The notes under the pieces: model-generated | What the model was told of the DNA's origin: nothing | Databases searched by the model: none | The model's input: only the letters and a program-made list of their open reading frames with translations | IMG/VR virus record: IMGVR_UViG_3300022843_000013 | Span: 1-64,000 of that record | DNA from: a virus | Length of the DNA stretch: 64,000 nt | Direction: 5' to 3' (one strand) | In this document: one piece after another, positions 1 to 64,000 of the stretch | Position numbering within the stretch: the stretch's first letter is position 1 | Layout of the letters: each line of letters opens with the position of its first letter | Position numbers and translations under genes: made by a program

Positions 1-348
1 CGGGATAGGCACGCGCACAGGAAGCGAAGCGGGGCGCTCTAGTTTCAGCTTGTGGTAGGCGGCTCTAATCTCCCCGCACCGTAACTCCTCCAGCGCGCGG
101 AGCCTGGCCGCTACGTCTGGTAATTCGTGTGGGCGCGTGTCAGCATTAGTATCAACGCCGAGGCGCCGCGACATGACAGACCCGGCGAGACATTGGTGAC
201 ACACGCCGGCGCTTGGTAAGTGCCAATTAGACATGCGAATCTTAACGCCCTTCAGCTTTTCTTGAAGCGTCAGGTCGTGGATGGCGTCGCGGATCAAGGT
301 CCACGGTTCATTGACGGGCGCAAGAGGCCCGGATTGTTTCAATTTCAT
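1..348 (-). CDS. Hypothetical protein, tandem paralog 3 of the 'CHQCLA' family (3' end outside window)
   Basis: Not in the ORF track. ATG at 348 overlaps the stop of 345..785. Reads MKLKQSGPLAPVNEPWTLIRDAIHDL...GVCHQCLAGSVMSRRLG, matching the two neighbours. Confidence 0.85.
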   Translation of the reverse strand, partial: MKLKQSGPLAPVNEPWTLIRDAIHDLTLQEKLKGVKIRMSNWHLPSAGVCHQCLAGSVMSRRLGVDTNADTRPHELPDVAARLRALEELRCGEIRAAYHKLKLERPASLPVRVPIP

Positions 349-785
349 TGGTTGACTGGTTGTGCCGACTCTAATCGGTCGGCGAGGTCGAGCATAGCGG
401 ACTTGAAGGCGGGCGGGCTGTGGCGGTAGCCCGGGATGTGCACGCGCTCAGGAAGCGTATCGGGGAACTCTAGTTTCAGCCTGCGGTAGGCAACGTTAAC
501 CTCCCCGATGCTGAGCCAGTTCAGCGCGCGGAGCCTGCCCGCTACGTCGTCGGGGTAGTCGAACGGGTCTGCGCGATTATCCGTATCAATACCAAGGTGC
601 CGGGACATGACAGACCTGGCGAGGCACTGGTGACACGCGCCGTTGATAATTGGAACGTGCCAGCCGCTCATATCGACATCGACGCCCTCCTGCTTCTCTT
701 GAAGTTCGAGGTCGTGGATCGCATCGCGGATGAGGGTCCACGGTTCATTGGCGGGCGCGAGTGCCCCGGATTGTTCTAGTATCAT
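345..785 (-). CDS. Hypothetical protein, tandem paralog 2
   Basis: Shares QSGxLAPxNEPWxLIRDAIxDL, GACHQCLAxSVMSRxLG and AFKxxMLxLADxLExAQP with its neighbours. Confidence 0.85.
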   Translation of the reverse strand: MILEQSGALAPANEPWTLIRDAIHDLELQEKQEGVDVDMSGWHVPIINGACHQCLARSVMSRHLGIDTDNRADPFDYPDDVAGRLRALNWLSIGEVNVAYRRLKLEFPDTLPERVHIPGYRHSPPAFKSAMLDLADRLESAQPVNQ

Positions 786-1243
786 AGCTTGGTTTTGGTT
801 GGTTGTGCCGCCTCTAATTGGTCGGCGAGTTTTAGCATGGATGCCTTGAAGGCGGCGTGGCCGTGGTGGTAGTCCGGGATAAACACGCGCTCAGGAATCG
901 AGGAGGGGAGTTCTAGTTTCAGCTCGCGGTAGGCGAAGCCAATCTCCCCGTTGCGGAAATCGTCCAGCGCGCAGAGCCTGTCTCTCACGTCGTCGGGGAA
1001 GTTGAACGGGAAAGCGGAGGCGTCAGTATTAACGCCAAGGCGCCGGGACATGACAGACCCGGCGAGGCACTGGTGACACGCGCCGTCGCGTTGATCGTGC
1101 CACTCGTTCATCGTTCCCCGACTTTCCATCTCGATCTCCACGCCCTCCTGCTGCTCTTGAAGTCCAAGATCGAAAATGGCATCGCGGATGAGATTCCACG
1201 GTTCATTGGTGGGCGCAAGAGGCCCAGATTGTTTTAATTTCAT
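782..1243 (-). CDS. Hypothetical protein, tandem paralog 1
   Basis: Likely start MKLKQSGPLAP at 1243 (ATGA overlap with the upstream gene); same conserved blocks. Confidence 0.85.
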   Translation of the reverse strand: MKLKQSGPLAPTNEPWNLIRDAIFDLGLQEQQEGVEIEMESRGTMNEWHDQRDGACHQCLAGSVMSRRLGVNTDASAFPFNFPDDVRDRLCALDDFRNGEIGFAYRELKLELPSSIPERVFIPDYHHGHAAFKASMLKLADQLEAAQPTKTKL

Positions 1244-1470
1244 TGGTTGTCTTTGGTAGGTTTTAAGCTCCGCGCTCTGTAGCGGCCGCTTATCAAACTC
1301 AGGTGCATCTCTTGAGACTGCAGTCGCTTGATTAGAGAGTCGATCTCGCATTGGTCGAGGTCGTCGTCGACCTCTAACTCTATGCGAGTCATGACCGGCA
1401 GCACGTAAACGCGCCTCTTATCTCCTTTGTTGAACGGGTGGGGGATCGTCTCGTAAGGTAAGTCGCTCAT
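1240..1470 (-). CDS. Hypothetical protein
   Basis: Overlap-coupled to both neighbours. Confidence 0.6.
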   Translation of the reverse strand: MSDLPYETIPHPFNKGDKRRVYVLPVMTRIELEVDDDLDQCEIDSLIKRLQSQEMHLSLISGRYRARSLKPTKDNQ

Positions 1471-1709
1471 TATCCTCCTGGGTTAAGGGTTGCGCGCACG
1501 GCGGCGTCTCGAGCCTCGAGGAGCTTGCGTAAAGTCACGGTCCTCTCCGGTCCCTGCTTGATGCGCGCATCAATAATGCGCGCGAGTGCCCGAAACTCCT
1601 CTGCGACTTTACGCGAGGCGCTCGTAGGCAAGTGCTCGCACGCGAAGAACTTTAGCATGCGCTCTGCGCGGTCCGGTGGTGGGGGTGGTATGTTTTTAGG
1701 TGTTGGCAT
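1470..1709 (-). CDS. Conserved small phage helical protein (HLP...GPERTVxLRKLLEAxDAAVRA family)
   Basis: Recognisable motif from a widespread small phage protein family; function uncertain. Confidence 0.65.
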   Translation of the reverse strand: MPTPKNIPPPPPDRAERMLKFFACEHLPTSASRKVAEEFRALARIIDARIKQGPERTVTLRKLLEARDAAVRATLNPGG

Positions 1710-1713
1710 AATA

Positions 1714-2100
1714 TTAGTCGTATGGATTGCCCATCTTTGAATTCTCGGGCTGGATTCTCTCAGTCACCAACTTAGTATCGACACGCAGCATCCAAGGCTC
1801 TGACCTATCAGCCAATCCCCGCAGCCAATCCTGCGGCGTGGGAACGAACCCGCAGTCCTCAGTGACGTGCTGCTCTGCCACCATCTTCACCGGAACTAGG
1901 GTGCCGTCAGCGTTGGTGATAACGTGCCCGAACAGGGCGACAGCCCACTGCACGCCAGCGGAGTGGTGACGTAGGGCCCGGTGCGTCCAGTCACCGGTGA
2001 ATTGCTTAGTCTCGTCGAAAAACTCATGTATCGGCAGGTAATCCAACACCTCCCCCTTCCATTTACGAACGCTACTTTGAGCGTGTTTTAGCGGAGTCAT
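1714..2100 (-). CDS. DUF6915-like protein
   Basis: HAxSSxRKWxG..DYLPIHxFFDxTK...HRALRHH...AEQHVxED pattern; start MTPLKH at 2100 overlaps the upstream stop. Confidence 0.7.
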   Translation of the reverse strand: MTPLKHAQSSVRKWKGEVLDYLPIHEFFDETKQFTGDWTHRALRHHSAGVQWAVALFGHVITNADGTLVPVKMVAEQHVTEDCGFVPTPQDWLRGLADRSEPWMLRVDTKLVTERIQPENSKMGNPYD

Positions 2101-2432
2101 GGCGCTTCCGTCGCTGGTGCGATTTGTTGAGTGCTGGGCTCTGCGTAGGACGCCTCCATATGCCACTCCTTATGGGTCGCGGTCATAGCGTGCAAGTCAA
2201 ACTCAATGTCGGTCCCGTAGTCGCCTTCGGCGGCGTCGACGCTGTAATCAGACGCGATAGCTTCGACGAGCTCGTCCAGGAATACGGACACGTTGCTCCT
2301 CTCCTCCCACCCGACGACGTCGAAGTAACCTTCGTCCGATCCGCCGCTTGCGTAAAATGTGAAGCGTCCGCACCCGGCAGATTTCATGCGGTCGATCAGA
2401 TCCTGTGGTATGTTTTTGTTTAATCCTTCCAT
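2097..2432 (-). CDS. DUF6878-like protein
   Basis: SGGSDEG motif; adjacent to the DUF6915-like gene. Confidence 0.5.
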   Translation of the reverse strand: MEGLNKNIPQDLIDRMKSAGCGRFTFYASGGSDEGYFDVVGWEERSNVSVFLDELVEAIASDYSVDAAEGDYGTDIEFDLHAMTATHKEWHMEASYAEPSTQQIAPATEAP

Positions 2433-2434
2433 GT

Positions 2435-2857
2435 TTATTGGTTGTTGGTAATATGAGTGGTAGCTTTATATTCATTGAATTCACGACCCGCGTTTCGCCG
2501 GGTCTTCCAAGTGTGCATCGTATTCAGCTGGCCCCCTTCGTGGACCCAGATGAATGTGTTAGTGGCTTTACCGACATCGTTCGCTTTTTGATAAGTCACG
2601 ATCGCGTCAGTAACGTCTACGACGTGCCCAAGCACGTCGCCAGTGGACAGGAAAGCAACCCAGTCCCCCGGCTTCGGCCATGTGTCCGCCACGCCGACGT
2701 AGGGGTCGCGGTCGTAGAACACGACGCCGCTCACCCTGCGATCTTCGATAGAGCGAAGGCCGACGTAGCGCGCTCTTACTTCAGCGTCGCTCCCATCCTC
2801 CGCTTCAAGCGTGGGGCCGCGACGTCCGCCAACTAGTAACAATCTTATTTTACGCAT
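2435..2857 (-). CDS. Hypothetical protein
   Basis: Fits the operon packing. Confidence 0.55.
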   Translation of the reverse strand: MRKIRLLLVGGRRGPTLEAEDGSDAEVRARYVGLRSIEDRRVSGVVFYDRDPYVGVADTWPKPGDWVAFLSTGDVLGHVVDVTDAIVTYQKANDVGKATNTFIWVHEGGQLNTMHTWKTRRNAGREFNEYKATTHITNNQ

Positions 2858-2912
2858 TTACGTCTAGGTTTGTTTTGTAAGCGGGGCGATCCCCACTCCT
2901 TCAGCTGGTAAT

Positions 2913-3422
2913 TCATGACTTGGAGAGTTTCTCAATTACGGATTTCATAGTCTGGGACGCGTCCCAGTGGTAGTCCATCTCCGTGTGAAACGACCCGCCA
3001 GCTGCGAGTATACCTCCCAAATCGATGTAACCGTATTCGGCACACTCGGGCATCCCGGACAGACGAGCGTAGCCTAATGCTTGAGACTGCTCTCTCATTC
3101 CTGCGGACTTCTCCTTCTTAGTAAGGGGGACGTCTTTGGCGATGATCCACCAGTCCCCCGCGGGGTGGAAGTAGTGCAGCGCCGCGCTTGGCTCGTCCGC
3201 ATCCTTGTCGGTCACGGTCGGCATCTCGGCGATGGCCGCGTGCACCTTAGCGATCACCTCGATGTAGCTGTCGCCGTCGCCGCCTCCTAAGATTAGTTCA
3301 GCCGTGGTCTTGGCCTGCACGCGATGCATGAAACCGGCGTCCCATATTTCCTGAATTTGAGCGACCGCTGCTCCTTTCCTTTTTGATAAGTTTTTGTAAT
3401 TAAACATGTCTTCAATTTTCAT
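2913..3422 (-). CDS. DUF2958-like protein
   Basis: HYF...DWWI...GYA.L...EYGYIxL motif. Confidence 0.55.
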   Translation of the reverse strand: MKIEDMFNYKNLSKRKGAAVAQIQEIWDAGFMHRVQAKTTAELILGGGDGDSYIEVIAKVHAAIAEMPTVTDKDADEPSAALHYFHPAGDWWIIAKDVPLTKKEKSAGMREQSQALGYARLSGMPECAEYGYIDLGGILAAGGSFHTEMDYHWDASQTMKSVIEKLSKS

Positions 3423-3453
3423 TGTTTTTTATTTTTGTTTTTGTGATCCCCTA

Positions 3454-3765
3454 TCAAATTAGGCGGTAGGGGCGCCCTTTACTCTGCGGCCGACTCCAGA
3501 AGCGATTATCAGATCCCTCCTGCACGTCAGCGCGCACTGAAAAGTCGCTGGATTTTAGTTGAGTCCCTCGCAGGAGGTTCTCCAGCTCTACCGATATTCG
3601 GTTAAGAGCGTCACGCATCGTCACGTCATTCTCCAGCGTGAAGGATCGCACGACGTCGCAAGCAGGGTTTATATCGCCTAGGATGCAGGCAGCAGCCCGG
3701 ACGTCTGCCGGGGTGTGTAGCGGGCCCTCGTGGAACGCGAATTTAATCGGTGTGAGTATTTTCAT
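3454..3765 (-). CDS. Hypothetical protein
   Basis: ORF with A-rich leader. Confidence 0.55.
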   Translation of the reverse strand: MKILTPIKFAFHEGPLHTPADVRAAACILGDINPACDVVRSFTLENDVTMRDALNRISVELENLLRGTQLKSSDFSVRADVQEGSDNRFWSRPQSKGRPYRLI

Positions 3766-3997
3766 TTGGTTGGTTGGTTAGTTCTATGATGTCGTCCCCG
3801 GATAAACCGTGCGTCATCAGATACTGTATTTTTGACTTGATCCCGTTTTCGCAGACCTCCTCCGCAAGTTTCGCCGCGACGACCTTAACCTCCCGTCCTA
3901 GCGCGAGACTCGCCTCGGGACTATCCGGTAAATCTCCCAAGACGAGACCCACTTGGTAAGCTAGCCACGCACGATACTCGCTATCTTGTCCCATCAT
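3743..3997 (-). CDS. Hypothetical protein
   Basis: Fits the operon packing. Confidence 0.5.
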   Translation of the reverse strand: MMGQDSEYRAWLAYQVGLVLGDLPDSPEASLALGREVKVVAAKLAEEVCENGIKSKIQYLMTHGLSGDDIIELTNQPNENTHTD

Positions 3998-4165
3998 TTA
4001 GCACCTCCGACTACGGTAAGACGAGACTCCACCCACCACGTCGGCGCGAGAGTTTCCCGCTTGAGTCCGTCGAAGTAGCGCCCGACCTTGGTTAGGTATC
4101 CCTGAGACACGGCGGCTTTGATTGGTTTATATTGTTTATTTGAATTCATTTTGTTATCGTTAAAT

Positions 4166-4198
4166 GAAACAGGGCGACCTAGCGGGACGCCCTGTTTC
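4166..4198. terminator. Stem-loop, probable terminator
   Basis: GAAACAGGGCG...CGCCCTGTTTC inverted repeat downstream of the exonuclease gene. Confidence 0.55.
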
Positions 4199-4219
4199 TC
4201 GTCGAATTGCTAAGTCCCG

Positions 4220-4855
4220 CTACGGGACTAAGGGAGGCGCGTAGTCCTCGCCCTCTAGGGGTTTAACGCTAGGCGTGCTTCCGATGTAGCCTTTCAGCTC
4301 TGGGACGGCGCCAGCGTCCACCAGGTAGTCCAGTAAGACACGCGTGCCGCGGACGTCAGCGAGCGCGTCGTGCGCGCCCTGGAGGTCGTGCCCGCACAGG
4401 ATCTTAAGCGCCTCGGCTAATCCGGGCCATTTGTAATCGTCATACTTACCTGGTAGTTTGCAGAGGTCCTTCGACCCCAGCATTGTGCAGTAGGTGGACT
4501 TCCACTCGCACGGTCCGTGATTGTCGAGCCGTTTTAAGTTGGCGTCCACGACGGGCTGGTCGTATCTCAGGTTGTGACACACCAGAAGGTCAGCGTGCTG
4601 GGCCTGTCCGGCGACCCACTTAAGCACAGCGGCGGCGGGGAAGCCCCGAGACGCCGCAACATCAGAGATGCCGTGAACACGCATTGCCCCGCTCGGTATT
4701 GGGATTGGGCATCGCAAAATCGCCATCCTCTCTTGGATGAGGACCGGCGAATCCGTCTTCGAGTAGGCTATAGTCTGCAGCGCGATCTGGACGATGTGCG
4801 GGTCGCTCTCTAGCCTGCCCGTAGTTTCCGTATCCATTATTATAACAGTTTTCAT
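4220..4855 (-). CDS. DnaQ-like DEDDh 3'-5' exonuclease
   Basis: ExoI DTETTG, ExoII HNLRYD, ExoIII HDALAD. Confidence 0.9.
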   Translation of the reverse strand: MKTVIIMDTETTGRLESDPHIVQIALQTIAYSKTDSPVLIQERMAILRCPIPIPSGAMRVHGISDVAASRGFPAAAVLKWVAGQAQHADLLVCHNLRYDQPVVDANLKRLDNHGPCEWKSTYCTMLGSKDLCKLPGKYDDYKWPGLAEALKILCGHDLQGAHDALADVRGTRVLLDYLVDAGAVPELKGYIGSTPSVKPLEGEDYAPPLVP

Positions 4856-4875
4856 GACTGGTCGACGTTATTGAT

Positions 4876-5430
4876 TCACCTGTTTGGGACAAGGATAACC
4901 TTGTGCTGGTAGAGCACGACGTCGTGGGAGTCAGACAGGTAATTCTTAAAGTCGGCGGCGTGTCTCCCGTCGCCTACGAACTCTCGCACTAACGCGCAGT
5001 CTTGCGGCAGCGTGATACGGCGGGACGAAGCGTCACCGACGAACAGGTTGAATCCGTAGGCCGGCAGGGGTTGATGGGACCGGGTGAGTAGCGCATGCAT
5101 GAGGTTTCTCAACCCACGTAGAATGTCCGCAACGCTAACAGGCACCTCGGTGGGTATGCCCCAGCCAAGAGGGTAATACGGGACGCCTGATTGCTCGTGA
5201 AGATCGGACCAGTCGGATGCGTTGCTAAACTCGCGCAGCTCCTGATTGAAGAACTCCGCGCCGGACCCCTCCAGCTCTTCGTAGAGGTATAGGTAGTCCT
5301 CCTCGGAGATTAATCGCATCGCGTCAGCAATGGCAGGGGATGAGTCGAGCAGCTCGCGCAGGGTGAGCCAGCCTTCCTCTCGCATCACGGTTTCGGAAGA
5401 GAGGGCGGGTGGTATGGTTATTTTTGACAT
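4876..5430 (-). CDS. Hypothetical protein
   Basis: Likely start MSKITIPP near 5430. Confidence 0.5.
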   Translation of the reverse strand: MSKITIPPALSSETVMREEGWLTLRELLDSSPAIADAMRLISEEDYLYLYEELEGSGAEFFNQELREFSNASDWSDLHEQSGVPYYPLGWGIPTEVPVSVADILRGLRNLMHALLTRSHQPLPAYGFNLFVGDASSRRITLPQDCALVREFVGDGRHAADFKNYLSDSHDVVLYQHKVILVPNR

Positions 5431-5951
5431 ATTTCTTTGAGTTTGGCGGCCAACTTCGGGTTGACCGGAGACAGGGTTTCTTCGGTCGGGGCCGCAAGCG
5501 GATCCGCGTTGAACAACGCGTAGCGCTTCAAGTAGAATTCCACCAGCACGTAACCGTGACGATCCAACCTTCGTAGACTCACCGGCGTCACGCATTGCGT
5601 AACGTAGGCGATCAGCGCCTCGCGCGCCTTGCTACGAAAGAAGGAAGCACGCTTGGACGCCAGCTCATCCTTCGCGCTATGCCCGCGGGTGCGATCTTCC
5701 ACGCCCAGCATCGCCTCGAGAAGGACGTGATCCATTTCCAGCAGTAACATCGTGTCCTCGGCACCTAAAGTCAGACCGCACGATGTGATGGCTTCGACGC
5801 GGCAAGAGTCAGGGTCCGAAAGACCTCCGAGCGCACGGTAGGCGTCCCGTAAGCGTATCATCTCACGGAAACTGCCGACCGACCCAATCCCGTTCTCGAA
5901 GTGGTCGTCGGGACGGTCGGGCGCCATCTCTAGTGCGTAATATTCGCTCAT
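5418..5951 (-). CDS. Hypothetical protein
   Basis: Fits the operon packing. Confidence 0.55.
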   Translation of the reverse strand: MSEYYALEMAPDRPDDHFENGIGSVGSFREMIRLRDAYRALGGLSDPDSCRVEAITSCGLTLGAEDTMLLLEMDHVLLEAMLGVEDRTRGHSAKDELASKRASFFRSKAREALIAYVTQCVTPVSLRRLDRHGYVLVEFYLKRYALFNADPLAAPTEETLSPVNPKLAAKLKEICQK

Positions 5952-5953
5952 AG

Positions 5954-6754
5954 TTACGGGCGATTCGTGACGAAGTGCACGAGGAATTCATAAACGCCAG
6001 CTTTCCTCAGGTAAGTAAGGAGTGTGGCAGCAGCGTCTCCCCCCCAGCGCGCCCCAAACTTGGGCGCGTCCGTCCCAGGAATCCTACCGACTCCTGAAAT
6101 TAACTGGACCAAGTCATCCTCGCTTGCCAGATCATAGGCGTCAACCCACGCGCGCAATGTCTCGACGTCAGACACTTCGCCGGAAAAGAGATCCCCGGCG
6201 AAGTAGAACGTGGGCCACGGCGTGCCGTGTCCCTGCTCGACGGGGCTTTCCGCTTTATCGTCGTTCGTAGCTCCGACTAGGACGAATGGGTCACCCGTCA
6301 GCATCACAGCGATGGGGATGTGCACTTGGCCCTTACCGTCCGGCGCGTCAGTGATGACACAGAGAGTTGAGACCTCCTCCGCTGAAGCGCGGAGGGTCGT
6401 AGGAGTCATCAACACGCGCCCATGTTTCAAGGCCTGCTGCAATACGATGAAGCCCTCCTTGTTACGATTCAACGGCGACAGTCCCTTAAGGTCCTCGAAC
6501 GACGGAAGATCGGTAACCGCCGGGGGCGGCTGCGTGACGGTGTATACGACGCAGGTGCCGCTAGGGTCCCCGGTGTAGGTCAGACTCCCTTGCGCGCGGT
6601 CAGGTTCGCGGAAAACTTCAGGCAGCGGGTCGCCCGGGTCTAGCGTGAGGGCCCTGCGGACGGCGTCCATGGCTGCGTGGTAGCTTGAGTGCGCAGAAGT
6701 GGCAGCGTTCTCCAGGTCTCCGTTTAAGGTTGTGACTATGTGTAATGATTTCAT
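5954..6754 (-). CDS. Hypothetical protein
   Basis: Long ORF, overlap-coupled. Confidence 0.6.
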   Translation of the reverse strand: MKSLHIVTTLNGDLENAATSAHSSYHAAMDAVRRALTLDPGDPLPEVFREPDRAQGSLTYTGDPSGTCVVYTVTQPPPAVTDLPSFEDLKGLSPLNRNKEGFIVLQQALKHGRVLMTPTTLRASAEEVSTLCVITDAPDGKGQVHIPIAVMLTGDPFVLVGATNDDKAESPVEQGHGTPWPTFYFAGDLFSGEVSDVETLRAWVDAYDLASEDDLVQLISGVGRIPGTDAPKFGARWGGDAAATLLTYLRKAGVYEFLVHFVTNRP

Positions 6755-7078
6755 TCTGTTTCTTTGTCGGTTGCGGGCGCCTTCTGCGCGGTTCCTTCGC
6801 TTAACGCCGCGTAGCGTTCCAGCATCGCGGCTCTCTCGTCTTTGGTTGACACTGGCAGGTCCACCTCTCCTGTGTGCGTCGTGTCATGCGCCGCGTCCCA
6901 GAAGCGTAGATCAGTGACGTTATCGCGCAGCCATGGCCTGACCGCTTCGATGACGCGGGGCAGCATGTGGGTCATCAGACCTTCACCGCCCGTAATGGTT
7001 TCAAGATCTTTATACACGTGCTGCATCTCGGTGTGGAGGCGGCCAGTCGTCAGGTTTCTCAATCGTTGTATGTTCATG
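6751..7078 (-). CDS. Conserved hypothetical phage protein
   Basis: MNIQRLRNLTTGRLHT...GLMTHMLP; likely start near 7078. Confidence 0.55.
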
Positions 7079-7136
7079 TTGGTTCGTTTATTTAATTTGT
7101 CGTATTCGTCGGCTGCCCAAGAGCAGGAGGGGCGTC

Positions 7137-7445
7137 TTAAAGCCACAATGCTAGCTCTTCTTCGGTCATACCGTTGACCCTTTCAGCCACCTCTCTAGAT
7201 CCTCCTTCCGCCCCGTAAGCCTTGCACACGCGCTGGCGCATTCTCAACATTTCTAGGTTCTGCATTATAGGCGGGAGTTCTCTGACTTCCACTCTCGTTC
7301 TTGTTGGATACCAAGATTTTATATGGCACGGCGTGCACGTCGTGAAAAGTTTCGAGTAGTCGGAGGCCTTCCCCCCATAACGCGCCGCCCGCTCGGTAGC
7401 GGACGGCGCAAGGATGATGGGGCTTCCGCAGGCGGCGCACTTCAT
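7137..7445 (-). CDS. Zn-ribbon protein
   Basis: CAAC and CTPC cysteine pairs. Confidence 0.5.
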   Translation of the reverse strand: MKCAACGSPIILAPSATERAARYGGKASDYSKLFTTCTPCHIKSWYPTRTRVEVRELPPIMQNLEMLRMRQRVCKAYGAEGGSREVAERVNGMTEEELALWL

Positions 7446-9583
7446 GACCCTATCAGGGCTTTGAGGTCGTCCTCCGTTAAGACTGCTACACCAAGGTCAT
7501 TGGCCTTCTTCAGTTTAGACCCAGCCTTTTCACCGGCCACTAAGTAGTCAGTCTTTTTGGAGACGCTGCTTCCTGCCGTGCCGCCCGCGTCCGTTATCCA
7601 CTTCTGAATCACAGACCTAGACTCGCTGAGCGTGCCGGTGACTACAAACGTTTTTCCGGCCAGCGCTCCCGAAGGTTCGGACGGTAAAGGGTCGTAGTTG
7701 TCAGAGACGACGCTATCCGGGATGGCGCGCATGTAGTCTCGGTTGACGACGTCACCGCAGAACTCCACGAGCTTGCGGACCGAGACGGGTCCTAGGTGGT
7801 GGCTGATACCGAACGTCGCCTTGGTTGCACTGAAGGTGGCTTCGTCGTCGAGCATAGCCTTGAACAGCCCGGTAGGAGATACGCATGCCAGGATGACGTC
7901 CTCGCGTGTCCTGCATAATCGGCTAATCTCCTTCGACGTGTTCTTACCGACCGCTGGTATTCCCAGAGACGCCAGCCACCGACTCAGGGGCAGTTCGCTG
8001 GCGCGCTGTATGGCTTGATACACCTTCTGCCCACGCGACTTACCCATCGTCATCTTACCCCCTGATTGCGTCGGCCAGGTAAGGCTAGCGAAGAGAGTAT
8101 CCGGCCAAAGGAGGACGGTGAATGGGTGCGGGATGCGTAAGGCGGCGACCGCTACGGCCGCCTCGCCTCCGAGCATGTCGAGGTCGAGGCACGCGCGTGA
8201 CGCCATGTGCTCGATGCGCGCAGCCATCTGCGCTGAGCACGACGGATCCAAACACGCGTAGGAAGCGAGTGTCCCACGCTTATCGGAACTCTTATCCGCA
8301 TTCATACGCAGTCCCACGTCAGCAGACCCGCAACGCGGACACTTTCCGCCGACGTGCCCGAGAAGCGAGAACGGAGGGCGAATTTCGCCTTTCTTCGATT
8401 CGATCTCGCGGTGAGTCACAGACTCAACCAACTGCGGGATGACACCCCCAGCTTTCTGAATGACGACGCGGTCTCCCACGCAGAGATTTAGTCGGTTGAC
8501 CTGGTCCTCGTTGTGGAGCGTGACGCGCGAGACGACAGACCCATCAACCTCCACCGGGTCGAGTTCCCCAACCGGTGTCAGCGTTCCTGTCCGTCCGACC
8601 TGCACGGTGATCGCGTTTAGTGTCGTCTCGACCTGCTCTTGCTTGAACTTGAGAGCGACAGCCCACCGCGGCGCGCGCGACGTCTCGCCCATCAGCGCGC
8701 GCTCGGCGGCGCCGTCCAGCTTGAACACGAGACCGTCCGTGGGGATCCATGAACCAAAGGATCCGAACAGGTGCTCGAACAGAGAAGATCCAAGGCGCCC
8801 CTCCAACTCCTCCAGCGAACCCAAAAATCTCCGACGCGGGACGAACCTCATGCCGTCGAGTCGCTGGGCTGCTGCCGAGTATGATCCCCCCTCTAGGTCT
8901 ACGACTCCGTGTGCTAGGAAGCTCAAGTGATGCGCCTCCGAGGGGTCGCTGCGCCGTAGGATGCCGGCGGCGGCGTTTCGGGGGTTGGCGTATGGGGGAT
9001 CGCCTGCGGCTACCCGCACCTTGTTCAACGCTGCGAGTACATCGTAGGCCATAAAGACCTCGCCGCCCACCTCGGTAGTGTTACCCGACGCCGGCGCCAC
9101 ATTCATATGAAGGGGGACCAGCTTGCCCGCGCGCACGTTGGCGGTGACGTCTTCCCCGTAGAACCCGTCACCCCTAGTGGCTGCTAATTTTAGATGACCG
9201 TCCACGTAAGTCAGACGGACGCTGAGTCCGTCGATCTTGGGCTCCGCCACGATGGCGCACATCCCGAGCGAATTACGCTTGGATAGTAGCCACGCCAGCA
9301 GCTCGGTGATGCTGTCGTTCTCCCCTACGAATACGTTGTCGAGTGACAGCATAGGCTCGGAGTGGCGCACCTTAGATCCGGATGTCGAAACTGCTCCTAC
9401 TTTATCTAGGATCGTGCACTCCCACACCGGGTCGTCTGGATTCTCTGCGCGTGCGGCGGCGTGCTCCCTCCAGTGCTTGTCCCACACCGCGTCGGTCATA
9501 CCGTCGGTTGATGCGCCGTTGTGGTAGGCGGCGGCGGCCTTCGTGAGGAGTTCTTCTCTGTCTTTGATTATTTTAGCTTTCAT
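7442..9583 (-). CDS. ligA: NAD-dependent DNA ligase
   Basis: HSEPMLSLDN, adenylation motif EPKIDG, TRGDG..GEDVT, NPRNAAAG, DGLVFK, QVGRTG, Zn finger, C-terminal BRCT (VSKKTDYLVAGEKAGSKL). Confidence 0.97.
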   Translation of the reverse strand: MKAKIIKDREELLTKAAAAYHNGASTDGMTDAVWDKHWREHAAARAENPDDPVWECTILDKVGAVSTSGSKVRHSEPMLSLDNVFVGENDSITELLAWLLSKRNSLGMCAIVAEPKIDGLSVRLTYVDGHLKLAATRGDGFYGEDVTANVRAGKLVPLHMNVAPASGNTTEVGGEVFMAYDVLAALNKVRVAAGDPPYANPRNAAAGILRRSDPSEAHHLSFLAHGVVDLEGGSYSAAAQRLDGMRFVPRRRFLGSLEELEGRLGSSLFEHLFGSFGSWIPTDGLVFKLDGAAERALMGETSRAPRWAVALKFKQEQVETTLNAITVQVGRTGTLTPVGELDPVEVDGSVVSRVTLHNEDQVNRLNLCVGDRVVIQKAGGVIPQLVESVTHREIESKKGEIRPPFSLLGHVGGKCPRCGSADVGLRMNADKSSDKRGTLASYACLDPSCSAQMAARIEHMASRACLDLDMLGGEAAVAVAALRIPHPFTVLLWPDTLFASLTWPTQSGGKMTMGKSRGQKVYQAIQRASELPLSRWLASLGIPAVGKNTSKEISRLCRTREDVILACVSPTGLFKAMLDDEATFSATKATFGISHHLGPVSVRKLVEFCGDVVNRDYMRAIPDSVVSDNYDPLPSEPSGALAGKTFVVTGTLSESRSVIQKWITDAGGTAGSSVSKKTDYLVAGEKAGSKLKKANDLGVAVLTEDDLKALIGS

Positions 9584-9613
9584 CGTTGTTGTTGTTTTCG
9601 TTTATTTTTCATC

Positions 9614-10279
9614 TTAATAAAGCGCCGCCAAGGCCGCGCGTCTGAAGTATGTGTTGTTGTGTAGTCCTTTCATCTTAGCGAGGCGGTATACAGCACCGGC
9701 ACGCGCCTTGCGGCTCGGGTCCAGGCCGATATCACCACAAAAAGATTTCGTCCCGGCCGCGCAATTACCAACGGAGGCTGACGCCATACTCAAGGTCACC
9801 CTCCGAGTATTGGATCGGAGCTTTGCCTCAACTTCTGCCGTGGTCAGCTTCTTAAACCTATACCACGCCCACGCTCTAATATTGGCGAGACGATGGCGCT
9901 TAATGGCCGCCCGCAAGGACCTCTCCGTTTTCCCGTGCAACCCCGACTTCGTGTCGACGAAACAGGGGGTGAGTTTCATGGAGAGGCCACGAGACGGAGT
10001 CAGCGTGTAACACCGAGTGACGCCTTTACTCCGATAGGGTAAGATAGTCGTGACAAGTCCTATTTCTATGACCTCATGAGTCCTGGGGACTCTCAGGGTA
10101 TGCTTGGCCTGCCTGTCGCAACGCATATGTTTAAAAGGTCCCGACCACACCGGGGATTGATAATCGTAATGCGGATCTTTCCCGTCGGTCCACTTTGAGT
10201 CCCAATCTCCGAAGCCCGCACCAGTGGCTGGGTAGATTCTCTTGCCGCCTCTGACGACGTATTTAAGTATTTTCATCAT
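9614..10279 (-). CDS. Basic hypothetical protein
   Basis: Long ORF; C-terminal GNCxAGTxxF motif seen in phage proteins. Confidence 0.6.
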   Translation of the reverse strand: MMKILKYVVRGGKRIYPATGAGFGDWDSKWTDGKDPHYDYQSPVWSGPFKHMRCDRQAKHTLRVPRTHEVIEIGLVTTILPYRSKGVTRCYTLTPSRGLSMKLTPCFVDTKSGLHGKTERSLRAAIKRHRLANIRAWAWYRFKKLTTAEVEAKLRSNTRRVTLSMASASVGNCAAGTKSFCGDIGLDPSRKARAGAVYRLAKMKGLHNNTYFRRAALAALY

Positions 10280-10283
10280 GCTG

Positions 10284-10973
10284 CTAAGGTGTGCTCACCC
10301 CGCCGAGGTCTGAGGATATTACACGAGCCCCGATCTTGTTGTATGCGTCGCCTAATTCGCCTAGGATATCAGTGTTGACGAGTTCGTCCGACATTTCAGA
10401 AGGGACCTCTATCTCGACGCGGCTAGTCACAACGACCTTTCGCGTGGCGGGTTTCGGCTGCTCGGGCTTCGGTAGCCTGATGCCTTCGTCGTCCCAGATA
10501 GACACGGAGCATGCGCCCTCGAAAACCCCGAAACATTCGACGTCCTCCGGTTCCATAGACCACGCATGCGCGCACCTTTGTGCCAGAAGAAACGCAGCTT
10601 CGTAGGCGTCTGCGGCGTTTACGACCTCCACAAACGTGGTCGACTGGGCTGGATCACCCACCTCACGAACTAGGCCGGTGAAGGGTCGCGTCTGGATCTC
10701 CCATTCGGCCTCGTCTCTTACGATGCGGCGGGCCGCGAGAAATTCTAAATGAGGACACTCAAAGTTTCGCAAATTCAAAAAATCGCCCATCTCCGACAGC
10801 GGTGCGCGGTGAAACCGCACCTCCCACGATCCGGCGACGACATCGTATCCCGGTCCGTCGATTTTAATTGTTGCGCCAGCGGCGGCGTCGGGCGTTATTT
10901 CTAGGAGGCACGCTAAGACGTGCCTTCTTGATTTCAGGCTTCTGACTTTTTTGTTTGCTTTAATATTTATCAT
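10284..10973 (-). CDS. Hypothetical protein
   Basis: Long ORF with A-rich leader. Confidence 0.6.
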   Translation of the reverse strand: MINIKANKKVRSLKSRRHVLACLLEITPDAAAGATIKIDGPGYDVVAGSWEVRFHRAPLSEMGDFLNLRNFECPHLEFLAARRIVRDEAEWEIQTRPFTGLVREVGDPAQSTTFVEVVNAADAYEAAFLLAQRCAHAWSMEPEDVECFGVFEGACSVSIWDDEGIRLPKPEQPKPATRKVVVTSRVEIEVPSEMSDELVNTDILGELGDAYNKIGARVISSDLGGVSTP

Positions 10974-11000
10974 TTTGTTGGTGGTAGAGTTTTTAACGGC

Positions 11001-11420
11001 CTAACCGGCCGTGCTAGATAAGGGGTCCGCCGCAGCTTGGTGCGCTAAAGATTGCTCGATAGCGTTGCGACACGCCGCGACAATTGCCCGCGCGCCTGCT
11101 CGGCTAACGCGCATCTGTCGGTTCTGAAGACCTTCGTAGTCCTTAGGGCCTCGCACGCCCCGGATGACGATAATGAGGTCATCCGGAGATGTGCACGCTT
11201 CTTGGACCCACACATGGAGAGTCGGGGCTCTCAGAGTAATCTCCCCGGAGCACGCTACGCCCGCCTTGTTACTACTGATGTCGTAAGGGTCGAGTCGTAG
11301 CTCGTCCGCGAGTTCCTTAAGGAAAGATCTGGCTCTCCGGTGTAGGAGGTTCTTGGCTCTGGGATCGCAGTAAGCGTAACTTTTCCCGGCGACGTCTTGA
11401 AGCGGTTTAAATCTCTTCAT
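11001..11420 (-). CDS. Conserved hypothetical phage protein
   Basis: SNKAGVACSGEITL...KDYxGxxN motif. Confidence 0.6.
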   Translation of the reverse strand: MKRFKPLQDVAGKSYAYCDPRAKNLLHRRARSFLKELADELRLDPYDISSNKAGVACSGEITLRAPTLHVWVQEACTSPDDLIIVIRGVRGPKDYEGLQNRQMRVSRAGARAIVAACRNAIEQSLAHQAAADPLSSTAG

Positions 11421-11701
11421 TTCTTTTTACAGTTGAGGATGTAATCCAGATGCCTCAGGGCCTTCTTGGTCGCGGTCACGTTAACTTTGCGGCGATCATG
11501 GGCGTCGACCTTTCGCTTGACGAGTCCTAGACTCTCCATGGTGTCGACCAGGCTCGTGGCCCCGGCCGATGTTATGAGGATCTTCGCGGCGATTCCGGCC
11601 ATCGCTAAAGGGCCGTGTTCTCTTAGGGCAGAAACCACGGCGAGGTGTTGGAATGACAATCCGCGCTTCGCGCAGCCTTGTTGAATTTCAATTAAGTTCA
11701 T
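11417..11701 (-). CDS. MarR-like winged-helix regulator
   Basis: TSAGATSLVDTMESLGLVKR..DAHDRRKV. Confidence 0.8.
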   Translation of the reverse strand: MNLIEIQQGCAKRGLSFQHLAVVSALREHGPLAMAGIAAKILITSAGATSLVDTMESLGLVKRKVDAHDRRKVNVTATKKALRHLDYILNCKKK

Positions 11702-12060
11702 TTTGATTTTGTTTCGATTTCTTGTATTTTCCGGATCACTGCTTCGCGAGATCTGGCGTCGTTGTTTTTGAGGTAATCCTTAACCAGACTTATCATCTTC
11801 GTAAGGTCTGGTATCTCCAGCTCGGTAATGTGCCACGTGAGAGTCCTCGAGGATTCTCTGGGATCGAAGTAGGTGCGTATCACGTCCCTGTCGGACTCCG
11901 GCATCTTAGGCGGCGGCTCGCCGTCTTCCCAGACTGCGGACGTCCAGTCGTCTCGGCACAGCGTAGCGATCGCGACCTCGATGGAAGCCCTGTCCGTATC
12001 TGCAAAGTGAGGGGCGACGTATCCGATGTCTGCCGTCGCTTGATAAACTTTGGTTTTCAT
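11698..12060 (-). CDS. Hypothetical protein
   Basis: Overlap-coupled ORF. Confidence 0.55.
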   Translation of the reverse strand: MKTKVYQATADIGYVAPHFADTDRASIEVAIATLCRDDWTSAVWEDGEPPPKMPESDRDVIRTYFDPRESSRTLTWHITELEIPDLTKMISLVKDYLKNNDARSREAVIRKIQEIETKSK

Positions 12061-12065
12061 TTTGT

Positions 12066-12097
12066 AAAAGAGAGCCGACGTCTTAGTCGGCCCTCTT
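12066..12097 (-). terminator. Intrinsic terminator-like hairpin
   Basis: AAGAGAGCCGAC...GTCGGCCCTCTT with a T-run on the - strand. Confidence 0.6.
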
Positions 12098-12103
12098 GAT
12101 TTT

Positions 12104-12970
12104 CTATTCAGCCTCGGCTTGGTGGACTACCCACTGCCAGTAGCCCAGGGCCGTGTCTCCGGCGACAGCCTCCGCCACCCAATCAGGCCTCGTGTAAAGC
12201 GGGTGATTTCCGAAAAATCCAATCTCGCTTATGAGGGCGTCTGTTGCCTCTCGCATACCCTGGTCGGAACTTTCGATCTTAATCTCATCGGTCGCCGGGG
12301 TGTGATGATCTTCGAATGCGATCGGTCGTTCTTCCATGTACCACTTCACGATGTGCAGTGGTATAGGTCCTCCCCAGCGGTCAACGCCGATATCCAGTAT
12401 CTTACCGCCCGTGTCTGGGAGGTTGTTGTGGCAGTGCCCGTGGAGCATCCAGGCGCCTCGGGCGAGTTGGTTCCAGGACCTGATGGGGTAGTGACACAGC
12501 ACGATGCGCTGCTTATGCTCTCCCCCGATGTCGATCTTGAGTTCGTGGTAGTCTTTGACCCACACCCACGCGTCATTCTTGGTTACCTCATCGCGATCGT
12601 GATTACCTTTGATGAGGTGTTTATGTCCAGCTAGGCGTCCCAGTATTCTAGAGATAGGATCGGCGCTTTTCTTCTTACCCCAAGACAAAGCAAAATCCCC
12701 GAGGTGGTAGACAAAGTCCTGGGGTCGCACCTGCGAGTTCCACCGATCAATGTAGGTCTCGGTCATAGCCTCCAGAGTCTCGTATCGCGGCCGCGTCTTG
12801 ATGATGTTGCCGTGTAGAAAGTGGGTGTCTGAAGTGAAGAATATTCTTCGTTGATTACTCATGCGCCCCCTCCCACTTGTAGCGTTCGCCGAACTCTTTG
12901 AAGGCGTCGTTATACGCCTCAGACCCGGAGCGAGCGTCCCGGGCCATTCAGATATTTTTTCTTTTTGCAT
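12104..12970 (-). CDS. Calcineurin-like metallophosphoesterase
   Basis: DTH, GD, GNHD, HYP, HGHCH motifs; alternative start MSNQRR at 12862. Confidence 0.9.
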   Translation of the reverse strand: MQKEKISEWPGTLAPGLRRITTPSKSSANATSGRGRMSNQRRIFFTSDTHFLHGNIIKTRPRYETLEAMTETYIDRWNSQVRPQDFVYHLGDFALSWGKKKSADPISRILGRLAGHKHLIKGNHDRDEVTKNDAWVWVKDYHELKIDIGGEHKQRIVLCHYPIRSWNQLARGAWMLHGHCHNNLPDTGGKILDIGVDRWGGPIPLHIVKWYMEERPIAFEDHHTPATDEIKIESSDQGMREATDALISEIGFFGNHPLYTRPDWVAEAVAGDTALGYWQWVVHQAEAE

Positions 12971-12974
12971 ATTA

Positions 12975-14945
12975 TTACTTTCCGTAAATGTGTTCTACGA
13001 ATGGTCTGATGTTCGATTCTTGACTATACCAGGCGAGACCTAGCGCCCTAGCTAGTCCGTGTGTGACGGAGTTTCCGATCGCCTTTGTGATCTCCGTCTT
13101 GTTCTTTCCGGCCCACTTCATATCGACCGGGAACCCCATTGCTTTTTGAAGCTCCACATTAGTCAGCATGCGGTAGAAAAGGTCTATCCTGATAAGCCTC
13201 CCGTCGAGTTCTATAGCTGGGTAGACCAGGGCGTGCCCAGCCTTGGTTCGGCACGTCGGGAGCGGACGGTCGATGTCGGATCCTTCCGATCCCGAAGAAT
13301 AGTAAACGTAGATGTAGGGCTTAGCATCCACGCGTCCGGTCTTGTGCAACTCCGCAATTAGGAACCTCAGGAAAGTGGACGCCCTTGAAATGTCCACCCC
13401 CTTGTGGGTGCAAGCCTTCATAAACCGATCGCGGAGTTCATCAAGTTCGAGCTCAATGCACGAAGCGTTCGCTTTCGTTACAAGCGTGCGCACAGGCGAG
13501 TCAACTCCGTAGCGCCCATGATTTTTACCTCCTCCCGTTTGATCGATAGCCATCATAAACGCCTCGGCGAGGGCCTGGTGGCTTCCTGAAGACGTTACGG
13601 TGGGTATCGGCTCACTAACTGGCTTGGCCACTCCAGTCCCTCGCAGATGGTCAACCAGGGGCTGCATGACGTAATGCGCCGGGTTCGACGTCACCGCGGT
13701 GAGAGGTCCGTCAACACTCTGCGCCGTCGACGCACCTTTTAGCTGTATGACAGCGGGTTCTACGAGCACCTCGTGGGATTTTGTAGTGAGTGTTTGCAGG
13801 GGCATATGGACGCTGCGAGTGTAGTCAACCTGGTGGCCGGCGTCCTTCGGAAGGATGTAGGCCTCAGGGGCCGCCAGCCCTCCAGCTCCATGAGAAGTTA
13901 CCGTAGGTAGAGGCGCCTCTAGCGAATGCGTGCGAGGCTGCTGCGTGGGGCGCTCACCGAAGTTAGGCGACAGAAACTCCTTGAGCCCATACTTGACTAA
14001 CCCGATCGCAAGGCGTCGGAACGTATTGTCGGCTAAGGGACGCTTCCTCGTAAATACGCTCTGACCTCGGTGCGACCAGTCAATGACGTGGTCACGCGCG
14101 CTAGGCCACGCCCACACCTTACCGGGGACTTCCCCGCCTTTGTCGTGCGTAGGGTCTGGCCAGACGGCGGTCTTTCCGCAGGCGTCTCGGACGGCCTGCA
14201 CAAACAAACGTCTTCGGATTGTCGGGTCGCCGTAGTCGCACGATCGGAGGATGCGCCACTCCAGCGTGTATCCCTTTTCTGTGAGGGCAGACACCCACGC
14301 GGAGAAGTATTCCCCCGCGCGGCTTTTATCGGGGACCATGTAGGGCGCATACCCTAAGCCCTCCATACGGGAAGACCAGGAGGCTTCCGCCTCTCTAGGA
14401 GTCCGGCGACGGGCGTGTCCTTTTGGGAGGAGCCGAACCGGCTTGCTACTTTTAGCCCACATCAGCTCCCCCTTACCGCGGCGGACTTTCCGACGCTTCT
14501 GTAATGTAGGTCCCCACGAGAGCCACTCGGGGACGTTCTCTACGATAAGGCAATCTGGACGCACGTGGTCGACCCAGTCTAAAACGGAGTGGCCGTGCGA
14601 GCGCTCCTGCTCAGAGACGCAGGCAGCCCCCTTAGCTACGCTGAAATGCTGGCAGCTAGGAGACGCCCACATCAGAGAGCACCCGGGGGACGGTGGCGAC
14701 ACAGACTTCGGGTCCAGCTTGAAAAGGTCCTCGCGCATGTGCCTGTGCTCCGGGTGATTCGCGGTGTGGATGTCGATCGCGGCGTCCCAATGGTTCACGA
14801 ACGTCCCGGCGACGTCCCTATTCAGGATTTTGTTAGCCTCTAGGAGGCCGCCACCGGAGCCGCCCGCTCCACAAAATAAATCCACAAGCGTGTCAGGAAC
14901 GCCACTCCTTGGTTGGTCTAGTAATACTAAATTATCCGGAATCAT
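12975..14945 (-). CDS. C5-cytosine DNA methyltransferase with repeated internal modules
   Basis: Motif I DLFCGAGG, IV SPSCQHFS, VI ENV, VIII PTIRRR, IX RMLT..ELQKAMGF, X IGNSV. Confidence 0.93.
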   Translation of the reverse strand: MIPDNLVLLDQPRSGVPDTLVDLFCGAGGSGGGLLEANKILNRDVAGTFVNHWDAAIDIHTANHPEHRHMREDLFKLDPKSVSPPSPGCSLMWASPSCQHFSVAKGAACVSEQERSHGHSVLDWVDHVRPDCLIVENVPEWLSWGPTLQKRRKVRRGKGELMWAKSSKPVRLLPKGHARRRTPREAEASWSSRMEGLGYAPYMVPDKSRAGEYFSAWVSALTEKGYTLEWRILRSCDYGDPTIRRRLFVQAVRDACGKTAVWPDPTHDKGGEVPGKVWAWPSARDHVIDWSHRGQSVFTRKRPLADNTFRRLAIGLVKYGLKEFLSPNFGERPTQQPRTHSLEAPLPTVTSHGAGGLAAPEAYILPKDAGHQVDYTRSVHMPLQTLTTKSHEVLVEPAVIQLKGASTAQSVDGPLTAVTSNPAHYVMQPLVDHLRGTGVAKPVSEPIPTVTSSGSHQALAEAFMMAIDQTGGGKNHGRYGVDSPVRTLVTKANASCIELELDELRDRFMKACTHKGVDISRASTFLRFLIAELHKTGRVDAKPYIYVYYSSGSEGSDIDRPLPTCRTKAGHALVYPAIELDGRLIRIDLFYRMLTNVELQKAMGFPVDMKWAGKNKTEITKAIGNSVTHGLARALGLAWYSQESNIRPFVEHIYGK

Positions 14946-14947
14946 AT

Positions 14948-15700
14948 TTACAATGGTGTGATGGTTCTTAATTGGCGCGATATCGACGCACCGTGGTGTT
15001 TTAGGAAGGCGTCTCCTGCGGCTCTCCAGAATACCTCAAAGGATTTGTCGTCGCGAGGAAACGCCGGATCGTGGGGACTCACGCGTGCCCAGGCCTTGCG
15101 GGCGGACTCCTTAATGTATTCCTCGGCTGCAGATTTTTCCCAGAAGTAACCGTCGTAGTAAATCTCAACGTCGCCCATGTTGAGGCGCATCTCAGCTCGA
15201 TAGACGCTCGCCGGTCGGGTTGCTGCGATCGAGTAATCCCGCAGGTATCCTGAAATGTCGGAGATGTCGATTTCGTGCGCGTCCTTACCGGAGACGGTGA
15301 AGAACTTACCCCTGTGGAGCCACATGTAGACGGAGGACCCAGCGAACTCAGCAACCCACTCCTGGCTGCCACCTTTGACGTCCGCAGGCCACTCCCCAGT
15401 GCTGACGCACATCGACACCACCCCTTGCACTTGCGCGGGGACCTTTCGGTCCGATCTGCCCGGGGCTATCTTAATGCCGAGCCGATCTCCCAGAGATAGC
15501 AGGGCGCTCTTGAGGTCGTGAACTACCCCGCTGCCGCCGTGCGTCTCCACCTCCTCGAGGCTGTCCGCGACGTCTTCATCGGAATCGAAGGCCTCTAAAA
15601 CTCCGGAGTCCCAAAGTATGTAGGCCGCCGGCTCATCTCCGAAATCAAGTGTCATTCGGGAGTCCCCTCTTTTCACTATTTCCATATTCTTGCGGATCAC
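14948..15700 (-). CDS. Hypothetical protein
   Basis: Long ORF. Confidence 0.6.
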   Translation of the reverse strand: MIRKNMEIVKRGDSRMTLDFGDEPAAYILWDSGVLEAFDSDEDVADSLEEVETHGGSGVVHDLKSALLSLGDRLGIKIAPGRSDRKVPAQVQGVVSMCVSTGEWPADVKGGSQEWVAEFAGSSVYMWLHRGKFFTVSGKDAHEIDISDISGYLRDYSIAATRPASVYRAEMRLNMGDVEIYYDGYFWEKSAAEEYIKESARKAWARVSPHDPAFPRDDKSFEVFWRAAGDAFLKHHGASISRQLRTITPL

Positions 15701-15701
15701 G

Positions 15702-15950
15702 TTAAACAGGTAGTCCGGATTTAGCGCGGCGTTCAGTCAGCTGAGCATCTTCTTTGCTGCGCTCCCAGTCATGCCATTGGTCAGGGTATCCTCGCGCGTC
15801 GAAGACGGTGAGGGCGTAGTCGACTTCGGCGACCACCTTGGCAGCCTGCGTCGCTTTGTGCTCTTGGGGCGATCTGGCAAGTGCGTTCTTAGCTCGGGTT
15901 AGTCGAGACTTGAGGCGAGAATACTCGCGTTGTGATAATTGTTCGTTCAT
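15702..15950 (-). CDS. Conserved small phage protein
   Basis: RLKSRLTRA...YPDQWHDWER motif. Confidence 0.6.
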   Translation of the reverse strand: MNEQLSQREYSRLKSRLTRAKNALARSPQEHKATQAAKVVAEVDYALTVFDARGYPDQWHDWERSKEDAQLTERRAKSGLPV

Positions 15951-16049
15951 ATTGATTATAGGTTTAATTGTCTTACTAGTCTGATTGGGTCGTCGATTTT
16001 TTAGGTAGGTAGGTGGGGAACTTTCGTCCCTAAGGGCGCTGCGCGTCTC

Positions 16050-16580
16050 TCACTCATAAGATAAGGGAGGGCCCGGGATTTCGATGACGCAGGAGTGGAC
16101 TACCGCGGGAGGGTCTGACTCGTCCGCCCACCCATGCGGCGGGCCTCCCCCGAACAGGACCTCTTCTACGAAGTAACTCCAAGCGTCACGCTCTTCGTCC
16201 TCGTCGAGCTCCACGACGCACGTGTAATCGTCTTCATGAGGTAAGTGCCCACTCACCACGTAGTAGCGCGTCTTAATGGGGAACGCCTCGGGATTCACGA
16301 CGAAAGGCGGCGGGGGAGTATCACCTTCGTGGTTACGCAAGTCGGACTCATACCGCGCGTGTCCTACTGCCGCCCTCGCAATCCCTAGGATTTCAGACAC
16401 TCCGGTGGATCGGCTTAGGTGGATTACGTCGGTTAGTAAGTCCGTAATGCAAGCACGCAGCGTATCAACGCCTACCTCCCGGGCGTAGGCGCTCAGGAGT
16501 AGATTGGCGCGGGCGGCTCTCTTTTTTACGGTGACTCCGCCTACTTTCAGGTCTGGGTGGTATTCTATAATTCTACTCAT
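16050..16580 (-). CDS. Hypothetical protein
   Basis: ITDLLTDxxH motif. Confidence 0.55.
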   Translation of the reverse strand: MSRIIEYHPDLKVGGVTVKKRAARANLLLSAYAREVGVDTLRACITDLLTDVIHLSRSTGVSEILGIARAAVGHARYESDLRNHEGDTPPPPFVVNPEAFPIKTRYYVVSGHLPHEDDYTCVVELDEDEERDAWSYFVEEVLFGGGPPHGWADESDPPAVVHSCVIEIPGPPLSYE

Positions 16581-17197
16581 TCGTTTATTTGGGGTAGTGT
16601 TCGTTCGTCGGCGTTTTTGAGAATCTCCCCGACGTCAAGCCATGCCGGCCGCACGGAATTGAGGAGGGCTTCGCGCGTCCCTGCGTCCATAGAGGAGTAG
16701 AAGTGCGTAATGGGTAGGTAGCGCGCCGACACCTGAAGGGGTGTCCAATACCCCAAGACGACGCGTCCCTCGTGCGACTCTATCGTTTCCTGCGCTCTCG
16801 AAAAAGGTATGGGATCTTGCAAACCCACGCGCGACTCGTATTCCGCCGCGACTTCGCGCAGAAGTAGGAAACTCGCGTCGTCGTCGACGTATCCATACAG
16901 CATGTTGGTATCAGCACTGACCCCATTGAACCAAAGCATCACGGGGTAGATTTTTCGCGGCAGTGTCAGCATCGGCATTACCTCCCTCACGTAGACCACA
17001 GCAGAGTGGTCAGGCAGGAGTGTGCCCACTTGGTGCTCGACCGAGACGACTTCGAAAAAGAACTTTTCCGGCGCGGACGGTCCTGCAATCGGGTGCAACG
17101 ATACTCGCTGACCAACGGCGGGGACTTGGTGCATGTCGACTTTCTGTATGACCGTCTCTACGCCGCCCTCCCACTCGGATATGGTGACTTTAATCAT
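16577..17197 (-). CDS. Hypothetical protein
   Basis: Likely start MIKVTISE near 17197. Confidence 0.5.
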   Translation of the reverse strand: MIKVTISEWEGGVETVIQKVDMHQVPAVGQRVSLHPIAGPSAPEKFFFEVVSVEHQVGTLLPDHSAVVYVREVMPMLTLPRKIYPVMLWFNGVSADTNMLYGYVDDDASFLLLREVAAEYESRVGLQDPIPFSRAQETIESHEGRVVLGYWTPLQVSARYLPITHFYSSMDAGTREALLNSVRPAWLDVGEILKNADERTLPQINE

Positions 17198-17573
17198 GGT
17201 TTGCGATGCGCAGTGCTTGTTGGTGATAGTAAGACCCAGCACGAGCGACGCGATTGACGTGGTCCTCGGCGTCGGAGTCGCACCTGAAATGGGTGGCTTC
17301 GTCATCCCTCTCGATTTGCTTGCCGTCCTCGGAACTCATGATACACCAACCCTCCTCCAGCGCGAGGCCTTGATCGAAAGCGTCATCGTCTGGTGTATCC
17401 TCGCAAGATGTAAGGTGCATCGCTAGATCTAAGGTCCACCTCCGTCCCGTGCGGGGGTCGACGAATAAAATCACACCCGCGGGTAATTGCTCGCGGATTA
17501 TCGGTTCGGTCGCTCCCGCCTCTCCAGCGAGGTGCGAGAGATAACCCGAAAAACTTATTTGGTCGATTTTCAT
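17190..17573 (-). CDS. Hypothetical protein
   Basis: A..EGWCI...QIERDD..F..D..A motif. Confidence 0.55.
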   Translation of the reverse strand: MKIDQISFSGYLSHLAGEAGATEPIIREQLPAGVILFVDPRTGRRWTLDLAMHLTSCEDTPDDDAFDQGLALEEGWCIMSSEDGKQIERDDEATHFRCDSDAEDHVNRVARAGSYYHQQALRIANHD

Positions 17574-18061
17574 ATTTCTTTTGTGCTGGATTGTTCGAGA
17601 GTGACCCCCCGTAAATGGTCATGCTCATGCTGAAAGATTCGAGCAGATGCCCCGTGCAGGACAGCGCCTGATATTCTGTGACCTACCACGTTGGTCCAGC
17701 TTGCGACGATGCGGTAGGGACGCTTCACGTAGAACCGGCGGCCCGGCAAGGATAGGCACCCTTCAATCTCCTCGACCATCTCCGTCTTAGGGAGGGCCTC
17801 CCACGTCGGGTTTATGAAGAAATGAGCACTTGGCTTGCTCTGGGCCTTGTATTTGAAATTGGACCCCTTCACCACGAAGAAGAAATTCTCGCGCATACCT
17901 AACTGGTTAGCGGCGATACCGACGCCGCCGTGAATTGCGCAGATGATATCCAGCTGCTCGGCGTATAATTTCAGCGACGCGTGGGAGGATTTAATACCCG
18001 TGAAATCCTCATGGAGGAGGTTCCCTGGAGTTGATTTTGAGTGTAACTTTAAGATTTTCAT
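17570..18061 (-). CDS. def: Peptide deformylase
   Basis: GVGIAANQ, EGCLS and QHEHDHL motifs; start MKILK at 18061. Confidence 0.95.
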   Translation of the reverse strand: MKILKLHSKSTPGNLLHEDFTGIKSSHASLKLYAEQLDIICAIHGGVGIAANQLGMRENFFFVVKGSNFKYKAQSKPSAHFFINPTWEALPKTEMVEEIEGCLSLPGRRFYVKRPYRIVASWTNVVGHRISGAVLHGASARIFQHEHDHLRGVTLEQSSTKEI

Positions 18062-18080
18062 ATTTTTTCGTCGAAATAGA

Positions 18081-18113
18081 AAGGGTGCCGGGAGACTCGC
18101 TCCCGGCACCCTT
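18081..18113 (-). terminator. Intrinsic terminator-like hairpin
   Basis: 14-bp perfect stem AAGGGTGCCGGGAG/CTCCCGGCACCCTT. Confidence 0.7.
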
Positions 18114-18136
18114 GGTGTTTGTGTGGCCTGCGCCGT

Positions 18137-18478
18137 TTACCAGTCAGCCTGATACAAGGCAGACAGGTGCTCATTGATGGCCGTGACGTGCTCCGAAGCC
18201 GTTCGTCGTTCCTGCGTTTCGCGCATATCTTGAATATGCGAGGCGGCGGCGACGCCGGCCGCTAGGTGCGCGTCGTCGTCCAGATCTAGCTGGGCGATGA
18301 ACGGTATCGTGAATCTGGACAAGACCTCTTCCTGATAATGAACGCTGCCCTGAAGAAGGTCGGCGAGAAACTCGTGCGCGTTCATAGCTGCCGCGCGAAT
18401 ACGGGAAGGTCCAACAATAGCCTCCAGCTGCGCTATGATGTCTGCTGCGTTGGGGTTGATCGATGTGGGAGTTTTCAT
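18137..18478 (-). CDS. Hypothetical protein
   Basis: ORF between the resolvase and a terminator. Confidence 0.55.
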   Translation of the reverse strand: MKTPTSINPNAADIIAQLEAIVGPSRIRAAAMNAHEFLADLLQGSVHYQEEVLSRFTIPFIAQLDLDDDAHLAAGVAAASHIQDMRETQERRTASEHVTAINEHLSALYQADW

Positions 18479-18487
18479 GGTTGGTAA

Positions 18488-19057
18488 TTATCGTTTGTTG
18501 AGTCGGGCCCATTCGGCGATAAGGGCTGCATCAGCGTCTGACGCCTTGGTGTTTCCGAAGTCCTGCTTAGGGAACAGTCGGCGTCCGATCTCTAGAGACG
18601 AGATCTTGGTCTGCTTCTTAACATCCTTACGCCTCGCGTCTAAGGCCTTCTTCTCTGCTGGCGTGGCCCCCTTGCTAGCTCGAGGGACAGATTTAGGAGG
18701 TGGGAGCATAACTTTCTGCCACGTCTTGGAGTCCACATACTCGAACTTAATTCCCAGAACCTCCATTACGACGTTCTGAGCCTCGTCGCACCGAACACTA
18801 CTCTGGATAGCCTTCCACCCCATGTGCGGGCCGGTCGCAGGCCTCTCCAGCACCAATACCGCGTTACCGACGTAAGGTCGTAGAATCTCGGCAAACTTAT
18901 GGGGCATGAGGCGCCTGATGGAGTCAGTCGACTTGGTGTAAGTCTGTCGCGGCTCCACGGGAGTCGGCCCGTAGAAGATCATGCGACCTCTAGAGTCGAC
19001 GACCGCGATGGATCCGGACACGCCGTTGTCCACGCCGATGTAGTAATATTCTTCCAT
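18488..19057 (-). CDS. RuvC-like Holliday junction resolvase
   Basis: IGVDNGVSG, VLERP, WQK, ADAALIA; start MEEYYY at 19057. Confidence 0.85.
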   Translation of the reverse strand: MEEYYYIGVDNGVSGSIAVVDSRGRMIFYGPTPVEPRQTYTKSTDSIRRLMPHKFAEILRPYVGNAVLVLERPATGPHMGWKAIQSSVRCDEAQNVVMEVLGIKFEYVDSKTWQKVMLPPPKSVPRASKGATPAEKKALDARRKDVKKQTKISSLEIGRRLFPKQDFGNTKASDADAALIAEWARLNKR

Positions 19058-19077
19058 TTTATTATTATTTTTAACGC

Positions 19078-19110
19078 AAAAAGCGGCCCCCACTTGGAGA
19101 GCCGCCTTTG
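19078..19110 (-). terminator. Intrinsic terminator-like hairpin
   Basis: AAGCGGC...GCCGCCTT followed by a T-run on the - strand. Confidence 0.6.
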
Positions 19111-19133
19111 CTTGAATTTGATTATGAGCGAGT

Positions 19134-19340
19134 TTATCCGTTGGAGGATTCCTCGACCATGTGTCCGGTAGCGAGGATGCGGCTGAGCTGCGCCTTCTTC
19201 GTAAGATTTTCCCCTTCGGAGGGCCAAGTCTTTCCGAGAATGTCGGATTGCTCAGCGTTAGCGCTGGCCGACTTCTCAAAGACGGCGATTCCAGAGCGGA
19301 CGGTGGCGCCAACGATGGCTTGAAAATCAGAGTCTGTCAT
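19134..19340 (-). CDS. Small hypothetical protein with EKSA motif
   Basis: Lies between the RNAP gene and a terminator. Confidence 0.5.
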   Translation of the reverse strand: MTDSDFQAIVGATVRSGIAVFEKSASANAEQSDILGKTWPSEGENLTKKAQLSRILATGHMVEESSNG

Positions 19341-19376
19341 GTCGTGAGGTTAGCAGGATGCGCGAACCAGGCAAGT

Positions 19377-21290
19377 CTATTTTTGAGTAGCCTCAGCCAG
19401 CCCTAACCTACCAGCGAGGACATCGCCGAGCTGATTCTTAGTCAGGCCTAGCAAGTTACGCACGGCGTCTTCCATTGCCGGGTTGATCACCGGTCGGGGG
19501 AGCTTTATACGACCCCAACTCTCGCCGCTTACGATGCGCTTATCGAAGAGTCCGCCGTCCACTGATCCCAAAGTCTTGAGGTCCACGAGTTCCCCGTTCT
19601 TTACTTCGATAGGATTGTGCGCGTCGAGGTCTTTGTCGGTAAAGGGTGCCAGGCGAAAGCGGCCCTTGCTGACCTCCCGGGGGTTTATGCCAGCCCCAGA
19701 TAGAATCGCCTGGAATTTGTCCCACACGAAAGGAGACCCCGGTGCCTTCGTGGGCTTGCCGGATCTAAGGTCTCGCCAATACTGGTCATTGCGCTGCCCT
19801 CGAAGGGTGGAGTTCTCTCTCAGGAGTGCGTAAGCTCCAGACGACAGTGCCGCAAAGTTCTCCAGTCCGGAGAATCTCTTAGCTCCTGCGTTCTCACCGC
19901 CGCCGCGTGAAGGTTGCTCGTTCGCGTCGTAACTCCCGGAACCCCGCATACTCAACTTACCTGCGGAAGTGTGGTGAAGCTTGTTGATGAAGGCGTTACC
20001 GACGGTCACGGGGTTAGCCAAAAAGCGCTGCGACTCTGGGTCAAACACGCGCTCTTTTGAAGTGACACCGTGCTGGTCTTCGAGCTGGGAAATGTAATCG
20101 TTCCAAGACTGACCCTTCGGTAAGTAGGACGGGATCTTCAAAGGCTTACCAAGCAGCGCCGCGATTTTACCGAGGCGTATCTCGTGCTGCGACGCTGGGT
20201 TGGCCCTCGAAACCAAAGAGAGCGGGTTTAGGAGGGCGTCTAGAGGCTTCCCGTCCTCAGTGTGCGGCATCTGGGCGTCTGGTATAATGCGAGACACGGT
20301 CGACTTAGCGCCCTGCCGCAGGACCAGCTTGTCACCAACCTCCGTCGGCTTCACGTATCGCAGGACCACCTTGAGGCCGTTCTTGGTTTTTCGCGCGGAA
20401 ACAACCTCTGCGGGTTGATGCCCGTCCCACGTCTGAGAAGCGTCACGCCTAGACTGACGCTGCGCCCGGTTAAGCTTGCCGACGTTCGCTCCAGCGCTGG
20501 ACATAGTCCGGGGCATGGTGGCTAACATGACTGGGTCCCCGGGGTCCAGGATCGTGCCAGGCTTTACGAGTCCATCCTCATCGAAGTTGGTGAGCTTGTC
20601 CTTCGTAAACCTAGACGCGAAAAGTCCCCGGTAGTGGGTTAGCCCAGTCTTGAGGTTGTCCGAAAAGTCCTGCTTCATCACCTTGTAGTGCACCCCAGCC
20701 ATGCGCTTGGCGAAGCTCTCCGAGATGGGGATGGCGTCGTCCATGCTAAAACCCTTCCAAGGAACGAGGCCGATGCGCGCGTTCAGTCCCATGTTCATGG
20801 TGCCGTTGTCGTCGGTGTAGCTAGACGCGGCGATCATCTGCCCAGGTTCGAAGCTGTCACCCTCCTTGAGAAGCACTCGAGAAGTGATGCCCGATTTTTG
20901 GTTGAACGAGAAATTGTTGTATAGGCCCAACTCTCCCGCCTCCCCGTCATCGTATTGCACCGACACGCTGTCAGGAGACACCGCGGTGATCCTACCAGCT
21001 CGCTTGGCGCGCTGAATTCCCATCTTTTCCCCGAGTATGTCATCGAAGCTCCGACCTTCTGGGTCGCTGGGGTCAAGGTTCTGCACGAGCGGTGCCTCCC
21101 CTCCCTCGATAGCATGAGCCTGGTTCGCGAATCTCCCTCCGTAAAACAAGCGGGGAGCCTGCACAGCGGACTGAAGCGGGATACTGTTGGTGTGCGTCCC
21201 ATACTGACGAGACGGGTCTTCCAACTCGTAGTCGACATCTTCGTCGTCGTCGGGGATTTCCTCGAGTCTGTTGTTCCTTACTACGTGCAT
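19377..21290 (-). CDS. Multisubunit RNA polymerase: beta C-terminal part fused to a short beta' N-terminal segment
   Basis: RpoB blocks IPL..APRLFYGGRFANQA, GxNARI..PWKGFSMDDAI, GDKL..RQGAK, LNPLSLVSRAN, KLHH, GAKRFSGLE; then RpoC-like GGLFDKRI..WGRIKL..PVINP. Confidence 0.93.
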   Translation of the reverse strand: MHVVRNNRLEEIPDDDEDVDYELEDPSRQYGTHTNSIPLQSAVQAPRLFYGGRFANQAHAIEGGEAPLVQNLDPSDPEGRSFDDILGEKMGIQRAKRAGRITAVSPDSVSVQYDDGEAGELGLYNNFSFNQKSGITSRVLLKEGDSFEPGQMIAASSYTDDNGTMNMGLNARIGLVPWKGFSMDDAIPISESFAKRMAGVHYKVMKQDFSDNLKTGLTHYRGLFASRFTKDKLTNFDEDGLVKPGTILDPGDPVMLATMPRTMSSAGANVGKLNRAQRQSRRDASQTWDGHQPAEVVSARKTKNGLKVVLRYVKPTEVGDKLVLRQGAKSTVSRIIPDAQMPHTEDGKPLDALLNPLSLVSRANPASQHEIRLGKIAALLGKPLKIPSYLPKGQSWNDYISQLEDQHGVTSKERVFDPESQRFLANPVTVGNAFINKLHHTSAGKLSMRGSGSYDANEQPSRGGGENAGAKRFSGLENFAALSSGAYALLRENSTLRGQRNDQYWRDLRSGKPTKAPGSPFVWDKFQAILSGAGINPREVSKGRFRLAPFTDKDLDAHNPIEVKNGELVDLKTLGSVDGGLFDKRIVSGESWGRIKLPRPVINPAMEDAVRNLLGLTKNQLGDVLAGRLGLAEATQK

Positions 21291-21291
21291 G

Positions 21292-23289
21292 TTATCGTGC
21301 GTAAAGGGACGACAAAGCTCGAAGCTGATCGGGAGAATTCATGACGTCGACGGCGGTCATCGCACTTCCCATCATACCTGGACCCCGGGGTAACGTGGAA
21401 GGCTGCGCCTTGGGAGCCATGGCGCCCGTGCGAAACAGCGTGTCGTATATCCAGTCTCCCATCTTCCCGTAAGAGGTCCGGTAGGCGCCCGGCGACGCGA
21501 ATAACTTCGTAACCATCGGGCTATCGTTGACCCGCTGACCAGCGCCTGGCTTAAGAACCTTTATGCCTGGGGTTGGCGCGAGTCCTGGCGCGGGCGCGGC
21601 AGGACTCGCCGACTTGACGCGCTTGTGCAGCCTGTCTAGGCGCGAACTAGTCAGACGCTGGACAGCTGTCGCTTCGCCCCCTGACGCCTCAGCACTCAGC
21701 TCTCCCTTCTGCTTGGCTAGGTCGGCCTCGGCCTTCTGTCGCTCCATCTGGATCTTCAGGATCTCGTTTTCCTGCGTCTTTTTTCCGAGCTCCATTTGGA
21801 ACTTCTGCTGTTGCTCCATTTGCGCCTGCTGAGACTGCTGCTCCATGGCGGCCGCCTGCTGCGCCCCCTGTTGCTGAGCTTCCGTAGCTGCCTGCTCGGC
21901 TTTCATGATCTGCGGATTAGCGCCCGTCGAAGGAGGCATGGAGTTGGCTGTTGCTTGGCGCATAGCAGGGTTCTGTCCCGGTATGGGAGGAGTGGGGACG
22001 CCGGTGTTCGGGGGAGGAGGGGGAGCCATTCCCGCCTTCTCGGCGTAGATCGTCTCGACGCCGTTTTTGAAGGACGCGACCTTGGAGAGTTGTTGGTGCT
22101 CTCGGTCAATGTCCAGGTCCTCCTCTTCCCTCTCGTTAGGGTTGTCGGGGTCCTCGGGTTTTCGGGTTTTTGTGCGGGCCTTGGTTTCCGAAAGCAAGCG
22201 TCGTCGAGTGTCGCGGCCGATGCGCCCGCGAAGTGCGTTGGACAGGTTGATCTCCTCAATAGGTATTTCCAGCTGAGTCTCGACGTCCCCCGGGTTCTTG
22301 GTTGGGAGGGTCACGCGGACTCTACCTTTACCGCTCTCGGCGATCGCCTTCTCCTGGTTATCAGAATTCTTCTTGGCCTTGTAGGCTGCGATGGCGAGAG
22401 CTCCCAGGCCTAGGCCGCCCGCACCGAGAAGAAGACCCTTAGGGATTTTGTCCCACAGGTTGGATTCAGGCAAGGCAGGCGCGGCGTTCGCTTCATCTTT
22501 TTTTCTAGCGTCTATGTAGTCGACGAGAGACTCAGACACGTTATCGATCTTGTGCATCGTGGACTGCCCTTTTATCAGAGCGTCTTTAGCTGGTGCGAGG
22601 GCGAATGCTCCCAAGCTCGACAAAATACCGGCCTTGCCGTGCCGCGCAGCTGCGTATCCCGCGCTTGCGCCGATCGCGGCGTTCAGGCCTCCAATCAAAG
22701 ATCTCTCTTTATCCCACCCAGAAGGGTCCAAGGTGCTATCAACAGTCCGACTGGCGTCGTTGGCTTGATCGTAGAATGCGACGGTACCGGCGGCGCCTAA
22801 CCCGAGCGCCCCTGCTGTCCCCGCGTTATGCCGGGTGCGCGCCCACCCTTTCAAGGCTTTGGCGGCGCCCCCCGTCATGGCCACCTTCTCGATCACCGGG
22901 ATCGATAGGGAGGCGGCCAGACTCTTGCTCGGGGCGTTGTGCGCCGCGATCAGCGCGCGGACCTCGTCGACCTCGCCCGACTTGCAGCGTAGGACTTGCG
23001 CCACGGCCTGCTTAGCGAAGCCCTGCTCTCGGTGTTCCGGCAGAACTCCGATGGCGTAATACCCCACTTTTCTATCCCCCTCTTGTCGGGACTGCCACCC
23101 GACGAAGCCTACGGGCTCCGCGCCTGCCGCCTTAGATATCAGGTAGAGACCGCCCGGATCGAACTGATCCCTCGCAAGTCCGTAGGGCCAGTAAGACGGC
23201 TCTTCTCGGTAAATCCTACCCATAATACTCTCCGTAGTTGAGAGATCTTCCGAGCTGCTAGCCTTCTTGAACATGCATACGTTTAGCAC
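21292..23289 (-). CDS. Putative virion protein with N-terminal GNAT acetyltransferase domain
   Basis: GNAT motif A GVLPEHREQGFA and NAPSKSLA; Gly/Ala-rich hydrophobic helices, Q-rich coiled coil, several K-x-A motifs. Confidence 0.7.
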   Translation of the reverse strand: MLNVCMFKKASSSEDLSTTESIMGRIYREEPSYWPYGLARDQFDPGGLYLISKAAGAEPVGFVGWQSRQEGDRKVGYYAIGVLPEHREQGFAKQAVAQVLRCKSGEVDEVRALIAAHNAPSKSLAASLSIPVIEKVAMTGGAAKALKGWARTRHNAGTAGALGLGAAGTVAFYDQANDASRTVDSTLDPSGWDKERSLIGGLNAAIGASAGYAAARHGKAGILSSLGAFALAPAKDALIKGQSTMHKIDNVSESLVDYIDARKKDEANAAPALPESNLWDKIPKGLLLGAGGLGLGALAIAAYKAKKNSDNQEKAIAESGKGRVRVTLPTKNPGDVETQLEIPIEEINLSNALRGRIGRDTRRRLLSETKARTKTRKPEDPDNPNEREEEDLDIDREHQQLSKVASFKNGVETIYAEKAGMAPPPPPNTGVPTPPIPGQNPAMRQATANSMPPSTGANPQIMKAEQAATEAQQQGAQQAAAMEQQSQQAQMEQQQKFQMELGKKTQENEILKIQMERQKAEADLAKQKGELSAEASGGEATAVQRLTSSRLDRLHKRVKSASPAAPAPGLAPTPGIKVLKPGAGQRVNDSPMVTKLFASPGAYRTSYGKMGDWIYDTLFRTGAMAPKAQPSTLPRGPGMMGSAMTAVDVMNSPDQLRALSSLYAR

Positions 23290-23296
23290 TTTACTT

Positions 23297-23310
23297 GCGC
23301 TAGGTAAAGA
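23297..23310 (-). promoter_or_regulatory. Conserved upstream element TCTTTACCTAGCGC (copy 1)
   Basis: Identical 14-mer at 47294-47307 and a 10-bp partial at 26101; the full copies lie just upstream of start codons. Confidence 0.5.
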
Positions 23311-23366
23311 GGAACACCAGCCGCCGTCAGGTATTCTGACGGCGGCGGTGAAAACTCCTGCTTTGA

Positions 23367-24551
23367 CTATTTTTCCGGTCCAGATGCGGGAGTCGCCTCC
23401 TGCATCTCGGGTGTTTGAGTGGCCGAGATTACGGCGTCTATTTTTTCGACCACTTCAGGGTCGGGTTGTGGCTCCGGCTTACCGAGCTTACGGCGAGGAG
23501 CTGCGGGGGTAACGCGTCTTGCCGCTGTCGGCGTAACTTCGGGGGATCCCTGAGGATTGACGTGCGGCGCTGCGGGGGTGACCCGCTGCTCCGCTGCCGG
23601 ATCAGGTTGCGGAGACTCCTGCGAAACGACGCGAGGAGCCCCGTGGTCCCTAGCTGGGACCGAGCGAACCTGACGTCGACGATTTACGCGCTCCTTCTTC
23701 TTGGTCTCGCGAGTCTTGAGTTCTCGCACCACGAACGCCATGACCTCTGCGGGAGCGCGGAGTTCTGGAGTTCTAGGGACGTTCTTGTTGCGCCCCCCGA
23801 GGAGGTTCAAGGCCGCCACCGCCAAAGGCCAAGCGGTGGGGACAGCCTGCGCAACTTTCACAGCGGTATCGGAGAGTCTAGCGCCGAAATCCCCAGACCC
23901 AGACCCCGGTACGTTTGCGACATCAAAGCGCGGACCCCACGTGGAGCTGAGGACATATTTCTCAGTGTTCTCCGTGTTGAGGTTACCCTTGTGGATAAAT
24001 CGCCCCGAACGGTTAGGTCCGAATGTGATGACGCCGTAGCACCCTTTGTCCCACTCTTCGTCCGAGATACCAGACGCTGCGCGGACATACGCGCTGTAAT
24101 ACGGAATCTCACGGATCACGAACCTTGGGTCGTTACGGGGGTCCCCGTCTTTTTCCGATATGTGCTCCACCTCGACGTCGGGCTGAATACCCTTCATGAC
24201 GCCCTCTTTGAATAAGCGCTCCGGGCTCATGCTGTAGATCGTGGAGTTCGTGTAGCCTGGCCGCACCTCCCGGTCTTCCCGGTTCTCCAGCACGCGCATC
24301 GCGCCGCCGACGAAGGCGACGATTTTACTATCCGCGTCGTAGCGGACGAGAAGGAACCCAGACGTGCGCGACAGATGCAGCGCATGATACCGGGACCCTG
24401 GGTTAATGCTCAATCCCGCGCTTGCGGGTCCTTTATTGTCATGCTCAGCTGTGCCGACATGGTTCCCGACGTCCTCGCGGACTGAATCGGGGGCTGAGGT
24501 TGTTGTTTTGACCTCAGCACACTTTTCGTCTACATTTAATATGTTGTCCAT
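23367..24551 (-). CDS. Hypothetical protein with Pro/Ala-rich tail
   Basis: 394-aa ORF preceded by a conserved 18-mer. Confidence 0.7.
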   Translation of the reverse strand: MDNILNVDEKCAEVKTTTSAPDSVREDVGNHVGTAEHDNKGPASAGLSINPGSRYHALHLSRTSGFLLVRYDADSKIVAFVGGAMRVLENREDREVRPGYTNSTIYSMSPERLFKEGVMKGIQPDVEVEHISEKDGDPRNDPRFVIREIPYYSAYVRAASGISDEEWDKGCYGVITFGPNRSGRFIHKGNLNTENTEKYVLSSTWGPRFDVANVPGSGSGDFGARLSDTAVKVAQAVPTAWPLAVAALNLLGGRNKNVPRTPELRAPAEVMAFVVRELKTRETKKKERVNRRRQVRSVPARDHGAPRVVSQESPQPDPAAEQRVTPAAPHVNPQGSPEVTPTAARRVTPAAPRRKLGKPEPQPDPEVVEKIDAVISATQTPEMQEATPASGPEK

Positions 24552-24553
24552 AG

Positions 24554-24571
24554 CAAATTATTATGACGCAG
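24554..24571 (-). promoter_or_regulatory. Putative phage promoter CTGCGTCATAATAATTTG (copy 1)
   Basis: Identical 18-mer at 47575-47592; both end 2 nt before an ATG and contain the -10-like CATAAT. Confidence 0.6.
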
Positions 24572-24956
24572 AAGAGAGCCTACTTGCATAGATTTCTGTC
24601 GGTAATTCTAGGGTTAGCGGCCTGCTTCCCGCGTCGGTCAGGTGGTGCAGAAGGGCCTTGTCCGCCCGACTTCTAAGCTTGCGGTGCATGACCTCAGGCT
24701 CCGTCGTCCATTCCGCTCCTAACGGGTCCGACTTCCAGTTGAGTATGCGAACGTAGAACGTGACCTTAGTCAATATGTCCACGGCCGCGAATACGCGATC
24801 GATCTTGTAGTCGACGGAGAAAACAACGCTCGGCAGGCAGCCGGCCCCAATTAAGAGTGCGGCGATCTGTCGAGCGCGTAGTTTTCTACCTACTCCGTAG
24901 AATGGTATCTTTACGACCTCTGGCGGTCCGCTAGGATCCTGAGTAGACTTTAGCAT
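24561..24956 (-). CDS. Hypothetical protein
   Basis: Fits the operon packing. Confidence 0.5.
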   Translation of the reverse strand: MLKSTQDPSGPPEVVKIPFYGVGRKLRARQIAALLIGAGCLPSVVFSVDYKIDRVFAAVDILTKVTFYVRILNWKSDPLGAEWTTEPEVMHRKLRSRADKALLHHLTDAGSRPLTLELPTEIYASRLSSAS

Positions 24957-25332
24957 CTACCAGAAGTCTCGATAGGTTGATGATAACGTCTCTCCCGGCG
25001 AGGTCGGCGGACGCGTCAGTGGGTAGGAATTCGGTGTCGGTAAACCCTAGGGCGAATCTCTCGTTACCTGTGCCTCTGTTCAGGAGGAGCTGGTTGCCGC
25101 TTGTCAGGGTCTCCTCGGATTTTTCCATGACTCGCTTCTTGACGCCTCCGATTCCGAAGTAGGACTCGAGTGTCCTCTTGAGGTGGTTCTGAGCTGCGTC
25201 ACTCAAAGATGTCTTCTCGGACTCAGCGACCTTAGCGACCTTAGCCGGAGCGGCCTCAGCGGGAGCCGGAGCGGCCTCAGCGGTTTTAGGTCTTGCGGAC
25301 TTTTTGGATCGGCTATTCTTATTACTGGACAT
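24931..25332 (-). CDS. Hypothetical protein, Lys/Ala-rich N-terminus
   Basis: ORF composition. Confidence 0.6.
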   Translation of the reverse strand: MSSNKNSRSKKSARPKTAEAAPAPAEAAPAKVAKVAESEKTSLSDAAQNHLKRTLESYFGIGGVKKRVMEKSEETLTSGNQLLLNRGTGNERFALGFTDTEFLPTDASADLAGRDVIINLSRLLVDAKVYSGS

Positions 25333-25342
25333 GTCGGTTGTT

Positions 25343-25900
25343 TTAAATGGTTATATGCAGACCCTCTTGAAAGTCTGACGTCTTAAATAGCATGATATCT
25401 TGATTGAAGCATGTAAAGGCGAAAGGATCGTCGGGATCTCCGAGTATCGAGGTTTTGCTGGATCGTTTCGCGTCCCGCCAGTGCGCGTCGTAGTCTTCGT
25501 CCGCCATGGGAATCGCGACCGCTCCGTCGTCCAGCTTAGGGTAGGCATCACGTAAGTCGATCGGCTCCTCCCCTTTCATGACGTCCGGCATTGGCCCCTG
25601 CTCCCATCGACGCCACATCTTCATAGCTCGGTGGGCAGCTTTACCCGGGTCCATAGGCGCGTGGACAAAATACTCACGCTGAACAGGCACGATATCAAAC
25701 TTACTACCATACTTCAGAAGTATAACGCACCAACATGTGTGGGCCCTCACTAGGCGATCCCCTTCGTCTGTCTTGCCCAAGTGGTGCAGTCTTCGCAAAT
25801 AGGATGCGCTCAGGATCGCCGGATGCTTGCCGGAGATCGGCACCCCCTTGTCGCTATACATCTGAACCCTCTTTTTACCTCGCGCTTCATTGTTTACCAT
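25343..25900 (-). CDS. Hypothetical protein
   Basis: Long ORF. Confidence 0.6.
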   Translation of the reverse strand: MVNNEARGKKRVQMYSDKGVPISGKHPAILSASYLRRLHHLGKTDEGDRLVRAHTCWCVILLKYGSKFDIVPVQREYFVHAPMDPGKAAHRAMKMWRRWEQGPMPDVMKGEEPIDLRDAYPKLDDGAVAIPMADEDYDAHWRDAKRSSKTSILGDPDDPFAFTCFNQDIMLFKTSDFQEGLHITI

Positions 25901-26121
25901 GCGTGCAGACTCTCAGGCGCGGCGCGCCAGTCAACAGTATCTTTTCGTCCTTGCGAAGTGTAGACAGCGCGAAGTCATCTCCTTTGACGGTCCCTGTCTA
26001 CCCTTGGATAGCTCGATGCCATATGGCGCTTAGGATTACGACGTGCCCAGGGAGGACAAATAGTGTCTTTTTCGTTTGTAATCGGGGTAGACAATAATGA
26101 CGCTAGGTAAGCAAACTTTGT

Positions 26122-26646
26122 CTACGCCTCGGAGATCTCATCGAATCTTCCGTTGGTGAGTTTTAGAGAATGCACGTAGCGCCTTGACGGCAGCTTCAAG
26201 TGGCGCGCCAGTATCTGCTTCGCTCTCGGAACGGATCCCTTGGCTGGGGACGGGTCCCTGACGTCTCCCAGATTCTTAGCGCGCAGAATATACACGCTGT
26301 CAGGAGACGACTCTAGGTATTTTAGAGAAGACTCCGCATCCCCGACTTCGGTGTAGCCGGCGTAAGAAGGGTTCGCTTCTTTGACTTTCTCTCGTGCCGT
26401 AATGAGCTGCCGGAGAGCAAGCTCAAGGTCGGGGGACGACACCCCCTCGATGTCTTCGGTAACCGAGAACGCCCGTAGTATTACGAGGTCCTCCTGCTGC
26501 ATCTCGTGGTATCCTGAGGGTCCCAGTAAAAGCAGGCTTTCGTAGTTGATCGTCAACCCCGCGGAGCTGACGTAGCCCCTCACGATAAATTTTCGACCTG
26601 GTGTGAGCTTCTCTGCGTTTACTAGGATGTCTTTTATTGTTTTCAT
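26122..26646 (-). CDS. Hypothetical protein
   Basis: ORF with A-rich leader. Confidence 0.6.
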   Translation of the reverse strand: MKTIKDILVNAEKLTPGRKFIVRGYVSSAGLTINYESLLLLGPSGYHEMQQEDLVILRAFSVTEDIEGVSSPDLELALRQLITAREKVKEANPSYAGYTEVGDAESSLKYLESSPDSVYILRAKNLGDVRDPSPAKGSVPRAKQILARHLKLPSRRYVHSLKLTNGRFDEISEA

Positions 26647-26656
26647 ATTTTTGGAT

Positions 26657-26690
26657 AAAAAAGCCGAGGGAGCGCTAACTCCCTCGGCTT
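26657..26690 (-). terminator. Intrinsic terminator
   Basis: AAGCCGAGGGAG/CTCCCTCGGCTT stem followed by a T-run on the - strand. Confidence 0.8.
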
Positions 26691-26706
26691 AAGGTAAATT
26701 GTTTAT

Positions 26707-28017
26707 CTAATCGGACTCCAGGGTTGGGTTCGGATTATCGAATGCCATAAACTCGTCCACTGGGTCGTCTTCGGCGCCTTTGTTTATCTCGCCATCTCCC
26801 GCACCGCCAGACTCTTCCGACTCGGATGCCAGCACTCCTCCCGCGTCCGTCTGTAGCGCCTCCTCAATTTCTTTGGGTTGCTGCGACTTTAAGGTGTCCC
26901 GGAGCTGATCGGACGCCACAGAGTAAGACGCACCGGCCTTCACGAGATGAGGCCTGAACATAACCGCGTGCATAAGAGCGCCAACACTGGCGAGCTTCTC
27001 TATAGCATCGGGGTCCTGCCGGGATACGGTGTCGTAGATATCGGGGGCCATGTCCTGATACTCGGACGACGCCAAGACCGACGCGACAGGTCGAAGCTTG
27101 GCCGACTTGCATATCAGAGCGGCCGCTACCACTCTCCCTGGCAGGTCGGCGGGGCTATCGGACGCCCCCTTTACGATCTCAATGAGGGCCTCTAGGCCTC
27201 CGGCTTCGTAGGCATGCGCCATACCGCCAGTTCCGTGCTTCGCTGCCGCGTTGAGTAAGTCGGACGTCAGACTGATGCTGGCGCGCTTTTCTGTGGCCAT
27301 CTGATCTGTCACGAGTAGAAGAAACTCGTCGCCGCATTCTTCGAAGTCTTTCTTGGCCGCGGCGGACTTGGGTAAGTATTCGTCGGTGACGTCCTCGATC
27401 TCCCCAGGCCCTGACACTTGCCGTATCCGCCTTGGTCCTTTAAGTCCGGGCCTCTTGATTGTCGGGAAGGTCTTGTTGAGGGCTGCGTAAGCTACGCCCC
27501 CGGAAGCCATAGCAGCCAACAACGGAACGGCCACGGGGAAGGCGAGCACCAGATCCGAGAACGTCATCTTAGTATCCGCCGACTTTTCTATCTCAGCGTC
27601 AGAAAGCGCGATGGTCTCGTTCTGGGCCTCGTCGAGCATACGCTGCCTACGCTTCTTCATCGCGAAATTATAAACCATCTGCGTCAGAGCATACGCACCG
27701 CCTGCTCCCACGACGCCTGCAGTTAGGCCAACACCGGGCGCCAGCCAATCTTTGGCTGTAGCAGACTTCTCCTTACCTGACGGCGGGGCTTGAATGTAGA
27801 GGGTGTCGTCATTGAGTCGAGACTCGTCATTCAACTCCTCCTCTTTTTTAAGGGACTTGAGGTAGTTGACCAGAGCGACAGCAGCACTTACTCCACCCCC
27901 AAGCATAAGACCGCCGGTGGCCAACTGACTTATGAGCTCGTCGCCCCGGTCAGGGGGCGTAGCAGGCGTAAAAGTTTTCTTTAGGCTGTCGGCGGCTTGA
28001 TCGATAAAAGAGGGCAT
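26707..28017 (-). CDS. Putative virion protein with hydrophobic helices and K-x-A motifs
   Basis: Likely start MPSFIDQ; EKSA x2, PKSA, EKRA, VKGA, CKSA, EKLA; Gly-rich hydrophobic segments. Confidence 0.65.
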   Translation of the reverse strand: MPSFIDQAADSLKKTFTPATPPDRGDELISQLATGGLMLGGGVSAAVALVNYLKSLKKEEELNDESRLNDDTLYIQAPPSGKEKSATAKDWLAPGVGLTAGVVGAGGAYALTQMVYNFAMKKRRQRMLDEAQNETIALSDAEIEKSADTKMTFSDLVLAFPVAVPLLAAMASGGVAYAALNKTFPTIKRPGLKGPRRIRQVSGPGEIEDVTDEYLPKSAAAKKDFEECGDEFLLLVTDQMATEKRASISLTSDLLNAAAKHGTGGMAHAYEAGGLEALIEIVKGASDSPADLPGRVVAAALICKSAKLRPVASVLASSEYQDMAPDIYDTVSRQDPDAIEKLASVGALMHAVMFRPHLVKAGASYSVASDQLRDTLKSQQPKEIEEALQTDAGGVLASESEESGGAGDGEINKGAEDDPVDEFMAFDNPNPTLESD

Positions 28018-28019
28018 GA

Positions 28020-28481
28020 TTACAGTTTCTGGTATTGGATTTTCTCGTATGTGAGATACACCGACCACCCGCCGTTGAATTGCTGGCGCTCGTGTGTGAT
28101 TATAGAGACCTGAGGGTCTAGCAGTGCGGATTTTTTCTGGATCACGTTTAGCTTCGCGAGATCTTCACCGTCTCCTAGATTAAGAACGACAGTGGTCGGT
28201 TCAACCCCGCGAAGTGATTCTGGGTATTTTGAGGACTGACCCGGGAAGGATGGCTCGTTTCCCCACGTGCTGTTAGCGGCGGGGACATCTACGATCGAAT
28301 CTTCCTTATCGACGGGATCTTCCTCCGCTCTTTCCTCTAGGCGGTTCATGGTGGCAGCAACGGAAGAATCTCCCGCTGACAACTCCTTTTTTTTATCGAT
28401 TACAGACGCGGCCGCCTCATGCTCGTCGAAGGAATTCATAAATTCCTCTTCCTGATTCTGCGCTACGACACTAGACGTCAT
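28020..28481 (-). CDS. Hypothetical protein
   Basis: Fits the operon packing. Confidence 0.6.
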   Translation of the reverse strand: MTSSVVAQNQEEEFMNSFDEHEAAASVIDKKKELSAGDSSVAATMNRLEERAEEDPVDKEDSIVDVPAANSTWGNEPSFPGQSSKYPESLRGVEPTTVVLNLGDGEDLAKLNVIQKKSALLDPQVSIITHERQQFNGGWSVYLTYEKIQYQKL

Positions 28482-29025
28482 AAACCTCCCCTCCCTGCTC
28501 CATGATTTTTTCGTTGCCCATGTCCTCTCTTATGTCTCGGCTCAGTTCTTTGTAAGCTCTGATCTTTTCAAGCATCTGCTCATTGCTAGCGGAAGATTGT
28601 TTCGCGTTGCGGGCCAAGAGGAACGCGAGAGCTCCAAGAGTTCCACCCCCGAGAACACCGGCGGTCATGACGTTCTTCATCATTCCGCCTCCGACCTTGT
28701 CGTGGGCGAGCGCCATGAGCGGGACGGCTCCCGCTTGTTTGGCTAGGGCCCGCTTAACGCAGTCCGTGAAAGCGTTGTATCCGGTGCTCCACTCCGGGGT
28801 GGTCGCTAGATTCTTGAACAGGAGGGCCTCCGGTGAGTTACCCGTGCCGGACGCGTCGAAGGCGGCCGCTGCGATCTTACACAGCTCCCGGTTGAACGGG
28901 GCGGCTTCCACACTCTGCATGATAGCCGCTTGCGACACGGACGCCTGAACGTCCGCGGTGTCCCTCTCGTTTACTACAAAGCCCAGGGCTGTTCCTAATT
29001 TGAAAAATGGATCGTTATTATTCAT
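28471..29025 (-). CDS. Putative virion protein
   Basis: CKIA and AKQA motifs; GxxxG hydrophobic helix. Confidence 0.6.
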   Translation of the reverse strand: MNNNDPFFKLGTALGFVVNERDTADVQASVSQAAIMQSVEAAPFNRELCKIAAAAFDASGTGNSPEALLFKNLATTPEWSTGYNAFTDCVKRALAKQAGAVPLMALAHDKVGGGMMKNVMTAGVLGGGTLGALAFLLARNAKQSSASNEQMLEKIRAYKELSRDIREDMGNEKIMEQGGEVYDV

Positions 29026-29029
29026 GTCT

Positions 29030-29839
29030 TTAACGGTAGAGTTGCCCCATACGATTATAAGATGGGCGGGGCCCTGAGGATCCTCCTCCCATCAAGAATC
29101 CTACGATACCACCGGCGATTGCTGGCAGCAAGCCTTTGGACTTAAGGACGCGCCCTATGATCGCGCCAGCCCCAGCTCCGATCGACGTCCGTATCATGCG
29201 ATACAGGGCGTCTCGGTCCTGGGACTGCATCGCCGCCATACCCCGCAACATGGCGGTGCGCTCTTGCTGCGAGAGCATGAAGTCGTTCTGCACCGCCCGA
29301 ATTAGAGCCTCAGTGACCTCAGCCGATGCCTTCTTGTTCATCGTCCTCTGGTTGAACTTGTGCTGACCATAGAGCGTCGCCGCAGCTCCGAGTCCGCCTC
29401 CGAGGAGCGCGAACAGCAGACCCCTACCAGTCCCGCTCCCCCCGGCGCGGCGGCCAGACCACGCACCCAGACCCCCAGCAGCGAGGGCGGACAGTAGAGC
29501 AACCGTACCTGTAGCTTTACCTTGAGACGAAGTCCCCCAGTCGTAGGCGTCGTTCAGACTTCCCACGACCGAGTCCTGAATCTGCCGGAGACCGGAGACC
29601 GGACGCTTGCGCCGATACTGCCCCGCCATAGCTTCAGCCATGTTATTGATGCGGTAGTCTTTGTCGAAAGTCTGCTTGTATTGTTTAGCCCCCAGCGTGA
29701 CTCGGGAGCGGTCTGGTGCTAGTCCGAGGTAGCCATCTGGGTGGTCGAAAGACACAGAACCGCCCGGTTCGGATCTGAAGTCCGAGACGTCCCCCTCTAG
29801 GTGGCGGGGGATGTAAGGGTCAAGCTGCCCCGGGATCAC
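29030..29839 (-). CDS. Putative virion/membrane-associated protein
   Basis: Multiple GxxxG helices; NKKAS motif. Confidence 0.6.
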   Translation of the reverse strand: MIPGQLDPYIPRHLEGDVSDFRSEPGGSVSFDHPDGYLGLAPDRSRVTLGAKQYKQTFDKDYRINNMAEAMAGQYRRKRPVSGLRQIQDSVVGSLNDAYDWGTSSQGKATGTVALLSALAAGGLGAWSGRRAGGSGTGRGLLFALLGGGLGAAATLYGQHKFNQRTMNKKASAEVTEALIRAVQNDFMLSQQERTAMLRGMAAMQSQDRDALYRMIRTSIGAGAGAIIGRVLKSKGLLPAIAGGIVGFLMGGGSSGPRPSYNRMGQLYR

Positions 29840-30075
29840 TGGGGACCTCCTGACCCGTTACCGACGTGCTCGCTGTTCATTCCCGGGTATCTTGCCACCC
29901 AATTATCCGACTCACTACCCCCGTCGTCAGGGGCTGGAGTCGAGCCGTGGTGGGCGTCAAATTTTAACTCCGGAGCCTTGGACTCGCCAGAAGGTTTGGC
30001 GTCCATCTCAGCGATCGCGGACTCCCTAAGTTTTTTAATTTCCGGACTAACTACGCCTGGTCGAAGAGTGCTCAC
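29836..30075 (-). CDS. Hypothetical protein
   Basis: Overlap-coupled ORF. Confidence 0.45.
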   Translation of the reverse strand: MSTLRPGVVSPEIKKLRESAIAEMDAKPSGESKAPELKFDAHHGSTPAPDDGGSESDNWVARYPGMNSEHVGNGSGGPQ

Positions 30076-30099
30076 GCGCGAATGCTACCTTTTTTAAGC

Positions 30100-31950
30100 T
30101 TAACCCGCAAGCACTTGCGTGGCTTGGTTGCGACCTGCCGCGCCGCCAGCTGATCGCAACTTCTCCAGTTCCTGCTTCGCCGCAGCATACAACGTGGAAT
30201 TCGTAGCCTCAGCCATCCTCATCTCTTCGCGATGCGAATTCGGCTGCTGCTCGTGCATGGTCTGCCACTCTACGGCTATTTCCTGCGCACGTTGCTGGAT
30301 CATTGTAGGATCTGCCTGAGAATCGACAGAGTAGTCTAGACCACCACCACCGCCACCGCCGCCGCCCTCTGGCGCTCCAGCGATGCTCTGCTCGGCGGAC
30401 ATCATAGCCACGTCGGCCATGGACCCTTGCGCCTTCTCTTTCTCGAAGGCTGCCGATATCTCGCCGATGTCTCGGGCGATGTTTTGCTGCTCCTCGGCGG
30501 CCCTAACGGCGGCGCTAGTGGGATCATTTATTCCGACGTCAGGATAGACGTCACCGCGAGGAATTTCACCGTTGGCGGCAAGCTGCATACGCAGCTGCAT
30601 CCACTCGGCGTTATGCGCCATGGCAGGTCTTTTTAGCCTTACGCTGATCGTGTCTGCGTTAAAAGAGCGTTGAAAAGTATTGGATACAAACTGGAGAAGG
30701 CCGTTCAACTGCTGATACATCCAATCGTAGTGACGCTCGAACATTCGGATAGCGTTCGGGATAGCTTCCACCGTGAGAGCCCCGCGGTATAACTCTCTCG
30801 GAAACCCAAGGCCGTCAAAGAGCGTGTCCAGGTAGACCTCGACGACGTCGTGCATCACCATCGTCTTACCATTCCCCCCACTCTCTTGATACTTAGCCTC
30901 AAATGGTAGCGCTTGGATAGACGTGGGATCTTTACGGTGCGCGGCGATGGCGCTCTTCATCGTGCCGTGCCACTTAGACATGACCGTGGTCATCACCGAG
31001 TCTCCCATCTTGTCCCCGAAGCTGGGCGTGAAAAACCGCATGGGGTGTAGAAACTCCTGGGCGACAGCGAAGTCTGCCTTCCGATATACCTGTAACTGGT
31101 AGAGAGAGTCGTAATTCCACAGTATCTCGGGGACGGCCCAGCCACTATCGGAAACACCGGTAGGGGACGGGGCCCTGAAGTGAAATATCTCACCGCCGTG
31201 GAACCTAAAGTCTTTCGACTGGGAGACAGCAGCCAAGAGACCTCGAGGAGTATTGTTCACCTCGTGCAGATGACCTCGCTTAATGCGAGACTCCATGTCC
31301 GGCGGTATGCGGTAAATGTATTGCACGGACTCTGAGTGGTGCGCCTTATCAAGCTCGCAATACCGAGGATCCAAAAATATAACGGAGAATCTATCCGGGG
31401 AGGCTGAAGGCTTGTCGCGAAAACCAAGATCCACTGTGGGGGCGCCTCGGAGTGCATCAGGGGTTCGTGCGCCCTTTTCGAGCTTCGAGATGGCACGCAT
31501 GTCGGGGACATTATAAGTCATTGCTTTCCAGTCATATTTGACTAGATGCTCCGGAAACATGCTGAGGTTGTAGACTTTGAGTTGCCCGTCCCGAGTGTCC
31601 CACAACCAGCGGTCGAAGGGCTCTACGCATCTGACGAATCCGTTACCGTAGATGGCCCACTCCATCCCTGCCTGCTGCATCTTAGAGAAGATTCCTATCG
31701 TCTCGGTTAGGCACTTCTTAAGTTTATCTTGCTCGTCCTTATCCCCGGCTTCCTCAAACTCAATGTCCGTAACAAAGTAAGAAACCACACGACTACAAAT
31801 AGCTCCGTAAAGGCGATTTACGCGATACAGGTATAGGCACAGATCCAACGTAGACTTTATGTCCGAAGGGAAAGTGGCCGTGGACGGTAACATGAAAGGG
31901 TCCCCGTATTTATCGGGCCCCTTCATGAATGCGGAACTTACAATAGACAT
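30100..31950 (-). CDS. Probable portal protein
   Basis: 616 aa; YGNGF, IFHFR..P.G....GWxVP and 'GLGFPRELYRG' elements plus an acidic/Gly-rich tail, typical of portals; located in the structural block. Confidence 0.6.
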   Translation of the reverse strand: MSIVSSAFMKGPDKYGDPFMLPSTATFPSDIKSTLDLCLYLYRVNRLYGAICSRVVSYFVTDIEFEEAGDKDEQDKLKKCLTETIGIFSKMQQAGMEWAIYGNGFVRCVEPFDRWLWDTRDGQLKVYNLSMFPEHLVKYDWKAMTYNVPDMRAISKLEKGARTPDALRGAPTVDLGFRDKPSASPDRFSVIFLDPRYCELDKAHHSESVQYIYRIPPDMESRIKRGHLHEVNNTPRGLLAAVSQSKDFRFHGGEIFHFRAPSPTGVSDSGWAVPEILWNYDSLYQLQVYRKADFAVAQEFLHPMRFFTPSFGDKMGDSVMTTVMSKWHGTMKSAIAAHRKDPTSIQALPFEAKYQESGGNGKTMVMHDVVEVYLDTLFDGLGFPRELYRGALTVEAIPNAIRMFERHYDWMYQQLNGLLQFVSNTFQRSFNADTISVRLKRPAMAHNAEWMQLRMQLAANGEIPRGDVYPDVGINDPTSAAVRAAEEQQNIARDIGEISAAFEKEKAQGSMADVAMMSAEQSIAGAPEGGGGGGGGGLDYSVDSQADPTMIQQRAQEIAVEWQTMHEQQPNSHREEMRMAEATNSTLYAAAKQELEKLRSAGGAAGRNQATQVLAG

Positions 31951-31962
31951 GTCTAATTTGAA

Positions 31963-32676
31963 TTATACCTGTTCCTTTTCTGCCTCGGCGCGCGCCCTGT
32001 CGAAGTCCTCGACACCGGCCGATTTCTCTAGTCCCACCACGGCCTCGCCGTTCTCATCGACTCGATCGCTGGTAGAGCCAGACACGGCGGAGGGGGTTCT
32101 CTCATTCAGCACGCCAGATTTTTCCATGCGGCTAGTGTGAGGTAGAAAGCAAAGCAAGTCAACTCCGGGGTACATGGTCAGAGGTGCCTCTAGGCAAGTG
32201 ACCTGTATACTTCCGGCGTAGCCCAAGAAGCTAATCTTGCATGTTGCGCCAGGGGATGGGCGGAACGTCACATCTGACGTTCGAACCTTCACGATGATTA
32301 ACCCCTCCGCTACCAGTATTTTAGACGGCTCGTTGCCCACCCAGTCTACGGCGCATCGAACTTCCCCGATAGGGGTGTGGAACACGATGGTGTGCCGCTT
32401 TATGTTGTCGGGGTCCAGCAAAGAAGCTATGGCCAGCAACTCCCCTCTAGCCGGCGACGCGAGGACACGGGAGATGACCGATGGGGCCGCTTGATAAGAG
32501 GAGGTAGGTGCGTAGTCGGGGGTGTCGGCGGCGTCATCCTCGTCTAAGGTGGCGTCGTCCGAGTTGGCTAGGTTTCGTATAAAATCAGACGTAGCGTCAC
32601 CCGGCGTTCGGGCGCCGCCGTGCGTTTCTTTTTCGACTAAGTCCTTGAGCGATAGAGTTGTAGAATTTGAAGACAT
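31963..32676 (-). CDS. Hypothetical protein
   Basis: EKSA/EKSG motifs near the C-terminus. Confidence 0.6.
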   Translation of the reverse strand: MSSNSTTLSLKDLVEKETHGGARTPGDATSDFIRNLANSDDATLDEDDAADTPDYAPTSSYQAAPSVISRVLASPARGELLAIASLLDPDNIKRHTIVFHTPIGEVRCAVDWVGNEPSKILVAEGLIIVKVRTSDVTFRPSPGATCKISFLGYAGSIQVTCLEAPLTMYPGVDLLCFLPHTSRMEKSGVLNERTPSAVSGSTSDRVDENGEAVVGLEKSAGVEDFDRARAEAEKEQV

Positions 32677-33256
32677 TTTCTAGGGTTTTTTTTAGGTTGT
32701 ATTCCGTCATTGCCAAGTTCGATACCTTACCCTTGAGCGGGTGCATGTGCTCTAGCCATAAGGCGTCGCCCTGCTCGCGGACAGTAAGTCTGTGTGTCGG
32801 AGGGTCGGCGGCACTCATCACATAAGAAGCTGCCGGGTGGCGCAAGCCTATACTCACCTTCTTGACGCGCCCGTCGTGGTGCTCGACCGAGAAAGCCCCG
32901 CTAAGGCCGTAACCTACGTGGGACCTTGCGACGACGTAAACTCCTAAACGCGACGCGTTCTCCAAGGCCCTCGGAAAGAAATCCTCTCCTATCCACGACA
33001 CGAGGCCTTGACCCATCTGCCGCGTATTGAGTCCGAAGACCTGCTCCAGGGGTATCTGGGTGTAGGTGCATATGCGACGAACCCACTCAAGGGATATGCG
33101 TGCCGTGTAGGGAACGTCGTCGCCTCGCAGTATGCGCGTTGCTGTGCGAGGGGAGCACCCCAGCACGGACGCTATCTCGCTTCTCTTTTTGGTTTTACCC
33201 CTTAACGAAGCGAGAAGCTCTCGAACGGCGGCCGCCGACTGAGACGCCGTGGCCAT
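32597..33256 (-). CDS. HTH-containing protein
   Basis: RSEIASVLGCSPRTATRILRG Xre-like HTH; start position approximate. Confidence 0.55.
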   Translation of the reverse strand: MATASQSAAAVRELLASLRGKTKKRSEIASVLGCSPRTATRILRGDDVPYTARISLEWVRRICTYTQIPLEQVFGLNTRQMGQGLVSWIGEDFFPRALENASRLGVYVVARSHVGYGLSGAFSVEHHDGRVKKVSIGLRHPAASYVMSAADPPTHRLTVREQGDALWLEHMHPLKGKVSNLAMTEYNLKKTLENVFKFYNSIAQGLSRKRNARRRPNAG

Positions 33257-33307
33257 CTTAGACTTGTAGTGTCTGGGACGCCTAACTGATGCGGACATAC
33301 CCACACA

Positions 33308-33496
33308 CTAGGACCCCCCGCGAATGGCCGAGCGAAATCCCGACACGTTCTTGTCACGGCGCCCAGACTGGACGCTGTGGCTCTTGATGATCTTATTACG
33401 ACGAGCCTCCGGCATGTAGGCGACGGAGTCACCGACGCCGCGAGCGCGTGCGGATATGATTTGTTCTGCGGTGGGTGCGGTGTTCTCTTTGGACAT
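33308..33496 (-). CDS. Small basic protein
   Basis: Directly follows the RNAP fragment. Confidence 0.45.
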   Translation of the reverse strand: MSKENTAPTAEQIISARARGVGDSVAYMPEARRNKIIKSHSVQSGRRDKNVSGFRSAIRGGS

Positions 33497-33499
33497 GAT

Positions 33500-34585
33500 C
33501 TAATCTGGTAATTTTAGTGTTTTGCCCTGTAGGTCGGTAGGGCTTACCCAAGATTTCTTACCCGTGCGACGGTCGAGAAGCAACTGATAAATTTTACCAT
33601 CGGACCCGATACGAGTCCCGTAAGCCAGTCGAACATCGATACCGGCCTTCTCAGAGTTGCCAGTCCAGTAGCATGCCGACTCGCAGCTGTCCCTGACAAC
33701 CAAACGACCCCCCGGGACTGAAGCGCAGTAAACTAGACCGTCGTGATGCTCAGTGTGCCAGTCGTCGCCCGACACTCCGACGTGCGACACGCCCGATAGG
33801 CGAGGCAGCCACACGGGCAGTCCGTATAGTTTGCTTGCCGCTAGGACCAGCTCCTCTCCGTCGTTTCGATATAAATTTCCTATGACCCTGTGATTAGGCG
33901 TCACGGCCATGCGGACCTCGCTGTTCTCGACCACCAGAAGCTCTCCGGTGTAGTGCTCTCGCACGACACGCTCCGCGCGGTGCCACTCGATCTTATCGCT
34001 GCTCCCGCACGCGAATACTTCCGAGTCCTCAACGTCGCACCAGGGAACCCACCCACGCTCAGTGAATACCTCACTCTCCCCTGTCAGACACTCCGGTCCG
34101 GCAATGGTATCGATGAACCCAAACTGCGAAGCGCTAACAGCCTGCATGTCACCCGTAATAGCGTTGGGATCCCCGATGCCTCCGGGGCCCATTTTAGTAA
34201 TTCGACGTTGCTGCTCCAAGATGTGCATCGGGTTAATCTCCTCCAGCGCTGGGACCAGGGGGTTACTTGTGATGTAGCCGGTCGTGTATTCTCCGAAGGT
34301 GTCCGGACCCATCGGATTCAGGTTCTTCGCGCGAGCCACGCGCCCCATCATCTTTCGTAGGACCTTTCCGTGATCCAACTTAACCCTCTCGGACATCAGT
34401 TGATCCACCATGTAGATGCGATCGTTGGGTAGCGAGTCTCGGTCATCAGTCTCCGCCAGTCCCCGGTTGACCGCTAGTAGCTTCTCCGACGCGGCAAGTA
34501 GACCGTCCACGCCGATAGACGAGTATGTTTCAAACTCGTCGTCGTCGGCGATATACTGATGTCTCTGTTTTGATTTGGTGGTCAT
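33500..34585 (-). CDS. RNA polymerase beta middle fragment, intein-containing
   Basis: DDRDSLPNDRI (cf. DDIDHLGNRRI), NPMHILEQQRRITKMGPGGI (cf. [20 protein letters not shown]), GFID..GPE|SEKAG; start MTTKS at 34585 overlaps the upstream TGA. Confidence 0.9.
   Translation of the reverse strand: MTTKSKQRHQYIADDDEFETYSSIGVDGLLAASEKLLAVNRGLAETDDRDSLPNDRIYMVDQLMSERVKLDHGKVLRKMMGRVARAKNLNPMGPDTFGEYTTGYITSNPLVPALEEINPMHILEQQRRITKMGPGGIGDPNAITGDMQAVSASQFGFIDTIAGPECLTGESEVFTERGWVPWCDVEDSEVFACGSSDKIEWHRAERVVREHYTGELLVVENSEVRMAVTPNHRVIGNLYRNDGEELVLAASKLYGLPVWLPRLSGVSHVGVSGDDWHTEHHDGLVYCASVPGGRLVVRDSCESACYWTGNSEKAGIDVRLAYGTRIGSDGKIYQLLLDRRTGKKSWVSPTDLQGKTLKLPD
33656..34090 (-). mobile_element. Mini-intein (145 aa, no endonuclease) in RNAP beta
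   Basis: Begins CLTGESEVFT, block B VTPNH, block F VYC, ends WTGN followed by Ser. Confidence 0.9.
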
Positions 34586-36072
34586 TTTAAATCTTCGGGC
34601 TGTATGTATCCGTCTAGCGCCATCGCCATGAGTGCCCGGGGTGTAGGGACGCCCTCCTGCATCTCGGCGCCTCTCTTGCCCGCTTTTAGGGATAGATTGA
34701 TGGCGGCGTCGTCGTCGAAGTCGTGACGGTTCATGAACCACTTCACGAACTCCCCTCGGCGATACTTCTCCATCTCTTCTTCCACCTGCAGGGCTTTGTC
34801 TCCCGGTAGCATCTTCAGAGGGTCAATGCCCCAATTACGTAGCGCGAAAGCCCGTCGGGGCGTTGGCTTCGCTACGAATTGGGCACCATGCCGCGCCTTA
34901 AAGGACTTCCACCTCTTCTTCTGATGTTCGTCCGTCTCCCCGCGCTGCCCGTCGTGGTATTTCTCATACCATTGCAGCCAACCCTTCTGGTTTTCGTCGT
35001 CTAGCCAGTGCTTGGGCCACTCGCGCATCGAGGCGAGCTGAGGTCCGTGGTTGCCGTAGATTGAGTTGTACACCTCGCGCATCCCGTTCGGCTCAATATC
35101 GGGCTCGAATCCCGCAGCTTTTTCGACACCATCAAAAAACCCCACCCAGTCGTCGGATACCTCGTCGGGAGACATGTCCGGGGCGAATGTCGCGGACGAT
35201 CTCTTAATCATGTCCTGCGCTATTTGTATGACGGCTCCGGCCCTCCGCCAACTGGCGGCCTTCTCCTGGCTATACAGGTTGGGTAGGTTCCTTCGCATGA
35301 TCGCGTCGGACACCTGCGCCCTGTCCATAGCCGCTCGAATGGCTGCTACCTTTTCGTCAAAAGGAAGTCCTTCGTCACGCTCCCACTTGGGAACAGACTT
35401 GCGGTAGGCCCGCGCGAGTGCGTGCTTTGAATATTTCGACTTGTTGGACGCAAGTATCTCCGGTCCCCACCTTCGAGAGAGCTCCTCGTCGGTCACTCCC
35501 AAGTCTCGAAAGATGGAGTAGGCGTGCAGGTCTGAGGATCCTATCTTTAATCTGTATTGCGCGGTGGTGGGTTCGAAGGACACTCGCATCGCGGAGCCCG
35601 TCCCCGGTCTCGTATTGAAGTGATTCTCGAGTTCCCCGTTGGCGCGCCTCCTGGCGTAGGTCCCCGGGAGAAGTCTAGACTGCGACACCGGACTAAACTC
35701 GCTCCCGTTGTTGATGAAGGTGTTACGCTCCGTTAAGTAGGGCACGCGGGCCAAGGTCATGTTCTTCTTCGTGTCGAGGACCTTGTTGGTCTCCTCGTCC
35801 ACCAACCTGACGGTCCCGCGGAGTCGGCGATGCAACAGGCTGTCAGACGCCTTGGCCTCTGCCTGATCTTTCAGGGAATACTCCTCCTTGTCGGTATACT
35901 TGAGGTCGACCAATTCTAGACGCACTCCGCCGTAGGAAAACCCGTTTGCGTAACGGTCCATGGATTTCATTATGCCAGACTCTAAGGCCCTCCGCGTGGC
36001 GGTCGAGTCCTCTGGGTCACGTAGAGTCACCCCCGGGGGCGCTGATGGTTCGTCTTCCGGTATCACACCCAA
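34582..36072 (-). CDS. RNA polymerase beta N-terminal fragment fused to an unrelated C-terminal domain
   Basis: RVPYLTERNTFINNGSEF..SQSRLLPG (cf. [28 protein letters not shown]); C-terminal GWLQWY..G.R...D..Q.KRW..F..RH domain after KAA linkers. Confidence 0.85.
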   Translation of the reverse strand: MGVIPEDEPSAPPGVTLRDPEDSTATRRALESGIMKSMDRYANGFSYGGVRLELVDLKYTDKEEYSLKDQAEAKASDSLLHRRLRGTVRLVDEETNKVLDTKKNMTLARVPYLTERNTFINNGSEFSPVSQSRLLPGTYARRRANGELENHFNTRPGTGSAMRVSFEPTTAQYRLKIGSSDLHAYSIFRDLGVTDEELSRRWGPEILASNKSKYSKHALARAYRKSVPKWERDEGLPFDEKVAAIRAAMDRAQVSDAIMRRNLPNLYSQEKAASWRRAGAVIQIAQDMIKRSSATFAPDMSPDEVSDDWVGFFDGVEKAAGFEPDIEPNGMREVYNSIYGNHGPQLASMREWPKHWLDDENQKGWLQWYEKYHDGQRGETDEHQKKRWKSFKARHGAQFVAKPTPRRAFALRNWGIDPLKMLPGDKALQVEEEMEKYRRGEFVKWFMNRHDFDDDAAINLSLKAGKRGAEMQEGVPTPRALMAMALDGYIQPEDLK

Positions 36073-36320
36073 TGTATACCGCGACCCCGAGGGGTTGGCA
36101 ACACCGATGCGTCATGCGAGCATTTTCTTAAAAAGGTCACCGGCGCCGCCCCCTGAGAGAATCCAAGAGACCAAGCCAACACCACCCCCGCCACATATTC
36201 CCCCACCGGCGACGACAGTAGGCACAGAGCCAACAGAACCAACACCGCCCAAGAAATGAAGAAAGAGAGCAAGATTTGGGCGATACGGAATGCTTTTTTA
36301 GGTCGTTTTTCTCCGGTCAC
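36063..36320 (-). CDS. Small membrane protein
   Basis: Two hydrophobic segments; preceded by a copy of the hairpin repeat. Confidence 0.45.
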   Translation of the reverse strand: MTGEKRPKKAFRIAQILLSFFISWAVLVLLALCLLSSPVGEYVAGVVLAWSLGFSQGAAPVTFLRKCSHDASVLPTPRGRGIHWV

Positions 36321-36332
36321 TTAACCCAGAAA

Positions 36333-36360
36333 GCCCGGCCAATTCAATGGTCCGAGCGGG
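36333..36360 (-). repeat. Hairpin leader repeat, copy 1
   Basis: GCCCGGCCAATTCAATGGTCCGAGCGGG; homologous copies at 37904-37950 and 38173-38218. Confidence 0.8.
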
Positions 36361-36376
36361 CTTGGGTTGGTATTGG

Positions 36377-36724
36377 CTACAGTCCCCCGTCAGAGTCGGG
36401 GACAATCTGCTCCATAATTGAGAGCAATAGATTCTCGGAAATCACTCCGTCTCGATACGCCTCGGAAATCTTAGCGTCCCCGACGATTATGCAATCTGAC
36501 TTCTGATCTGGCATCACCATTAATGGGAGCCCGAGCAGAGTTGAAATAACTGGTGATGTTTCGGTTGTTGTTATTGATTCATATCTCACGACATTCATCG
36601 CTGAAGAACTTAAGAAGTAAATTCCTTTACGTTGGGGGATGTCGGCGATTTTTTGAATCATGTCCGAAATGATATTCGGAGTAAGTGCGTCACAAGGAGA
36701 TGAATCCAATTTTGTTTTACTCAT
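36377..36724 (-). CDS. Hypothetical protein starting inside attC-1
   Basis: AT-rich ORF; ATGA overlap at 36721-36724. Confidence 0.55.
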   Translation of the reverse strand: MSKTKLDSSPCDALTPNIISDMIQKIADIPQRKGIYFLSSSAMNVVRYESITTTETSPVISTLLGLPLMVMPDQKSDCIIVGDAKISEAYRDGVISENLLLSIMEQIVPDSDGGL

Positions 36725-36766
36725 GGTTTATTTTTATCTTTCGGTGGCAGGATGGAGGAGTTCTCT
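36686..36766 (+). mobile_element. attC-1 (degenerate integron attC-like site)
   Basis: Left GCGTCAC-AAGGAGATGAATCC (AAC decayed to CAC); right GGATGGAGGA-GTTCTCT. Confidence 0.55.
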
Positions 36767-37005
36767 CTAAGATTCCAGAAGTGCCCCGCTCCTTGTTCAT
36801 TGGTTTCTAAGGTGCAGTGGCATTTCGTGCATCCAACGATGCAACTGGTGCGACGGTTTCCCAAGCGTTCAATTTTTGCCTCCCCACCGCAAAACGGACA
36901 CGGCAGGAGAGAACAAGACGATGCAAAACAATCGCCAAGGCAAACGCTATGTGATCCACACGCGGAGGGTGTGGGGCAGTCTTTATGTGGATCGAAGTCA
37001 CTCAT
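36721..37005 (-). CDS. Lar-like (restriction alleviation) Zn-ribbon protein
   Basis: LLPCPFCGGEA...VGCTKC...WNxR; starts inside attC-2 and stops inside attC-1. Confidence 0.75.
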   Translation of the reverse strand: MSDFDPHKDCPTPSACGSHSVCLGDCFASSCSLLPCPFCGGEAKIERLGNRRTSCIVGCTKCHCTLETNEQGAGHFWNLRENSSILPPKDKNKP

Positions 37006-37032
37006 GGCGATGTTTGATCTTGGTTGTTCATC
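36908..37032 (+). mobile_element. attC-2
   Basis: AGAGAAC-AAGA...CAAAACAATCGCCA / TGGCGATGTTTGA-TCTT..GTTCATC; inner GATCCAC/GTGGATC stem; two unpaired bases in the left arm. Confidence 0.85.
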
Positions 37033-37535
37033 AAAGATGGCCAGTTGTCGGGATTCACAGCAGCCCACCAGATTACTTCTTCGGGGCACACGCCGGAATC
37101 GTCAAACGTGCCATCAAGTAGATTCAGGACCGAGTAGTGTTCATCGCATGACGTATCGACGAGGATTGTTTTCTCTCCGTCGCTGTATTTTACGATTACT
37201 AAGATCCTTTCGCCGTCGCCCCAGAAGTAGCTTTCAGAATCGAAGTCTTCGTGCGCTGGTCCTTTACGCCATTCAAGCGGCTTCCTATCTGCTTCGATTG
37301 CAACGCTTTTCTCTTCATTCCTAGAATTGAGGAGCGCGGCTACCATAGTCGAGAAATGTGACCCTAAAAAGTCAGCTTGAATCTCTTCTCCATTCTCTCC
37401 CATGGTAAACGAGAGAAAGCCGGGAATGTGCCCCGTGTCTGTGCAGTGGTCAGTCCAAGCGTCTTGGAGTGCCTCAGATAAGTCATCCTCGTCAATGAAG
37501 AGATCGCTTGATGTAGTCGTGGTTTTCATGTTCAT
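37002..37535 (-). CDS. Acidic hypothetical protein ending inside attC-2
   Basis: Stop overlaps the Lar-like ATG inside the attC. Confidence 0.6.
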   Translation of the reverse strand: MNMKTTTTSSDLFIDEDDLSEALQDAWTDHCTDTGHIPGFLSFTMGENGEEIQADFLGSHFSTMVAALLNSRNEEKSVAIEADRKPLEWRKGPAHEDFDSESYFWGDGERILVIVKYSDGEKTILVDTSCDEHYSVLNLLDGTFDDSGVCPEEVIWWAAVNPDNWPSLMNNQDQTSP

Positions 37536-37589
37536 GATTTGTTAATTTTTTCGATAAAGTCAATTTGTAATTCTTCAGGCTCGCGCTTA

Positions 37590-37907
37590 TTAATCAGCGT
37601 GGAATATAGCAGATGCCAAGCATTGATTGGGGTGAATTCTTCCCTCATGGTCCAGCTCCCGCATCGGTGGGGTTGGGCTGACTTTGAGCGTCTCTACGGC
37701 GTAATGGATCTGGCACCCCGCTATGAACATGGATCCGATTTGAACATACCAATTTGTTGACCCGCGGTTAGTTTTTATTCCGAGGGTTTGCTCATCAGAC
37801 ATGACCGCTTTTATGGTTCCAAATACGGCTCGGTAGCTTTCCCCGTCGGGGGCGATAAACCATTCGTCTGTGGTTATTAGATATTTTTTTCCTATAGTCG
37901 GTTTCAT
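37590..37907 (-). CDS. Conserved hypothetical phage protein
   Basis: MKPTIGKKYLITTDEWFIAPDG..YRAVFG...IAGCQIHYA. Confidence 0.65.
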   Translation of the reverse strand: MKPTIGKKYLITTDEWFIAPDGESYRAVFGTIKAVMSDEQTLGIKTNRGSTNWYVQIGSMFIAGCQIHYAVETLKVSPTPPMRELDHEGRIHPNQCLASAIFHAD

Positions 37908-37950
37908 TTCACCAGCAATGCCCGGCCAAGTCAATGGTCCGGGCGGGTTG
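37904..37950 (-). repeat. Hairpin leader repeat, copy 2
   Basis: On the - strand CCCGCCCGGACCATTGACTTGGCCGGGCATTGCTGGTGAA-ATG. Confidence 0.8.
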
Positions 37951-37966
37951 GTGGTGTTTCCTTAAA

Positions 37967-38176
37967 TTAAGTCATGACGTTAGGGTCAATTCCATCTACC
38001 CAAAAGGTTCTCGCTTTAGATACCTGGGAAAACCCGACACACATCAGGATTGAAAAAACCTCTCCTTCATGAGCTGAAGCTAATCGTTCAGCCTCGATCC
38101 GAGCACTAATAATCGTTTGGTGGCGGACTTGTGGCGATGTCCCCCCTTCGCGCAAGACGTAGTAATATGTTGTCAT
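37967..38176 (-). CDS. Small conserved phage protein
   Basis: P.VRH....A..EAERLA..H.G..F motif; start MTTYYY directly after repeat copy 3. Confidence 0.65.
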   Translation of the reverse strand: MTTYYYVLREGGTSPQVRHQTIISARIEAERLASAHEGEVFSILMCVGFSQVSKARTFWVDGIDPNVMT

Positions 38177-38218
38177 TTCGCCAGCAATGCCCGTCCAATT
38201 CAATGGTCCGGGCGGTTG
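38173..38218 (-). repeat. Hairpin leader repeat, copy 3
   Basis: On the - strand CCGCCCGGACCATTGAATTGGACGGGCATTGCTGGCGAA-ATG. Confidence 0.8.
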
Positions 38219-38243
38219 TAACTGTCCGACGCTACGGACCCTC

Positions 38244-38726
38244 TTAGGGCCGAAGGTCAGGGGAGTTCGCATCAGAAACAACGACCTCCGCCTTGAGTAG
38301 CTCGACCGTGTTCCTGAATGCGCGCTCCAACATCTCTGGCGTCATCTCCAAATCATAGACGCTACCGCTCCGCGCCATCCCTGCCATCACGCAGTCCGAT
38401 ATGTATTCGATCACGTCGAGAAGATTCACATCCTCTGGCACTCCGTCCTCTTGTCCGAGATGGTGTCGGTGAATCTTTCTATGATTGTCCCACCATCCAG
38501 TTTTCTCGAATCCTGTGATGAAGTCATCATGGAACCAGTCGATTGCCGTTAGCTTGTCGTAGTCGTGCTCCCCAGCGGCCTCGGTGAGTTTGCCGATGAA
38601 GAACGCCATGGCTTTTACTACGTCGCCGATATGGGTGCGACTGGAAGCTAAAAGCGTTTCCTTGGTGGTGTTGGCGTAGTCGCAGGTCCGTGTGTCTGCG
38701 GTGGCGGATTTGGTTATTGGTATCAT
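38244..38726 (-). CDS. DUF5662-like HD-type protein
   Basis: HI..V, HDxDK, H...HRHH, LLDVIEYISD..MAG..R; start MIPITK at 38726; ends in attC-3. Confidence 0.65.
   Translation of the reverse strand: MIPITKSATADTRTCDYANTTKETLLASSRTHIGDVVKAMAFFIGKLTEAAGEHDYDKLTAIDWFHDDFITGFEKTGWWDNHRKIHRHHLGQEDGVPEDVNLLDVIEYISDCVMAGMARSGSVYDLEMTPEMLERAFRNTVELLKAEVVVSDANSPDLRP
38248..38272 (+). mobile_element. attC-3 (right half only)
   Basis: GGTCAGGGGA-GTTCGCAT; this core is the exact complement of the attC-4 left core. Confidence 0.6.
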
Positions 38727-38750
38727 AAAGGGTTTAGGTAATTCGGAAGA

Positions 38751-38852
38751 ATGCGAACAAGTCGGCGCTGGCAACAGATGCCAGCGGTGAAGTTTGGTTA
38801 GGAATCGGAGTCGGCTCCCGCTGGTAGCGGTGCCACACCTTGGACGTTCTCC
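38751..38852 (+). mobile_element. attC-4
   Basis: ATGCGAAC-AAG..TGGCAAC..CCAGCGG / CCGCTGG..GTGCCA..CTT..GTTCTCC. Confidence 0.85.
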
Positions 38853-38866
38853 ATAGAAATAACACA

Positions 38867-39163
38867 ATGAAAACCACCCAAGAAGTCTACGACGCCCTCG
38901 TGGCATACATGAACAAGTTCACCGAACCAGCGAGTTCCTGGTATGCAGGAATTGCAGCCGATCCACGGGACAGATTGTTCAGCGATCATAATGTTAATGA
39001 AACGAATGGTCAGTGGGCGTTCGATACATGCTCAACAGACACTGACGCCAGAGCTGTCGAGGCCGCCATGTTGAAGCTCGGCTGCAAGGGCGGCGGCGGT
39101 GGCGGCGACCACACGACCAAGAGTTGTTATGTCTATTTTATCACCAACTCGACCGTCGAGTGA
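38867..39163 (+). CDS. Cassette gene, 98 aa, possible GIY-YIG-like fold (copy 1)
   Basis: ATG about 20 nt after the attC GTT, in normal cassette orientation; WYAGIAADPRDRL..H...ARAVE motif. Confidence 0.75.
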   Translation: MKTTQEVYDALVAYMNKFTEPASSWYAGIAADPRDRLFSDHNVNETNGQWAFDTCSTDTDARAVEAAMLKLGCKGGGGGGDHTTKSCYVYFITNSTVE

Positions 39164-39334
39164 TGGGCACGGAAACTCATGCGGGTGATTTTCGGCTGAC
39201 ATGACCTCGCCTGTCTCGACATCCACTGTCTCGATCCGAACAGATATTCTAGTTTTAATATTCATTTTGTTTTTAGCGGTCTTGCATTCCGAACTCACCA
39301 CTCAAAGGCAGGTGACGCCTAAGAAAATTAAGAA

Positions 39335-39463
39335 GGAGAACAAGACGGTGGTGGACAACCGCCACCAGCCCCACTGTTTACATGATCCTGCGTAGCCACA
39401 ACCTCAACCCTGTTTTCGGAGTCGGCTCCCGCTGGTAGCGGTGCCACACCTTGGACGTTCTCC
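39335..39463 (+). mobile_element. attC-5
   Basis: GGAGAAC-AAG..TGGACAACCGCCACCAGC / GCTGGTAGCGGTGCCA..CTT..GTTCTCC. Confidence 0.85.
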
Positions 39464-39477
39464 ATAGAAATAACACA

Positions 39478-39774
39478 ATGAAAACCACCCAAGAAGTCTA
39501 CGACGCCCTCGTGGCATACATGAACAAGTTCACCGAACCAGCGAGTTCCTGGTATGCAGGAATTGCAGCCGATCCACGGGACAGATTGTTCAGCGATCAT
39601 AATGTTAATGAAACGAATGGTCAGTGGGCGTTCGATACATGCTCAACAGACACTGACGCCAGAGCTGTCGAGGCCGCCATGTTGAAGCTCGGCTGCAAGG
39701 GCGGCGGCGGTGGCGGCGACCACACGACCAAGAGTTGTTATGTCTATTTTATCACCAACTCGACCGTCGAGTGA
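39478..39774 (+). CDS. Cassette gene, identical copy 2
   Basis: Identical to 38867..39163. Confidence 0.75.
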   Translation: MKTTQEVYDALVAYMNKFTEPASSWYAGIAADPRDRLFSDHNVNETNGQWAFDTCSTDTDARAVEAAMLKLGCKGGGGGGDHTTKSCYVYFITNSTVE

Positions 39775-39938
39775 TGGGCACGGAAACTCATGCGGGTGAT
39801 TTTCGGCTGACATGACCTCGCCTGTCTCGACATCCACTGTCTCGATCCGAACAGATATTCTAGTTTTAATATTCATTTTGTTTTTAGCGGTCTTGCATTC
39901 CGAACTCACCACTCAAAGGCAGGTGACGCCTAAGAAAA

Positions 39939-40334
39939 TTAAGAAGGAGAACAAGACGGTGGTGGACAACCGCCACCAGCCCCACTGTTTACATGATCCT
40001 GCGTAGCCACAACCTCAACCCTGTTTTCGGAGTCGGCTCCCGCTGGTAGCGGTGCCACACCTTGGACGTTCTCTGGGGAAAATAAAAGACCTGACATCAA
40101 GACCGGAACGTGACCGTTGCCCGAAAATAGCGTCGAGTCCCCGGGTGCGTAATCATCAAACCAAACGCACAGACCGCGCTCGGGGTGATCATATATCTCT
40201 ATTGGTTGCTCGCCGTCGTAATCCCTGCCGTCAGCGTTCGAAACTGTCCAGAAACCAGAGAACAAGGCATCGCTGCCAATGACTACCGCGTCGGAGTTAT
40301 TGGCGATTTCGGAGTTATTTTGCGCGGTATTCAT
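39939..40334 (-). CDS. Hypothetical protein starting in attC-7 and reading through attC-6
   Basis: MNTAQNNSE start at 40334; the C-terminal ENVQGVAPLPAGA...PPPSCSPS is the antisense translation of attC-6. Confidence 0.5.
   Translation of the reverse strand: MNTAQNNSEIANNSDAVVIGSDALFSGFWTVSNADGRDYDGEQPIEIYDHPERGLCVWFDDYAPGDSTLFSGNGHVPVLMSGLLFSPENVQGVAPLPAGADSENRVEVVATQDHVNSGAGGGCPPPSCSPS
39946..40076 (+). mobile_element. attC-6
   Basis: Same as attC-5 up to GTTCTC, then diverges (GTTCTCTGG). Confidence 0.85.
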
Positions 40335-40356
40335 GGTAGGATTTAAGCGTTCGCGC
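40255..40356 (+). mobile_element. attC-7
   Basis: CCAGAGAAC-AAG..CTGCCAATGACTACCGCG / CGCGGTATTCATGGTAG...GTTCGCGC; one unpaired base in the L box. Confidence 0.85.
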
Positions 40357-40587
40357 TTAGAACCAGCGCCAGTTTTGAGGCATCGTTTGCCATTCAAATC
40401 TCATTTGCTTTGCCGCACAACCGCTTGGCCGGTATGCTGGGTCTTTTGCGTAAACTGGGTGGGGTTTAATCGCCAGCCTCCTCACTAAAAGCCAACGGAC
40501 GGAGCGAACAAGGCGATGATGATACGCCCTTAATCGTTGGAACTTTTGGGGCGTGGCGGTAGTTGGTGGTGATTCTTGCGTGTTCAT
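40357..40587 (-). CDS. Small hypothetical protein starting in the attC-8 remnant
   Basis: ATGA overlap with the recQ stop. Confidence 0.45.
   Translation of the reverse strand: MNTQESPPTTATPQKFQRLRAYHHRLVRSVRWLLVRRLAIKPHPVYAKDPAYRPSGCAAKQMRFEWQTMPQNWRWF
40502..40553 (+). mobile_element. attC-8 (left half only)
   Basis: GAGCGAAC-AAGGCGATGATGATACGCC; core complements the attC-7 right core at 7/8 positions. Confidence 0.55.
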
Positions 40588-42302
40588 CGATTCAAGTGTT
40601 GTTCCAGAAACGTGTGCTTCATGTCGTCTGACTGGTTCGCGTAAGTCAAAACCAGCTGCAGATCGGCCTCGGCGGACCTAGCCTTGTCGTCGAGCCGTCG
40701 GAATGCCTCCGCCGGGATGTCATCGGGTGACAGGCCCAGCCTGAGGGGCTTTGAAGTCGACGGCCTAACCCACTCGATCTTACCGTCGCTGCTCATCTTA
40801 CGCAGATGGCCGGCTACCGTCTGGGGCGCCCGACTGAGTTGCTCGGCCAGCTCGTCCAAGTTTATCTGAACCCACCCGTCATCCCCTTCCAATCCGATAT
40901 CATAAATGGCGTCTCGCGCTTTCTTGTCCGTAGGAGTGAGGGACGGAATGTTCTCAGCGAAACGGACGCGTGACTTGCGTGCGGCACTCTCGTCATTAAT
41001 GAACATGCGTTCGCCGTGGCAGAAAGCCATTATCGACTGCACCGCGAATGTATCGACGCCAGCTTGTCGGGCTATGTCGTCACGCTTCGCCGTAATAATA
41101 CCGCTGGATCCCTCGCGCATACTCTTGGCTGCGGCCCAGAATTTCCGTATGTCTTCCTGGGACGGACTACCGCATCGGATGAAGTGTCGCTGCGTGCGAA
41201 CGCCCTCCTTGGTCGGAATAATCGTGCAGAAAGAATCCGCACCGTCCCGACCTGCGCGCCCGAACTCTTGCGTGTAAGCCACTAGCGTCCCTGGTATGTC
41301 GAAGTGGACTACGGACCTAATGTCGCCCTTGTCTACGCCCATACCGAAGGCGCACGTGGCTACGATGATAGCGTCCGGAGACGCCATGAACTTGTCCTGC
41401 TGGTAAGTTCGATCTTTCGTGGACATCTTTCCGTGGTAGAACAGGATGTCCCGATCTGTGTAAGACTGCAGGGTGGACGCGTAGAGCTCCACGCGCTTTG
41501 TAGTGGACGCGTAAACAATCGTCGCCCCCGGGCAGTTCTCAAGCAACCATTGATACTGGTCGGATTGATTTTCGGTGAATAGGGACGACAGGTGCAGGTT
41601 AGTCCGTCTCGGGTAGTGGTAGATTAACTCCGCCCCCTCGATACCAAGACCGGCTCGGCATTCAGCCTCAGCGTCGGACGAGAGCGTAGCTGAGAAAGCT
41701 GCGACAACTTTGGGAGCGACGTCCTGAATCATGAGGCCCGCGGACTTATAGCCGGGACGGAAGGTGTCGGCCCAGTCCGCGAATGTGTGGCACTCGTCGA
41801 GGGCTACGAAATCAGGAGGATACTGTCGCACCACGTTAGCCCACTCCGGGTTGGCGAATCGCTCCGGGGAGACGAGCATAAACTGCAGGTCGCCCGCCGC
41901 CCAATCCCGGAGGACCGAAGCGTTGTGCCCGTCAGTCTCGGCGCTGGATATCGTCGCAGCGGCCAGTCCTTTGCGCTGCATCGAGGTTGACTGATCCCTC
42001 ATCAGGGCGATAAGCGGGTATATGATGATAGTCTTCCACCCCATGCACAACGTGGGGACCACGAAGCATGCGGACTTACCTAAGGAAGTCGGCAGTATCA
42101 CCACGGAATCTCGGCCCGTCATGATGGATTTGACCGCGCGGTCCTGACCTGGTCGGAGGCTTTCGAACCCGAGTTGATTCAGGACGTAGGGCATCTTCTT
42201 CATACCCTCTGCATATGCTTTCACTTGACCCATGGTAGCGACTTCTTTTCTAGATTCGATCTTGATGTCTTTCGACGATGTTTTTTTTACAGCTGGTGGC
42301 AT
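40584..42302 (-). CDS. recQ: RecQ-family helicase
   Basis: LRPGQ, PTSLGKS, SPER, DECH...W...FRP, SAT, ATCAFGMGVDK.DIR, QEFGRAGRDG. Confidence 0.93.
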   Translation of the reverse strand: MPPAVKKTSSKDIKIESRKEVATMGQVKAYAEGMKKMPYVLNQLGFESLRPGQDRAVKSIMTGRDSVVILPTSLGKSACFVVPTLCMGWKTIIIYPLIALMRDQSTSMQRKGLAAATISSAETDGHNASVLRDWAAGDLQFMLVSPERFANPEWANVVRQYPPDFVALDECHTFADWADTFRPGYKSAGLMIQDVAPKVVAAFSATLSSDAEAECRAGLGIEGAELIYHYPRRTNLHLSSLFTENQSDQYQWLLENCPGATIVYASTTKRVELYASTLQSYTDRDILFYHGKMSTKDRTYQQDKFMASPDAIIVATCAFGMGVDKGDIRSVVHFDIPGTLVAYTQEFGRAGRDGADSFCTIIPTKEGVRTQRHFIRCGSPSQEDIRKFWAAAKSMREGSSGIITAKRDDIARQAGVDTFAVQSIMAFCHGERMFINDESAARKSRVRFAENIPSLTPTDKKARDAIYDIGLEGDDGWVQINLDELAEQLSRAPQTVAGHLRKMSSDGKIEWVRPSTSKPLRLGLSPDDIPAEAFRRLDDKARSAEADLQLVLTYANQSDDMKHTFLEQHLNR

Positions 42303-42766
42303 GATGATAATTGGACTGCGGTTACGACGCTAGTTCTTCCGTCTTCGGTGACTACGGTGTGGAATATCCCGCGTATGGGGAGATTCCACACCGACCTGAT
42401 GAACGGTGTGTCTCGTTGGCTCGAAGCGGCAACGAGCCATATGGCGTCTTTGCCGCTTCGCTGCGTGTCTTTTACGACCCACACTTCCCCGGACGAGCAC
42501 AGCATCTCGTCAACGAACTCGGAAACCATTCCCGGCTTAGAGTTCATGATGCTGTTGGCGACATCCACTTCCCAGGCATACAGGCCGACAACTTCGGACA
42601 CGAGCATACTTTGATACGGGGGAATTCCGTCCATTTCTGAGTAGCGCTCGCATACTTCTTCAACGGTCTCTAGAGGGGACACGCCGAGTATGGAGGCTAG
42701 AGTGCGGGCTACTCCGGTTCCGGAGGCCTTCACTACCTTGGGTGTTATTTTCTTACGTGGTGGCAT
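42287..42766 (-). CDS. Hypothetical protein
   Basis: Overlap-coupled ORF. Confidence 0.6.
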   Translation of the reverse strand: MPPRKKITPKVVKASGTGVARTLASILGVSPLETVEEVCERYSEMDGIPPYQSMLVSEVVGLYAWEVDVANSIMNSKPGMVSEFVDEMLCSSGEVWVVKDTQRSGKDAIWLVAASSQRDTPFIRSVWNLPIRGIFHTVVTEDGRTSVVTAVQLSSCHQL

Positions 42767-44403
42767 TACTGTATTGTTGGTGGCTTCTCCTCTGCCTCTC
42801 CCTGCTCGTCTGCGGTCGCCTCAACTAGCCCCTCGACCATACCGGCAATCTCGTCGAGATCGTCGTCATCTTCATCCGGTGGCTTTTCCTCGTCTACCGG
42901 CTCCTCGTAGCCTTCAATGCCGAGCGCTGCACCGACGAATTCCAACTCGTTCGGGTTTGCGTATAGAGCGGCGTACAACGCCTCGTCGGTGACGGCTACG
43001 CATCCAAGCACGTCGCACGTGTAGCGGGGACCTGCGGACATGTTGGCGGTGTTGACGGTCGTCCCGAGAAGTCCGCGCTTGACCATAAACGAGGCAAACC
43101 CGGGGGCGTAGGACAACGGGCGCCCGTAGGTTTCCTTGGTGTCTTCGTATTTGTCATAGTAAAGCGCGAAGTCGCACTGTCGGAGCTTTGCCCCGTAGCT
43201 ATTCTTGATCATCGTCAGGCGGACGTTCTGCCCGTATGTGAGTTTATCTCCTGACTTTTCCTTAATGTCCCCGACGCCCATCAGCGTGAACCTGTAGGCG
43301 CAGAACTGACGGAACGCCCGCCCGCCGATGCGCGTGTCGTTTTTAGTCTCGGAAGGTGTCATGAATGAAGGTAGGGATTTCTTCATATCGACGCGCTCGT
43401 TCTGGTGGTTTACGTAGATCATGACGCAGTTATACTCATCCATGAACTCTCCCATCTCTCGCTTAGTGACCTGAGCGTGTTTTGAGTGCCCCATATTGGA
43501 CCCAGAGAGGGCGTCTTTCGGCGCCTCTTTCTTAGCGTTCGCCGGTAAGCCCCAGCTTGATCGACCCACGGCCTCCGCGGAAGACTTAAGGCTGGACCAA
43601 GGGTCGACCACCACGAATATGGGGTTGCCCTTCGTCTCCGGGTTCTCGTCGCATCTCTTGCGAAGCTCGGGAACGGTTTGCTTGATCGTGTTGTCACACT
43701 CGACAAGCTGTCGGGCGCTGGAGAACTCGATAGTATTCAGGAGAAGCGCGGCCGTCTTCTTGTTTTTGTGCAGGATCCTGGAGATGTGCTCCGGCTTCAT
43801 CTGTTTGTTCTCGCACTCGATATAGAGGGAGTAGCAGCCCATCATGGACGCCCTCCCCAAGAAGTCGAATATCCATGTGGTCTTCCCTACGGAGTCTGGG
43901 GCTACCATCTCGATGGCGGTAGGCGTGCGCAGACCGATGCATCCGATGACGTTCTGCATGCCGATCTCCTCGAACGGAAAAAGTGTCTTACGTAGCATTG
44001 AGGGCGTGTATAAGCGGACGGGCCGCTTGGCGGACCTCTCGTTCAAGATGTCCATCGTTTTGTTCACGTTCTCCGCCATGCTGTGCAGAACTTTTCCTTG
44101 GTTATCGGACGTTATGCGACGCTTGATGGTTTGATTCTTGGAACTCAAAAGGTCGGGTTTGTAGGACGGTCTTTTCTTGGCTGCCTTTTTGGCTGCCTTT
44201 TTAGCGACCTTCTTGGCTGCGACCTTTTTAGCGGCTTTCTTAGCGGCTTTCTTGGCGGGCACCCTCTTGGCTACCTTATCGTTGGCTGTCTTATCGTTGG
44301 CTGCCTTAATGGTTTCGTATATCTTCAATGAGATTTCCGCTGATGTGGCGGTGGTTTTATTTTCCTCCGGCTCCTTTTCTGAAGTCTTTTCGTTTTCGTT
44401 CAT
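42766..44403 (-). CDS. RecA/UvsX-like recombinase with a histone-like N-terminal extension
   Basis: Walker A PDSVGKTT, YIECE, Walker B VVVD, YVNH, GGRAF, KNSYG; KKAAKK repeats. Confidence 0.85.
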   Translation of the reverse strand: MNENEKTSEKEPEENKTTATSAEISLKIYETIKAANDKTANDKVAKRVPAKKAAKKAAKKVAAKKVAKKAAKKAAKKRPSYKPDLLSSKNQTIKRRITSDNQGKVLHSMAENVNKTMDILNERSAKRPVRLYTPSMLRKTLFPFEEIGMQNVIGCIGLRTPTAIEMVAPDSVGKTTWIFDFLGRASMMGCYSLYIECENKQMKPEHISRILHKNKKTAALLLNTIEFSSARQLVECDNTIKQTVPELRKRCDENPETKGNPIFVVVDPWSSLKSSAEAVGRSSWGLPANAKKEAPKDALSGSNMGHSKHAQVTKREMGEFMDEYNCVMIYVNHQNERVDMKKSLPSFMTPSETKNDTRIGGRAFRQFCAYRFTLMGVGDIKEKSGDKLTYGQNVRLTMIKNSYGAKLRQCDFALYYDKYEDTKETYGRPLSYAPGFASFMVKRGLLGTTVNTANMSAGPRYTCDVLGCVAVTDEALYAALYANPNELEFVGAALGIEGYEEPVDEEKPPDEDDDDLDEIAGMVEGLVEATADEQGEAEEKPPTIQ

Positions 44404-44429
44404 AGTAATTTGAGATGGGTAAAAGTTAG

Positions 44430-44461
44430 AAAAGGCCGAGCAGCGGGGCTGCTCGGCCTTT
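44430..44461 (-). terminator. Intrinsic terminator
   Basis: AAAGGCCGAGCAGC/GCTGCTCGGCCTTT perfect stem with a T-run. Confidence 0.8.
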
Positions 44462-44491
44462 GGTAGTAGAGTGCGTGTGCGCTCTCTTGTG

Positions 44492-46105
44492 TTAGTCCAG
44501 GAGTAGGATCACCTCATCAAGGAGAGGCTGCGGGACTTGGACGGATGCGTCTCCTCCGGTTACTTCGTAGACACGGCGTGCCCAGCTATCAACGGACGCC
44601 TTCACGTCCTCGGAGAGTGCGGCGTAAGCGTCGTCGTCAAACGGGTTGCGGCGGATCTTAAGGATAGCATCCTCCGGGCTTTCCTGGTCGGACCCGCCCA
44701 TAGGCGGCGGTGTGTCCTCCATAGCAGGTGGCGTGTCCTCCATGGGCGGCGGTGCATCCTCCGTAGGGCGTGCGATCTCAAACAGACCACACACAGCGAT
44801 ACCTACCCAAGTGGACCCGTCGACGCAAACTTTGTAGTTGTCGGCTTTCCCGGATTCGTAGACTTGCTGTAGCTCAGCGCAGGTGCGCTTCTTGGGGGCC
44901 TCACCTTTAACGCCGGACCAATACTTTTCGCCGCTTTCCTTAGCCGGGCCAGGATCTGGGGATCTCTCTACAGGAGCTGACGCAGGCGCTTTGTCCACGG
45001 GGGCCCCTTGCGCGGGGACGAAGGATTCGGACGCCCCGCCTGTAACAGCGGAAAGCGGATCCACGAAGCTCGCCGCGGGCTTAGACGCCGCGGGAGAGTT
45101 AGAGATCAACGAGCGCTTGCGGCGCTCAGGAATTTCACAGCGATGCCCGCACGCCTCTCGGATCATCTCCGTAGTGACCTCCTCCGCGTAGCTGTTCACC
45201 ATGTATTCCACTTGTTCCTCGTAGGTGGGGAAGTTCCAGTTGTTCGGGTCGCACAGCGGGAAACGCTTCGCGAGGACATCATCCGTGATGGTCGTCTCCT
45301 TTGGACGATCGTCGAGGTATCCCCGAGACTCGGTCAGGCACAGCACGTTTGTCTCCGTGTTATCCTTGGCGTCAACCTTGAATTTGGAGACGTGAAACGG
45401 AAGCGCCTTCTTAGGGTTGGTGGGGTCTCCGATGAGATAGCGCGGGTAGTTCGGATCACGAGGCTGCGCGTTACCCTCGTGAAGCCATCTGAGCTGCTCC
45501 ACGACGTAGGAGTGCGCCGTGCCGGTGTAGAGAAGGACCTGCATACGCTTTTCCTTGTTCTTGTTGTCGCTCCCGTAACCGAGAGAAACGTATCGCGACG
45601 ATCGGTTGGGAACGAGAGCGTCGGTGCGAGCGTCAGGCTTGGACAAGAAGAAATCTTTCTGGTCTTTGGTGAACTCTTTGTGAAACCTGACCCAGGTTTT
45701 GAGATCGTCGAATGCGTCCGCCAACTGATCGCGACCGCATTCGCCTCCGCCGATCATGTTTCCTCGGTTCTGAGGGGACAGCCAGTGCTCCTTTTTCTCA
45801 CCCAAGAACGGGTAGACGATGAGGGGGACCGCCCAAGAAGACGGAGCGAAGTGCCTGCCGTCGTGCGCATCGGTGACATCAGTCCAGCACGGAGCGACGG
45901 ATGTAGGGAAGGCCTGGTCCTCGGTGTCTAGGTTGTAGTAGTCGTGCGAAGGGAGGATGATAGTGTCAAGCTGTTCCTTTACGGAGCCGGCGCCGATCAT
46001 CTCGATGCTGTAGCCGAGTCCACGAAGTTTCTTTGAGAGCAGCGGGCGATAGTCGCCCTCTCCCCAGATCTTAGTTTCGTCGGTGATTGGAATAAATTTA
46101 GCCAT
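44492..46105 (-). CDS. Hypothetical replication-module protein (possible ssDNA-binding protein)
   Basis: Adjacent to the RecA-like gene and flanked by terminators; globular N-terminus with Pro/acidic linkers; function inferred from context only. Confidence 0.5.
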   Translation of the reverse strand: MAKFIPITDETKIWGEGDYRPLLSKKLRGLGYSIEMIGAGSVKEQLDTIILPSHDYYNLDTEDQAFPTSVAPCWTDVTDAHDGRHFAPSSWAVPLIVYPFLGEKKEHWLSPQNRGNMIGGGECGRDQLADAFDDLKTWVRFHKEFTKDQKDFFLSKPDARTDALVPNRSSRYVSLGYGSDNKNKEKRMQVLLYTGTAHSYVVEQLRWLHEGNAQPRDPNYPRYLIGDPTNPKKALPFHVSKFKVDAKDNTETNVLCLTESRGYLDDRPKETTITDDVLAKRFPLCDPNNWNFPTYEEQVEYMVNSYAEEVTTEMIREACGHRCEIPERRKRSLISNSPAASKPAASFVDPLSAVTGGASESFVPAQGAPVDKAPASAPVERSPDPGPAKESGEKYWSGVKGEAPKKRTCAELQQVYESGKADNYKVCVDGSTWVGIAVCGLFEIARPTEDAPPPMEDTPPAMEDTPPPMGGSDQESPEDAILKIRRNPFDDDAYAALSEDVKASVDSWARRVYEVTGGDASVQVPQPLLDEVILLLD

Positions 46106-46124
46106 AGTAGTATTTTTTTTAGAT

Positions 46125-46156
46125 GGAAAGGGCAGACGTGAATGTCCGCCCTTTCC
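46125..46156. terminator. Stem-loop
   Basis: GGAAAGGGC.GAC/GTC.GCCCTTTCC. Confidence 0.6.
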
Positions 46157-46166
46157 GGTTGTTTTG

Positions 46167-46793
46167 TTAGTCTGATTCTGAAGCGATTGCCTGGGCGTCG
46201 ACTGCCTGCGAAGAGACCGAAGCAGCCTTAGCTCCGGGCTTTATGCGAACCTCCATTGTGTTCACGCCTACGCTTACGACAGTTCCGGATGATCCGATCT
46301 TTGTTCCGGCCGCGAATTCGGTCTCGGCGTTGATCAAAGCGTCCAGGTCTAACACGAGCTTTTGCAGTAAAGACGCGGTCGTGTTAGGTGGGGTTTTAGT
46401 GATGCGACAGACCGCACCGTCTAAGAGCCACTCGACGACTACGGTCTTGTTTTCGACCTGCGACAAGGCCACCATTTTGTGCGCTAGGACATTCTTGGGT
46501 ATGATATCGATACCGATGGCCCTGGCTTTATCGTTGTCGTTGTTGTTGAGGTGCACGTTAAACTGGTGCTTCAGCAAAATGTCCAGACCGTCGGGGGCCT
46601 CCCCTTCTTCAGCACTACCCGCCGCATACAAGAAGAGCTCTTTTGTAGTCGGGTAGTGACACTGGTCGCTTCGAACGTTCGCAAAAGACAGGAGCAGGGT
46701 CACAGCTCCGGTTTTGCGATTCTCTCTGAATTCAGGAGCGGTGATGCGCTGAGCTAGCATGCGCTGCGCTGTCTTTCTTGGTTTAATGATCAT
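46167..46793 (-). CDS. Hypothetical protein
   Basis: Likely start MIIKPRK. Confidence 0.6.
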   Translation of the reverse strand: MIIKPRKTAQRMLAQRITAPEFRENRKTGAVTLLLSFANVRSDQCHYPTTKELFLYAAGSAEEGEAPDGLDILLKHQFNVHLNNNDNDKARAIGIDIIPKNVLAHKMVALSQVENKTVVVEWLLDGAVCRITKTPPNTTASLLQKLVLDLDALINAETEFAAGTKIGSSGTVVSVGVNTMEVRIKPGAKAASVSSQAVDAQAIASESD

Positions 46794-47277
46794 TACGATG
46801 AGAGTCCTTTTCGAACTCGGATCGTAGATTGTCAGCTTCCTTAGAAGCATTCAAGTGTTTTTGTTGAATTTCCTCAACTAAATCTAAGTTACGACGAGTG
46901 GGTATGCGACCATCCCGACAAAACCTCTCATGCTCAAGGATAGGAGTAGACACTGCGGCCGAGTTGCACTTCGGGCAGTCTGCTATGTGGTAGTGACGCA
47001 TTCTCTCAAACACGAAGCCAGTTTTCTGCCTGCCGGGGGTCATGAAACCCATGAGAGACTTGCACCCAACGCACACTATGCGAGGCATGTTCTCAAACTC
47101 GACTCGGCATTCCAAGCACATGAGCTCCGGGTAGTTCACGATCCCGCTGTACCAAGGCCTAGTGCTCTCGGTCACGTTCAGCTGCTTACCGCACAAGCAC
47201 GAAGAGTAGCTAGACAGGTTATTCTGGGGGGTGCTCAGCTGCTTAAGCATCTCGGGCGTTACTGCGGGGAGGTCCAT
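46783..47277 (-). CDS. Cys-rich Zn-finger protein
   Basis: CLC, CLEC, CVGC, CPKC. Confidence 0.7.
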   Translation of the reverse strand: MDLPAVTPEMLKQLSTPQNNLSSYSSCLCGKQLNVTESTRPWYSGIVNYPELMCLECRVEFENMPRIVCVGCKSLMGFMTPGRQKTGFVFERMRHYHIADCPKCNSAAVSTPILEHERFCRDGRIPTRRNLDLVEEIQQKHLNASKEADNLRSEFEKDSHRNDH

Positions 47278-47293
47278 GCGTGCACCTTAATTC

Positions 47294-47307
47294 GCGCTAG
47301 GTAAAGA
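47294..47307 (-). promoter_or_regulatory. Conserved upstream element TCTTTACCTAGCGC (copy 2)
   Basis: Identical to 23297-23310. Confidence 0.5.
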
Positions 47308-47374
47308 AGTCAACAGCGGGAGAGTTGTAAGCTCTCCCGATGTTGGATATATTTGGTTGGTTGGTTGGTTGCGC

Positions 47375-47572
47375 CTAACTGTAACCAGTCAGGCTCGCTA
47401 CGAAGGCAACGCCTCCGAGACACGCAATGGTTGGTAGCCAGGATACGGCCACGGAAGCGATACCGCCAAGAGAGGCGGCGACGGCGGTGGCCGCGAAGGA
47501 GACTGCGCATACAAGGAAGGCCGCAAAAGCAACCGCCGAGAGCGCACAGACGAGCATCATAAGAATGTCCAT
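47375..47572 (-). CDS. Small hydrophobic membrane protein
   Basis: Almost entirely hydrophobic; preceded by the 18-mer element. Confidence 0.55.
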   Translation of the reverse strand: MDILMMLVCALSAVAFAAFLVCAVSFAATAVAASLGGIASVAVSWLPTIACLGGVAFVASLTGYS

Positions 47573-47574
47573 AT

Positions 47575-47592
47575 CAAATTATTATGACGCAG
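47575..47592 (-). promoter_or_regulatory. Putative phage promoter CTGCGTCATAATAATTTG (copy 2)
   Basis: Identical to 24554-24571. Confidence 0.6.
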
Positions 47593-47612
47593 TCGTAGTC
47601 GTAATTGCACGT

Positions 47613-49295
47613 CTACCTTCCGGCGAACATCGTGATGTCCGCGCAGTTCTCCAGCATGTTGTGCTTAGCCGACGCCGGGCGGTAATCCCGGGACTCGAGT
47701 TCTTTCTTCTCTGCGCCCTTTGGTGGGGTGGACCATTTGTAGACGATGTCCGTGTCGATGGAGAACTTCAATAGCCGCCCATCGTAGTCCCACGTGTTGT
47801 GATCGCACATGTAAACCTGGTGCAGCCTGGCTACTAGAAAGCGCTCTTCCGGCGGGCACATCGTAACCACAGAGTCATACAGGCACGTCATGCCGCGCGC
47901 TTGTAGACCAAGACGCCGGTAAGCCTCCCCCAGCATGCGGCAGGCCCTAGCGGCGGTAGCTCCAACTGACTCCTGCAAAGGGTAGTTACGGAGCTCGCGA
48001 CCCATCGACGACTCTAGTGAGTTTCTCACCCTCCAGTTAACACCAGACCCAGCGCTATGCGTGAGGCAGTGGCGTATGCGTCCCGACTTCGCACGATACA
48101 TTCCGTGCGTCTTAGGTATGGCTGCCATCTCTTGCATGAACTCCGTAGCCCTAGGCTGCCGGGCCTCAATCATGTCGAGCCCCTTATCGCCAGTTCCTGG
48201 TTCAGGTTTGATGCCCGTGTCGGACTCGATCTTTCTTTCGATAGACCCGGCCGACGCGCCGTAAGCGGCGCTGTTCGAAACAAGAACTCCGGAACACGTA
48301 AACCTGTGTCGCGGTCCAGCATCTAGGATATCATACGTTTGCGCTTTCCCGCAGATGAACGCGCGACACGCCGCGTCAAGGTCTCCGCGCCCGACAACCT
48401 GCGCCTTTTTGGAATTTCTGGAAACATCGGGCAAGATGCTGAGCGGGCCAGCGGACCTGACAAGCGTAAGCGATCTGGCGCAAGCCTCTTCTAGCCTGCA
48501 CTTACCGATTTCTTCCGTCCAGACTTCGTGCAGCCTTGTTGCTCGAAGTCCTTGATACTTGATGATTTCTTTGACTCCTGTATTGACGACGCCCCCATGA
48601 CTTACCCACTCGACGCCGTCCCATAACAGATCGTCAAGAGAGACCGACTGCAAAGCTACGACGCCACGGTCGCGGGTCAGGACTTCAGAGTCCTCCGCGA
48701 CGCAAAACCCAATAGCCTTGGCCCCGGTCCTCTGCACCTTCTCGTTCATCATCTCGCGACCTTTATCGAAAGTCGCTTCGGCAAGAGACCAGTGGGTGTC
48801 ATACTTGGCTTTCTTCAGATTGCCAAGTGAGTCGCGAGCCAGCATGTCTTCAGTGACAGGTCCCAGCTTCTCCCCGTCTTTCCAGACGTTCATGATGAAG
48901 TCTGGGTCCCGCGCCTCGACGGGAACGGGAGACTTTTCAGAAAACCCCACGCGTACCGACGACGCGCCGTAAGGGTTGTCGCTGTTCAGGTAAGCCCAGT
49001 CCGGGTCAGGCTCATACAGGATGCGCATCAAATCCGCGTCACCAGATATGATAGCGAGCGCGAAGCTCTCCGCAGCGCTGTAGTCGCTCTCCACAAAGAC
49101 CATACCATCCGGTGCCGTAACAACGGACCGTATAGAAGGTAAATCCTCAGGATCTTTATCCACCCATTGTAGTAGGTCTTCTGGGAGGTCACCCTCCTCG
49201 TGTGCTTCTTTTATAACTGCTCCTATAGACTTTGATATTCTCTTGTTTACATATGCGGGCCAGTTCAGCGTGTTAGGCATCCATGACCGGGTTCT
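47613..49295 (-). CDS. Family A DNA polymerase, exon 2 (intein-containing)
   Basis: RTRSWMPNTLN, motif A SDYSAAE, motif B R..AKAIGF|SAAYG, NYPLQES, motif C LYDS. Confidence 0.92.
   Translation of the reverse strand, partial: RTRSWMPNTLNWPAYVNKRISKSIGAVIKEAHEEGDLPEDLLQWVDKDPEDLPSIRSVVTAPDGMVFVESDYSAAESFALAIISGDADLMRILYEPDPDWAYLNSDNPYGASSVRVGFSEKSPVPVEARDPDFIMNVWKDGEKLGPVTEDMLARDSLGNLKKAKYDTHWSLAEATFDKGREMMNEKVQRTGAKAIGFCVAEDSEVLTRDRGVVALQSVSLDDLLWDGVEWVSHGGVVNTGVKEIIKYQGLRATRLHEVWTEEIGKCRLEEACARSLTLVRSAGPLSILPDVSRNSKKAQVVGRGDLDAACRAFICGKAQTYDILDAGPRHRFTCSGVLVSNSAAYGASAGSIERKIESDTGIKPEPGTGDKGLDMIEARQPRATEFMQEMAAIPKTHGMYRAKSGRIRHCLTHSAGSGVNWRVRNSLESSMGRELRNYPLQESVGATAARACRMLGEAYRRLGLQARGMTCLYDSVVTMCPPEERFLVARLHQVYMCDHNTWDYDGRLLKFSIDTDIVYKWSTPPKGAEKKELESRDYRPASAKHNMLENCADITMFAGR
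48273..48704 (-). mobile_element. Mini-intein (144 aa) in PolA motif B
   Basis: Begins CVAEDSEVLT, block B ATRLH, block F TYDI, ends VLVSN followed by Ser. Confidence 0.9.
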
Positions 49296-49984
49296 CGTTG
49301 TGTTCAGCCTAGCTCGTTAAGCTAAGCCCGCCACGTTTGGTGACAGCTGCAGTTTATTTATTATGTCTGCAGACCAGACTATATCATGACCCGACGCGTG
49401 CCGGGTCCCTACTATTTCGAACCACTTGGTTCTACTCCCTTTCGGGATAGTCGTTGCACGTTCCGCCATGCGGCGGCTTCGCTCAGGATTGCCTTCGAAA
49501 AGGGTTCCCCTGAATTAAATAGGTTTGCTTTAATCATTACTGATTAAAGGGGCGAGTTTTAGACAAACTAATTCGCGGACCTCGGCAAAGGTGGCGCGAT
49601 AACGGATTCGGATAAGTTTTAAGCCGTTCTCCTTGGCGTATTCATTCTTTCTTCGGTCGTGCTCTTTCAAGTTCTTAGTGTCGAAGTATGTGTCAGGTCC
49701 TTCTTGGTAATGCTGCTCCCCGTCTGCCTCTACCAAGGTTTGACAACCTGCGATGTAGAAGTCGTAGCGTAGAGGTAGGCGCTCGGACGCGCCTAGCAGT
49801 CCTCTAAGTTTAGGTTATTCACCTTACCCCGCTCTGCGGGCGTGCACACCCCGCAATAGCGCTTCTGCCGCATGACAGCGGCACTTACTTCTGTGAATGT
49901 GTTGCCGCACATCTCACAATCTTTCTCTAATACTTCCATTACAGCACCCTAAGCGGATGCTTTTGTTTGTCTACGAAAATTTTC
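49296..49984 (-). ncRNA. Group I self-splicing intron (about 689 nt) in the DNA polymerase gene
   Basis: P AAUUCAGGGGAA, Q AAUCCUGAGC, R GCAACGACUA, S AUGAUAUAGUCU; exon 1 ends in U and the intron ends in G; splicing restores TTETG|RTRSWMPN. Confidence 0.92.
49530..49939 (-). pseudogene. Degenerate intron-encoded homing endonuclease (Zn ribbon plus Vsr/DUF559-like domain)
   Basis: MEVLEKDCEMC...CGVC in one frame stops after 48 aa; LRYDFYI...LVEADGEQH...D..KNEYA..NGLKLIRI lies in another frame. Confidence 0.75.
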
Positions 49985-52408
49985 ACCCGTTTCCGTTGTT
50001 GATAGCTGACCGTGTATCCTGCCGTCACTGGCAAGCCACGAGTGCAGTCCGTGCTCCTCTGTTGTCGTATCTCCCGTCTCCGGGTCCTCGTGGCTCGACG
50101 CCTCCTTCAGGAAGGCCTTAGCGATGTTACCGACGGCGTTGAGGTCCAGCAGTTGATCCAGCGCCGACAACTGCTCCGATAGGATCGACAGCGTCTGCTT
50201 GTCTACCGCGGGGGTGTAGACCTTCTGACGTTCTGGGGGAAGCTCCAGCACCTTGTCCCACGCCATACTTGGCAGGCCCGCCGCTTTCTGGTTCGTCGAC
50301 TTGATGGGTTCGAGACCTTCGACGGTAAACAACCACCTGCGCATCTGGTCCGGACTTCGGATGTTGAACTTCTGAGAGTCCACGAAATGCCGCAGCAAAG
50401 ACAACCAACTGGACATACCTTTGGAGTCTCCCCCTGCGAACAGGAGCTCCTTTACTTTCTGAGCGATGGCATTCTCATCTTTTCTGGTGATGTCTCCCTT
50501 CATGTTCTGCAGCGCCTTGAAGCCCAACTCTCGAACAATGCGGTTCTGTAGCTTGTTGGCGGCCTCCTCGTGGATTCGCCTCTGTAGTTTGACCTCAAGC
50601 TTATCTCTTGCGAAGGCAAACAGAACCCTCAGGTCGTCCAGCATGGGGACGTCCACTGGTAGACCCAGCATCGTGAAGTCTGTGAAGACGTCAGTCACGA
50701 ACGGGTTAAACAGGTTCACGTAGTAGTCCCATAGCGTTTGCGCCTCTAGTTGGCGCCTGATAAGCGGGTAGGCCCGAAGGGGGGCGATGACGTCCCGAGC
50801 CCCGTAAGGGTGCAGGATCGCGCTAGGGACGAAGCCGTAGCCGCCTTTTACGAGGTCTTTGTTCTTACGCTTCCACATCACGAGCGCTTGATCATACCGA
50901 CCGAGGGTCGTGTATTTCATCCCGATGCCGCGCTCTAACCCTAACTCGCTCGATTCGTCACACGTCTGCTGGGCGAACTCGGTGTCCATCTCGCAGCGCT
51001 GATACACCGTGATGCCTAGCTTGTGATGCATCCACGGGGAGTCGGCAGCGTAGTGGTGCCCGATGTACTTGGCGTTGATACGAGAGAGCATGTCCGCGAG
51101 AGGAGCCCCTACAGCCTTGTAAGCTTTGGCCTCTACCTCGTGGCGACTCTCGTTTCTCCCTCGAACCGCGCGCACTAGAGCGTCCGTGCGCGACATGGCA
51201 CGCCGGACGTGCTCGGCGGGAGAACAGTCATCGGCGTTTTCCGAGTGCTTGTCTATCATACGACTGAAAAAGTCACCCGTCTCCAGAAGCTGAGGTGCCG
51301 GCGTTTCTCTAGTCCAACTATGCTCGTCTCGTCTCACCCACCCCTCCTCGCCCTCCGGAGGGTCGCCGTCGGCCCAATTCTCGATTATCGCTTTCGAGAT
51401 TGAAGGTTCGACATTTTTAGGAAAGGGAGGTGACAGGTCCGGCGGTAGATCCGGCGGCGCGTCCGGGTGGTCGAAGCTCCACTCGTTCTTCTCGTTACGG
51501 AACTCAATTACGACCGCGTCCCTTTCAGACCAGGCGAACTGTATTGTTCGCAGCTGCCCGTCGATGTGCGTGCGGCCGTGCCACTCGCAGTCAACGGCGA
51601 GCAGAGGGCAGCCATCGTCCGACCTTATACCGGGCCACTCGTCGGCACCCTGGGACTCGGGGCAACCGTTGGCAAGGTCCTCGATGCGCGCGATCCAGTC
51701 CTCGAGGTCTTGCTCGTTACGCAGGACCTCGTAGTTGACCTGGTCGTTTGGTATGACTCCGGTCCTCAGGATGTCTACGCGCCGAGCAATCTCCTTAAAG
51801 TCCACCCGGAACGTCTCGTAGAAGTCTGGCTTAGTGACCAGCGTGAACGGCGCGTGCATCAAATAGACGTGCGCTTGATGGTCTTCGGACCAGAACCAGC
51901 AACCGTGACCGTCTTTGAATCCGATCTTTTGATCCGACACCATGTCGTAAGCCGGCTTGCCCATGCAGACGATAATCTTCGGCTTAACGCGTCGGATTTC
52001 GTCCTCTAGGACGGGGAGGCCCCACTTCAGTATCTTGGTGGCTGGCTTTGCTCTCCTGGCCTTAGGGAGGAGCCACTTGCACACGGCAGTGAAGTAGCAC
52101 GTGTCCATGTCAATCCCGGCGCGTAAGGCTACGTCCCGGATAAGCCCGGTGGACCCTTTCAAGTATTCCGCCGGCTGGTTAATGCGAAACCCGAATTTGG
52201 TCTCGGCTTGATTAGTCGCTTCGTCGTCCTCCACGGAGGCCGTCACGAACATGACGTCGTATTGCTCCTGCCCCAATACGGGGGACCGACCGGCGACGTA
52301 AAACACGTCATCGATGTGGCGGCTTACCTTCAGTGTCTTCGGGGGCGCACCGTCGTCATACGGGGGTTCGACTTCGTCCTGCGCGAACCCCCTTCGTCTG
52401 TCGCTCAT
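49985..52408 (-). CDS. Family A DNA polymerase, exon 1: UDG-like domain, 3'-5' exonuclease and thumb
   Basis: YFTAVCK..P....LEDEIRRVKPKIIVCMGK.A (family-4 UDG-like); ExoI DCE, ExoII HHYAAD, ExoIII YGARD; DGRIH....T.TG. Confidence 0.92.
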
Positions 52409-53049
52409 GATTCAGTCTTACTCGAATTATCCCGCATGACGTTTTCCGACTTGGGGAGTTCCTCGTTTCTAGCCCGCACATACGCGCTCATAAAATTACG
52501 AGGGGGCGGGCACCCCGCGCGCAAGTATTCAAGCTCCTCCTCCTCAAATGATGAGAAGTCGAACTTCGCCACGTCGTTCTCCGCCTCTGAGTTGTTAAGC
52601 CGTTGCAGCTCGTCCTCCACCACTGAGTTGTTAAGCCGTCGCAGCTCGTCCGCGGCAGCCAACAAGCAGTGAGCGCCCTTTCGAAGGTCGCCCTCTAGGT
52701 CAGACTTGACGCGGAAGGCATATTTCATACCGTCGCATCGCCTGGCATCAACGAAGGCGTTGCCGCTCGACTCCATTTTCTTCTGGGCGTCCCAAGGAAC
52801 TCCTACGCCGCTCCCGTAATGCTGGGGCGTTTCCGAGGAGGGCGCGCACTCCCCGTATTCTTCCGGGGCGACCTTTTGGACATTCTCATCAGCTAATTTC
52901 GACGAGGGCGGATGCGAGCAAGAATCGAAAATGGCTTTAATTTCGCGGCTCTTGGCCTGCTCTAACCGCTTTTGTACAGCGCGGCGGTGGTCGATGAATG
53001 CCTGGAAGATGACGTCTTCTGACGCTGACTTAATTTGTTCTTTGTTCAT
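52405..53049 (-). CDS. Mosaic hypothetical protein
   Basis: Internal repeat DELxRLNNS x2; ATGA overlap with the polymerase gene. Confidence 0.55.
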   Translation of the reverse strand: MNKEQIKSASEDVIFQAFIDHRRAVQKRLEQAKSREIKAIFDSCSHPPSSKLADENVQKVAPEEYGECAPSSETPQHYGSGVGVPWDAQKKMESSGNAFVDARRCDGMKYAFRVKSDLEGDLRKGAHCLLAAADELRRLNNSVVEDELQRLNNSEAENDVAKFDFSSFEEEELEYLRAGCPPPRNFMSAYVRARNEELPKSENVMRDNSSKTES

Positions 53050-53053
53050 TATA

Positions 53054-54694
53054 TTATTTTTTTTGTTGGCGCACTTTCCGATAGAAATCGACAGCGTGCG
53101 GATCTGTTTTCACTTCAAAGTTAGAGCTCGTAAGGACAAGTCCCCGAGCCGTTCGCAGCCTAGACATGCCGACGTAAGCCTGACCAGCTGCAAAAACAGA
53201 ATCTAGGTGCACGATCGCCCTGTCCAGCGACATACCTTGAGACTTGTGGAGGGTGATAGAACTCGCTGGTATTAATGGGAACTGCTTCAGCACCGGGTAG
53301 CGGTGCGTCAGGGATTGCTTGCCGTCGATAACCACAGACATCATTTCGTCCCGGTCTTCCTTGTCGTTTCGAGTGTATACGAACCTTGGGAGGTAGATCA
53401 GGCGCGTCCCGCTTGGTTTATCTTTGTCCGGCACCTCAACATAGACGCAGTATTTGTCGTCGTCCTCTCGCATCGCCGCTGGCGGACCTTCCTGCGGCGA
53501 GCTGTCTGGTGGCGGCCCGTAGCCCTTGATGACGCCTCGGGTTCCGTTGAAATACAATCCCTTGCTATGGTTGACAGTGAAGAGCACTGGGGTCCCGATT
53601 CGAAGGTCTAAACTGTCCCATAGGTGGGAACGACTACCGACCAGCTTGCTTCTAGCCTTTGAGACCGTATCGTCCGCCCACCTCATCTGCTGCTCTAAGA
53701 CAACGAAATTCGGAGGGAAGGACTTGGTCGGTGCCGGGAACCTCCCCAGGGCCTGCGCGTTAAGATCCTTGCACTGCGCGTTGTGGGAAACCAGGAAAGA
53801 GTAGTCCGGGACCTCCTCCATCGTTAGTGTCCGCACAAAGCTCTGAACGTAGGCAGGATCGACCGGATCGCCCATGCGCACCTTGTTGAGAAACTCCGCA
53901 AACTCCCTGTCGGCTTGTCGGAATATCTTCGTGAGCTCTATGGTTTGCACGTTGGCGTCAGACCACACCGGAGCGAGGAAGGCCCAGTCTGGGGCGTGGC
54001 GCGGTTCGCCCTTTTCCACGGGAGGCGCCTGACAAAAGTCGCCCACATGGATTAGCTGCACGCCGCCGTAAGGAAGGTCCTTTTCTCGAACTCGACGAAG
54101 CATGAAGTCGATGTAGCCGAGTAGGCCAACGCCGGCAGCCTGAGATACTTCGTCTAGGATCAGAACCTCCAGACTACGGAGACGCTTAAAGAGCGGCGTT
54201 CTGATTCTCGGCTTAGTCGCCAGATTGTCCGCCCAGCTATCGTAGGAAGTCTCGTAGACTTTGAGTATTCTCTCCGGTGTCAGATCTTGCGGGTGCGGCT
54301 CCATCGGAGAAAACCGAATCGTCGAGGGGAAGATTCCGAGGTATGAGTGCACTGTCCGACCTCCCATGTGACTACCGGCGATGCCGGTGGTGGCGCAGAC
54401 CCCAAACATCAGACCTCGGTGGTCAAGCTCAGGTATGATGACGTTGTTGATAAGTGCCGTCTTACCGGTCCCGGCTCCTCCGGTAATAAACACGTTTTCG
54501 TGATTCTGGAATATTCGAATCATCGCGTCTCGGTGCTCATCGGTTATCTCAAAGTCCTCGGTCTGGGATCCGTAGGCCTTGAGCCTGTTCTCTAACTCCG
54601 GTGTCGATACGTTGACGCGGGTCTTTTCTCTTGCTGCGCCTGATGAACCAGCATCACGCTGGCTATCAAGGAATTTTTTTACTTCTGGGCTCAT
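53054..54694 (-). CDS. Pif1/RecD-like SF1B helicase
   Basis: TGGAGTGKT, ATTGIA, DEVS, YGGVQLIHVGDFCQ, FRQ, NGTRG, TLHKSQGMSL, GQAYVGMSR. Confidence 0.95.
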   Translation of the reverse strand: MSPEVKKFLDSQRDAGSSGAAREKTRVNVSTPELENRLKAYGSQTEDFEITDEHRDAMIRIFQNHENVFITGGAGTGKTALINNVIIPELDHRGLMFGVCATTGIAGSHMGGRTVHSYLGIFPSTIRFSPMEPHPQDLTPERILKVYETSYDSWADNLATKPRIRTPLFKRLRSLEVLILDEVSQAAGVGLLGYIDFMLRRVREKDLPYGGVQLIHVGDFCQAPPVEKGEPRHAPDWAFLAPVWSDANVQTIELTKIFRQADREFAEFLNKVRMGDPVDPAYVQSFVRTLTMEEVPDYSFLVSHNAQCKDLNAQALGRFPAPTKSFPPNFVVLEQQMRWADDTVSKARSKLVGSRSHLWDSLDLRIGTPVLFTVNHSKGLYFNGTRGVIKGYGPPPDSSPQEGPPAAMREDDDKYCVYVEVPDKDKPSGTRLIYLPRFVYTRNDKEDRDEMMSVVIDGKQSLTHRYPVLKQFPLIPASSITLHKSQGMSLDRAIVHLDSVFAAGQAYVGMSRLRTARGLVLTSSNFEVKTDPHAVDFYRKVRQQKK

Positions 54695-54695
54695 G

Positions 54696-55493
54696 TTATT
54701 TTGTAATGACTGTGTGTTTCGATCCTACTTTTCCATAGGTGTGCTTGACTCCTTCTTCTCGCATCCTCTTCATGGCGGAGCTCCCCTCGGACCCCTTAGG
54801 CTGCATTCCGTGAATCAAAAGAGCGAAAGATCGACCGTTACCGCGAGCGAGAGAGTCGTCGTGATCAATCTCCAGTCCGAGAGCGTCGGCCTCATCCGGG
54901 TGGTAGACGACTTTAGCGCTTCTGAGGTTGTTCCCCTCGATCATGGCGTCCCACTTTCCTCCGAGGGATGCCGTTAGAATGAGGTTCTCAGGAACAACGT
55001 CCCGGTTCTTGACCCACACGGGAAGGTTCTTGGTATAGGCGTAGAACAGACGCGTCGGATTCATCTCGGCTGCTCTTACCCAGGCTAGGAAATAAGCTTG
55101 GCTGTAGAAGTCCCCGTCCGCGTGAATGCGGATGTTCTTGAACTTTTCCTTCGGTAGGGATTTGCTAATAAGCGCGGCCATGCCCACGGTGGTTTTGGCC
55201 TTCTTTAGTCGGGCCAGGTTAAGGTCGACCGATCTTCGAACGCCGGGGAACGCGGCCTCTAGGGAAGCTGCGAAGCATCTGAACTTGGCCTTAGGACCGT
55301 CGACGAGTTTATTTGCGTCGCGGTCGAAGTGCGCCAGGCAGTCGCAAGCCCCGGGGCACGTGTAGCCGGCGGGGAGGGAGAAGGCCGCCGTGTTGCTCTT
55401 GATGAGCTTAGCGTTCTTCAGGTTAAAATAGAGGTTCTCAGGATCAGTAGGTTTGATTTCTGGGAGGTTTAGTTTGTTGAATGGATTTGACAT
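54696..55493 (-). CDS. Gp88-like protein
   Basis: NAKL, FSLPAGxTCPGA..C..CFA, RIHxxGDF, FYAYTK. Confidence 0.8.
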   Translation of the reverse strand: MSNPFNKLNLPEIKPTDPENLYFNLKNAKLIKSNTAAFSLPAGYTCPGACDCLAHFDRDANKLVDGPKAKFRCFAASLEAAFPGVRRSVDLNLARLKKAKTTVGMAALISKSLPKEKFKNIRIHADGDFYSQAYFLAWVRAAEMNPTRLFYAYTKNLPVWVKNRDVVPENLILTASLGGKWDAMIEGNNLRSAKVVYHPDEADALGLEIDHDDSLARGNGRSFALLIHGMQPKGSEGSSAMKRMREEGVKHTYGKVGSKHTVITK

Positions 55494-55506
55494 GGTATTT
55501 TTGTTT

Positions 55507-56961
55507 TTATGATCCGCGCAAGAATGCTTTCTTTGCGCGGGAAAGGGTTATTTGAAATTGCGCCGGAGTCATTGACCCCAGGTCTTTACCCGCGGGTATT
55601 TGAAGCTGCAGCACTCCCAGGAGAACTGGGGCGCGATGCTTTGCTTCCATAAGAGTCTTATTAATCTTGGCGGTAGCCTCCCGTCCCGCCCTATCCGAGT
55701 CGAACGCGGAAAAGACAATGTGGAAGTTTGACGCGATCTTTGCGGCGTTGTCTTGGCTAAGGGATGAGCCTAGGATTGCTAACCCCCCGGGTCCTACGCG
55801 TGCGGCGTCGAGCGGTCCCTCGCAAAGGACAACCCAAGGGTGATCTTCCCCCGAACTTACAGTTTTCTGCATCGCGGCGTCCCACCCCATGATGCTACGG
55901 GCTGAGTGTTTAGCCGTCCGGTATTTGGAGGGTTTAAATTTAGCACCTCCCGTGGATGTAAGCTCGTCGAACGGGGCGATAGGCATCCACGGAGAAGATG
56001 GATTAGCACGCGTGTGCGTCCGGCTCCACAGGTATCCCCACGATCCTTCCCCGTCCGGTATGCACTGGAATTCTCCCGATAAACCCCCGCGCCTGGTGTC
56101 CCTCTCGACTCGCGCGGCGTCCTTGGTGGGGAAGTAACCTCCCGCGTAAGGGTGCAGCATGTATTTGATGTAATCGTTCTCTTTTTCTATGACTCGGGCC
56201 TGCCAGGTCATAGGTACCCCATCTATGATGCTGTAGAAGATGACCCGGTTCTGCGGCGTGTCTCTCCACCCACCCGGCATCCTGCGATAAAAGATATTCT
56301 TCTCGCCGTGCGGAAATTCCTTAGTGCAAAATATGCAACGAAACTGTTTCTCCAGGTCCTTGATGTCGTAGTTTCGACGCCTCAAATAATCGATAGCGGG
56401 GTGGTCGTCGGGAAGGTCCGACAACTTGATGCCTTCTCCGGGAGGTGGCGGGCACATCACTCCGGTCTTTTCGTCCTCTATCCAAAAAGATTCTCGATCA
56501 GCCCCGCCTACCTTACCTGAGACTCCGGCGTTGGTTCGAATATCTGGGTGCCTAGATTCGACCGTGCTCATGTTCAGAAGATCTTGTATCGGGAACCGGT
56601 GCGGCGACCGGCTGGACCTGGTTCGCATACAGATCGACGACCCATACTCGTTCTTCTTGCCTTGATTCAGGGCGTCCATGATCGTCGTCGGTAAGAATAT
56701 GTTCTTTTTGACCTTCTGGAACTGCTCACCGACACCGGCGAGCATACTGAGATTGATAGAATACTTAGGTTCGTCTACCTCTCTCTGCTTGTGGGTGTGC
56801 AGGCATTCCGGGCACGGGATGGCCAGGTGGTAACCGTTCGCCTCCCGCGACAGAACTCCAGCGCACCCCTGCGCTTCTGTTATTCTCTTGGCCCATGACT
56901 TAATTTCGGGCGGGGCGTGCAACGCGCTTTCGTTTGTTTTTACTCCTACTTCGTCGCTCAT
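55507..56961 (-). CDS. DnaG-like TOPRIM primase
   Basis: N-terminal CPEC; YL..R; R.IF; WQAR; CEGPLDA, ILGS, FDSDRAG, KDLG; start MSDEVG at 56961. Confidence 0.85.
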   Translation of the reverse strand: MSDEVGVKTNESALHAPPEIKSWAKRITEAQGCAGVLSREANGYHLAIPCPECLHTHKQREVDEPKYSINLSMLAGVGEQFQKVKKNIFLPTTIMDALNQGKKNEYGSSICMRTRSSRSPHRFPIQDLLNMSTVESRHPDIRTNAGVSGKVGGADRESFWIEDEKTGVMCPPPPGEGIKLSDLPDDHPAIDYLRRRNYDIKDLEKQFRCIFCTKEFPHGEKNIFYRRMPGGWRDTPQNRVIFYSIIDGVPMTWQARVIEKENDYIKYMLHPYAGGYFPTKDAARVERDTRRGGLSGEFQCIPDGEGSWGYLWSRTHTRANPSSPWMPIAPFDELTSTGGAKFKPSKYRTAKHSARSIMGWDAAMQKTVSSGEDHPWVVLCEGPLDAARVGPGGLAILGSSLSQDNAAKIASNFHIVFSAFDSDRAGREATAKINKTLMEAKHRAPVLLGVLQLQIPAGKDLGSMTPAQFQITLSRAKKAFLRGS

Positions 56962-57272
56962 GGTGCCTCGGGGGTTTTGTCGCTCATTTTTTCCCTGACA
57001 TATCCCCAGATGCTGCGCCTGTAGTAATCCGCGCGCTCCGCCCCCTGCGTGCGTGCTAGGATCCACCTGCCGCGCCTCGCGCTTATGGTTTTTATTCTTC
57101 GGAATCCGTTACCGCGAAAGTTTTTACCCTCCGTGTCTACCACGTCGTATCTCGGCGGGTCGTAGTGCGGGGCTGTTACGCCTGCGTAGAATCCCACGGC
57201 CCAGTGGTCCTGCGGGTTTCCGTCTCTGTATTTTGTGGCGATAACGTAGTCGCCTATTTTTATTTCTTTCAT
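56958..57272 (-). CDS. Conserved hypothetical phage protein
   Basis: GDYVIATKY.DG.P.DHWAVGF...FR.NGFRR. Confidence 0.6.
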   Translation of the reverse strand: MKEIKIGDYVIATKYRDGNPQDHWAVGFYAGVTAPHYDPPRYDVVDTEGKNFRGNGFRRIKTISARRGRWILARTQGAERADYYRRSIWGYVREKMSDKTPEAP

Positions 57273-57276
57273 GTTT

Positions 57277-59061
57277 TCAGTGTTTGCAGGTTTCGCCCCA
57301 CGTGTTTGCGAAGCCGAGCGCGTCGGCGTTTACCCAGTTCCTAGCTTCTGATCCGTCTCTGCGCCTGCGCACCCAAAGGTTTATACCTCCATGATTCGCC
57401 GGACAGTCCGGGTCGCTGGTGATGCTCTCAATCTCATCCGCAAAGGGCCCCCCGCGAAGCTCAAGTTCTTCGCCGTGCGTCTCCATGAGTCTAGGGACGT
57501 GTTTAATCTCCTCGGGCGTGAGCATGTGCAGCGGTATTAGCGGCAGATAGGATCCATCGGAGTCGAACTGCTCAGCCTTTTCCTTGATCACGCAGTAGAC
57601 CTTGTAGGCGTCCGTCGGAGAGATAAGACTCGGCGCTTCCGCGTGAGACTCTGCTGCCTCCTCATACTCGCTCACGGCCTCCTCGGCGCTGAGCGGCTCC
57701 GGCTCCGTAGCCACACTGTAAGCGCGCGTGGCGTTACCGATCTGGCACTGAGCCACTCCTACCATCTCCACCAATTGTCCTCGCTCTACCAACCTGTCGA
57801 CCAACCCATTAGTCAGACCGGGCGTCGCTCGGATAGCGCCCCTTGAAAACTTACCTCCGCGGTCCCCAGCAAGTTTAAGCGCCGCAGCCAATGCGCCCTC
57901 CATTTTGGCTTCGCTCCAGAAGGCCTCCGTGGCTTTCACGGCGTTGGCCGCCCTATTCTCTAGGAGGTGCAACCCGCTGGAGAGTTCGAAGATCACACGG
58001 GCGAACTTCTTGGCCGCCTCGAGGTGATACTTGTTCAGCTCAATAGACGGGGGGCACGTGTCACCCGTCATTAGCTCAAGGAACGCCAGCGTCATAGCGG
58101 CGCGACTGCCAAACAGTACGCAGACCTCAGCTGACGCCGGTGCGTCCTCGCATGAAAATACTTGGTTATCGGTTAGGCCGCCCTCGCGGTCCGCCAGATC
58201 CTCGACTCCCCACGACATCATGCTGTCCCACTCCTCCCGGCAGTCCGGGTGTATCGTCACCTTGATGCGGTCCTCAACGGGATCCTTACCCCGCACGAAG
58301 ACGCGGTCCATCAGTGACAGGATCTTGCGGGGCTCGGTCACGTAAGCTTTACGAACCTTCCGCGTCGGGATAATCACGGCGCTGCCTGCTATCACGCTCC
58401 CCGACGTCGTCGTATTTACGCGATCTATTAGCTTTTCCGCAGTGCTGTGATGGCAGCTGCAGAAGTGGTTGAAAGCGGACGACTCCCCGTTGAGGGTGTA
58501 AATTAACGCACCACCGGTATTATTTGATCGTATGAGTGCCTCGTCGGTCGTCCCCTCGGTGAGTGTGACCCAAGAAAAATCGTCCGCTAGCCGAGCGCTC
58601 GCGCACATGGACGCAGAAAGTCGACTGCCGACTTGATCCACGTAAGTAAAGGCACCGTAAGTCGATCTCTTCAGCAGCTCAACTAGCGTGGATTTACTAG
58701 TGTTCTCGGCTTTCCACGTCACGCTTTGAAAACTACCCGCAGACTCCTTCAACTCATTGATCGACTTAACAAGAGTTGGGTCCGGGGAGTCGAAAGGGTT
58801 GCTCTTAAGAAACCCCTTGAGCTTGGCCTCCATCGACGCAAGTTGCTCTTTTATCTGAGCGTTTTGCTCGTTGTGAGCAAGTCGAAACTTAGACTCGGCC
58901 TCTTTGAATGTGCCCATCGAGCTGGACGGTAAAGCGGACGTGAAAACCATACCCCGCGCAGCCGGGAACGGTGATACATACCCACGCCCTAACGCCGAAT
59001 GGACGAGAAGAAGCTCGGAAAGTAGCGACGCCTCTGCGTCGAGATTGTGGTTGTTTTTCAT
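57277..59061 (-). CDS. Large hypothetical protein in the replication module
   Basis: 594-aa ORF; no motif confidently recognised. Confidence 0.7.
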   Translation of the reverse strand: MKNNHNLDAEASLLSELLLVHSALGRGYVSPFPAARGMVFTSALPSSSMGTFKEAESKFRLAHNEQNAQIKEQLASMEAKLKGFLKSNPFDSPDPTLVKSINELKESAGSFQSVTWKAENTSKSTLVELLKRSTYGAFTYVDQVGSRLSASMCASARLADDFSWVTLTEGTTDEALIRSNNTGGALIYTLNGESSAFNHFCSCHHSTAEKLIDRVNTTTSGSVIAGSAVIIPTRKVRKAYVTEPRKILSLMDRVFVRGKDPVEDRIKVTIHPDCREEWDSMMSWGVEDLADREGGLTDNQVFSCEDAPASAEVCVLFGSRAAMTLAFLELMTGDTCPPSIELNKYHLEAAKKFARVIFELSSGLHLLENRAANAVKATEAFWSEAKMEGALAAALKLAGDRGGKFSRGAIRATPGLTNGLVDRLVERGQLVEMVGVAQCQIGNATRAYSVATEPEPLSAEEAVSEYEEAAESHAEAPSLISPTDAYKVYCVIKEKAEQFDSDGSYLPLIPLHMLTPEEIKHVPRLMETHGEELELRGGPFADEIESITSDPDCPANHGGINLWVRRRRDGSEARNWVNADALGFANTWGETCKH

Positions 59062-59211
59062 TTTTGGTGTTTGAGCGTTAGCTCCCGTGGTTTGTTAATC
59101 TAAAGCATGATACGAACGCACCCCACGCGGGTTTTTATCATGTTGCTGAGTAATCCTTAATCCACACCACTGGGGAGCGTCAAACTAAAACTCACAAAGT
59201 GTCATTACTTG

Positions 59212-59241
59212 TTGACCGGTCGTCGATCGCGGGACTATAGT
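59212..59241 (+). promoter_or_regulatory. Sigma70-like promoter facing the hairpin region
   Basis: TTGACC-N18-TATAGT. Confidence 0.45.
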
Positions 59242-59321
59242 CCGCCCAGAAGGTGCAGCGCTTTACTGGTTAGTGGTTTGTTACAACTTTTTGGTTTCAC
59301 GCGCCACCTTCACCCCACCTT

Positions 59322-59362
59322 GAAACGCCGACTTGGATAATACCGAGTCGGCGTTTCTGTTT
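59322..59362 (+). terminator. Strong hairpin / possible terminator
   Basis: GAAACGCCGACT...AGTCGGCGTTTC followed by TGTTT. Confidence 0.55.
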
Positions 59363-60499
59363 AAAAGAAGAACGAACCGGGGCGATCGTTGCACAACGCA
59401 AAACCGCGTTATTGGTGAAGCAACGGCTGTTGCATTTACGTAAGTCCATAGTAATCAAGGTCTTAAACGTTGTAAAACCACAAAACCCGATCCCTACGTG
59501 CGTGTATGCGTATTATTGTTTTTCTACGCGGAGGATCGGGTTTTGTGGTTTTACAACGTTTAAAGAACTACACGACAGTGCGTTATGAAGATGTAATATC
59601 CGTTGCTAACGCGTTTACGTGAAAACGCACCTACAAACATTACCCCGGAATCGACTACTTTGTAATGTCTGTGTGATTACTTTGTAAATATTCTTTGCGC
59701 ATCCGGTAGACTAGGGACCGAGACACCCCGGGCAGTTCCGTCTTGCTACGCCCCTATCTAGGTCGAAGTCCGTGAAGCTGAATGCCCGGCAACCCTTGCG
59801 ATGCGGTTTAATGCTCCCAGCAGCCTCTGCACGGAGCCGCGCGGCTACATTGCTACAAACTCCGGTCTCAGCCATGATCTCTGCGTGTGGGCGCCCTCAC
59901 TACTCCCGGGAAGTATGTCAGTTCGAGACTCGTCGATCTCGTGAGATTTGCGAGTCGGCGTTTCTGTTTAAAAGAAGAACGAACCGGGGCGATCGTTGCA
60001 CAACGCAAAACCGCGTTATTGGTGAAGCAACGGCTGTTGCATTTACGTAAGTCCATAGTAATCAAGGTCTTAAACGTTGTAAAACCACAAAACCCGATCC
60101 CTACGTGCGTGTATGCGTATTATTGTTTTTCTACGCGGAGGATCGGGTTTTGTGGTTTTACAACGTTTAAAGAACTACACGACAGTGCGTTATGAAGATG
60201 TAATATCCGTTGCTAACGCGTTTACGTGAAAACGCACCTACAAACATTACCCCGGAATCGACTACTTTGTAATGTCTGTGTGATTACTTTGTAAATATTC
60301 TTTGCGCATCCGGTAGACTAGGGGCCGAGACACCCCGGTCAATTCCATGATCTTTTTAGTGCTCAGGGACTTCCAGTCTAGGTCGAAGTCCGTGAAGCTG
60401 AATGCCCGGCGACCCTTGCGGTGCGGTTTAATGCTCGCAGCAGCCTCTGCACGGAGCCGCACGGCTACATTGCTACAAACTCCGGTCTCAGTCATGATC
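59344..60499. repeat. Direct duplication (about 540 bp, offset 607), each copy with a 31-bp perfect inverted repeat
   Basis: Copies start at 59344 and 59951; IR arms at 59463-59493/59533-59563 and 60070-60100/60140-60170. Confidence 0.93.
59655..59880 (-). pseudogene. Degenerate copy of the 3' half of 60262..60729
   Basis: Near-identical DNA apart from an altered block near 59740-59756; no matching 5' half. Confidence 0.65.
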
Positions 60500-60729
60500 G
60501 ACCTGTATGAGGCCGTCCAGTCCGCTCCCGGAAAGTCTGTCAACCGAAGCCGCGACGCTCGCTCCAGTTTGGTAGGGCGCATGCCGTTAAAGCTGTGCCG
60601 TATGCCTATGCGCCTCCTCTGAGATTTTATAGAATCAGTGTCGCGCCCACGCAACGCAGAGAAGGCAAGAACGATAGCCGGCACCGGGCACGTAAGGAAC
60701 TTGATTTCCGATGCTGCCCAATTATTCAT
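60262..60729 (-). CDS. Protein with tandem HTH-like repeats
   Basis: (S/T)DF..DW..S.R/K.IM..TGV repeated twice; basic; next to the inverted repeats. Confidence 0.65.
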   Translation of the reverse strand: MNNWAASEIKFLTCPVPAIVLAFSALRGRDTDSIKSQRRRIGIRHSFNGMRPTKLERASRLRLTDFPGADWTASYRSIMTETGVCSNVAVRLRAEAAASIKPHRKGRRAFSFTDFDLDWKSLSTKKIMELTGVSRPLVYRMRKEYLQSNHTDITK

Positions 60730-62171
60730 ACCGCCGAGCGTTTTGCGACCACTTCAAATCTTTGATACCTGAAGTTCCGGGTTAGCTCTACGTAATCTCC
60801 TTCGCCCTTGCGAGCTTTGCACACGCAGAAGAACTGCTTGTCAGGAGTCATCTTCTTCGGCATGTCAGCGGTCCCGGCTAGCGCTGCTTTTACGCCTTCT
60901 TTGTCGAGCGTGTTGGTCAGTCCTATAACGGCGACCATGTTCTTTCCGATGCCCTTTGATATTCCGATGTCGCTAATACCCAGCGTAGACTTTAGCTGTG
61001 CGTCGTTAACGGCCTGCGCCAATACCAGAACGGGTATCCCGGTGTTGTAGGCGAACTGCACGCACCCGTTGGCGCTAATTTCCCAAGCCATAGCCCTTTC
61101 TGACGTTCCTCCCTGTCCGCCGAGGTCGGCGACAGATCCTAGCCAGTCGAGGCACAGCCACGTCGGAAGTTTTCCGATTTGATTTTCATATCGGAGAGCT
61201 TCACGCTCCATTACGGATCGGGCCGACATACCGTCGTCTGCGTTTATTTTCTTGATGCGTATGCGATCCTTTACTATCTGAAGTATCCTGTCGACTTCCT
61301 TGAGTCGGAACATGGATTTAGGAGATGAGGCTACCGCGGCGCGTATCTGCGCGAAGTTCTCGCAGTCTTGTATGACGTCAATCGACACCGACGCACCAGC
61401 TGAAACGATCCTCACGACGTATTCGCGCGGACTGAGCTCCGTTGACAGTATGAGAGGGTAACCTCCTGAGATCGCCTCGTGGAGGGCGCACTGACCCGCC
61501 GCAATAGACTTGCCGCCGCCTGTGCCGCTGAATAGTAGGTAGCACTCTTGGGGGCCCCACCCGCCGTTAAGGCAGGAGTCTAATCCAATGATCCCGGTTG
61601 GTCGCCTTTGCACGACCGTCATGTCTTCGCTCTCTATGACCATCAGCATCTCGTCCTCTTCGTCTGTGGACGCGGCCTGCGCGGCGTTTGCTAGGTCGGA
61701 CTGCATCTGACCAAGCTCTAGCGCTACGTCCGGAACGTCTGCCGCTTGTATTCGCCTAGCGGATCTCTTGGCTCGGACGCCGCCATACCAGGCCTCGAAG
61801 TAGGGGCTTATGGTGTAATGCTCTTCCTTAAAGGACGGGTTTTGTAGCGACGCGACGACGGACATGGCGGCCCTTATTGATTCCTCCTCTGCTCCTTCTT
61901 GGTTTGCTGCCGTCTCTACGTAAGTGCGCAGCCACTCCGCCGTCGGAGGGGCCGGGACTACCCCGCCGATGACTTGCATCACTTTTACAGCTTTGATCAT
62001 ACCTCCCATCACGAGACCAAACTCCTCCTTTCGGAAGTCCTCCGGTATCAGGGGCGCGGACATTAGAGACGCCCGCCGCAGCGGGTCGTGCAGTATGGCG
62101 TGGAGTAGGTAGAACTCGTAGGAATCCCGGTTGTCTGACAACCATTGTGACATTTCTGGATTAAAAGGCAT
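60726..62171 (-). CDS. DnaB-like replicative helicase
   Basis: PTGIIGLD.CLNGG, Walker A SGTGGGKS, LSTE, CLDW, LAQ, KARKG. Confidence 0.88.
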   Translation of the reverse strand: MPFNPEMSQWLSDNRDSYEFYLLHAILHDPLRRASLMSAPLIPEDFRKEEFGLVMGGMIKAVKVMQVIGGVVPAPPTAEWLRTYVETAANQEGAEEESIRAAMSVVASLQNPSFKEEHYTISPYFEAWYGGVRAKRSARRIQAADVPDVALELGQMQSDLANAAQAASTDEEDEMLMVIESEDMTVVQRRPTGIIGLDSCLNGGWGPQECYLLFSGTGGGKSIAAGQCALHEAISGGYPLILSTELSPREYVVRIVSAGASVSIDVIQDCENFAQIRAAVASSPKSMFRLKEVDRILQIVKDRIRIKKINADDGMSARSVMEREALRYENQIGKLPTWLCLDWLGSVADLGGQGGTSERAMAWEISANGCVQFAYNTGIPVLVLAQAVNDAQLKSTLGISDIGISKGIGKNMVAVIGLTNTLDKEGVKAALAGTADMPKKMTPDKQFFCVCKARKGEGDYVELTRNFRYQRFEVVAKRSAV

Positions 62172-62772
62172 GTTTTCTGTCGTTGAATATTTTAGCGGCG
62201 CGCTGGTAGGTAATGTTCCGCATCTCCATCCACAAGGTCAGGAGCCGGCTCTTCTCCATGTTTTCTAAAAGTTGAGGTGACAGCTGCACGACAACTCGAA
62301 AATCAAGCCGATTAAGGCCTAGGAGGTATCTGTGCTCCACGGGAAAACTGGAAGCAAAGACAAGGTCTAAACCTGAGTCAACGTTTTGAATGAGGAAATC
62401 TTTGTAGGACGCGTCCATGTCATCGAACATGAAGCTTTTGTCCCGGCGATCCAAGATAGACTCGTAGGGAACTCCGAGGCGGTAGCCCAGGGCTTTCGTG
62501 AGATACGGCACGGAGTAGAGCATGTTCACGAGAGGACCGTCGGCGTGTCCGTTTTTGCGGGCGTAAGCAAACACGGACTCCATTATCAAAGATCCGTCTA
62601 TGTCCCAGTCCTCTATGATCTTCGCCATTTTCACCATCCGGGGAGTCAGTGAACTCATTAGTCGGTCTTGGTCCAGATTGCGACGCACCTTGTGCCGCTC
62701 CATAATAAGAACCTTCTGATGCACGAAATGTCGCGCCAAGTTGACGGCCTCAGCTTCTGTTCTTTTTTCCAT
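62161..62772 (-). CDS. Hypothetical protein
   Basis: Likely start MEKRTE at 62772. Confidence 0.6.
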   Translation of the reverse strand: MEKRTEAEAVNLARHFVHQKVLIMERHKVRRNLDQDRLMSSLTPRMVKMAKIIEDWDIDGSLIMESVFAYARKNGHADGPLVNMLYSVPYLTKALGYRLGVPYESILDRRDKSFMFDDMDASYKDFLIQNVDSGLDLVFASSFPVEHRYLLGLNRLDFRVVVQLSPQLLENMEKSRLLTLWMEMRNITYQRAAKIFNDRKHAF

Positions 62773-63133
62773 TTCGGTGTGCGTGTGTAGAGATAGCTCT
62801 CCGGAAGTCGCTATCTGAAAATCCCGCAAGGCGGTAAGCCCGGCGGTACTCGCGCCATAGACTGGTCGAGTGTTTTACAGATTTAATCCGGGCGTCTCTC
62901 CAAGACTCCATGGACATTTCGTTAATTTTATCTAGCCCCAGGGACTTATCAAACTCGTCGGTGGCTACGTGGTATGCGAGCGCCAGAGCCTTGACTACCG
63001 CTAGGTTGTCAGAAAACGCCCCCGTAAACTCACACCGCCACTCAACGAAGCATTCTTGTTCGGAGTCGGAAAACGAGAATTGATTTTCGCCCCACATGTC
63101 TCCGCCGTCTGATTCTTTGTTCTTATTGCTCAT
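62750..63133 (-). CDS. Hypothetical protein
   Basis: Fits the operon packing. Confidence 0.5.
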   Translation of the reverse strand: MSNKNKESDGGDMWGENQFSFSDSEQECFVEWRCEFTGAFSDNLAVVKALALAYHVATDEFDKSLGLDKINEMSMESWRDARIKSVKHSTSLWREYRRAYRLAGFSDSDFRRAISTHAHRNGKKNRS

Positions 63134-63135
63134 AA

Positions 63136-64000
63136 TTATTTACCCTCCGCGTAAGCCCCCATTACAATGTCGCGCGCCTCTGCGGCGTTCTCGACCATGA
63201 TGACGTCGTAACCTATGTTCTCATACGCCTTTATTCGGGCCTCGCACTCTCCGCACACCCCTTTGTAGGGCGGCCAAGACCTGTTGTCTGTGTGCTCATC
63301 CCGGCAAACCAGCATGAAGTCAAACATCACGCCGTAGTTCTTGTGGGGTCGCGTCTGTAGTAACCGACCAGGCTTTTGGATAGCCGTGGTGTTCGCTCCC
63401 CCTCCCGCTAGATTTAGGACAACCCTCAGATCCGGAAAGGTTACGCCTTGGACGTAAATGTTCGACGCCAGGACGCGCTTTGTTTCACCGGAGGCGATGC
63501 CCGCGGTTATAGCCTTGCGGTCCGCCACCTTTGGCATCCGCTTCGCCATAGCGATCGTGCCGTTCACCGGCATAGCGTGCTCCATGTAATATTCGGCCTG
63601 CTTCTCGTCTTGGATGAACGCCATTGTTTGCCAGTCCAGGGGGATAACCTCGTGGATTATCTTTCGGACTAGCGCCGCGGCTCTAGAAGACCGGGTCAGT
63701 AACCGCTGGTATACGATGTTACGCTCGAGCTTAGGACCCGGGACGGTATCTTTAGAGAACGGTATCTTGATGATGATAACTTTGAGGGGAGCTATCGCGC
63801 GCTTGTCCACCGCTTCTCTGTAGGTGATGTTGGCTATGACCGGACCGATGACGCCCTCAATGAGCCTGTCCTTCTTGTCGAATCTCCCGGTGAGTGTGGC
63901 CCCGAACCCGTATTTACGAGTTCGGTTAAACTTGGCTAGCCGCGGTAGGCGAGTTTCGGAAACTGAGGCGTGCGGCTCGTCAATTATCAGGATGTCAGTG
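63136..64000 (-). CDS. SF2 helicase, UvsW-like (5' end outside window)
   Basis: Frame open to the window edge: ILIIDEPH, FGAT, QGVTFPDL, IQKPGRLL. Confidence 0.85.
   Translation of the reverse strand, partial: TDILIIDEPHASVSETRLPRLAKFNRTRKYGFGATLTGRFDKKDRLIEGVIGPVIANITYREAVDKRAIAPLKVIIIKIPFSKDTVPGPKLERNIVYQRLLTRSSRAAALVRKIIHEVIPLDWQTMAFIQDEKQAEYYMEHAMPVNGTIAMAKRMPKVADRKAITAGIASGETKRVLASNIYVQGVTFPDLRVVLNLAGGGANTTAIQKPGRLLQTRPHKNYGVMFDFMLVCRDEHTDNRSWPPYKGVCGECEARIKAYENIGYDVIMVENAAEARDIVMGAYAEGK

Follow-up and report, generated by a model that had tools for sequence, protein, structure and literature searches.

Integrase-less clusters of attC sites (CALINs) are already known from virulent phages, and their sites are functional for IntI1 (Qi et al. 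2023, Front Microbiol, PMC9892861). In these phage arrays, small cassettes are delimited by at least two attC-like sites of one orientation, IntI is absent from the vicinity, several ORFs or mixed orientations occur in some cases, and a role of the cargo in countering host restriction is plausible. Insertion by IntI at non-att genomic 5'-GWT-3' sites (attG), which places a cassette at a plain GTT in or beside a gene and keeps the hairpin, has been documented in E. coli with IntI1, IntI2, and IntI3 (bioRxiv 10.1101/2022.09.11.507474). Elements of the IS91 family (IS91, IS801, IS1294) are bounded on either side by GTTC, carry imperfect palindromes at their ends, occur as head-to-tail copies, and leave the target unduplicated; they use a 5'-GTTC/CTTG target beside oriIS palindromes, with GTTC cleavage at terIS (PMC13181058). 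The sedentary chromosomal integrons of Verrucomicrobiota adjoin IntI and attI and have 55- to 90-nt sites with sense cargo. In the promoter-stem-loop cassettes of T4-type phages, repeats flank small accessory genes in a plastic region and are exchanged by homologous recombination between conserved repeats, with co-directional promoters and no rule of core complementarity.

The DNA analyzed here (the window, 64,000 nt) comes from a large uncultured salt-lake phage with a genome of at least 160 kb, of which the 77.76-kb record that we searched represents about 42%. Six small mobile units, bounded like bacterial integron cassettes, lie in two clusters (36760-37025 and 38265-40581) between RNAP-side genes and recQ, and the insertion target of both clusters is a resident GGA|GTTCATC (Table 1). 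The region is probably a pair of clusters of integron-type gene cassettes without an integrase in view, i.e., a CALIN inserted in the accessory region of a phage. It shares with the published phage CALINs the co-oriented sites, the small cassettes, the lack of a nearby IntI, and the plausibly antirestriction cargo, and differs from them in having six units in two clusters, GTTC/GTTG cores like those of Verrucomicrobiota integrons, population variants that break at G|TT, and cargo that is mostly antisense and translated through the sites; the array described here is known from sequence alone.

Table 1. Units, hairpins, and genes of the cassette region (R'', inverse core; R', right core; z, folding relative to shuffled sequence).
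Feature	Coordinates	Strand	Details
Unit 1	36760-37025	+	266 bp; single insertion in 3' end of resident 177-aa gene at GGA|GTTCATC
Unit 1 cores	36760-36767 (left); 36907-36914 (R'')	+	GTTCTCTC; GAGAGAAC; 8 bp complementarity
Hairpin A1	36907-37032	+	R'' GAGAGAAC, R' GTTCATC; z -1.9
Lar-like restriction-alleviation ORF	36721-37005	-	Antisense to unit 1
Resident phage DNA	37026-38264	-	177-aa gene, phrog_22562 gene, small gene
phrog_22562 gene	37590-37934	-	PHROG match; resident
Small resident gene	37967-38281	-	Within/over end of resident stretch
Unit 3	38265-38845	+	581 bp; left core GTTCGCAT 38265, R'' ATGCGAAC 38751-38758; 8 bp complementarity
Hairpin A3	38751-38852	+	z -3.0
160-aa gene of unit 3	38244-38726	-	Antisense to site
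Unit 4	38846-39456	+	611 bp; left core GTTCTCC 38846, R'' GGAGAAC 39335; 7 bp complementarity
98-aa gene of unit 4	38867-39163	+	Sense; begins 21 nt after GTTCTCC
Hairpin A4	39335-39463	+	129 nt
Unit 5	39457-40067	+	Exact tandem copy of unit 4; cores 39457 / 39946
Unit 5 gene	39478-39774	+	Copy of unit 4 part
Hairpin A5	39946-40076	+	Copy of unit 4 part
Unit 6	40068-40348	+	281 bp; left core GTTCTCTGG, R'' CCAGAGAAC 40255-40263; 9 bp complementarity
Hairpin A6	40255-40356	+	Folds as long imperfect hairpin
Unit 7	40349-40581	+	233 bp, cargo doubtful; left core GTTCGCGC 40349, R'' GAGCGAAC 40502-40509; 7/8 complementarity
Hairpin A7	R'' 40502-40509; R' 40536 or 40582	+	R' GTTGGAA (40536) or resident GTTCATCG (40582); weak, z -0.4 and -1.0
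RecQ-like helicase gene	40584-42302	-	Resident; Pfam DEAD and Helicase_C

The boundaries of the units follow a rule that is specific to each unit: its first bases are the reverse complement of the core opening its own 3' hairpin, over 8, 8, 7, 9, and 7 of 8 bp in units 1, 3, 4/5, 6, and 7, respectively. The core pairs on which the sequence-only reading had based this pattern are all present where it had placed them. The attC-type form, comprising an inverse core ending in AAC, an imperfect hairpin, and a core starting with GTT, is present in A1, A3, A4, A5, and A6 and is weak in A7, and each right end has the sequence (A/G)C|GTTC. Across the record, the motif GAACAAG occurs eight times on the plus strand, always within 36911-40506, and six of these copies form the left feet of all six hairpins. 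When 7-mer cores are considered by themselves, a chain test gives only weak significance (a chain of 5 is reached in 3 of 200 shuffles). The strength of the cassette reading comes from the 8- to 9-bp matches, the common GAACAAG foot, and a natural variant of the phage.

The folding of these hairpins is of modest stability. Folding is somewhat stronger than in shuffled sequences for A1, A3, A4/A5, and A6 (z from -1.6 to -3.0) but not for A7 (z -0.4). Both A4 and A6 form long imperfect hairpins with a paired R box, unpaired spacers of 3 to 6 nt, and, in the 5' arm of the plus strand, two or three bulges of one base each; the bulged bases differ from the classical G and T. In A1, A3, and A7, competing local hairpins form. 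Site A3 may consist of a complete but short site (38751-38798, with R' GTTTGGT; z -3.7) joined to a 47-nt right half that is common to A4 and A5 and thus occurs three times in the array. Rfam holds no attC family, and a surrogate covariance model (R1) was built from 14 bacterial attCs. Four of its top eight matches in the window (E values of 0.2 to 4.5) fall in the array, all on the plus strand, including exactly A4, weakly, as well as 38752-38798 (the best) and 40503-40542, but because R1 also misses most true attCs of a bacterial integron (that of genome G146), these scores are uninformative rather than negative.

The sequence-only reading had described eight elements in one array. Six co-oriented hairpins stand, and the remaining two elements, a "degenerate" one left of 38265 and a left "half" before 36760, are resident phage DNA; the latter (36700-36767) does not fold (z +1.0). 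Excision of unit 1 in silico restores a resident 182-aa ORF ending in LMNSSILPPKDKNKP, whose stop overlaps the ATG of the next gene (ATGA), and the locus therefore comprises six units in two clusters. The interval between the clusters, formerly taken for a 1,239-bp cassette, contains resident phage genes and no R'' complementary to GTTCATC, and its phrog_22562 gene and small gene are each preceded by a conserved 43-nt motif (repeat D9). The second cluster was inserted at a GTTC overlapping the recQ stop codon, within the resident GTTCATCG at 40582.

Of the five distinct cargos, four run antisense to the sites, an unusual arrangement for integrons, and most of the expressed cargo has this orientation because phage transcription here is on the opposite strand. 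It includes a Lar-like antirestriction protein and a 160-aa phage-type protein, whose frames run through the hairpins. The Lar-like ORF (Pfam PF14354, E = 2.7e-7; phrog_599; TIGR03655 below its cut-off) has its Lar domain, residues 33 to 80, filling the body of unit 1, with the N-terminal 32 residues derived from hairpin A1 and the C-terminal tail from resident DNA. The 160-aa frame is a real coding gene, since the five differences among variant contigs, which lie at 38370-38400, all affect third positions of its codons. Its product matches DUF5662 weakly (Pfam E = 0.0089, below the cut-off) and belongs to a phage-type family: the only homologue found in the Verrucomicrobiota phylum, 49% identical, lies in a phage-like operon with no site beside it. 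Unit 4 is the most canonical cassette of the array. Its 98-aa protein belongs to a widespread family, one member of which occupies a canonical cassette of a bacterial MAG (L005), with GTTCGAT...ATCGAAC and a 60-nt attC. Units 4 and 5 are 100% identical (repeat D1/D2), and in three runs the contig depth over unit 5 is about double that of its flanks, an observation that is no more than supportive.

The earlier expectation that unit boundaries in related phages would fall at GTT is borne out by a sister variant, JGI metagenome contig L039, in which positions 1930-5035 match 40066-43171 of the window at 100% over 3,106 bp, including an identical recQ gene. Directly left of AC|GTTCTCTGG the two are unrelated, making the left boundary of unit 6 the break-point; exchange of cassettes at G|TT is seen at this one junction. 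Several other variant junctions (38758, 40260, and 40263) lie on the inverse-core side, where IntI is not expected to cut, and loose contig ends occur at 40066, 40260, and 40263. The array is not a chimera, because several independent assemblies link the units to both the RNAP-side genes and recQ. A search of IMG/VR found no related phage array.

The cores had been singled out as GTTC-type, unlike the proteobacterial form, and this is the normal core type of genuine Verrucomicrobiota integrons. Three genomes of the phylum (G002, G003, and G146) encode IntI at 335 to 391 bits (cut-off, 265), and their arrays obey the core rule of the phage array (GTTCGCC/GGCGAAC and GTTCGAT/ATCGAAC), with left arms of GAAC-AAGGCC and right ends of GAC|GTTC; in one (G002, locus L037) the rule was verified in 10 consecutive cassettes. 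Together with a fourth integron, that of G065 (locus L066), these integrons (loci L029 and L067 in G003 and G146) share with the phage array the boundary rule, the core type, an AAC-[AC]A[GT] left foot, AC|GTT right ends, and IS91-type units in cassette positions. In contrast to these integrons, the phage sites are longer (93 to 129 nt), lack IntI and attI, and form an array that faces against transcription. The sequence-only reading had found no integrase in the window, and the 77.76-kb record, about 42% of the genome, likewise yields no match to TIGR02249 or PF00589, i.e., to IntI or a tyrosine recombinase; nor does this record contain a complete integron with an IntI carrying its specific extra domain, an attI, and a Pc promoter adjoining the array.

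The footprint had been attributed to IntI, and although the cassette logic is real, the same grammar fits IS91-family elements, one of which lies in the variant array. The units could be non-autonomous cargo of an IS91-family rolling-circle transposon, with the hairpins as oriIS-like ends and the Y2 HUH transposase of some phage variants acting in trans; GTTC would then be target and termination tetranucleotide, and new units would land head-to-tail before an existing GTTC. We regard this as unlikely, yet it is a live rival because the replacement units of L039 encode a full transposase (Y2_Tnp, 171 bits; NF033538, 318 bits) of a family that uses GTTC next to terminal hairpins. That array also holds a decayed second copy and has the same boundary grammar (GTTGGAC...GTCCAAC plus a hairpin ending TTAAC|GTT). 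In the window, GTTC/CTTG abuts terminal palindromic ends, as shown by the right ends of the units, and both resident insertion sites are plain GTTC inside or ending genes. Moreover, the arms of A1 resemble those of the hairpin that ends the IS91-type unit of L039 (AACAAGACGATGC ... GATCTT), and CAAGRCGATG...GATCTT, present in A1 and A7, recurs at the ends of transposase units in L039 and G146, a likeness that, with the modest stability of the hairpins (z -0.4 to -3.0), counts against the integron reading. Multicopy IS91-type elements in two bacterial genomes (G059 and G065) show the cassette geometry as well: the left end is GTTGAAC, and its complement GTTCAAC lies about 50 to 70 nt in from the right end, with hairpins after it. 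Against rolling-circle transposition, the cores are unit specific and the left ends share only GTTC, with no conserved terminal repeat for one transposase; the passenger units have no palindrome beside the left GTTC and hence no conserved terIS, and no Y2 HUH transposase was found in the window or the 77.76-kb record. The same grammar occurs in G002 with IntI and 11 cassettes but no transposase of the L039 kind. Finally, the transposase clade is itself integron associated: IntI, present in 90 of 301 sampled genomes of the phylum, occurs in 16 of 20 carriers versus 74 of 281 others (Fisher p = 2e-6), and the transposase sits in cassette positions beside IntI in four genomes (G146, G065, G059, and G267). 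Because its clade is tied to integrons, a transposase in the variant array is expected in a true cassette array.

The prevalence of antisense cargo and the phage-operon homologue of the 160-aa protein, which weigh against integron cassettes, would also suit a phage-specific cassette-swapping system that is only integron-like, in which some other recombinase, encoded in the remaining phage half, acts on GAAC...GTTC hairpins and exchanges phage-type accessory genes among related phages. Most cargo is phage type and co-directional with phage genes, population junctions lie on both sides of the bodies, and the two resident targets share GGA|GTTCATC, beyond what GTT requires. Such a system is nonetheless improbable, as the record contains no candidate recombinase, the site grammar is common to real bacterial integrons, the family of the 98-aa cargo is represented in an attC cassette of a bacterium, and no related phage array appears in IMG/VR. 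It is very improbable that the hairpins are ordinary intergenic regulatory repeats shuffled by homologous recombination, of the kind seen in the hyperplastic regions of T4-type phages: on the transcribed (minus) strand the left arms form terminator-like hairpins that have T-rich tails and exceed expectation (13 versus 4.6 expected), and recombination at the 47-nt repeat explains the 611-bp duplication, but unit-specific complementarity of 7 to 9 bp is not expected, promoter-like sites are not enriched (5 versus 4.2 expected), with no co-directional promoter plus stem-loop, the hairpins are for the most part covered by reading frames (three different frames), and the L039 break-point shares only AC-GTTCTCTGG leftward, with no common repeat arm.

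On the integron-type reading, each unit has its cargo body first and an attC-like imperfect hairpin after it, and strands would be exchanged at G|TT, so that the first 7 to 9 bases of a unit complement the inverse core opening its own hairpin. An integron integrase, from the host or the remaining part of the phage, would first have placed a cassette at each of the two resident GGA|GTTCATC sites. These first insertions, unit 1 and the first unit behind recQ, would resemble those published for IntI at attG, apart from the longer sequence shared by the phage targets. Cassettes may later have been added or replaced at the hairpins by the same integrase, and the 611-bp tandem copy would need only unequal homologous crossing-over between identical 47-nt hairpin halves. 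Bacteria of the Verrucomicrobiota phylum are plausible hosts of this phage, and its array is a clean new member of the phage-borne integrase-less attC clusters already known (Qi et al. 2023, PMC9892861).

Units 1 and 3 to 7 of the array each begin with a core whose inverse lies at the foot of the attC-like hairpin that closes the unit (A1 and A3 to A7), and every core cited in the sequence-only reading, which described an integron cassette array of eight attC-like elements, was found in place. On balance, these units probably represent an integrase-less cluster of Verrucomicrobiota-type integron cassettes that entered a large phage at two GTT sites and is exchanged in the population at G^TT (caret, junction) by an integrase that is out of view. 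Two identical copies of the 611-bp unit stand in tandem, and the 47-nt right half of its hairpin is present a third time.

Coordinates of the array and of other features in the window (+, top strand)
Feature	Position (strand)	Remark
Unit 1	36760-37025	closed by A1
Resident genes	37026-38264 (-)	three genes
Unit 3	38265-38845	closed by A3
Units 4 and 5	38846-40067	tandem 611-bp copies, closed by A4 and A5
Unit 6	40068-40348	closed by A6
Unit 7	40349-40581	closed by A7
Covariance-model hits with exactly predicted ends	39335-39463 and 39946-40074 (+)	
Terminator-like left arms	36917-36936, 39344-39367 and 39955-39978 (-)	A1, A4 and A5
98-aa gene	38867-39163 (+)	units 4/5
Putative 80-aa ORF (MNIKTRISV...)	39032-39274, copy 39643-39885 (-)	units 4 and 5
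Unit-6 ORF	39939-40334 (-)	
43-nt motif	37904-37946 and 38173-38215	copies 93% identical; hairpin GCCCGG...CCGGGC
Unoccupied GGAGTTCATC	13433-13442 (+)	inside 656-aa ORF 12975-14945
Group I intron match	49357-49575 (-)	Rfam, 57.6 bits, above gathering score; between long minus-strand ORFs 47613-49280 and 49949-52408

The units form two clusters within resident phage DNA. When unit 1 is deleted in silico, a 177-aa gene gains a tail ending in LMNSSILPPKDKNKP and a stop codon that overlaps the ATG of the next gene as ATGA, an arrangement typical of this operon, indicating that the 266 bp of unit 1 were inserted precisely at a GTTC within the terminal part of a resident gene. A search for an "empty-site" allele of the 177-aa protein returned the interrupted form only. 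The second cluster, units 3 to 7, lies at a GTTC overlapping the recQ stop codon. The two resident targets are both GGA^GTTCATC, and a single unoccupied copy of GGAGTTCATC, the sequence common to the two insertion sites, is present in the window.

Other elements proposed from sequence did not hold as sites or cassettes. The "half" to the left of 36760 does not fold (z = +1.0) and has no inverse core; the "degenerate" element to the left of 38265 also has none, and the 43-nt motif there also precedes the neighboring resident gene. The supposed 1239-bp unit comprises three ordinary phage genes on the minus strand, of which one matches a PHROG, and it lacks an inverse core for its GTTCATC. The 43-nt motif has only two copies in the window, each immediately before the start codon of one of two neighboring small resident genes, and probably serves the phage as a regulatory element. 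Also rejected was the idea that "empty" hairpins had been inserted around resident genes, as each body would need its own 7- to 9-bp terminal inverted repeat.

The + strand of the entire record has eight copies of the motif GAACAAG, all within 36911-40506, and six of the eight are hairpin left feet. Folding gives long imperfect hairpins for A4/A5 and A6, in which a paired R box is flanked on both sides by 3 to 6 unpaired bases and the + strand 5' arm carries two or three single-base bulges. The fold is less clean for A1 and A3 and nearly absent for A7 (z-scores: A1, -1.9; A3, -3.0; A4, -1.6; A6, -2.3; A7, -0.4). A surrogate attC covariance model, trained solely on 14 bacterial sites, placed four of its eight best window hits in the array, all on the + strand (E just 0.2 to 4.5) and two of them with exactly the predicted ends. 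This model is too family-specific, missing most true sites of the integron in the Verrucomicrobiota genome G146, and therefore neither supports nor refutes membership. On a broader site alignment, no RNAalifold consensus was found, the stems lying in different registers. A minus-strand orientation of the sites was rejected: the AAC-AAG and AC-GTT feet, the bulge asymmetry, the model hits, and the break point in a sister phage contig all fit the + strand as top. Terminator-like sites number 13 in 4.4 kb, versus 4.6 expected; among them, on the transcribed strand, are the left arms of A1, A4, and A5, with CTTGTTC-rich tails behind them.

The same organization is found in bacterial integrons of the phylum Verrucomicrobiota, in which the integron integrase IntI is encoded by 90 of 301 sampled genomes. 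The 98-aa protein has its two closest bacterial homologues (73 to 74% identity) in Verrucomicrobiota MAGs, where the gene lies outside cassettes, and both MAGs encode IntI well above the curated cutoff. An array adjoining IntI in genome G002 contains eleven attC sites with GTTC- or GTTG-type cores, left feet of GAAC-AAGGCC or CAAC-CAG, and right ends of GAC^GTT or AAC^GTT, and the start of each cassette complements its own inverse core; G003 and G146 follow this pattern. Hence, GTTC cores, correctly described at the outset as differing from the proteobacterial GTTRRRY, are not odd but normal for this phylum. In another MAG, a 98-aa homologue occupies a canonical cassette (GTTCGAT, gene, ATCGAAC, 60-nt attC hairpin with a bulged A, GTTAGGT).

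Near-identical DNA occurs in 24 salt-lake metagenome runs, and contigs from four salt-lake runs diverge from the window at 38758, 39959, 40066, 40260, 40263, and 40297, all at or beside cores. Divergence at 39107/39718 and 38338 is inside genes and looks like that of diverged homologues. Stretches without contig cover were left out of the evidence, and the loose-end sequences of variant contigs were not found elsewhere in the 77.8-kb record. One JGI metagenome contig from a sister variant, L039, shares with the window, at 100% identity, a stretch of 3,106 bp that starts at 40066 and continues past units 6 and 7 and recQ; to the left of AC^GTTCTCTGG, it is unrelated to the window. Thus, its break falls at GTT, where unit boundaries in a related phage had been predicted to lie. 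Misassembly of host DNA, named beforehand as one of the refuting outcomes, was not borne out, since independent assemblies join the array to phage genes. A single IntI exchange does not account for the junctions that lie on the inverse-core side.

The part replaced in L039 consists of two units with a grammar identical to that of the window (GTTGGAC ... GTCCAAC-AAGAC-hairpin-TTAAC^GTT). A full Y2 transposase of the IS91 family (Y2_Tnp, 171 bits; NF033538, 318 bits) is encoded by the first, and the second is a decayed relative, with ends 82 to 85% identical. Such a unit favors an IS91-type rolling-circle mechanism, which we consider unlikely but worth serious weight. IS91-family elements insert beside 5'-GTTC/CTTG with the palindromic oriIS end against the target, and several cut at GTTC at the opposite end (PMC13181058). 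Multicopy relatives in genomes G059 and G065 have a left end of GTTGAAC, its complement 50 to 70 nt inside the right end, and then hairpins, showing that the geometry of the cassette rule is not exclusive to integrons; moreover, short motifs from the ends of transposase units recur in A1 and A7. As the sole explanation, however, this mechanism conflicts with the unit-specific cores, with passenger units that have no left-end palindrome, and with G002, in which the same grammar accompanies IntI without such a transposase. In addition, the transposase clade of this phylum is itself bound to integrons. IntI is present in 16 of the 20 genomes carrying the clade versus 74 of 281 others (P = 2e-6), transposase copies adjoin IntI in G065, G059, G146, and G267, and in G146 they occupy cassette positions, including the first after attI. 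Integron-resident transposase units (loci L067 of G146, L066 of G065, and L060-L062 of G059) stand at cassette positions and are bounded by AC^GTT. Each of the three transposase copies in G059 has, ~0.5 kb away, a match to the N-terminal part of IntI (model positions 3-180, 112 to 115 bits), which apparently belongs to the 2.55-kb repeated element.

A further reading, also unlikely, is that the IS91-family HUH transposase of some variants, a rolling-circle enzyme, and not IntI, mobilizes the units among the phages by way of their attC-like hairpins. A unit-specific guide, xxxxGAAC, at the hairpin foot would pair with the unit's own left end, GTTCxxxx, and integron cassettes and IS91-type elements would have one common end structure, mobilizable by either enzyme; if true, phages would have integrase-independent cassette shuffling. 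A look-alike system specific to the phage is improbable, and plain regulatory repeats are highly improbable. A chain test on 7-mer cores alone was weak, with 3 of 200 shuffles matching the observed chain length; the basis of the case for cassettes is the longer core matches, the common foot, and the comparative data, not this test.

The window is the first 64 kb of a 77,760-bp record, estimated to be ~42% complete, and contigs of up to 160 kb are the source of recorded proteins identical to two window genes. A close relative was not found in the isolated-phage collection, nor were relatives found in IMG/VR scans with RecQ, the 98-aa protein, the transposase, and three exact DNA patterns. The array region is an accessory stretch of lower GC content (45 to 54%), flanked by RNA-polymerase-like genes and a RecQ-like helicase at ~57 to 58%.

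Nearly all genes are on the minus strand, and minus-strand reading frames pass through the hairpins, with ATGA overlaps. A Lar-like domain (Pfam, E = 2.7e-7) occupies exactly the body of unit 1, the N-terminal 32 residues being hairpin encoded. The 160-aa ORF of unit 3 is a genuine gene; in a diverged copy (two runs), all five differences fall at its third codon positions. Its product has a single homologue among 401 genomes of the phylum, encoded in an operon that is phage-like and translationally coupled and contains no site. Three different frames read through the GAACAAG foot, which is thus a signal at the DNA level. The unit-6 ORF has one C-terminal tail in the window and another in L039 (1899-2261, minus strand), showing that such tails are incidental read-through; the hairpin next after the unit supplies the tail, and an exchange of cassettes therefore alters protein ends. 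The sole cargo gene in the sense of the sites encodes the 98-aa protein and starts 21 nt past GTTCTCC. This family of small proteins is widespread in many bacterial phyla, with invariant WYAGIA, RLF, H, GGG, and Y.Y, and the viral members in its alignment are only two loci, both distant. A homologue in locus L004 adjoins what read as type I restriction-modification genes, neighbors that hint at a role in defense or counter-defense. The putative 80-aa ORF converges on the 98-aa gene, overlapping it by ~130 nt, and has no family match. PADLOC and NCBIfam gave no match for the uncharacterized cargos.

Integrase-less attC clusters in virulent phages, with sites that work with IntI1, were published in 2023 (PMC9892861). 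Insertion by IntI at non-att GWT sites is documented; here there are two resident GTT targets. Three traits are unusual: cargo predicted to be translated antisense to the sites, longer target sites common to both insertions, and the presence in the array of an IS91-type unit, which connects two single-strand-hairpin mobile systems. If the units are true cassettes, they would extend phage-borne attC clusters to a poorly studied bacterial phylum and provide in situ evidence, from two coexisting variants that differ exactly at the recombination point, that a large lytic-type phage trades accessory genes, including a predicted anti-restriction gene, via the integron cassette pool of its hosts.

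Follow-up and report, generated by a model that had tools for sequence, protein, structure and literature searches.

Clusters of attC sites lacking an integrase (CALINs) are already known from phages, including virulent ones, and in such genomes some sites are separated by several ORFs or unusually oriented; their attC sites are proven substrates of IntI1 (Qi, Rajabal, Ghaly, Tetu and Gillings, 2023, PMC9892861). CALINs at secondary sites have also been discussed (PMC4889954). According to a preprint on attG insertion (Loot et al., bioRxiv 10.1101/2022.09.11.507474), IntI-mediated insertion into GWT sites of a genome is well established; the G|TT (GWT) target lies outside att sites, may belong to a coding sequence, and ends up with a complete attC to its right and just six bases of the cassette to its left.

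The arrangement of the sites and the insertion footprint recur in the genome studied here, that of a large salt-lake phage represented by a 77.8 kb record, of which we analysed a window of 64,000 nucleotides. It carries integron gene cassettes oriented against phage transcription, and therefore several frames on the phage strand take their starts and ends from recombination sites. The region is very probably a CALIN with attC sites of the Verrucomicrobiota-integron kind, its cassettes inserted at two secondary G|TT sites by an integrase acting in trans, most likely from the host, and with reshuffling that continues in the population of the lake. Four points were directly demonstrated: the identity of the attC sites, where the cassettes begin and end, the footprint of insertion, and polymorphism in the population. 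Because the record (42% complete by CheckV) contains no tyrosine recombinase or integrase, we infer the agent, an integron integrase, indirectly; Verrucomicrobiota as host and the translation of any chimeric ORF are proposed on the same footing.

Compared with the phage CALINs of PMC9892861, the present case concerns an uncultured phage and Verrucomicrobiota-type attC sites. Not described there are the reconstruction of both insertion junctions to the base, the interruption of a phage gene by one insertion, the mostly reversed and core-trimmed cargo, and sister genomes that differ in cassettes at the same junction; what is new is the borrowing of termini and the shuffling at the population level. 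Relative to attG insertion, cassettes have here entered the genome of a phage under natural conditions, one site has expanded into a five-cassette array, and the two sites share 10 bases (GGAG|TTCATC), being more specific than GWT. That two independent target sites have these bases in common counts against the proposed insertion.

The attC sites were identified with a covariance model trained on 25 genuine Verrucomicrobiota sites adjoining intI genes above the TIGR02249 cut-off. At E<=0.01, the model gave 65 matches in held-out real arrays, every one of them on the strand expected; 482 kb of unrelated loci yielded no match. Its six best matches in the window are all on the + strand within 3.7 kb (36.9 to 40.6 kb), and the rest of the record yielded nothing comparable; three of the six score weakly (E 0.036-0.11), the E-values of this model being rough. 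The + strand is the top strand for all attC sites, and every large ORF of the window is on the - strand; the array is therefore antisense to phage transcription, as the preliminary description had it, and - strand frames therefore traverse cassette borders. Its further claim that such frames run through attC sequence is borne out.

The geometry equals that of genuine sites, in which two 7-nt cores enclose, in this order, a 5-nt spacer, an L'' that has extra bases, L', and a 6-nt spacer; the site of the Lar cassette follows this plan, with AGAGAAC as its first core and GTTCATC as its second. The motif GAACAAGNC occurs six times in the 77.8 kb record, each time as the left arm of an attC site. 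The textbook cores RYYYAAC/GTTRRRY are absent here; GAAC/GTTC cores are frequent in genuine Verrucomicrobiota sites too, and GAAC|AAGNC and TTGGAC|GTTC are common to phage and genuine sites. Complementarity of the six starting bases of a cassette to its own inverse core is a classical mark of G|TT crossover. It was found at 6/6, 6/6, 6/6, 6/6, and 5/6 positions, versus only 3-5/6 for the core now adjacent. Two candidates listed earlier, "attC-1" and "attC-5", were rejected as attC sites and represent junctions or pseudo-sites; the former (about 36687-36766) has no AAC core, does not fold (z +0.95), and has no model match.

Among 401 Verrucomicrobiota genomes searched, 116 contain intI. Their chromosomal arrays (G001, G267, G171, and others) have the same attC geometry, frequent GAAC/GTTC cores, the spacers AAGNC and TTGRAC, extra bases in L'', and first six bases complementary to the own inverse core. 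These arrays adjoin intI, have homogeneous attC sites of 30-59 bits, and carry a top-strand ORF in 40/46 cassettes, whereas the sites in the phage vary among themselves, reach 15-26 bits, lie far from any intI, and accompany mostly reversed cargo.

Table 1. Features of the cassette region (window coordinates).
Feature	Position	Strand	Details
Gene B	36377-36724	-	115 aa, orphan; coding-like codon usage; ATG overlaps TGA at 36721-36724
Lar-like ORF	36721-37005	-	94 aa
Left junction, insertion 1	36757-36766	+	GGAG|TTCTCT; reconstruction; location of "attC-1"
Lar cassette	36761-37026	+	266 nt; TTCTCT 6/6 complementary to own inverse core AGAGAAC
attC, Lar cassette	36908-37032	+	14.7 bits, E 0.11; fold z -2.3; crossover 37026|37027
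Gene D	37002-37535	-	177 aa, orphan
Gene E	37590-37907	-	PHROG 22562; backbone between two insertions
Gene F	37967-38176	-	PHROG 28324/17352; backbone
Left junction, insertion 2	38216-38271	+	attC-like hairpin geometry TTGTAAC ... G|TTCGCA; z -2.1; no model match
Gene G	38244-38726	-	160 aa; reversed in its cassette; no own stop codon
G cassette	38266-38846	+	581 nt; TTCGCA 6/6 complementary to own inverse core TGCGAAC
attC, G cassette	38752-38852	+	16.7 bits, E 0.036
H cassettes, two identical copies	38847-40068	+	611 nt each; TTCTCC 6/6 complementary to GGAGAAC
H genes	38867-39163, 39478-39774	+	canonical orientation
attC, H copy 1	39335-39463	+	25.9 bits, E 1.4e-4; GGAGAAC ... GTTCTCC
ORF I	39939-40334	-	131 aa; start inside cassette iii attC
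attC, H copy 2	39946-40074	+	23.0 bits, E 7.7e-4; R' = GTTCTCT
Cassette iii	40069-40349	+	281 nt; reversed gene fragment
attC, cassette iii	40257-40355	+	22.9 bits, E 8.5e-4; AGAGAAC ... GTTCGCG; includes ATG at 40334
Cassette iv	40350-40582	+	degenerate attC from AGCGAAC (40503) to G|TTCATC (40582); 5/6 complementary to own core
ORF J	40357-40587	-	76 aa; codon score -0.22, not best frame
attC, cassette iv, degenerate	40503-40542 (match)	+	16.1 bits, E 0.05; fold z 0.02
RecQ-like helicase	40584-42302	-	stop codon one base from insertion 2 right junction

Two cassette blocks are present, each inserted at GGAG|TTCATC. Block 1, the Lar cassette, sits within the 3' end of gene D, in an AAC codon 12 codons from the end; at its left junction, G 36760 is phage-derived, and TTCTCT represents the starting six bases of the cassette. 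Excising 36761-37026 in silico restores a gene D of 182 aa that terminates in its former ATGA junction with gene B. As it stands, the final seven residues and the stop codon of gene D, for which a family search gave no match, are read from the attC right arm, and its native tail, SSILPPKDKNKP, is displaced. The Lar-like ORF is composed of antisense attC (residues 1-32), the Lar zinc-ribbon domain of the cassette body (residues 33-81; score above the Pfam cut-off), and what was formerly the tail of gene D, with its stop codon (residues 82-94). The zinc ribbon is complete, and its sole possible start is the ATG inside the attC; in both reversed cassettes without a start codon, the L' arm of the cassette's attC contains CCATGA. 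Lar homologues do not have the 32 attC-encoded residues, and similarity to homologues ends at the cores for both Lar and gene G, the outcome that the preliminary description expected. The N-terminus coded by the attC recurs in another context, in the Lar cassette of the predicted protein P0052, the two versions differing at 2 of these 32 positions and at 13 of the remaining 50 aligned; DNA-level constraint on attC would produce the same pattern.

Block 2 (38266-40582) lies one base beyond the RecQ stop codon and comprises the five cassettes G, H, H, iii, and iv. The hairpin at its left junction has two readings, as a pseudo-attC through which cassettes entered and as an attC that has degenerated. 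Gene G is intact and coding by its codon score except for the stop codon, its last eight residues being supplied by the core and flanking DNA; a Methanosarcina virus protein with 62% identity stops where the core begins. Of the cargo described earlier as typical of phages, Lar is confirmed, whereas the DUF5662 match of gene G is weak (E 0.009, below the cut-off), although the gene has this viral homologue. The right halves of the G and H attC sites are identical over 42 nt before G|TT, a similarity that points to homologous exchange as well. Read depth over the H cassettes is 2.3 times that of the flanks, and the second copy has GTTCTCT as its R' because TTCTCT belongs to the following cassette.

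Compared with its full-length homologue (P0044, 135 aa), the gene fragment in cassette iii is short by about 13 residues at the N-terminus and about 50 at the C-terminus. ORF I starts inside the attC at 40257-40355 (ATG 40334-40332, as first reported), passes through this fragment, and continues antisense through an entire second attC. Among the C-termini earlier explained as attC right arms read antisense, ENVQGVAPLPAGA does correspond to that of attC 39946-40074, whereas in ENSSILPP and ANSPDLRP only the codons for EN and AN are core-derived; SPDLRP comes from phage intergenic DNA or from the degenerate site 38216-38271 (no model match). Family searches gave no match for ORF I or ORF J, and the latter is probably not a gene.

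The ATGA overlaps noted at 36721-36724, 37002-37005, and 40584-40587 exist, and the second lies inside attC 36908-37032 as stated, but the first is the ancestral D/B junction rather than part of an attC. With one overlap inherited from the phage and one preceding the non-coding-like ORF J, only that at 37002 is cassette-borne; such overlaps are nothing unusual in this genome, where 112 ORFs of the - strand show 16 of them, and the view that cassettes keep the operon translationally coupled is not supported. Overall, the core of the earlier claim stands; the observation was partly confirmed and its interpretation partly supported.

Variation within the lake agrees with the proposal that crossover at G|TT alters predicted termini. 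A 5-kb metagenomic contig (L116) is 100% identical to window positions 40066-43171 over 3106 nt from the G|TT junction onward, and left of it carries two different cassettes with their own attC sites (30.6 and 19.2 bits), one being an IS91-type transposase; other cassettes are thus joined to the same RecQ gene. Natural contigs combine two N-termini and two C-termini of ORF I in 4/4 combinations; the predicted variants are P0047, P0049, P0041, and P0048, plus P0052. The loose contig ends at 38265, 38758, 39952, 40066, and 40263 all fall on core borders. The breakpoints 39952 and 40263 are at the inverse core, not at R', a position not expected from the canonical bottom-strand reaction. A search of IMG/VR gave no empty insertion site.

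We propose that an integron integrase acting in trans, whose most likely source is the host, put cassettes into two secondary sites, both GGAG|TTCATC. A single cassette would have entered the AAC codon of gene D, while in block 2 entry would have occurred one base past the RecQ stop, at a hairpin foot, where five cassettes now stand. Gene D would consequently end in attC sequence, the Lar ORF would begin at an ATG in the L' arm of the attC belonging to its cassette and finish with the former tail and stop of D, gene G would be left without its own stop, and ORF I would be a fragment with both ends supplied by attC. Reshuffling in the lake, with breakpoints at cores, would continue to alter the predicted termini. 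Junction-spanning peptides predicted from the - strand ORFs are LMNNQDQTSP, MSDFDPHKDCPTPS, VVSDANSPDLRP, and FSPENVQGVAPL.

An origin of the region by fusion of a bacterial integron piece to phage DNA during assembly is extremely improbable. The record is metagenome-assembled and repeats are troublesome for assemblers, but the region was recovered from 24 runs, contigs from independent runs cross the phage-cassette junctions at equal depth on both sides (145.5 and 146.3), G|TT junctions within phage sequence are precise at both ends of both blocks, and L116 links other cassettes to the same RecQ gene. Scarcely more credible, and already contradicted, is the interpretation of the repeats as the phage's own regulatory or terminator hairpins, unrelated to integrons: their position at gene borders in a low-GC accessory block and the existence of a distinct second hairpin family (36317, 37904, 38173) would suit it, whereas the model matches with strand-specific positive and clean negative controls, the own-core rule, the replacement of cassettes at G|TT while the backbone is identical, and the detailed agreement with genuine sites (GAAC|AAGNC, TTGGAC|GTTC) contradict it.

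More serious is the question whether the attC-crossing frames do anything. That they are accidental read-through without function, the cassettes being carried along silently and the altered termini being side effects that are neutral or slightly harmful, has a little less than an even chance. By phage codon usage the attC-coded parts look non-coding (Lar N-terminus -0.47, ORF I tail -0.21, ORF J -0.22; true phage genes +0.30 +/- 0.14), ATGA overlaps are common in this phage, ORF I is a piece of a longer gene, and D and I have no family. Against this stand the complete zinc ribbon translatable solely from an attC-internal ATG, the CCATGA shared by both start-less reversed cassettes, the coding score of a gene G intact save for its stop, and the N-terminus conserved in P0052 (2/32 vs 13/50 differences), though constraint on attC DNA fits the latter equally. 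It is, finally, unlikely that the G, Lar, and iii cassettes were carved from phage genes by integrase at GTT/AAC sites in or beside genes, rather than imported ready-made from a bacterial integron. The viral-type cargo (the Lar anti-restriction domain, the virus-like gene G), the exact trimming at cores (G without a stop, Lar without its own start and stop, iii short at both ends), reversed cargo in 3/4 ORF-bearing cassette types versus 6/46 in genuine Verrucomicrobiota arrays, and excision "outside" the integration point, reported in bioRxiv 10.1101/2022.09.11.507474, would be in line with such genesis. However, selection for genes expressible from phage transcription equally explains the enrichment of reversed cargo, and no intermediate of cassette genesis was seen in the data analysed. 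The earlier suggestion of an ongoing conversion of phage genes into cassettes meets evidence pointing the other way in block 1, where a pre-formed cassette, known with the same attC-coded N-terminus from the context of P0052, was put into gene D, an insertion and not a capture. The trimmed, reversed cargo keeps cassette genesis alive as a minority reading, which is compatible with insertion in trans.

The accessory block as a whole has low GC, contains small genes, and is flanked by conserved replication and transcription genes. In its composition and in the presence of the phage's own hairpins it is similar to phage "moron" blocks with intergenic hairpins; the attC family, unlike ordinary intergenic hairpins, has conserved ends and variable centres, follows the own-core rule, and undergoes site-specific replacement. 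The phage's own hairpins are clearly different from attC and sit at gene starts. The backbone gene F is absent from one population variant (joint 37945->38214).

On the + strand of the window, a series of imperfect palindromes is bounded by inverted seven-base cores, R'' (..AAC) and R' (GTT..), at the spacing of about 55–140 nt that is typical of attC sites (see the table). A 129-nt palindrome, for example, runs GGAGAAC, 5 nt, left arm, right arm, 6 nt, GTTCTCC. The elements have the polarity of attC: the left spacer is 5 nt and the right one 6 nt long, and extra bases are confined to the left (+ strand) arm. The record as a whole contains GAACAAGNC six times, each copy being on the + strand within 36911–40506. 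Genuine attC sites for comparison were collected from DNA adjoining 19 Verrucomicrobiota intI genes with a simple geometry scanner, which placed 43 sites on the strand predicted by intI orientation and 4 on its complement. These sites have cores GCC[T/C/G]AAC and GTT[A/C/G]G[G/C]C, spacers [C/A]AG[G/T]C and TTTRAC, and extra left-arm bases after the third pair. The phage elements agree with them in all these features (e.g., GCGAAC-AAGGC, TTGGAC-GTTC), and their spacers and extrahelical bases are arranged in the same way.

A strict scan found no textbook pair RYYYAAC...GTTRRRY in the region, the cores there being GAGAAC/GTTCTC, and an Rfam scan of the region gave no match. We do not count the absence of textbook cores against attC identity, because genuine Verrucomicrobiota sites deviate alike: about 30% of the 43 sites have GAAC/GTTC. 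Hence the textbook consensus is not defining in this lineage, a search for GTTRRRY would miss sites with R' = GTTC, and attC sites of a whole phylum escape the textbook core consensus.

A covariance model, R1, was built from an alignment of 25 genuine Verrucomicrobiota sites (89.9% paired; covariation 0.52 vs. 0.135 in shuffles). Applied to unseen arrays at E ≤ 0.01, it recognized 65 sites, none of them on the wrong strand, and it had no match in 482 kb of unrelated loci. In the window, searched with filters off, the six best matches are all on the + strand, every further match has E > 1, and the remainder of the record contains nothing comparable. Thus, the + strand is the top strand of the array and is opposite to phage transcription, as the preliminary description had proposed; the − strand holds every large ORF of the window. 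Two sites named there fared otherwise: "attC-1" (about 36687–36766) has neither an AAC core nor an R1 match, and "attC-5" also lacks an R1 match. DNA folding z-scores range from −1.1 to −3.6; being weak evidence alone, they were given no weight in the attC call. A hairpin pattern had no match in viral contigs. CALINs are defined (PMC4889954) as two or more attC sites that share a strand, are separated by less than 4 kb, and have no integron integrase close by. Here, six + strand attC sites lie within 3.7 kb, and the 77.8-kb record has no match to PF00589 or TIGR02249, i.e., to a tyrosine recombinase or intI.

Positions of attC sites, cassettes, and hairpins of the second family in the window
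Feature	Position	Strand	Details
attC site, paired cores and R1 match	36908–37032	+	14.7 bits; among the three weakest (E 0.036–0.11)
attC site, paired cores and R1 match	38752–38852	+	16.7 bits; among the three weakest (E 0.036–0.11)
attC site, paired cores and R1 match	39335–39463	+	25.9 bits, E < 1e-3
attC site, paired cores and R1 match	39946–40074	+	23.0 bits, E < 1e-3
attC site, paired cores and R1 match	40257–40355	+	22.9 bits, E < 1e-3
R1 match	40503–40542	+	16.1 bits; among the three weakest (E 0.036–0.11)
Lar cassette	36761–37026		first six bases TTCTCT; own inverse core AGAGAAC; 6/6 complementary
G cassette	38266–38846		first six bases TTCGCA; own inverse core TGCGAAC; 6/6
H cassette, both copies	38847–40068		first six bases TTCTCC; own inverse core GGAGAAC; 6/6
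Cassette iii	40069–40349		first six bases TTCTCT; own inverse core AGAGAAC; 6/6
Cassette iv	40350–40582		first six bases TTCGCG; own inverse core AGCGAAC; 5/6
Second hairpin family	36317–36369		9-bp G+C stem, bulged A
Second hairpin family	37904–37956		9-bp G+C stem, bulged A
Second hairpin family	38173–38225		9-bp G+C stem, bulged A

Inside cassette iv, a 114-nt symmetrical palindrome (40357–40470; TTAGAAC ... GTTTAAT) is matched by the geometry scanner on both strands and has no covariance-model match. Possibly it represents another attC that has decayed; cassette iv would then comprise two cassettes. In a gammaproteobacterial array, two sites were missed by the model trained on Verrucomicrobiota sites.

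In a true array, the six bases that follow G| are part of the next cassette and complement the inverse core of that same cassette. The five cassette types of the window obey this rule, as do Y1 and Y2, two cassettes of the metagenome contig L116 (Ga0208768_1004584). Cores that are now paired within one attC have poorer complementarity (3–5/6). A single insertion, with genes D, E, and F forming a cassette of their own, was considered and rejected, as the first six bases of this block match no core of its own. This, together with the occurrence of a phage hairpin family both inside and outside the block, leads us to read D-E-F as phage backbone between two insertions, one comprising the Lar cassette within gene D and the other comprising G, H, H, iii, and iv beside a RecQ-like helicase gene. 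The hairpins in question are distinct from attC, have the loop TTGAAT/TTGACT, and end 13–14 nt before the start codons of the − strand genes A, E, and F. One run has a contig in which 37945 is fused to 38214, with loss of gene F between two copies. The family is probably a phage regulatory element doubling as a recombination point.

Both insertions have the junction GGAG|TTCATC. When 36761–37026 is excised in silico, the ...LMN of gene D is joined in frame with SSILPPKDKNKP*, and the D stop codon and the gene B ATG come to overlap. Hence, the ATGA at 36721 is an inherited phage junction, and the ENSSILPP... terminus, previously taken for an attC translation, is the displaced tail of D. A single base separates the RecQ stop codon from the second insertion, which is located at the foot of a hairpin (38216–38271) of attC-like geometry. 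Pattern searches of viral contigs found neither of the empty sites, GGAGGAG|TTCATCAAAG and AGGGGAG|TTCATCGATT, and the junction pattern "X" likewise had no match in viral contigs. Insertion of cassettes by IntI1 at genomic GWT sites is described in a preprint (bioRxiv 10.1101/2022.09.11.507474), and PMC4889954 reports the proposal that insertion at genomic sites is one way in which CALINs arise. Left unexplained by the insertion model are the hybrid attC at 38752–38852 and the ten identical bases of the two target sites.

The three ATGA overlaps (36721–36724, 37002–37005, and 40584–40587) and the ATG at 40334 are present as first described. Such overlaps are found for 16 of the 112 − strand ORFs across the phage and, being common, carry no weight by themselves. 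Codon usage gives a coding-like signal for B, D, E, G, H, and the body of ORF I, and a non-coding one for the attC-coded stretches and ORF J. Predicted junction peptides of the chimeric ORFs are LMNNQDQTSP, MSDFDPHKDCPTPSACGSH, VVSDANSPDLRP, and FSPENVQGVAPLPAGA vs. FSPENVKISRATLEA.

The expectation that similarity to homologues would stop at attC cores held for gene G and the Lar-like ORF. Over 152 residues, gene G shares 62% identity with a Methanosarcina virus protein of 152 residues, whose sequence ends in ...VVDD*; the window gene runs on with ANSPDLRP, beginning exactly at the core. Nearly all of the 1081 homologues of the Lar-like ORF align to residues 30–84 alone and begin 2–10 residues before CPFCGG; residues 1–32 are antisense attC. 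The ORF scores 31.2 bits against Pfam PF14354 (cut-off 28.6) and 30.4 bits against NCBIfam TIGR03655 (cut-off 39.6); PADLOC and NCBIfam gave no match other than Lar. The predicted homologous protein P0052 is 82% identical to it over residues 1–82, the attC-coded part included, and diverges directly after the AAC codon; P0049, another predicted protein variant, likewise changes directly after the AAC codon. ORF I occurs in public contigs in four forms, each of two N-termini being paired with each of two C-termini; the switch points are the two cores. A gene fragment forms the body of cassette iii, since the full-length homologue has 135 residues.

Variation is also seen within the lake population. 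The H duplication is real: in the run that is probably the source, read depth over this unit is 2.3-fold that of the flanking DNA. Loose contig ends occur at 38265, 38758, 39952, 40066, and 40263, all of them core borders; the breakpoints at the inverse core (39952, 40263) are unexplained by the cassette model. L116 was retrieved with a pattern derived from one of the loose ends; its bases 1930–5035 are 100% identical to window positions 40066–43171. L116 differs from the window until the junction AC-G|TTCTCT and is identical beyond it; its left part contains an IS91-type transposase cassette and a deleted copy, with attC sites of 30.6 and 19.2 bits. Thus, a shared phage backbone is joined to different cassettes at the same G|TT, and in L116, P0052, and P0049 the cassettes behave as mobile units with G|TT junctions. 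As the array differs between otherwise identical phage genomes of one lake, its recombination appears to be still going on. At L116:18–1932, the transposase cassette encodes an IS91-family Y2 transposase (PF04986 + PF14319) in the canonical orientation and is followed by the 538-nt copy, which has an internal deletion and the same attC.

The record, of which the window forms the first 64 kb, is 77,760 nt long (completeness 42% per CheckV, IMG/VR virus). The stretch at 36–40.6 kb has a lower G+C content (0.48–0.52 vs. 0.55–0.60) and has an RNA polymerase piece on one side and the RecQ-like helicase on the other. The phage DNA is present in at least 24 salt-lake metagenome runs, and a 160-kb contig carries the same proteins. 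A megablast of 18 kb against phages gave no match, and matches of the RNA polymerase piece are limited to 27%-identical Vibrio and Salmonella phages; no close cultured phage emerged from these searches. RecQ and gene D queries of viral and metagenome contigs, in sets that may leave out near-identical records, returned no usable related loci.

Gene H (38867–39163), the sole + strand gene, has 74%-identical homologues in two Verrucomicrobiota MAGs, both encoding an integron integrase above the TIGR02249 cut-off. Such integrases are encoded in 116 of the 401 Verrucomicrobiota genomes sampled (loci L062, L095–L114). Loci of H homologues in 48 genomes contained no attC at E ≤ 0.01 with default filters; H is therefore not generally cassette-borne. 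A tblastn search of the cassette proteins found no cassettes common to the phage and 400 kb of Verrucomicrobiota arrays. Because no integrase was found in the record, we only infer that the recombining enzyme is an integron integrase and that the host belongs to Verrucomicrobiota. The findings suggest that attC type could mark a phage's host. In a gammaproteobacterial MAG, a 43%-identical H homologue is situated, reversed, between intI and the first attC (L064:1508–1717).

Integrons are usually treated as bacterial devices. Phage CALINs as a kind are already known: a 2023 publication (PMC9892861) describes them, with attC sites that are active in an IntI1 assay. No further phage cases were found in the later papers searched. 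The phage attC clusters of that study were presented as static, whereas the array of the window varies between sister genomes. What is new here is the base-level footprint of insertion inside a phage gene, the turnover of cassettes between identical phage genomes, and, as read from the sequence, the trimmed and reversed cargo borrowing starts and stops. Cassettes were inserted into the phage with base precision, in one case rewiring phage gene ends.

The trimmed reversed cargo genes provide concrete cases for the question of cassette origin. Cargo is reversed in three of the four ORF-bearing cassette types vs. 6 of 46 in genuine arrays, and both reversed cassettes without a start codon have CCATGA in the L' arm of their own attC. 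This excess and the CCATGA keep alive the bolder idea, raised in the preliminary description, that phage genes are turned into cassettes. In its full form, which we regard as rather improbable, phage genomes would be working substrates, perhaps birthplaces, of cassettes; integrase action at AAC/GTT in phage genes would yield reversed cassettes of trimmed gene pieces, with CCATGA in L' as a ready stop-start module. Antisense landing in an operon would then yield coupled translation, and reshuffling would give neighbouring proteins new ends.

Several other features of the phage were observed. An RNA polymerase beta-like ORF (33500–34741) has a ...GPECLTGESEV... stretch that looks like an inserted Hint/intein-type domain. 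At 59344–60250, there is an exact tandem duplication with a period of 607 nt, each unit containing a 101-nt palindrome (59463–59563, 60070–60170) with perfect 31-nt arms and a 39-nt loop; the attC model had no match on these palindromes. Outside the window, at record positions 75104–75154 (L115:13105–13155), a near-perfect 51-nt G+C-rich hairpin, AACGAACGTGCCC...GGGCACGTTCGTT, is probably a terminator.
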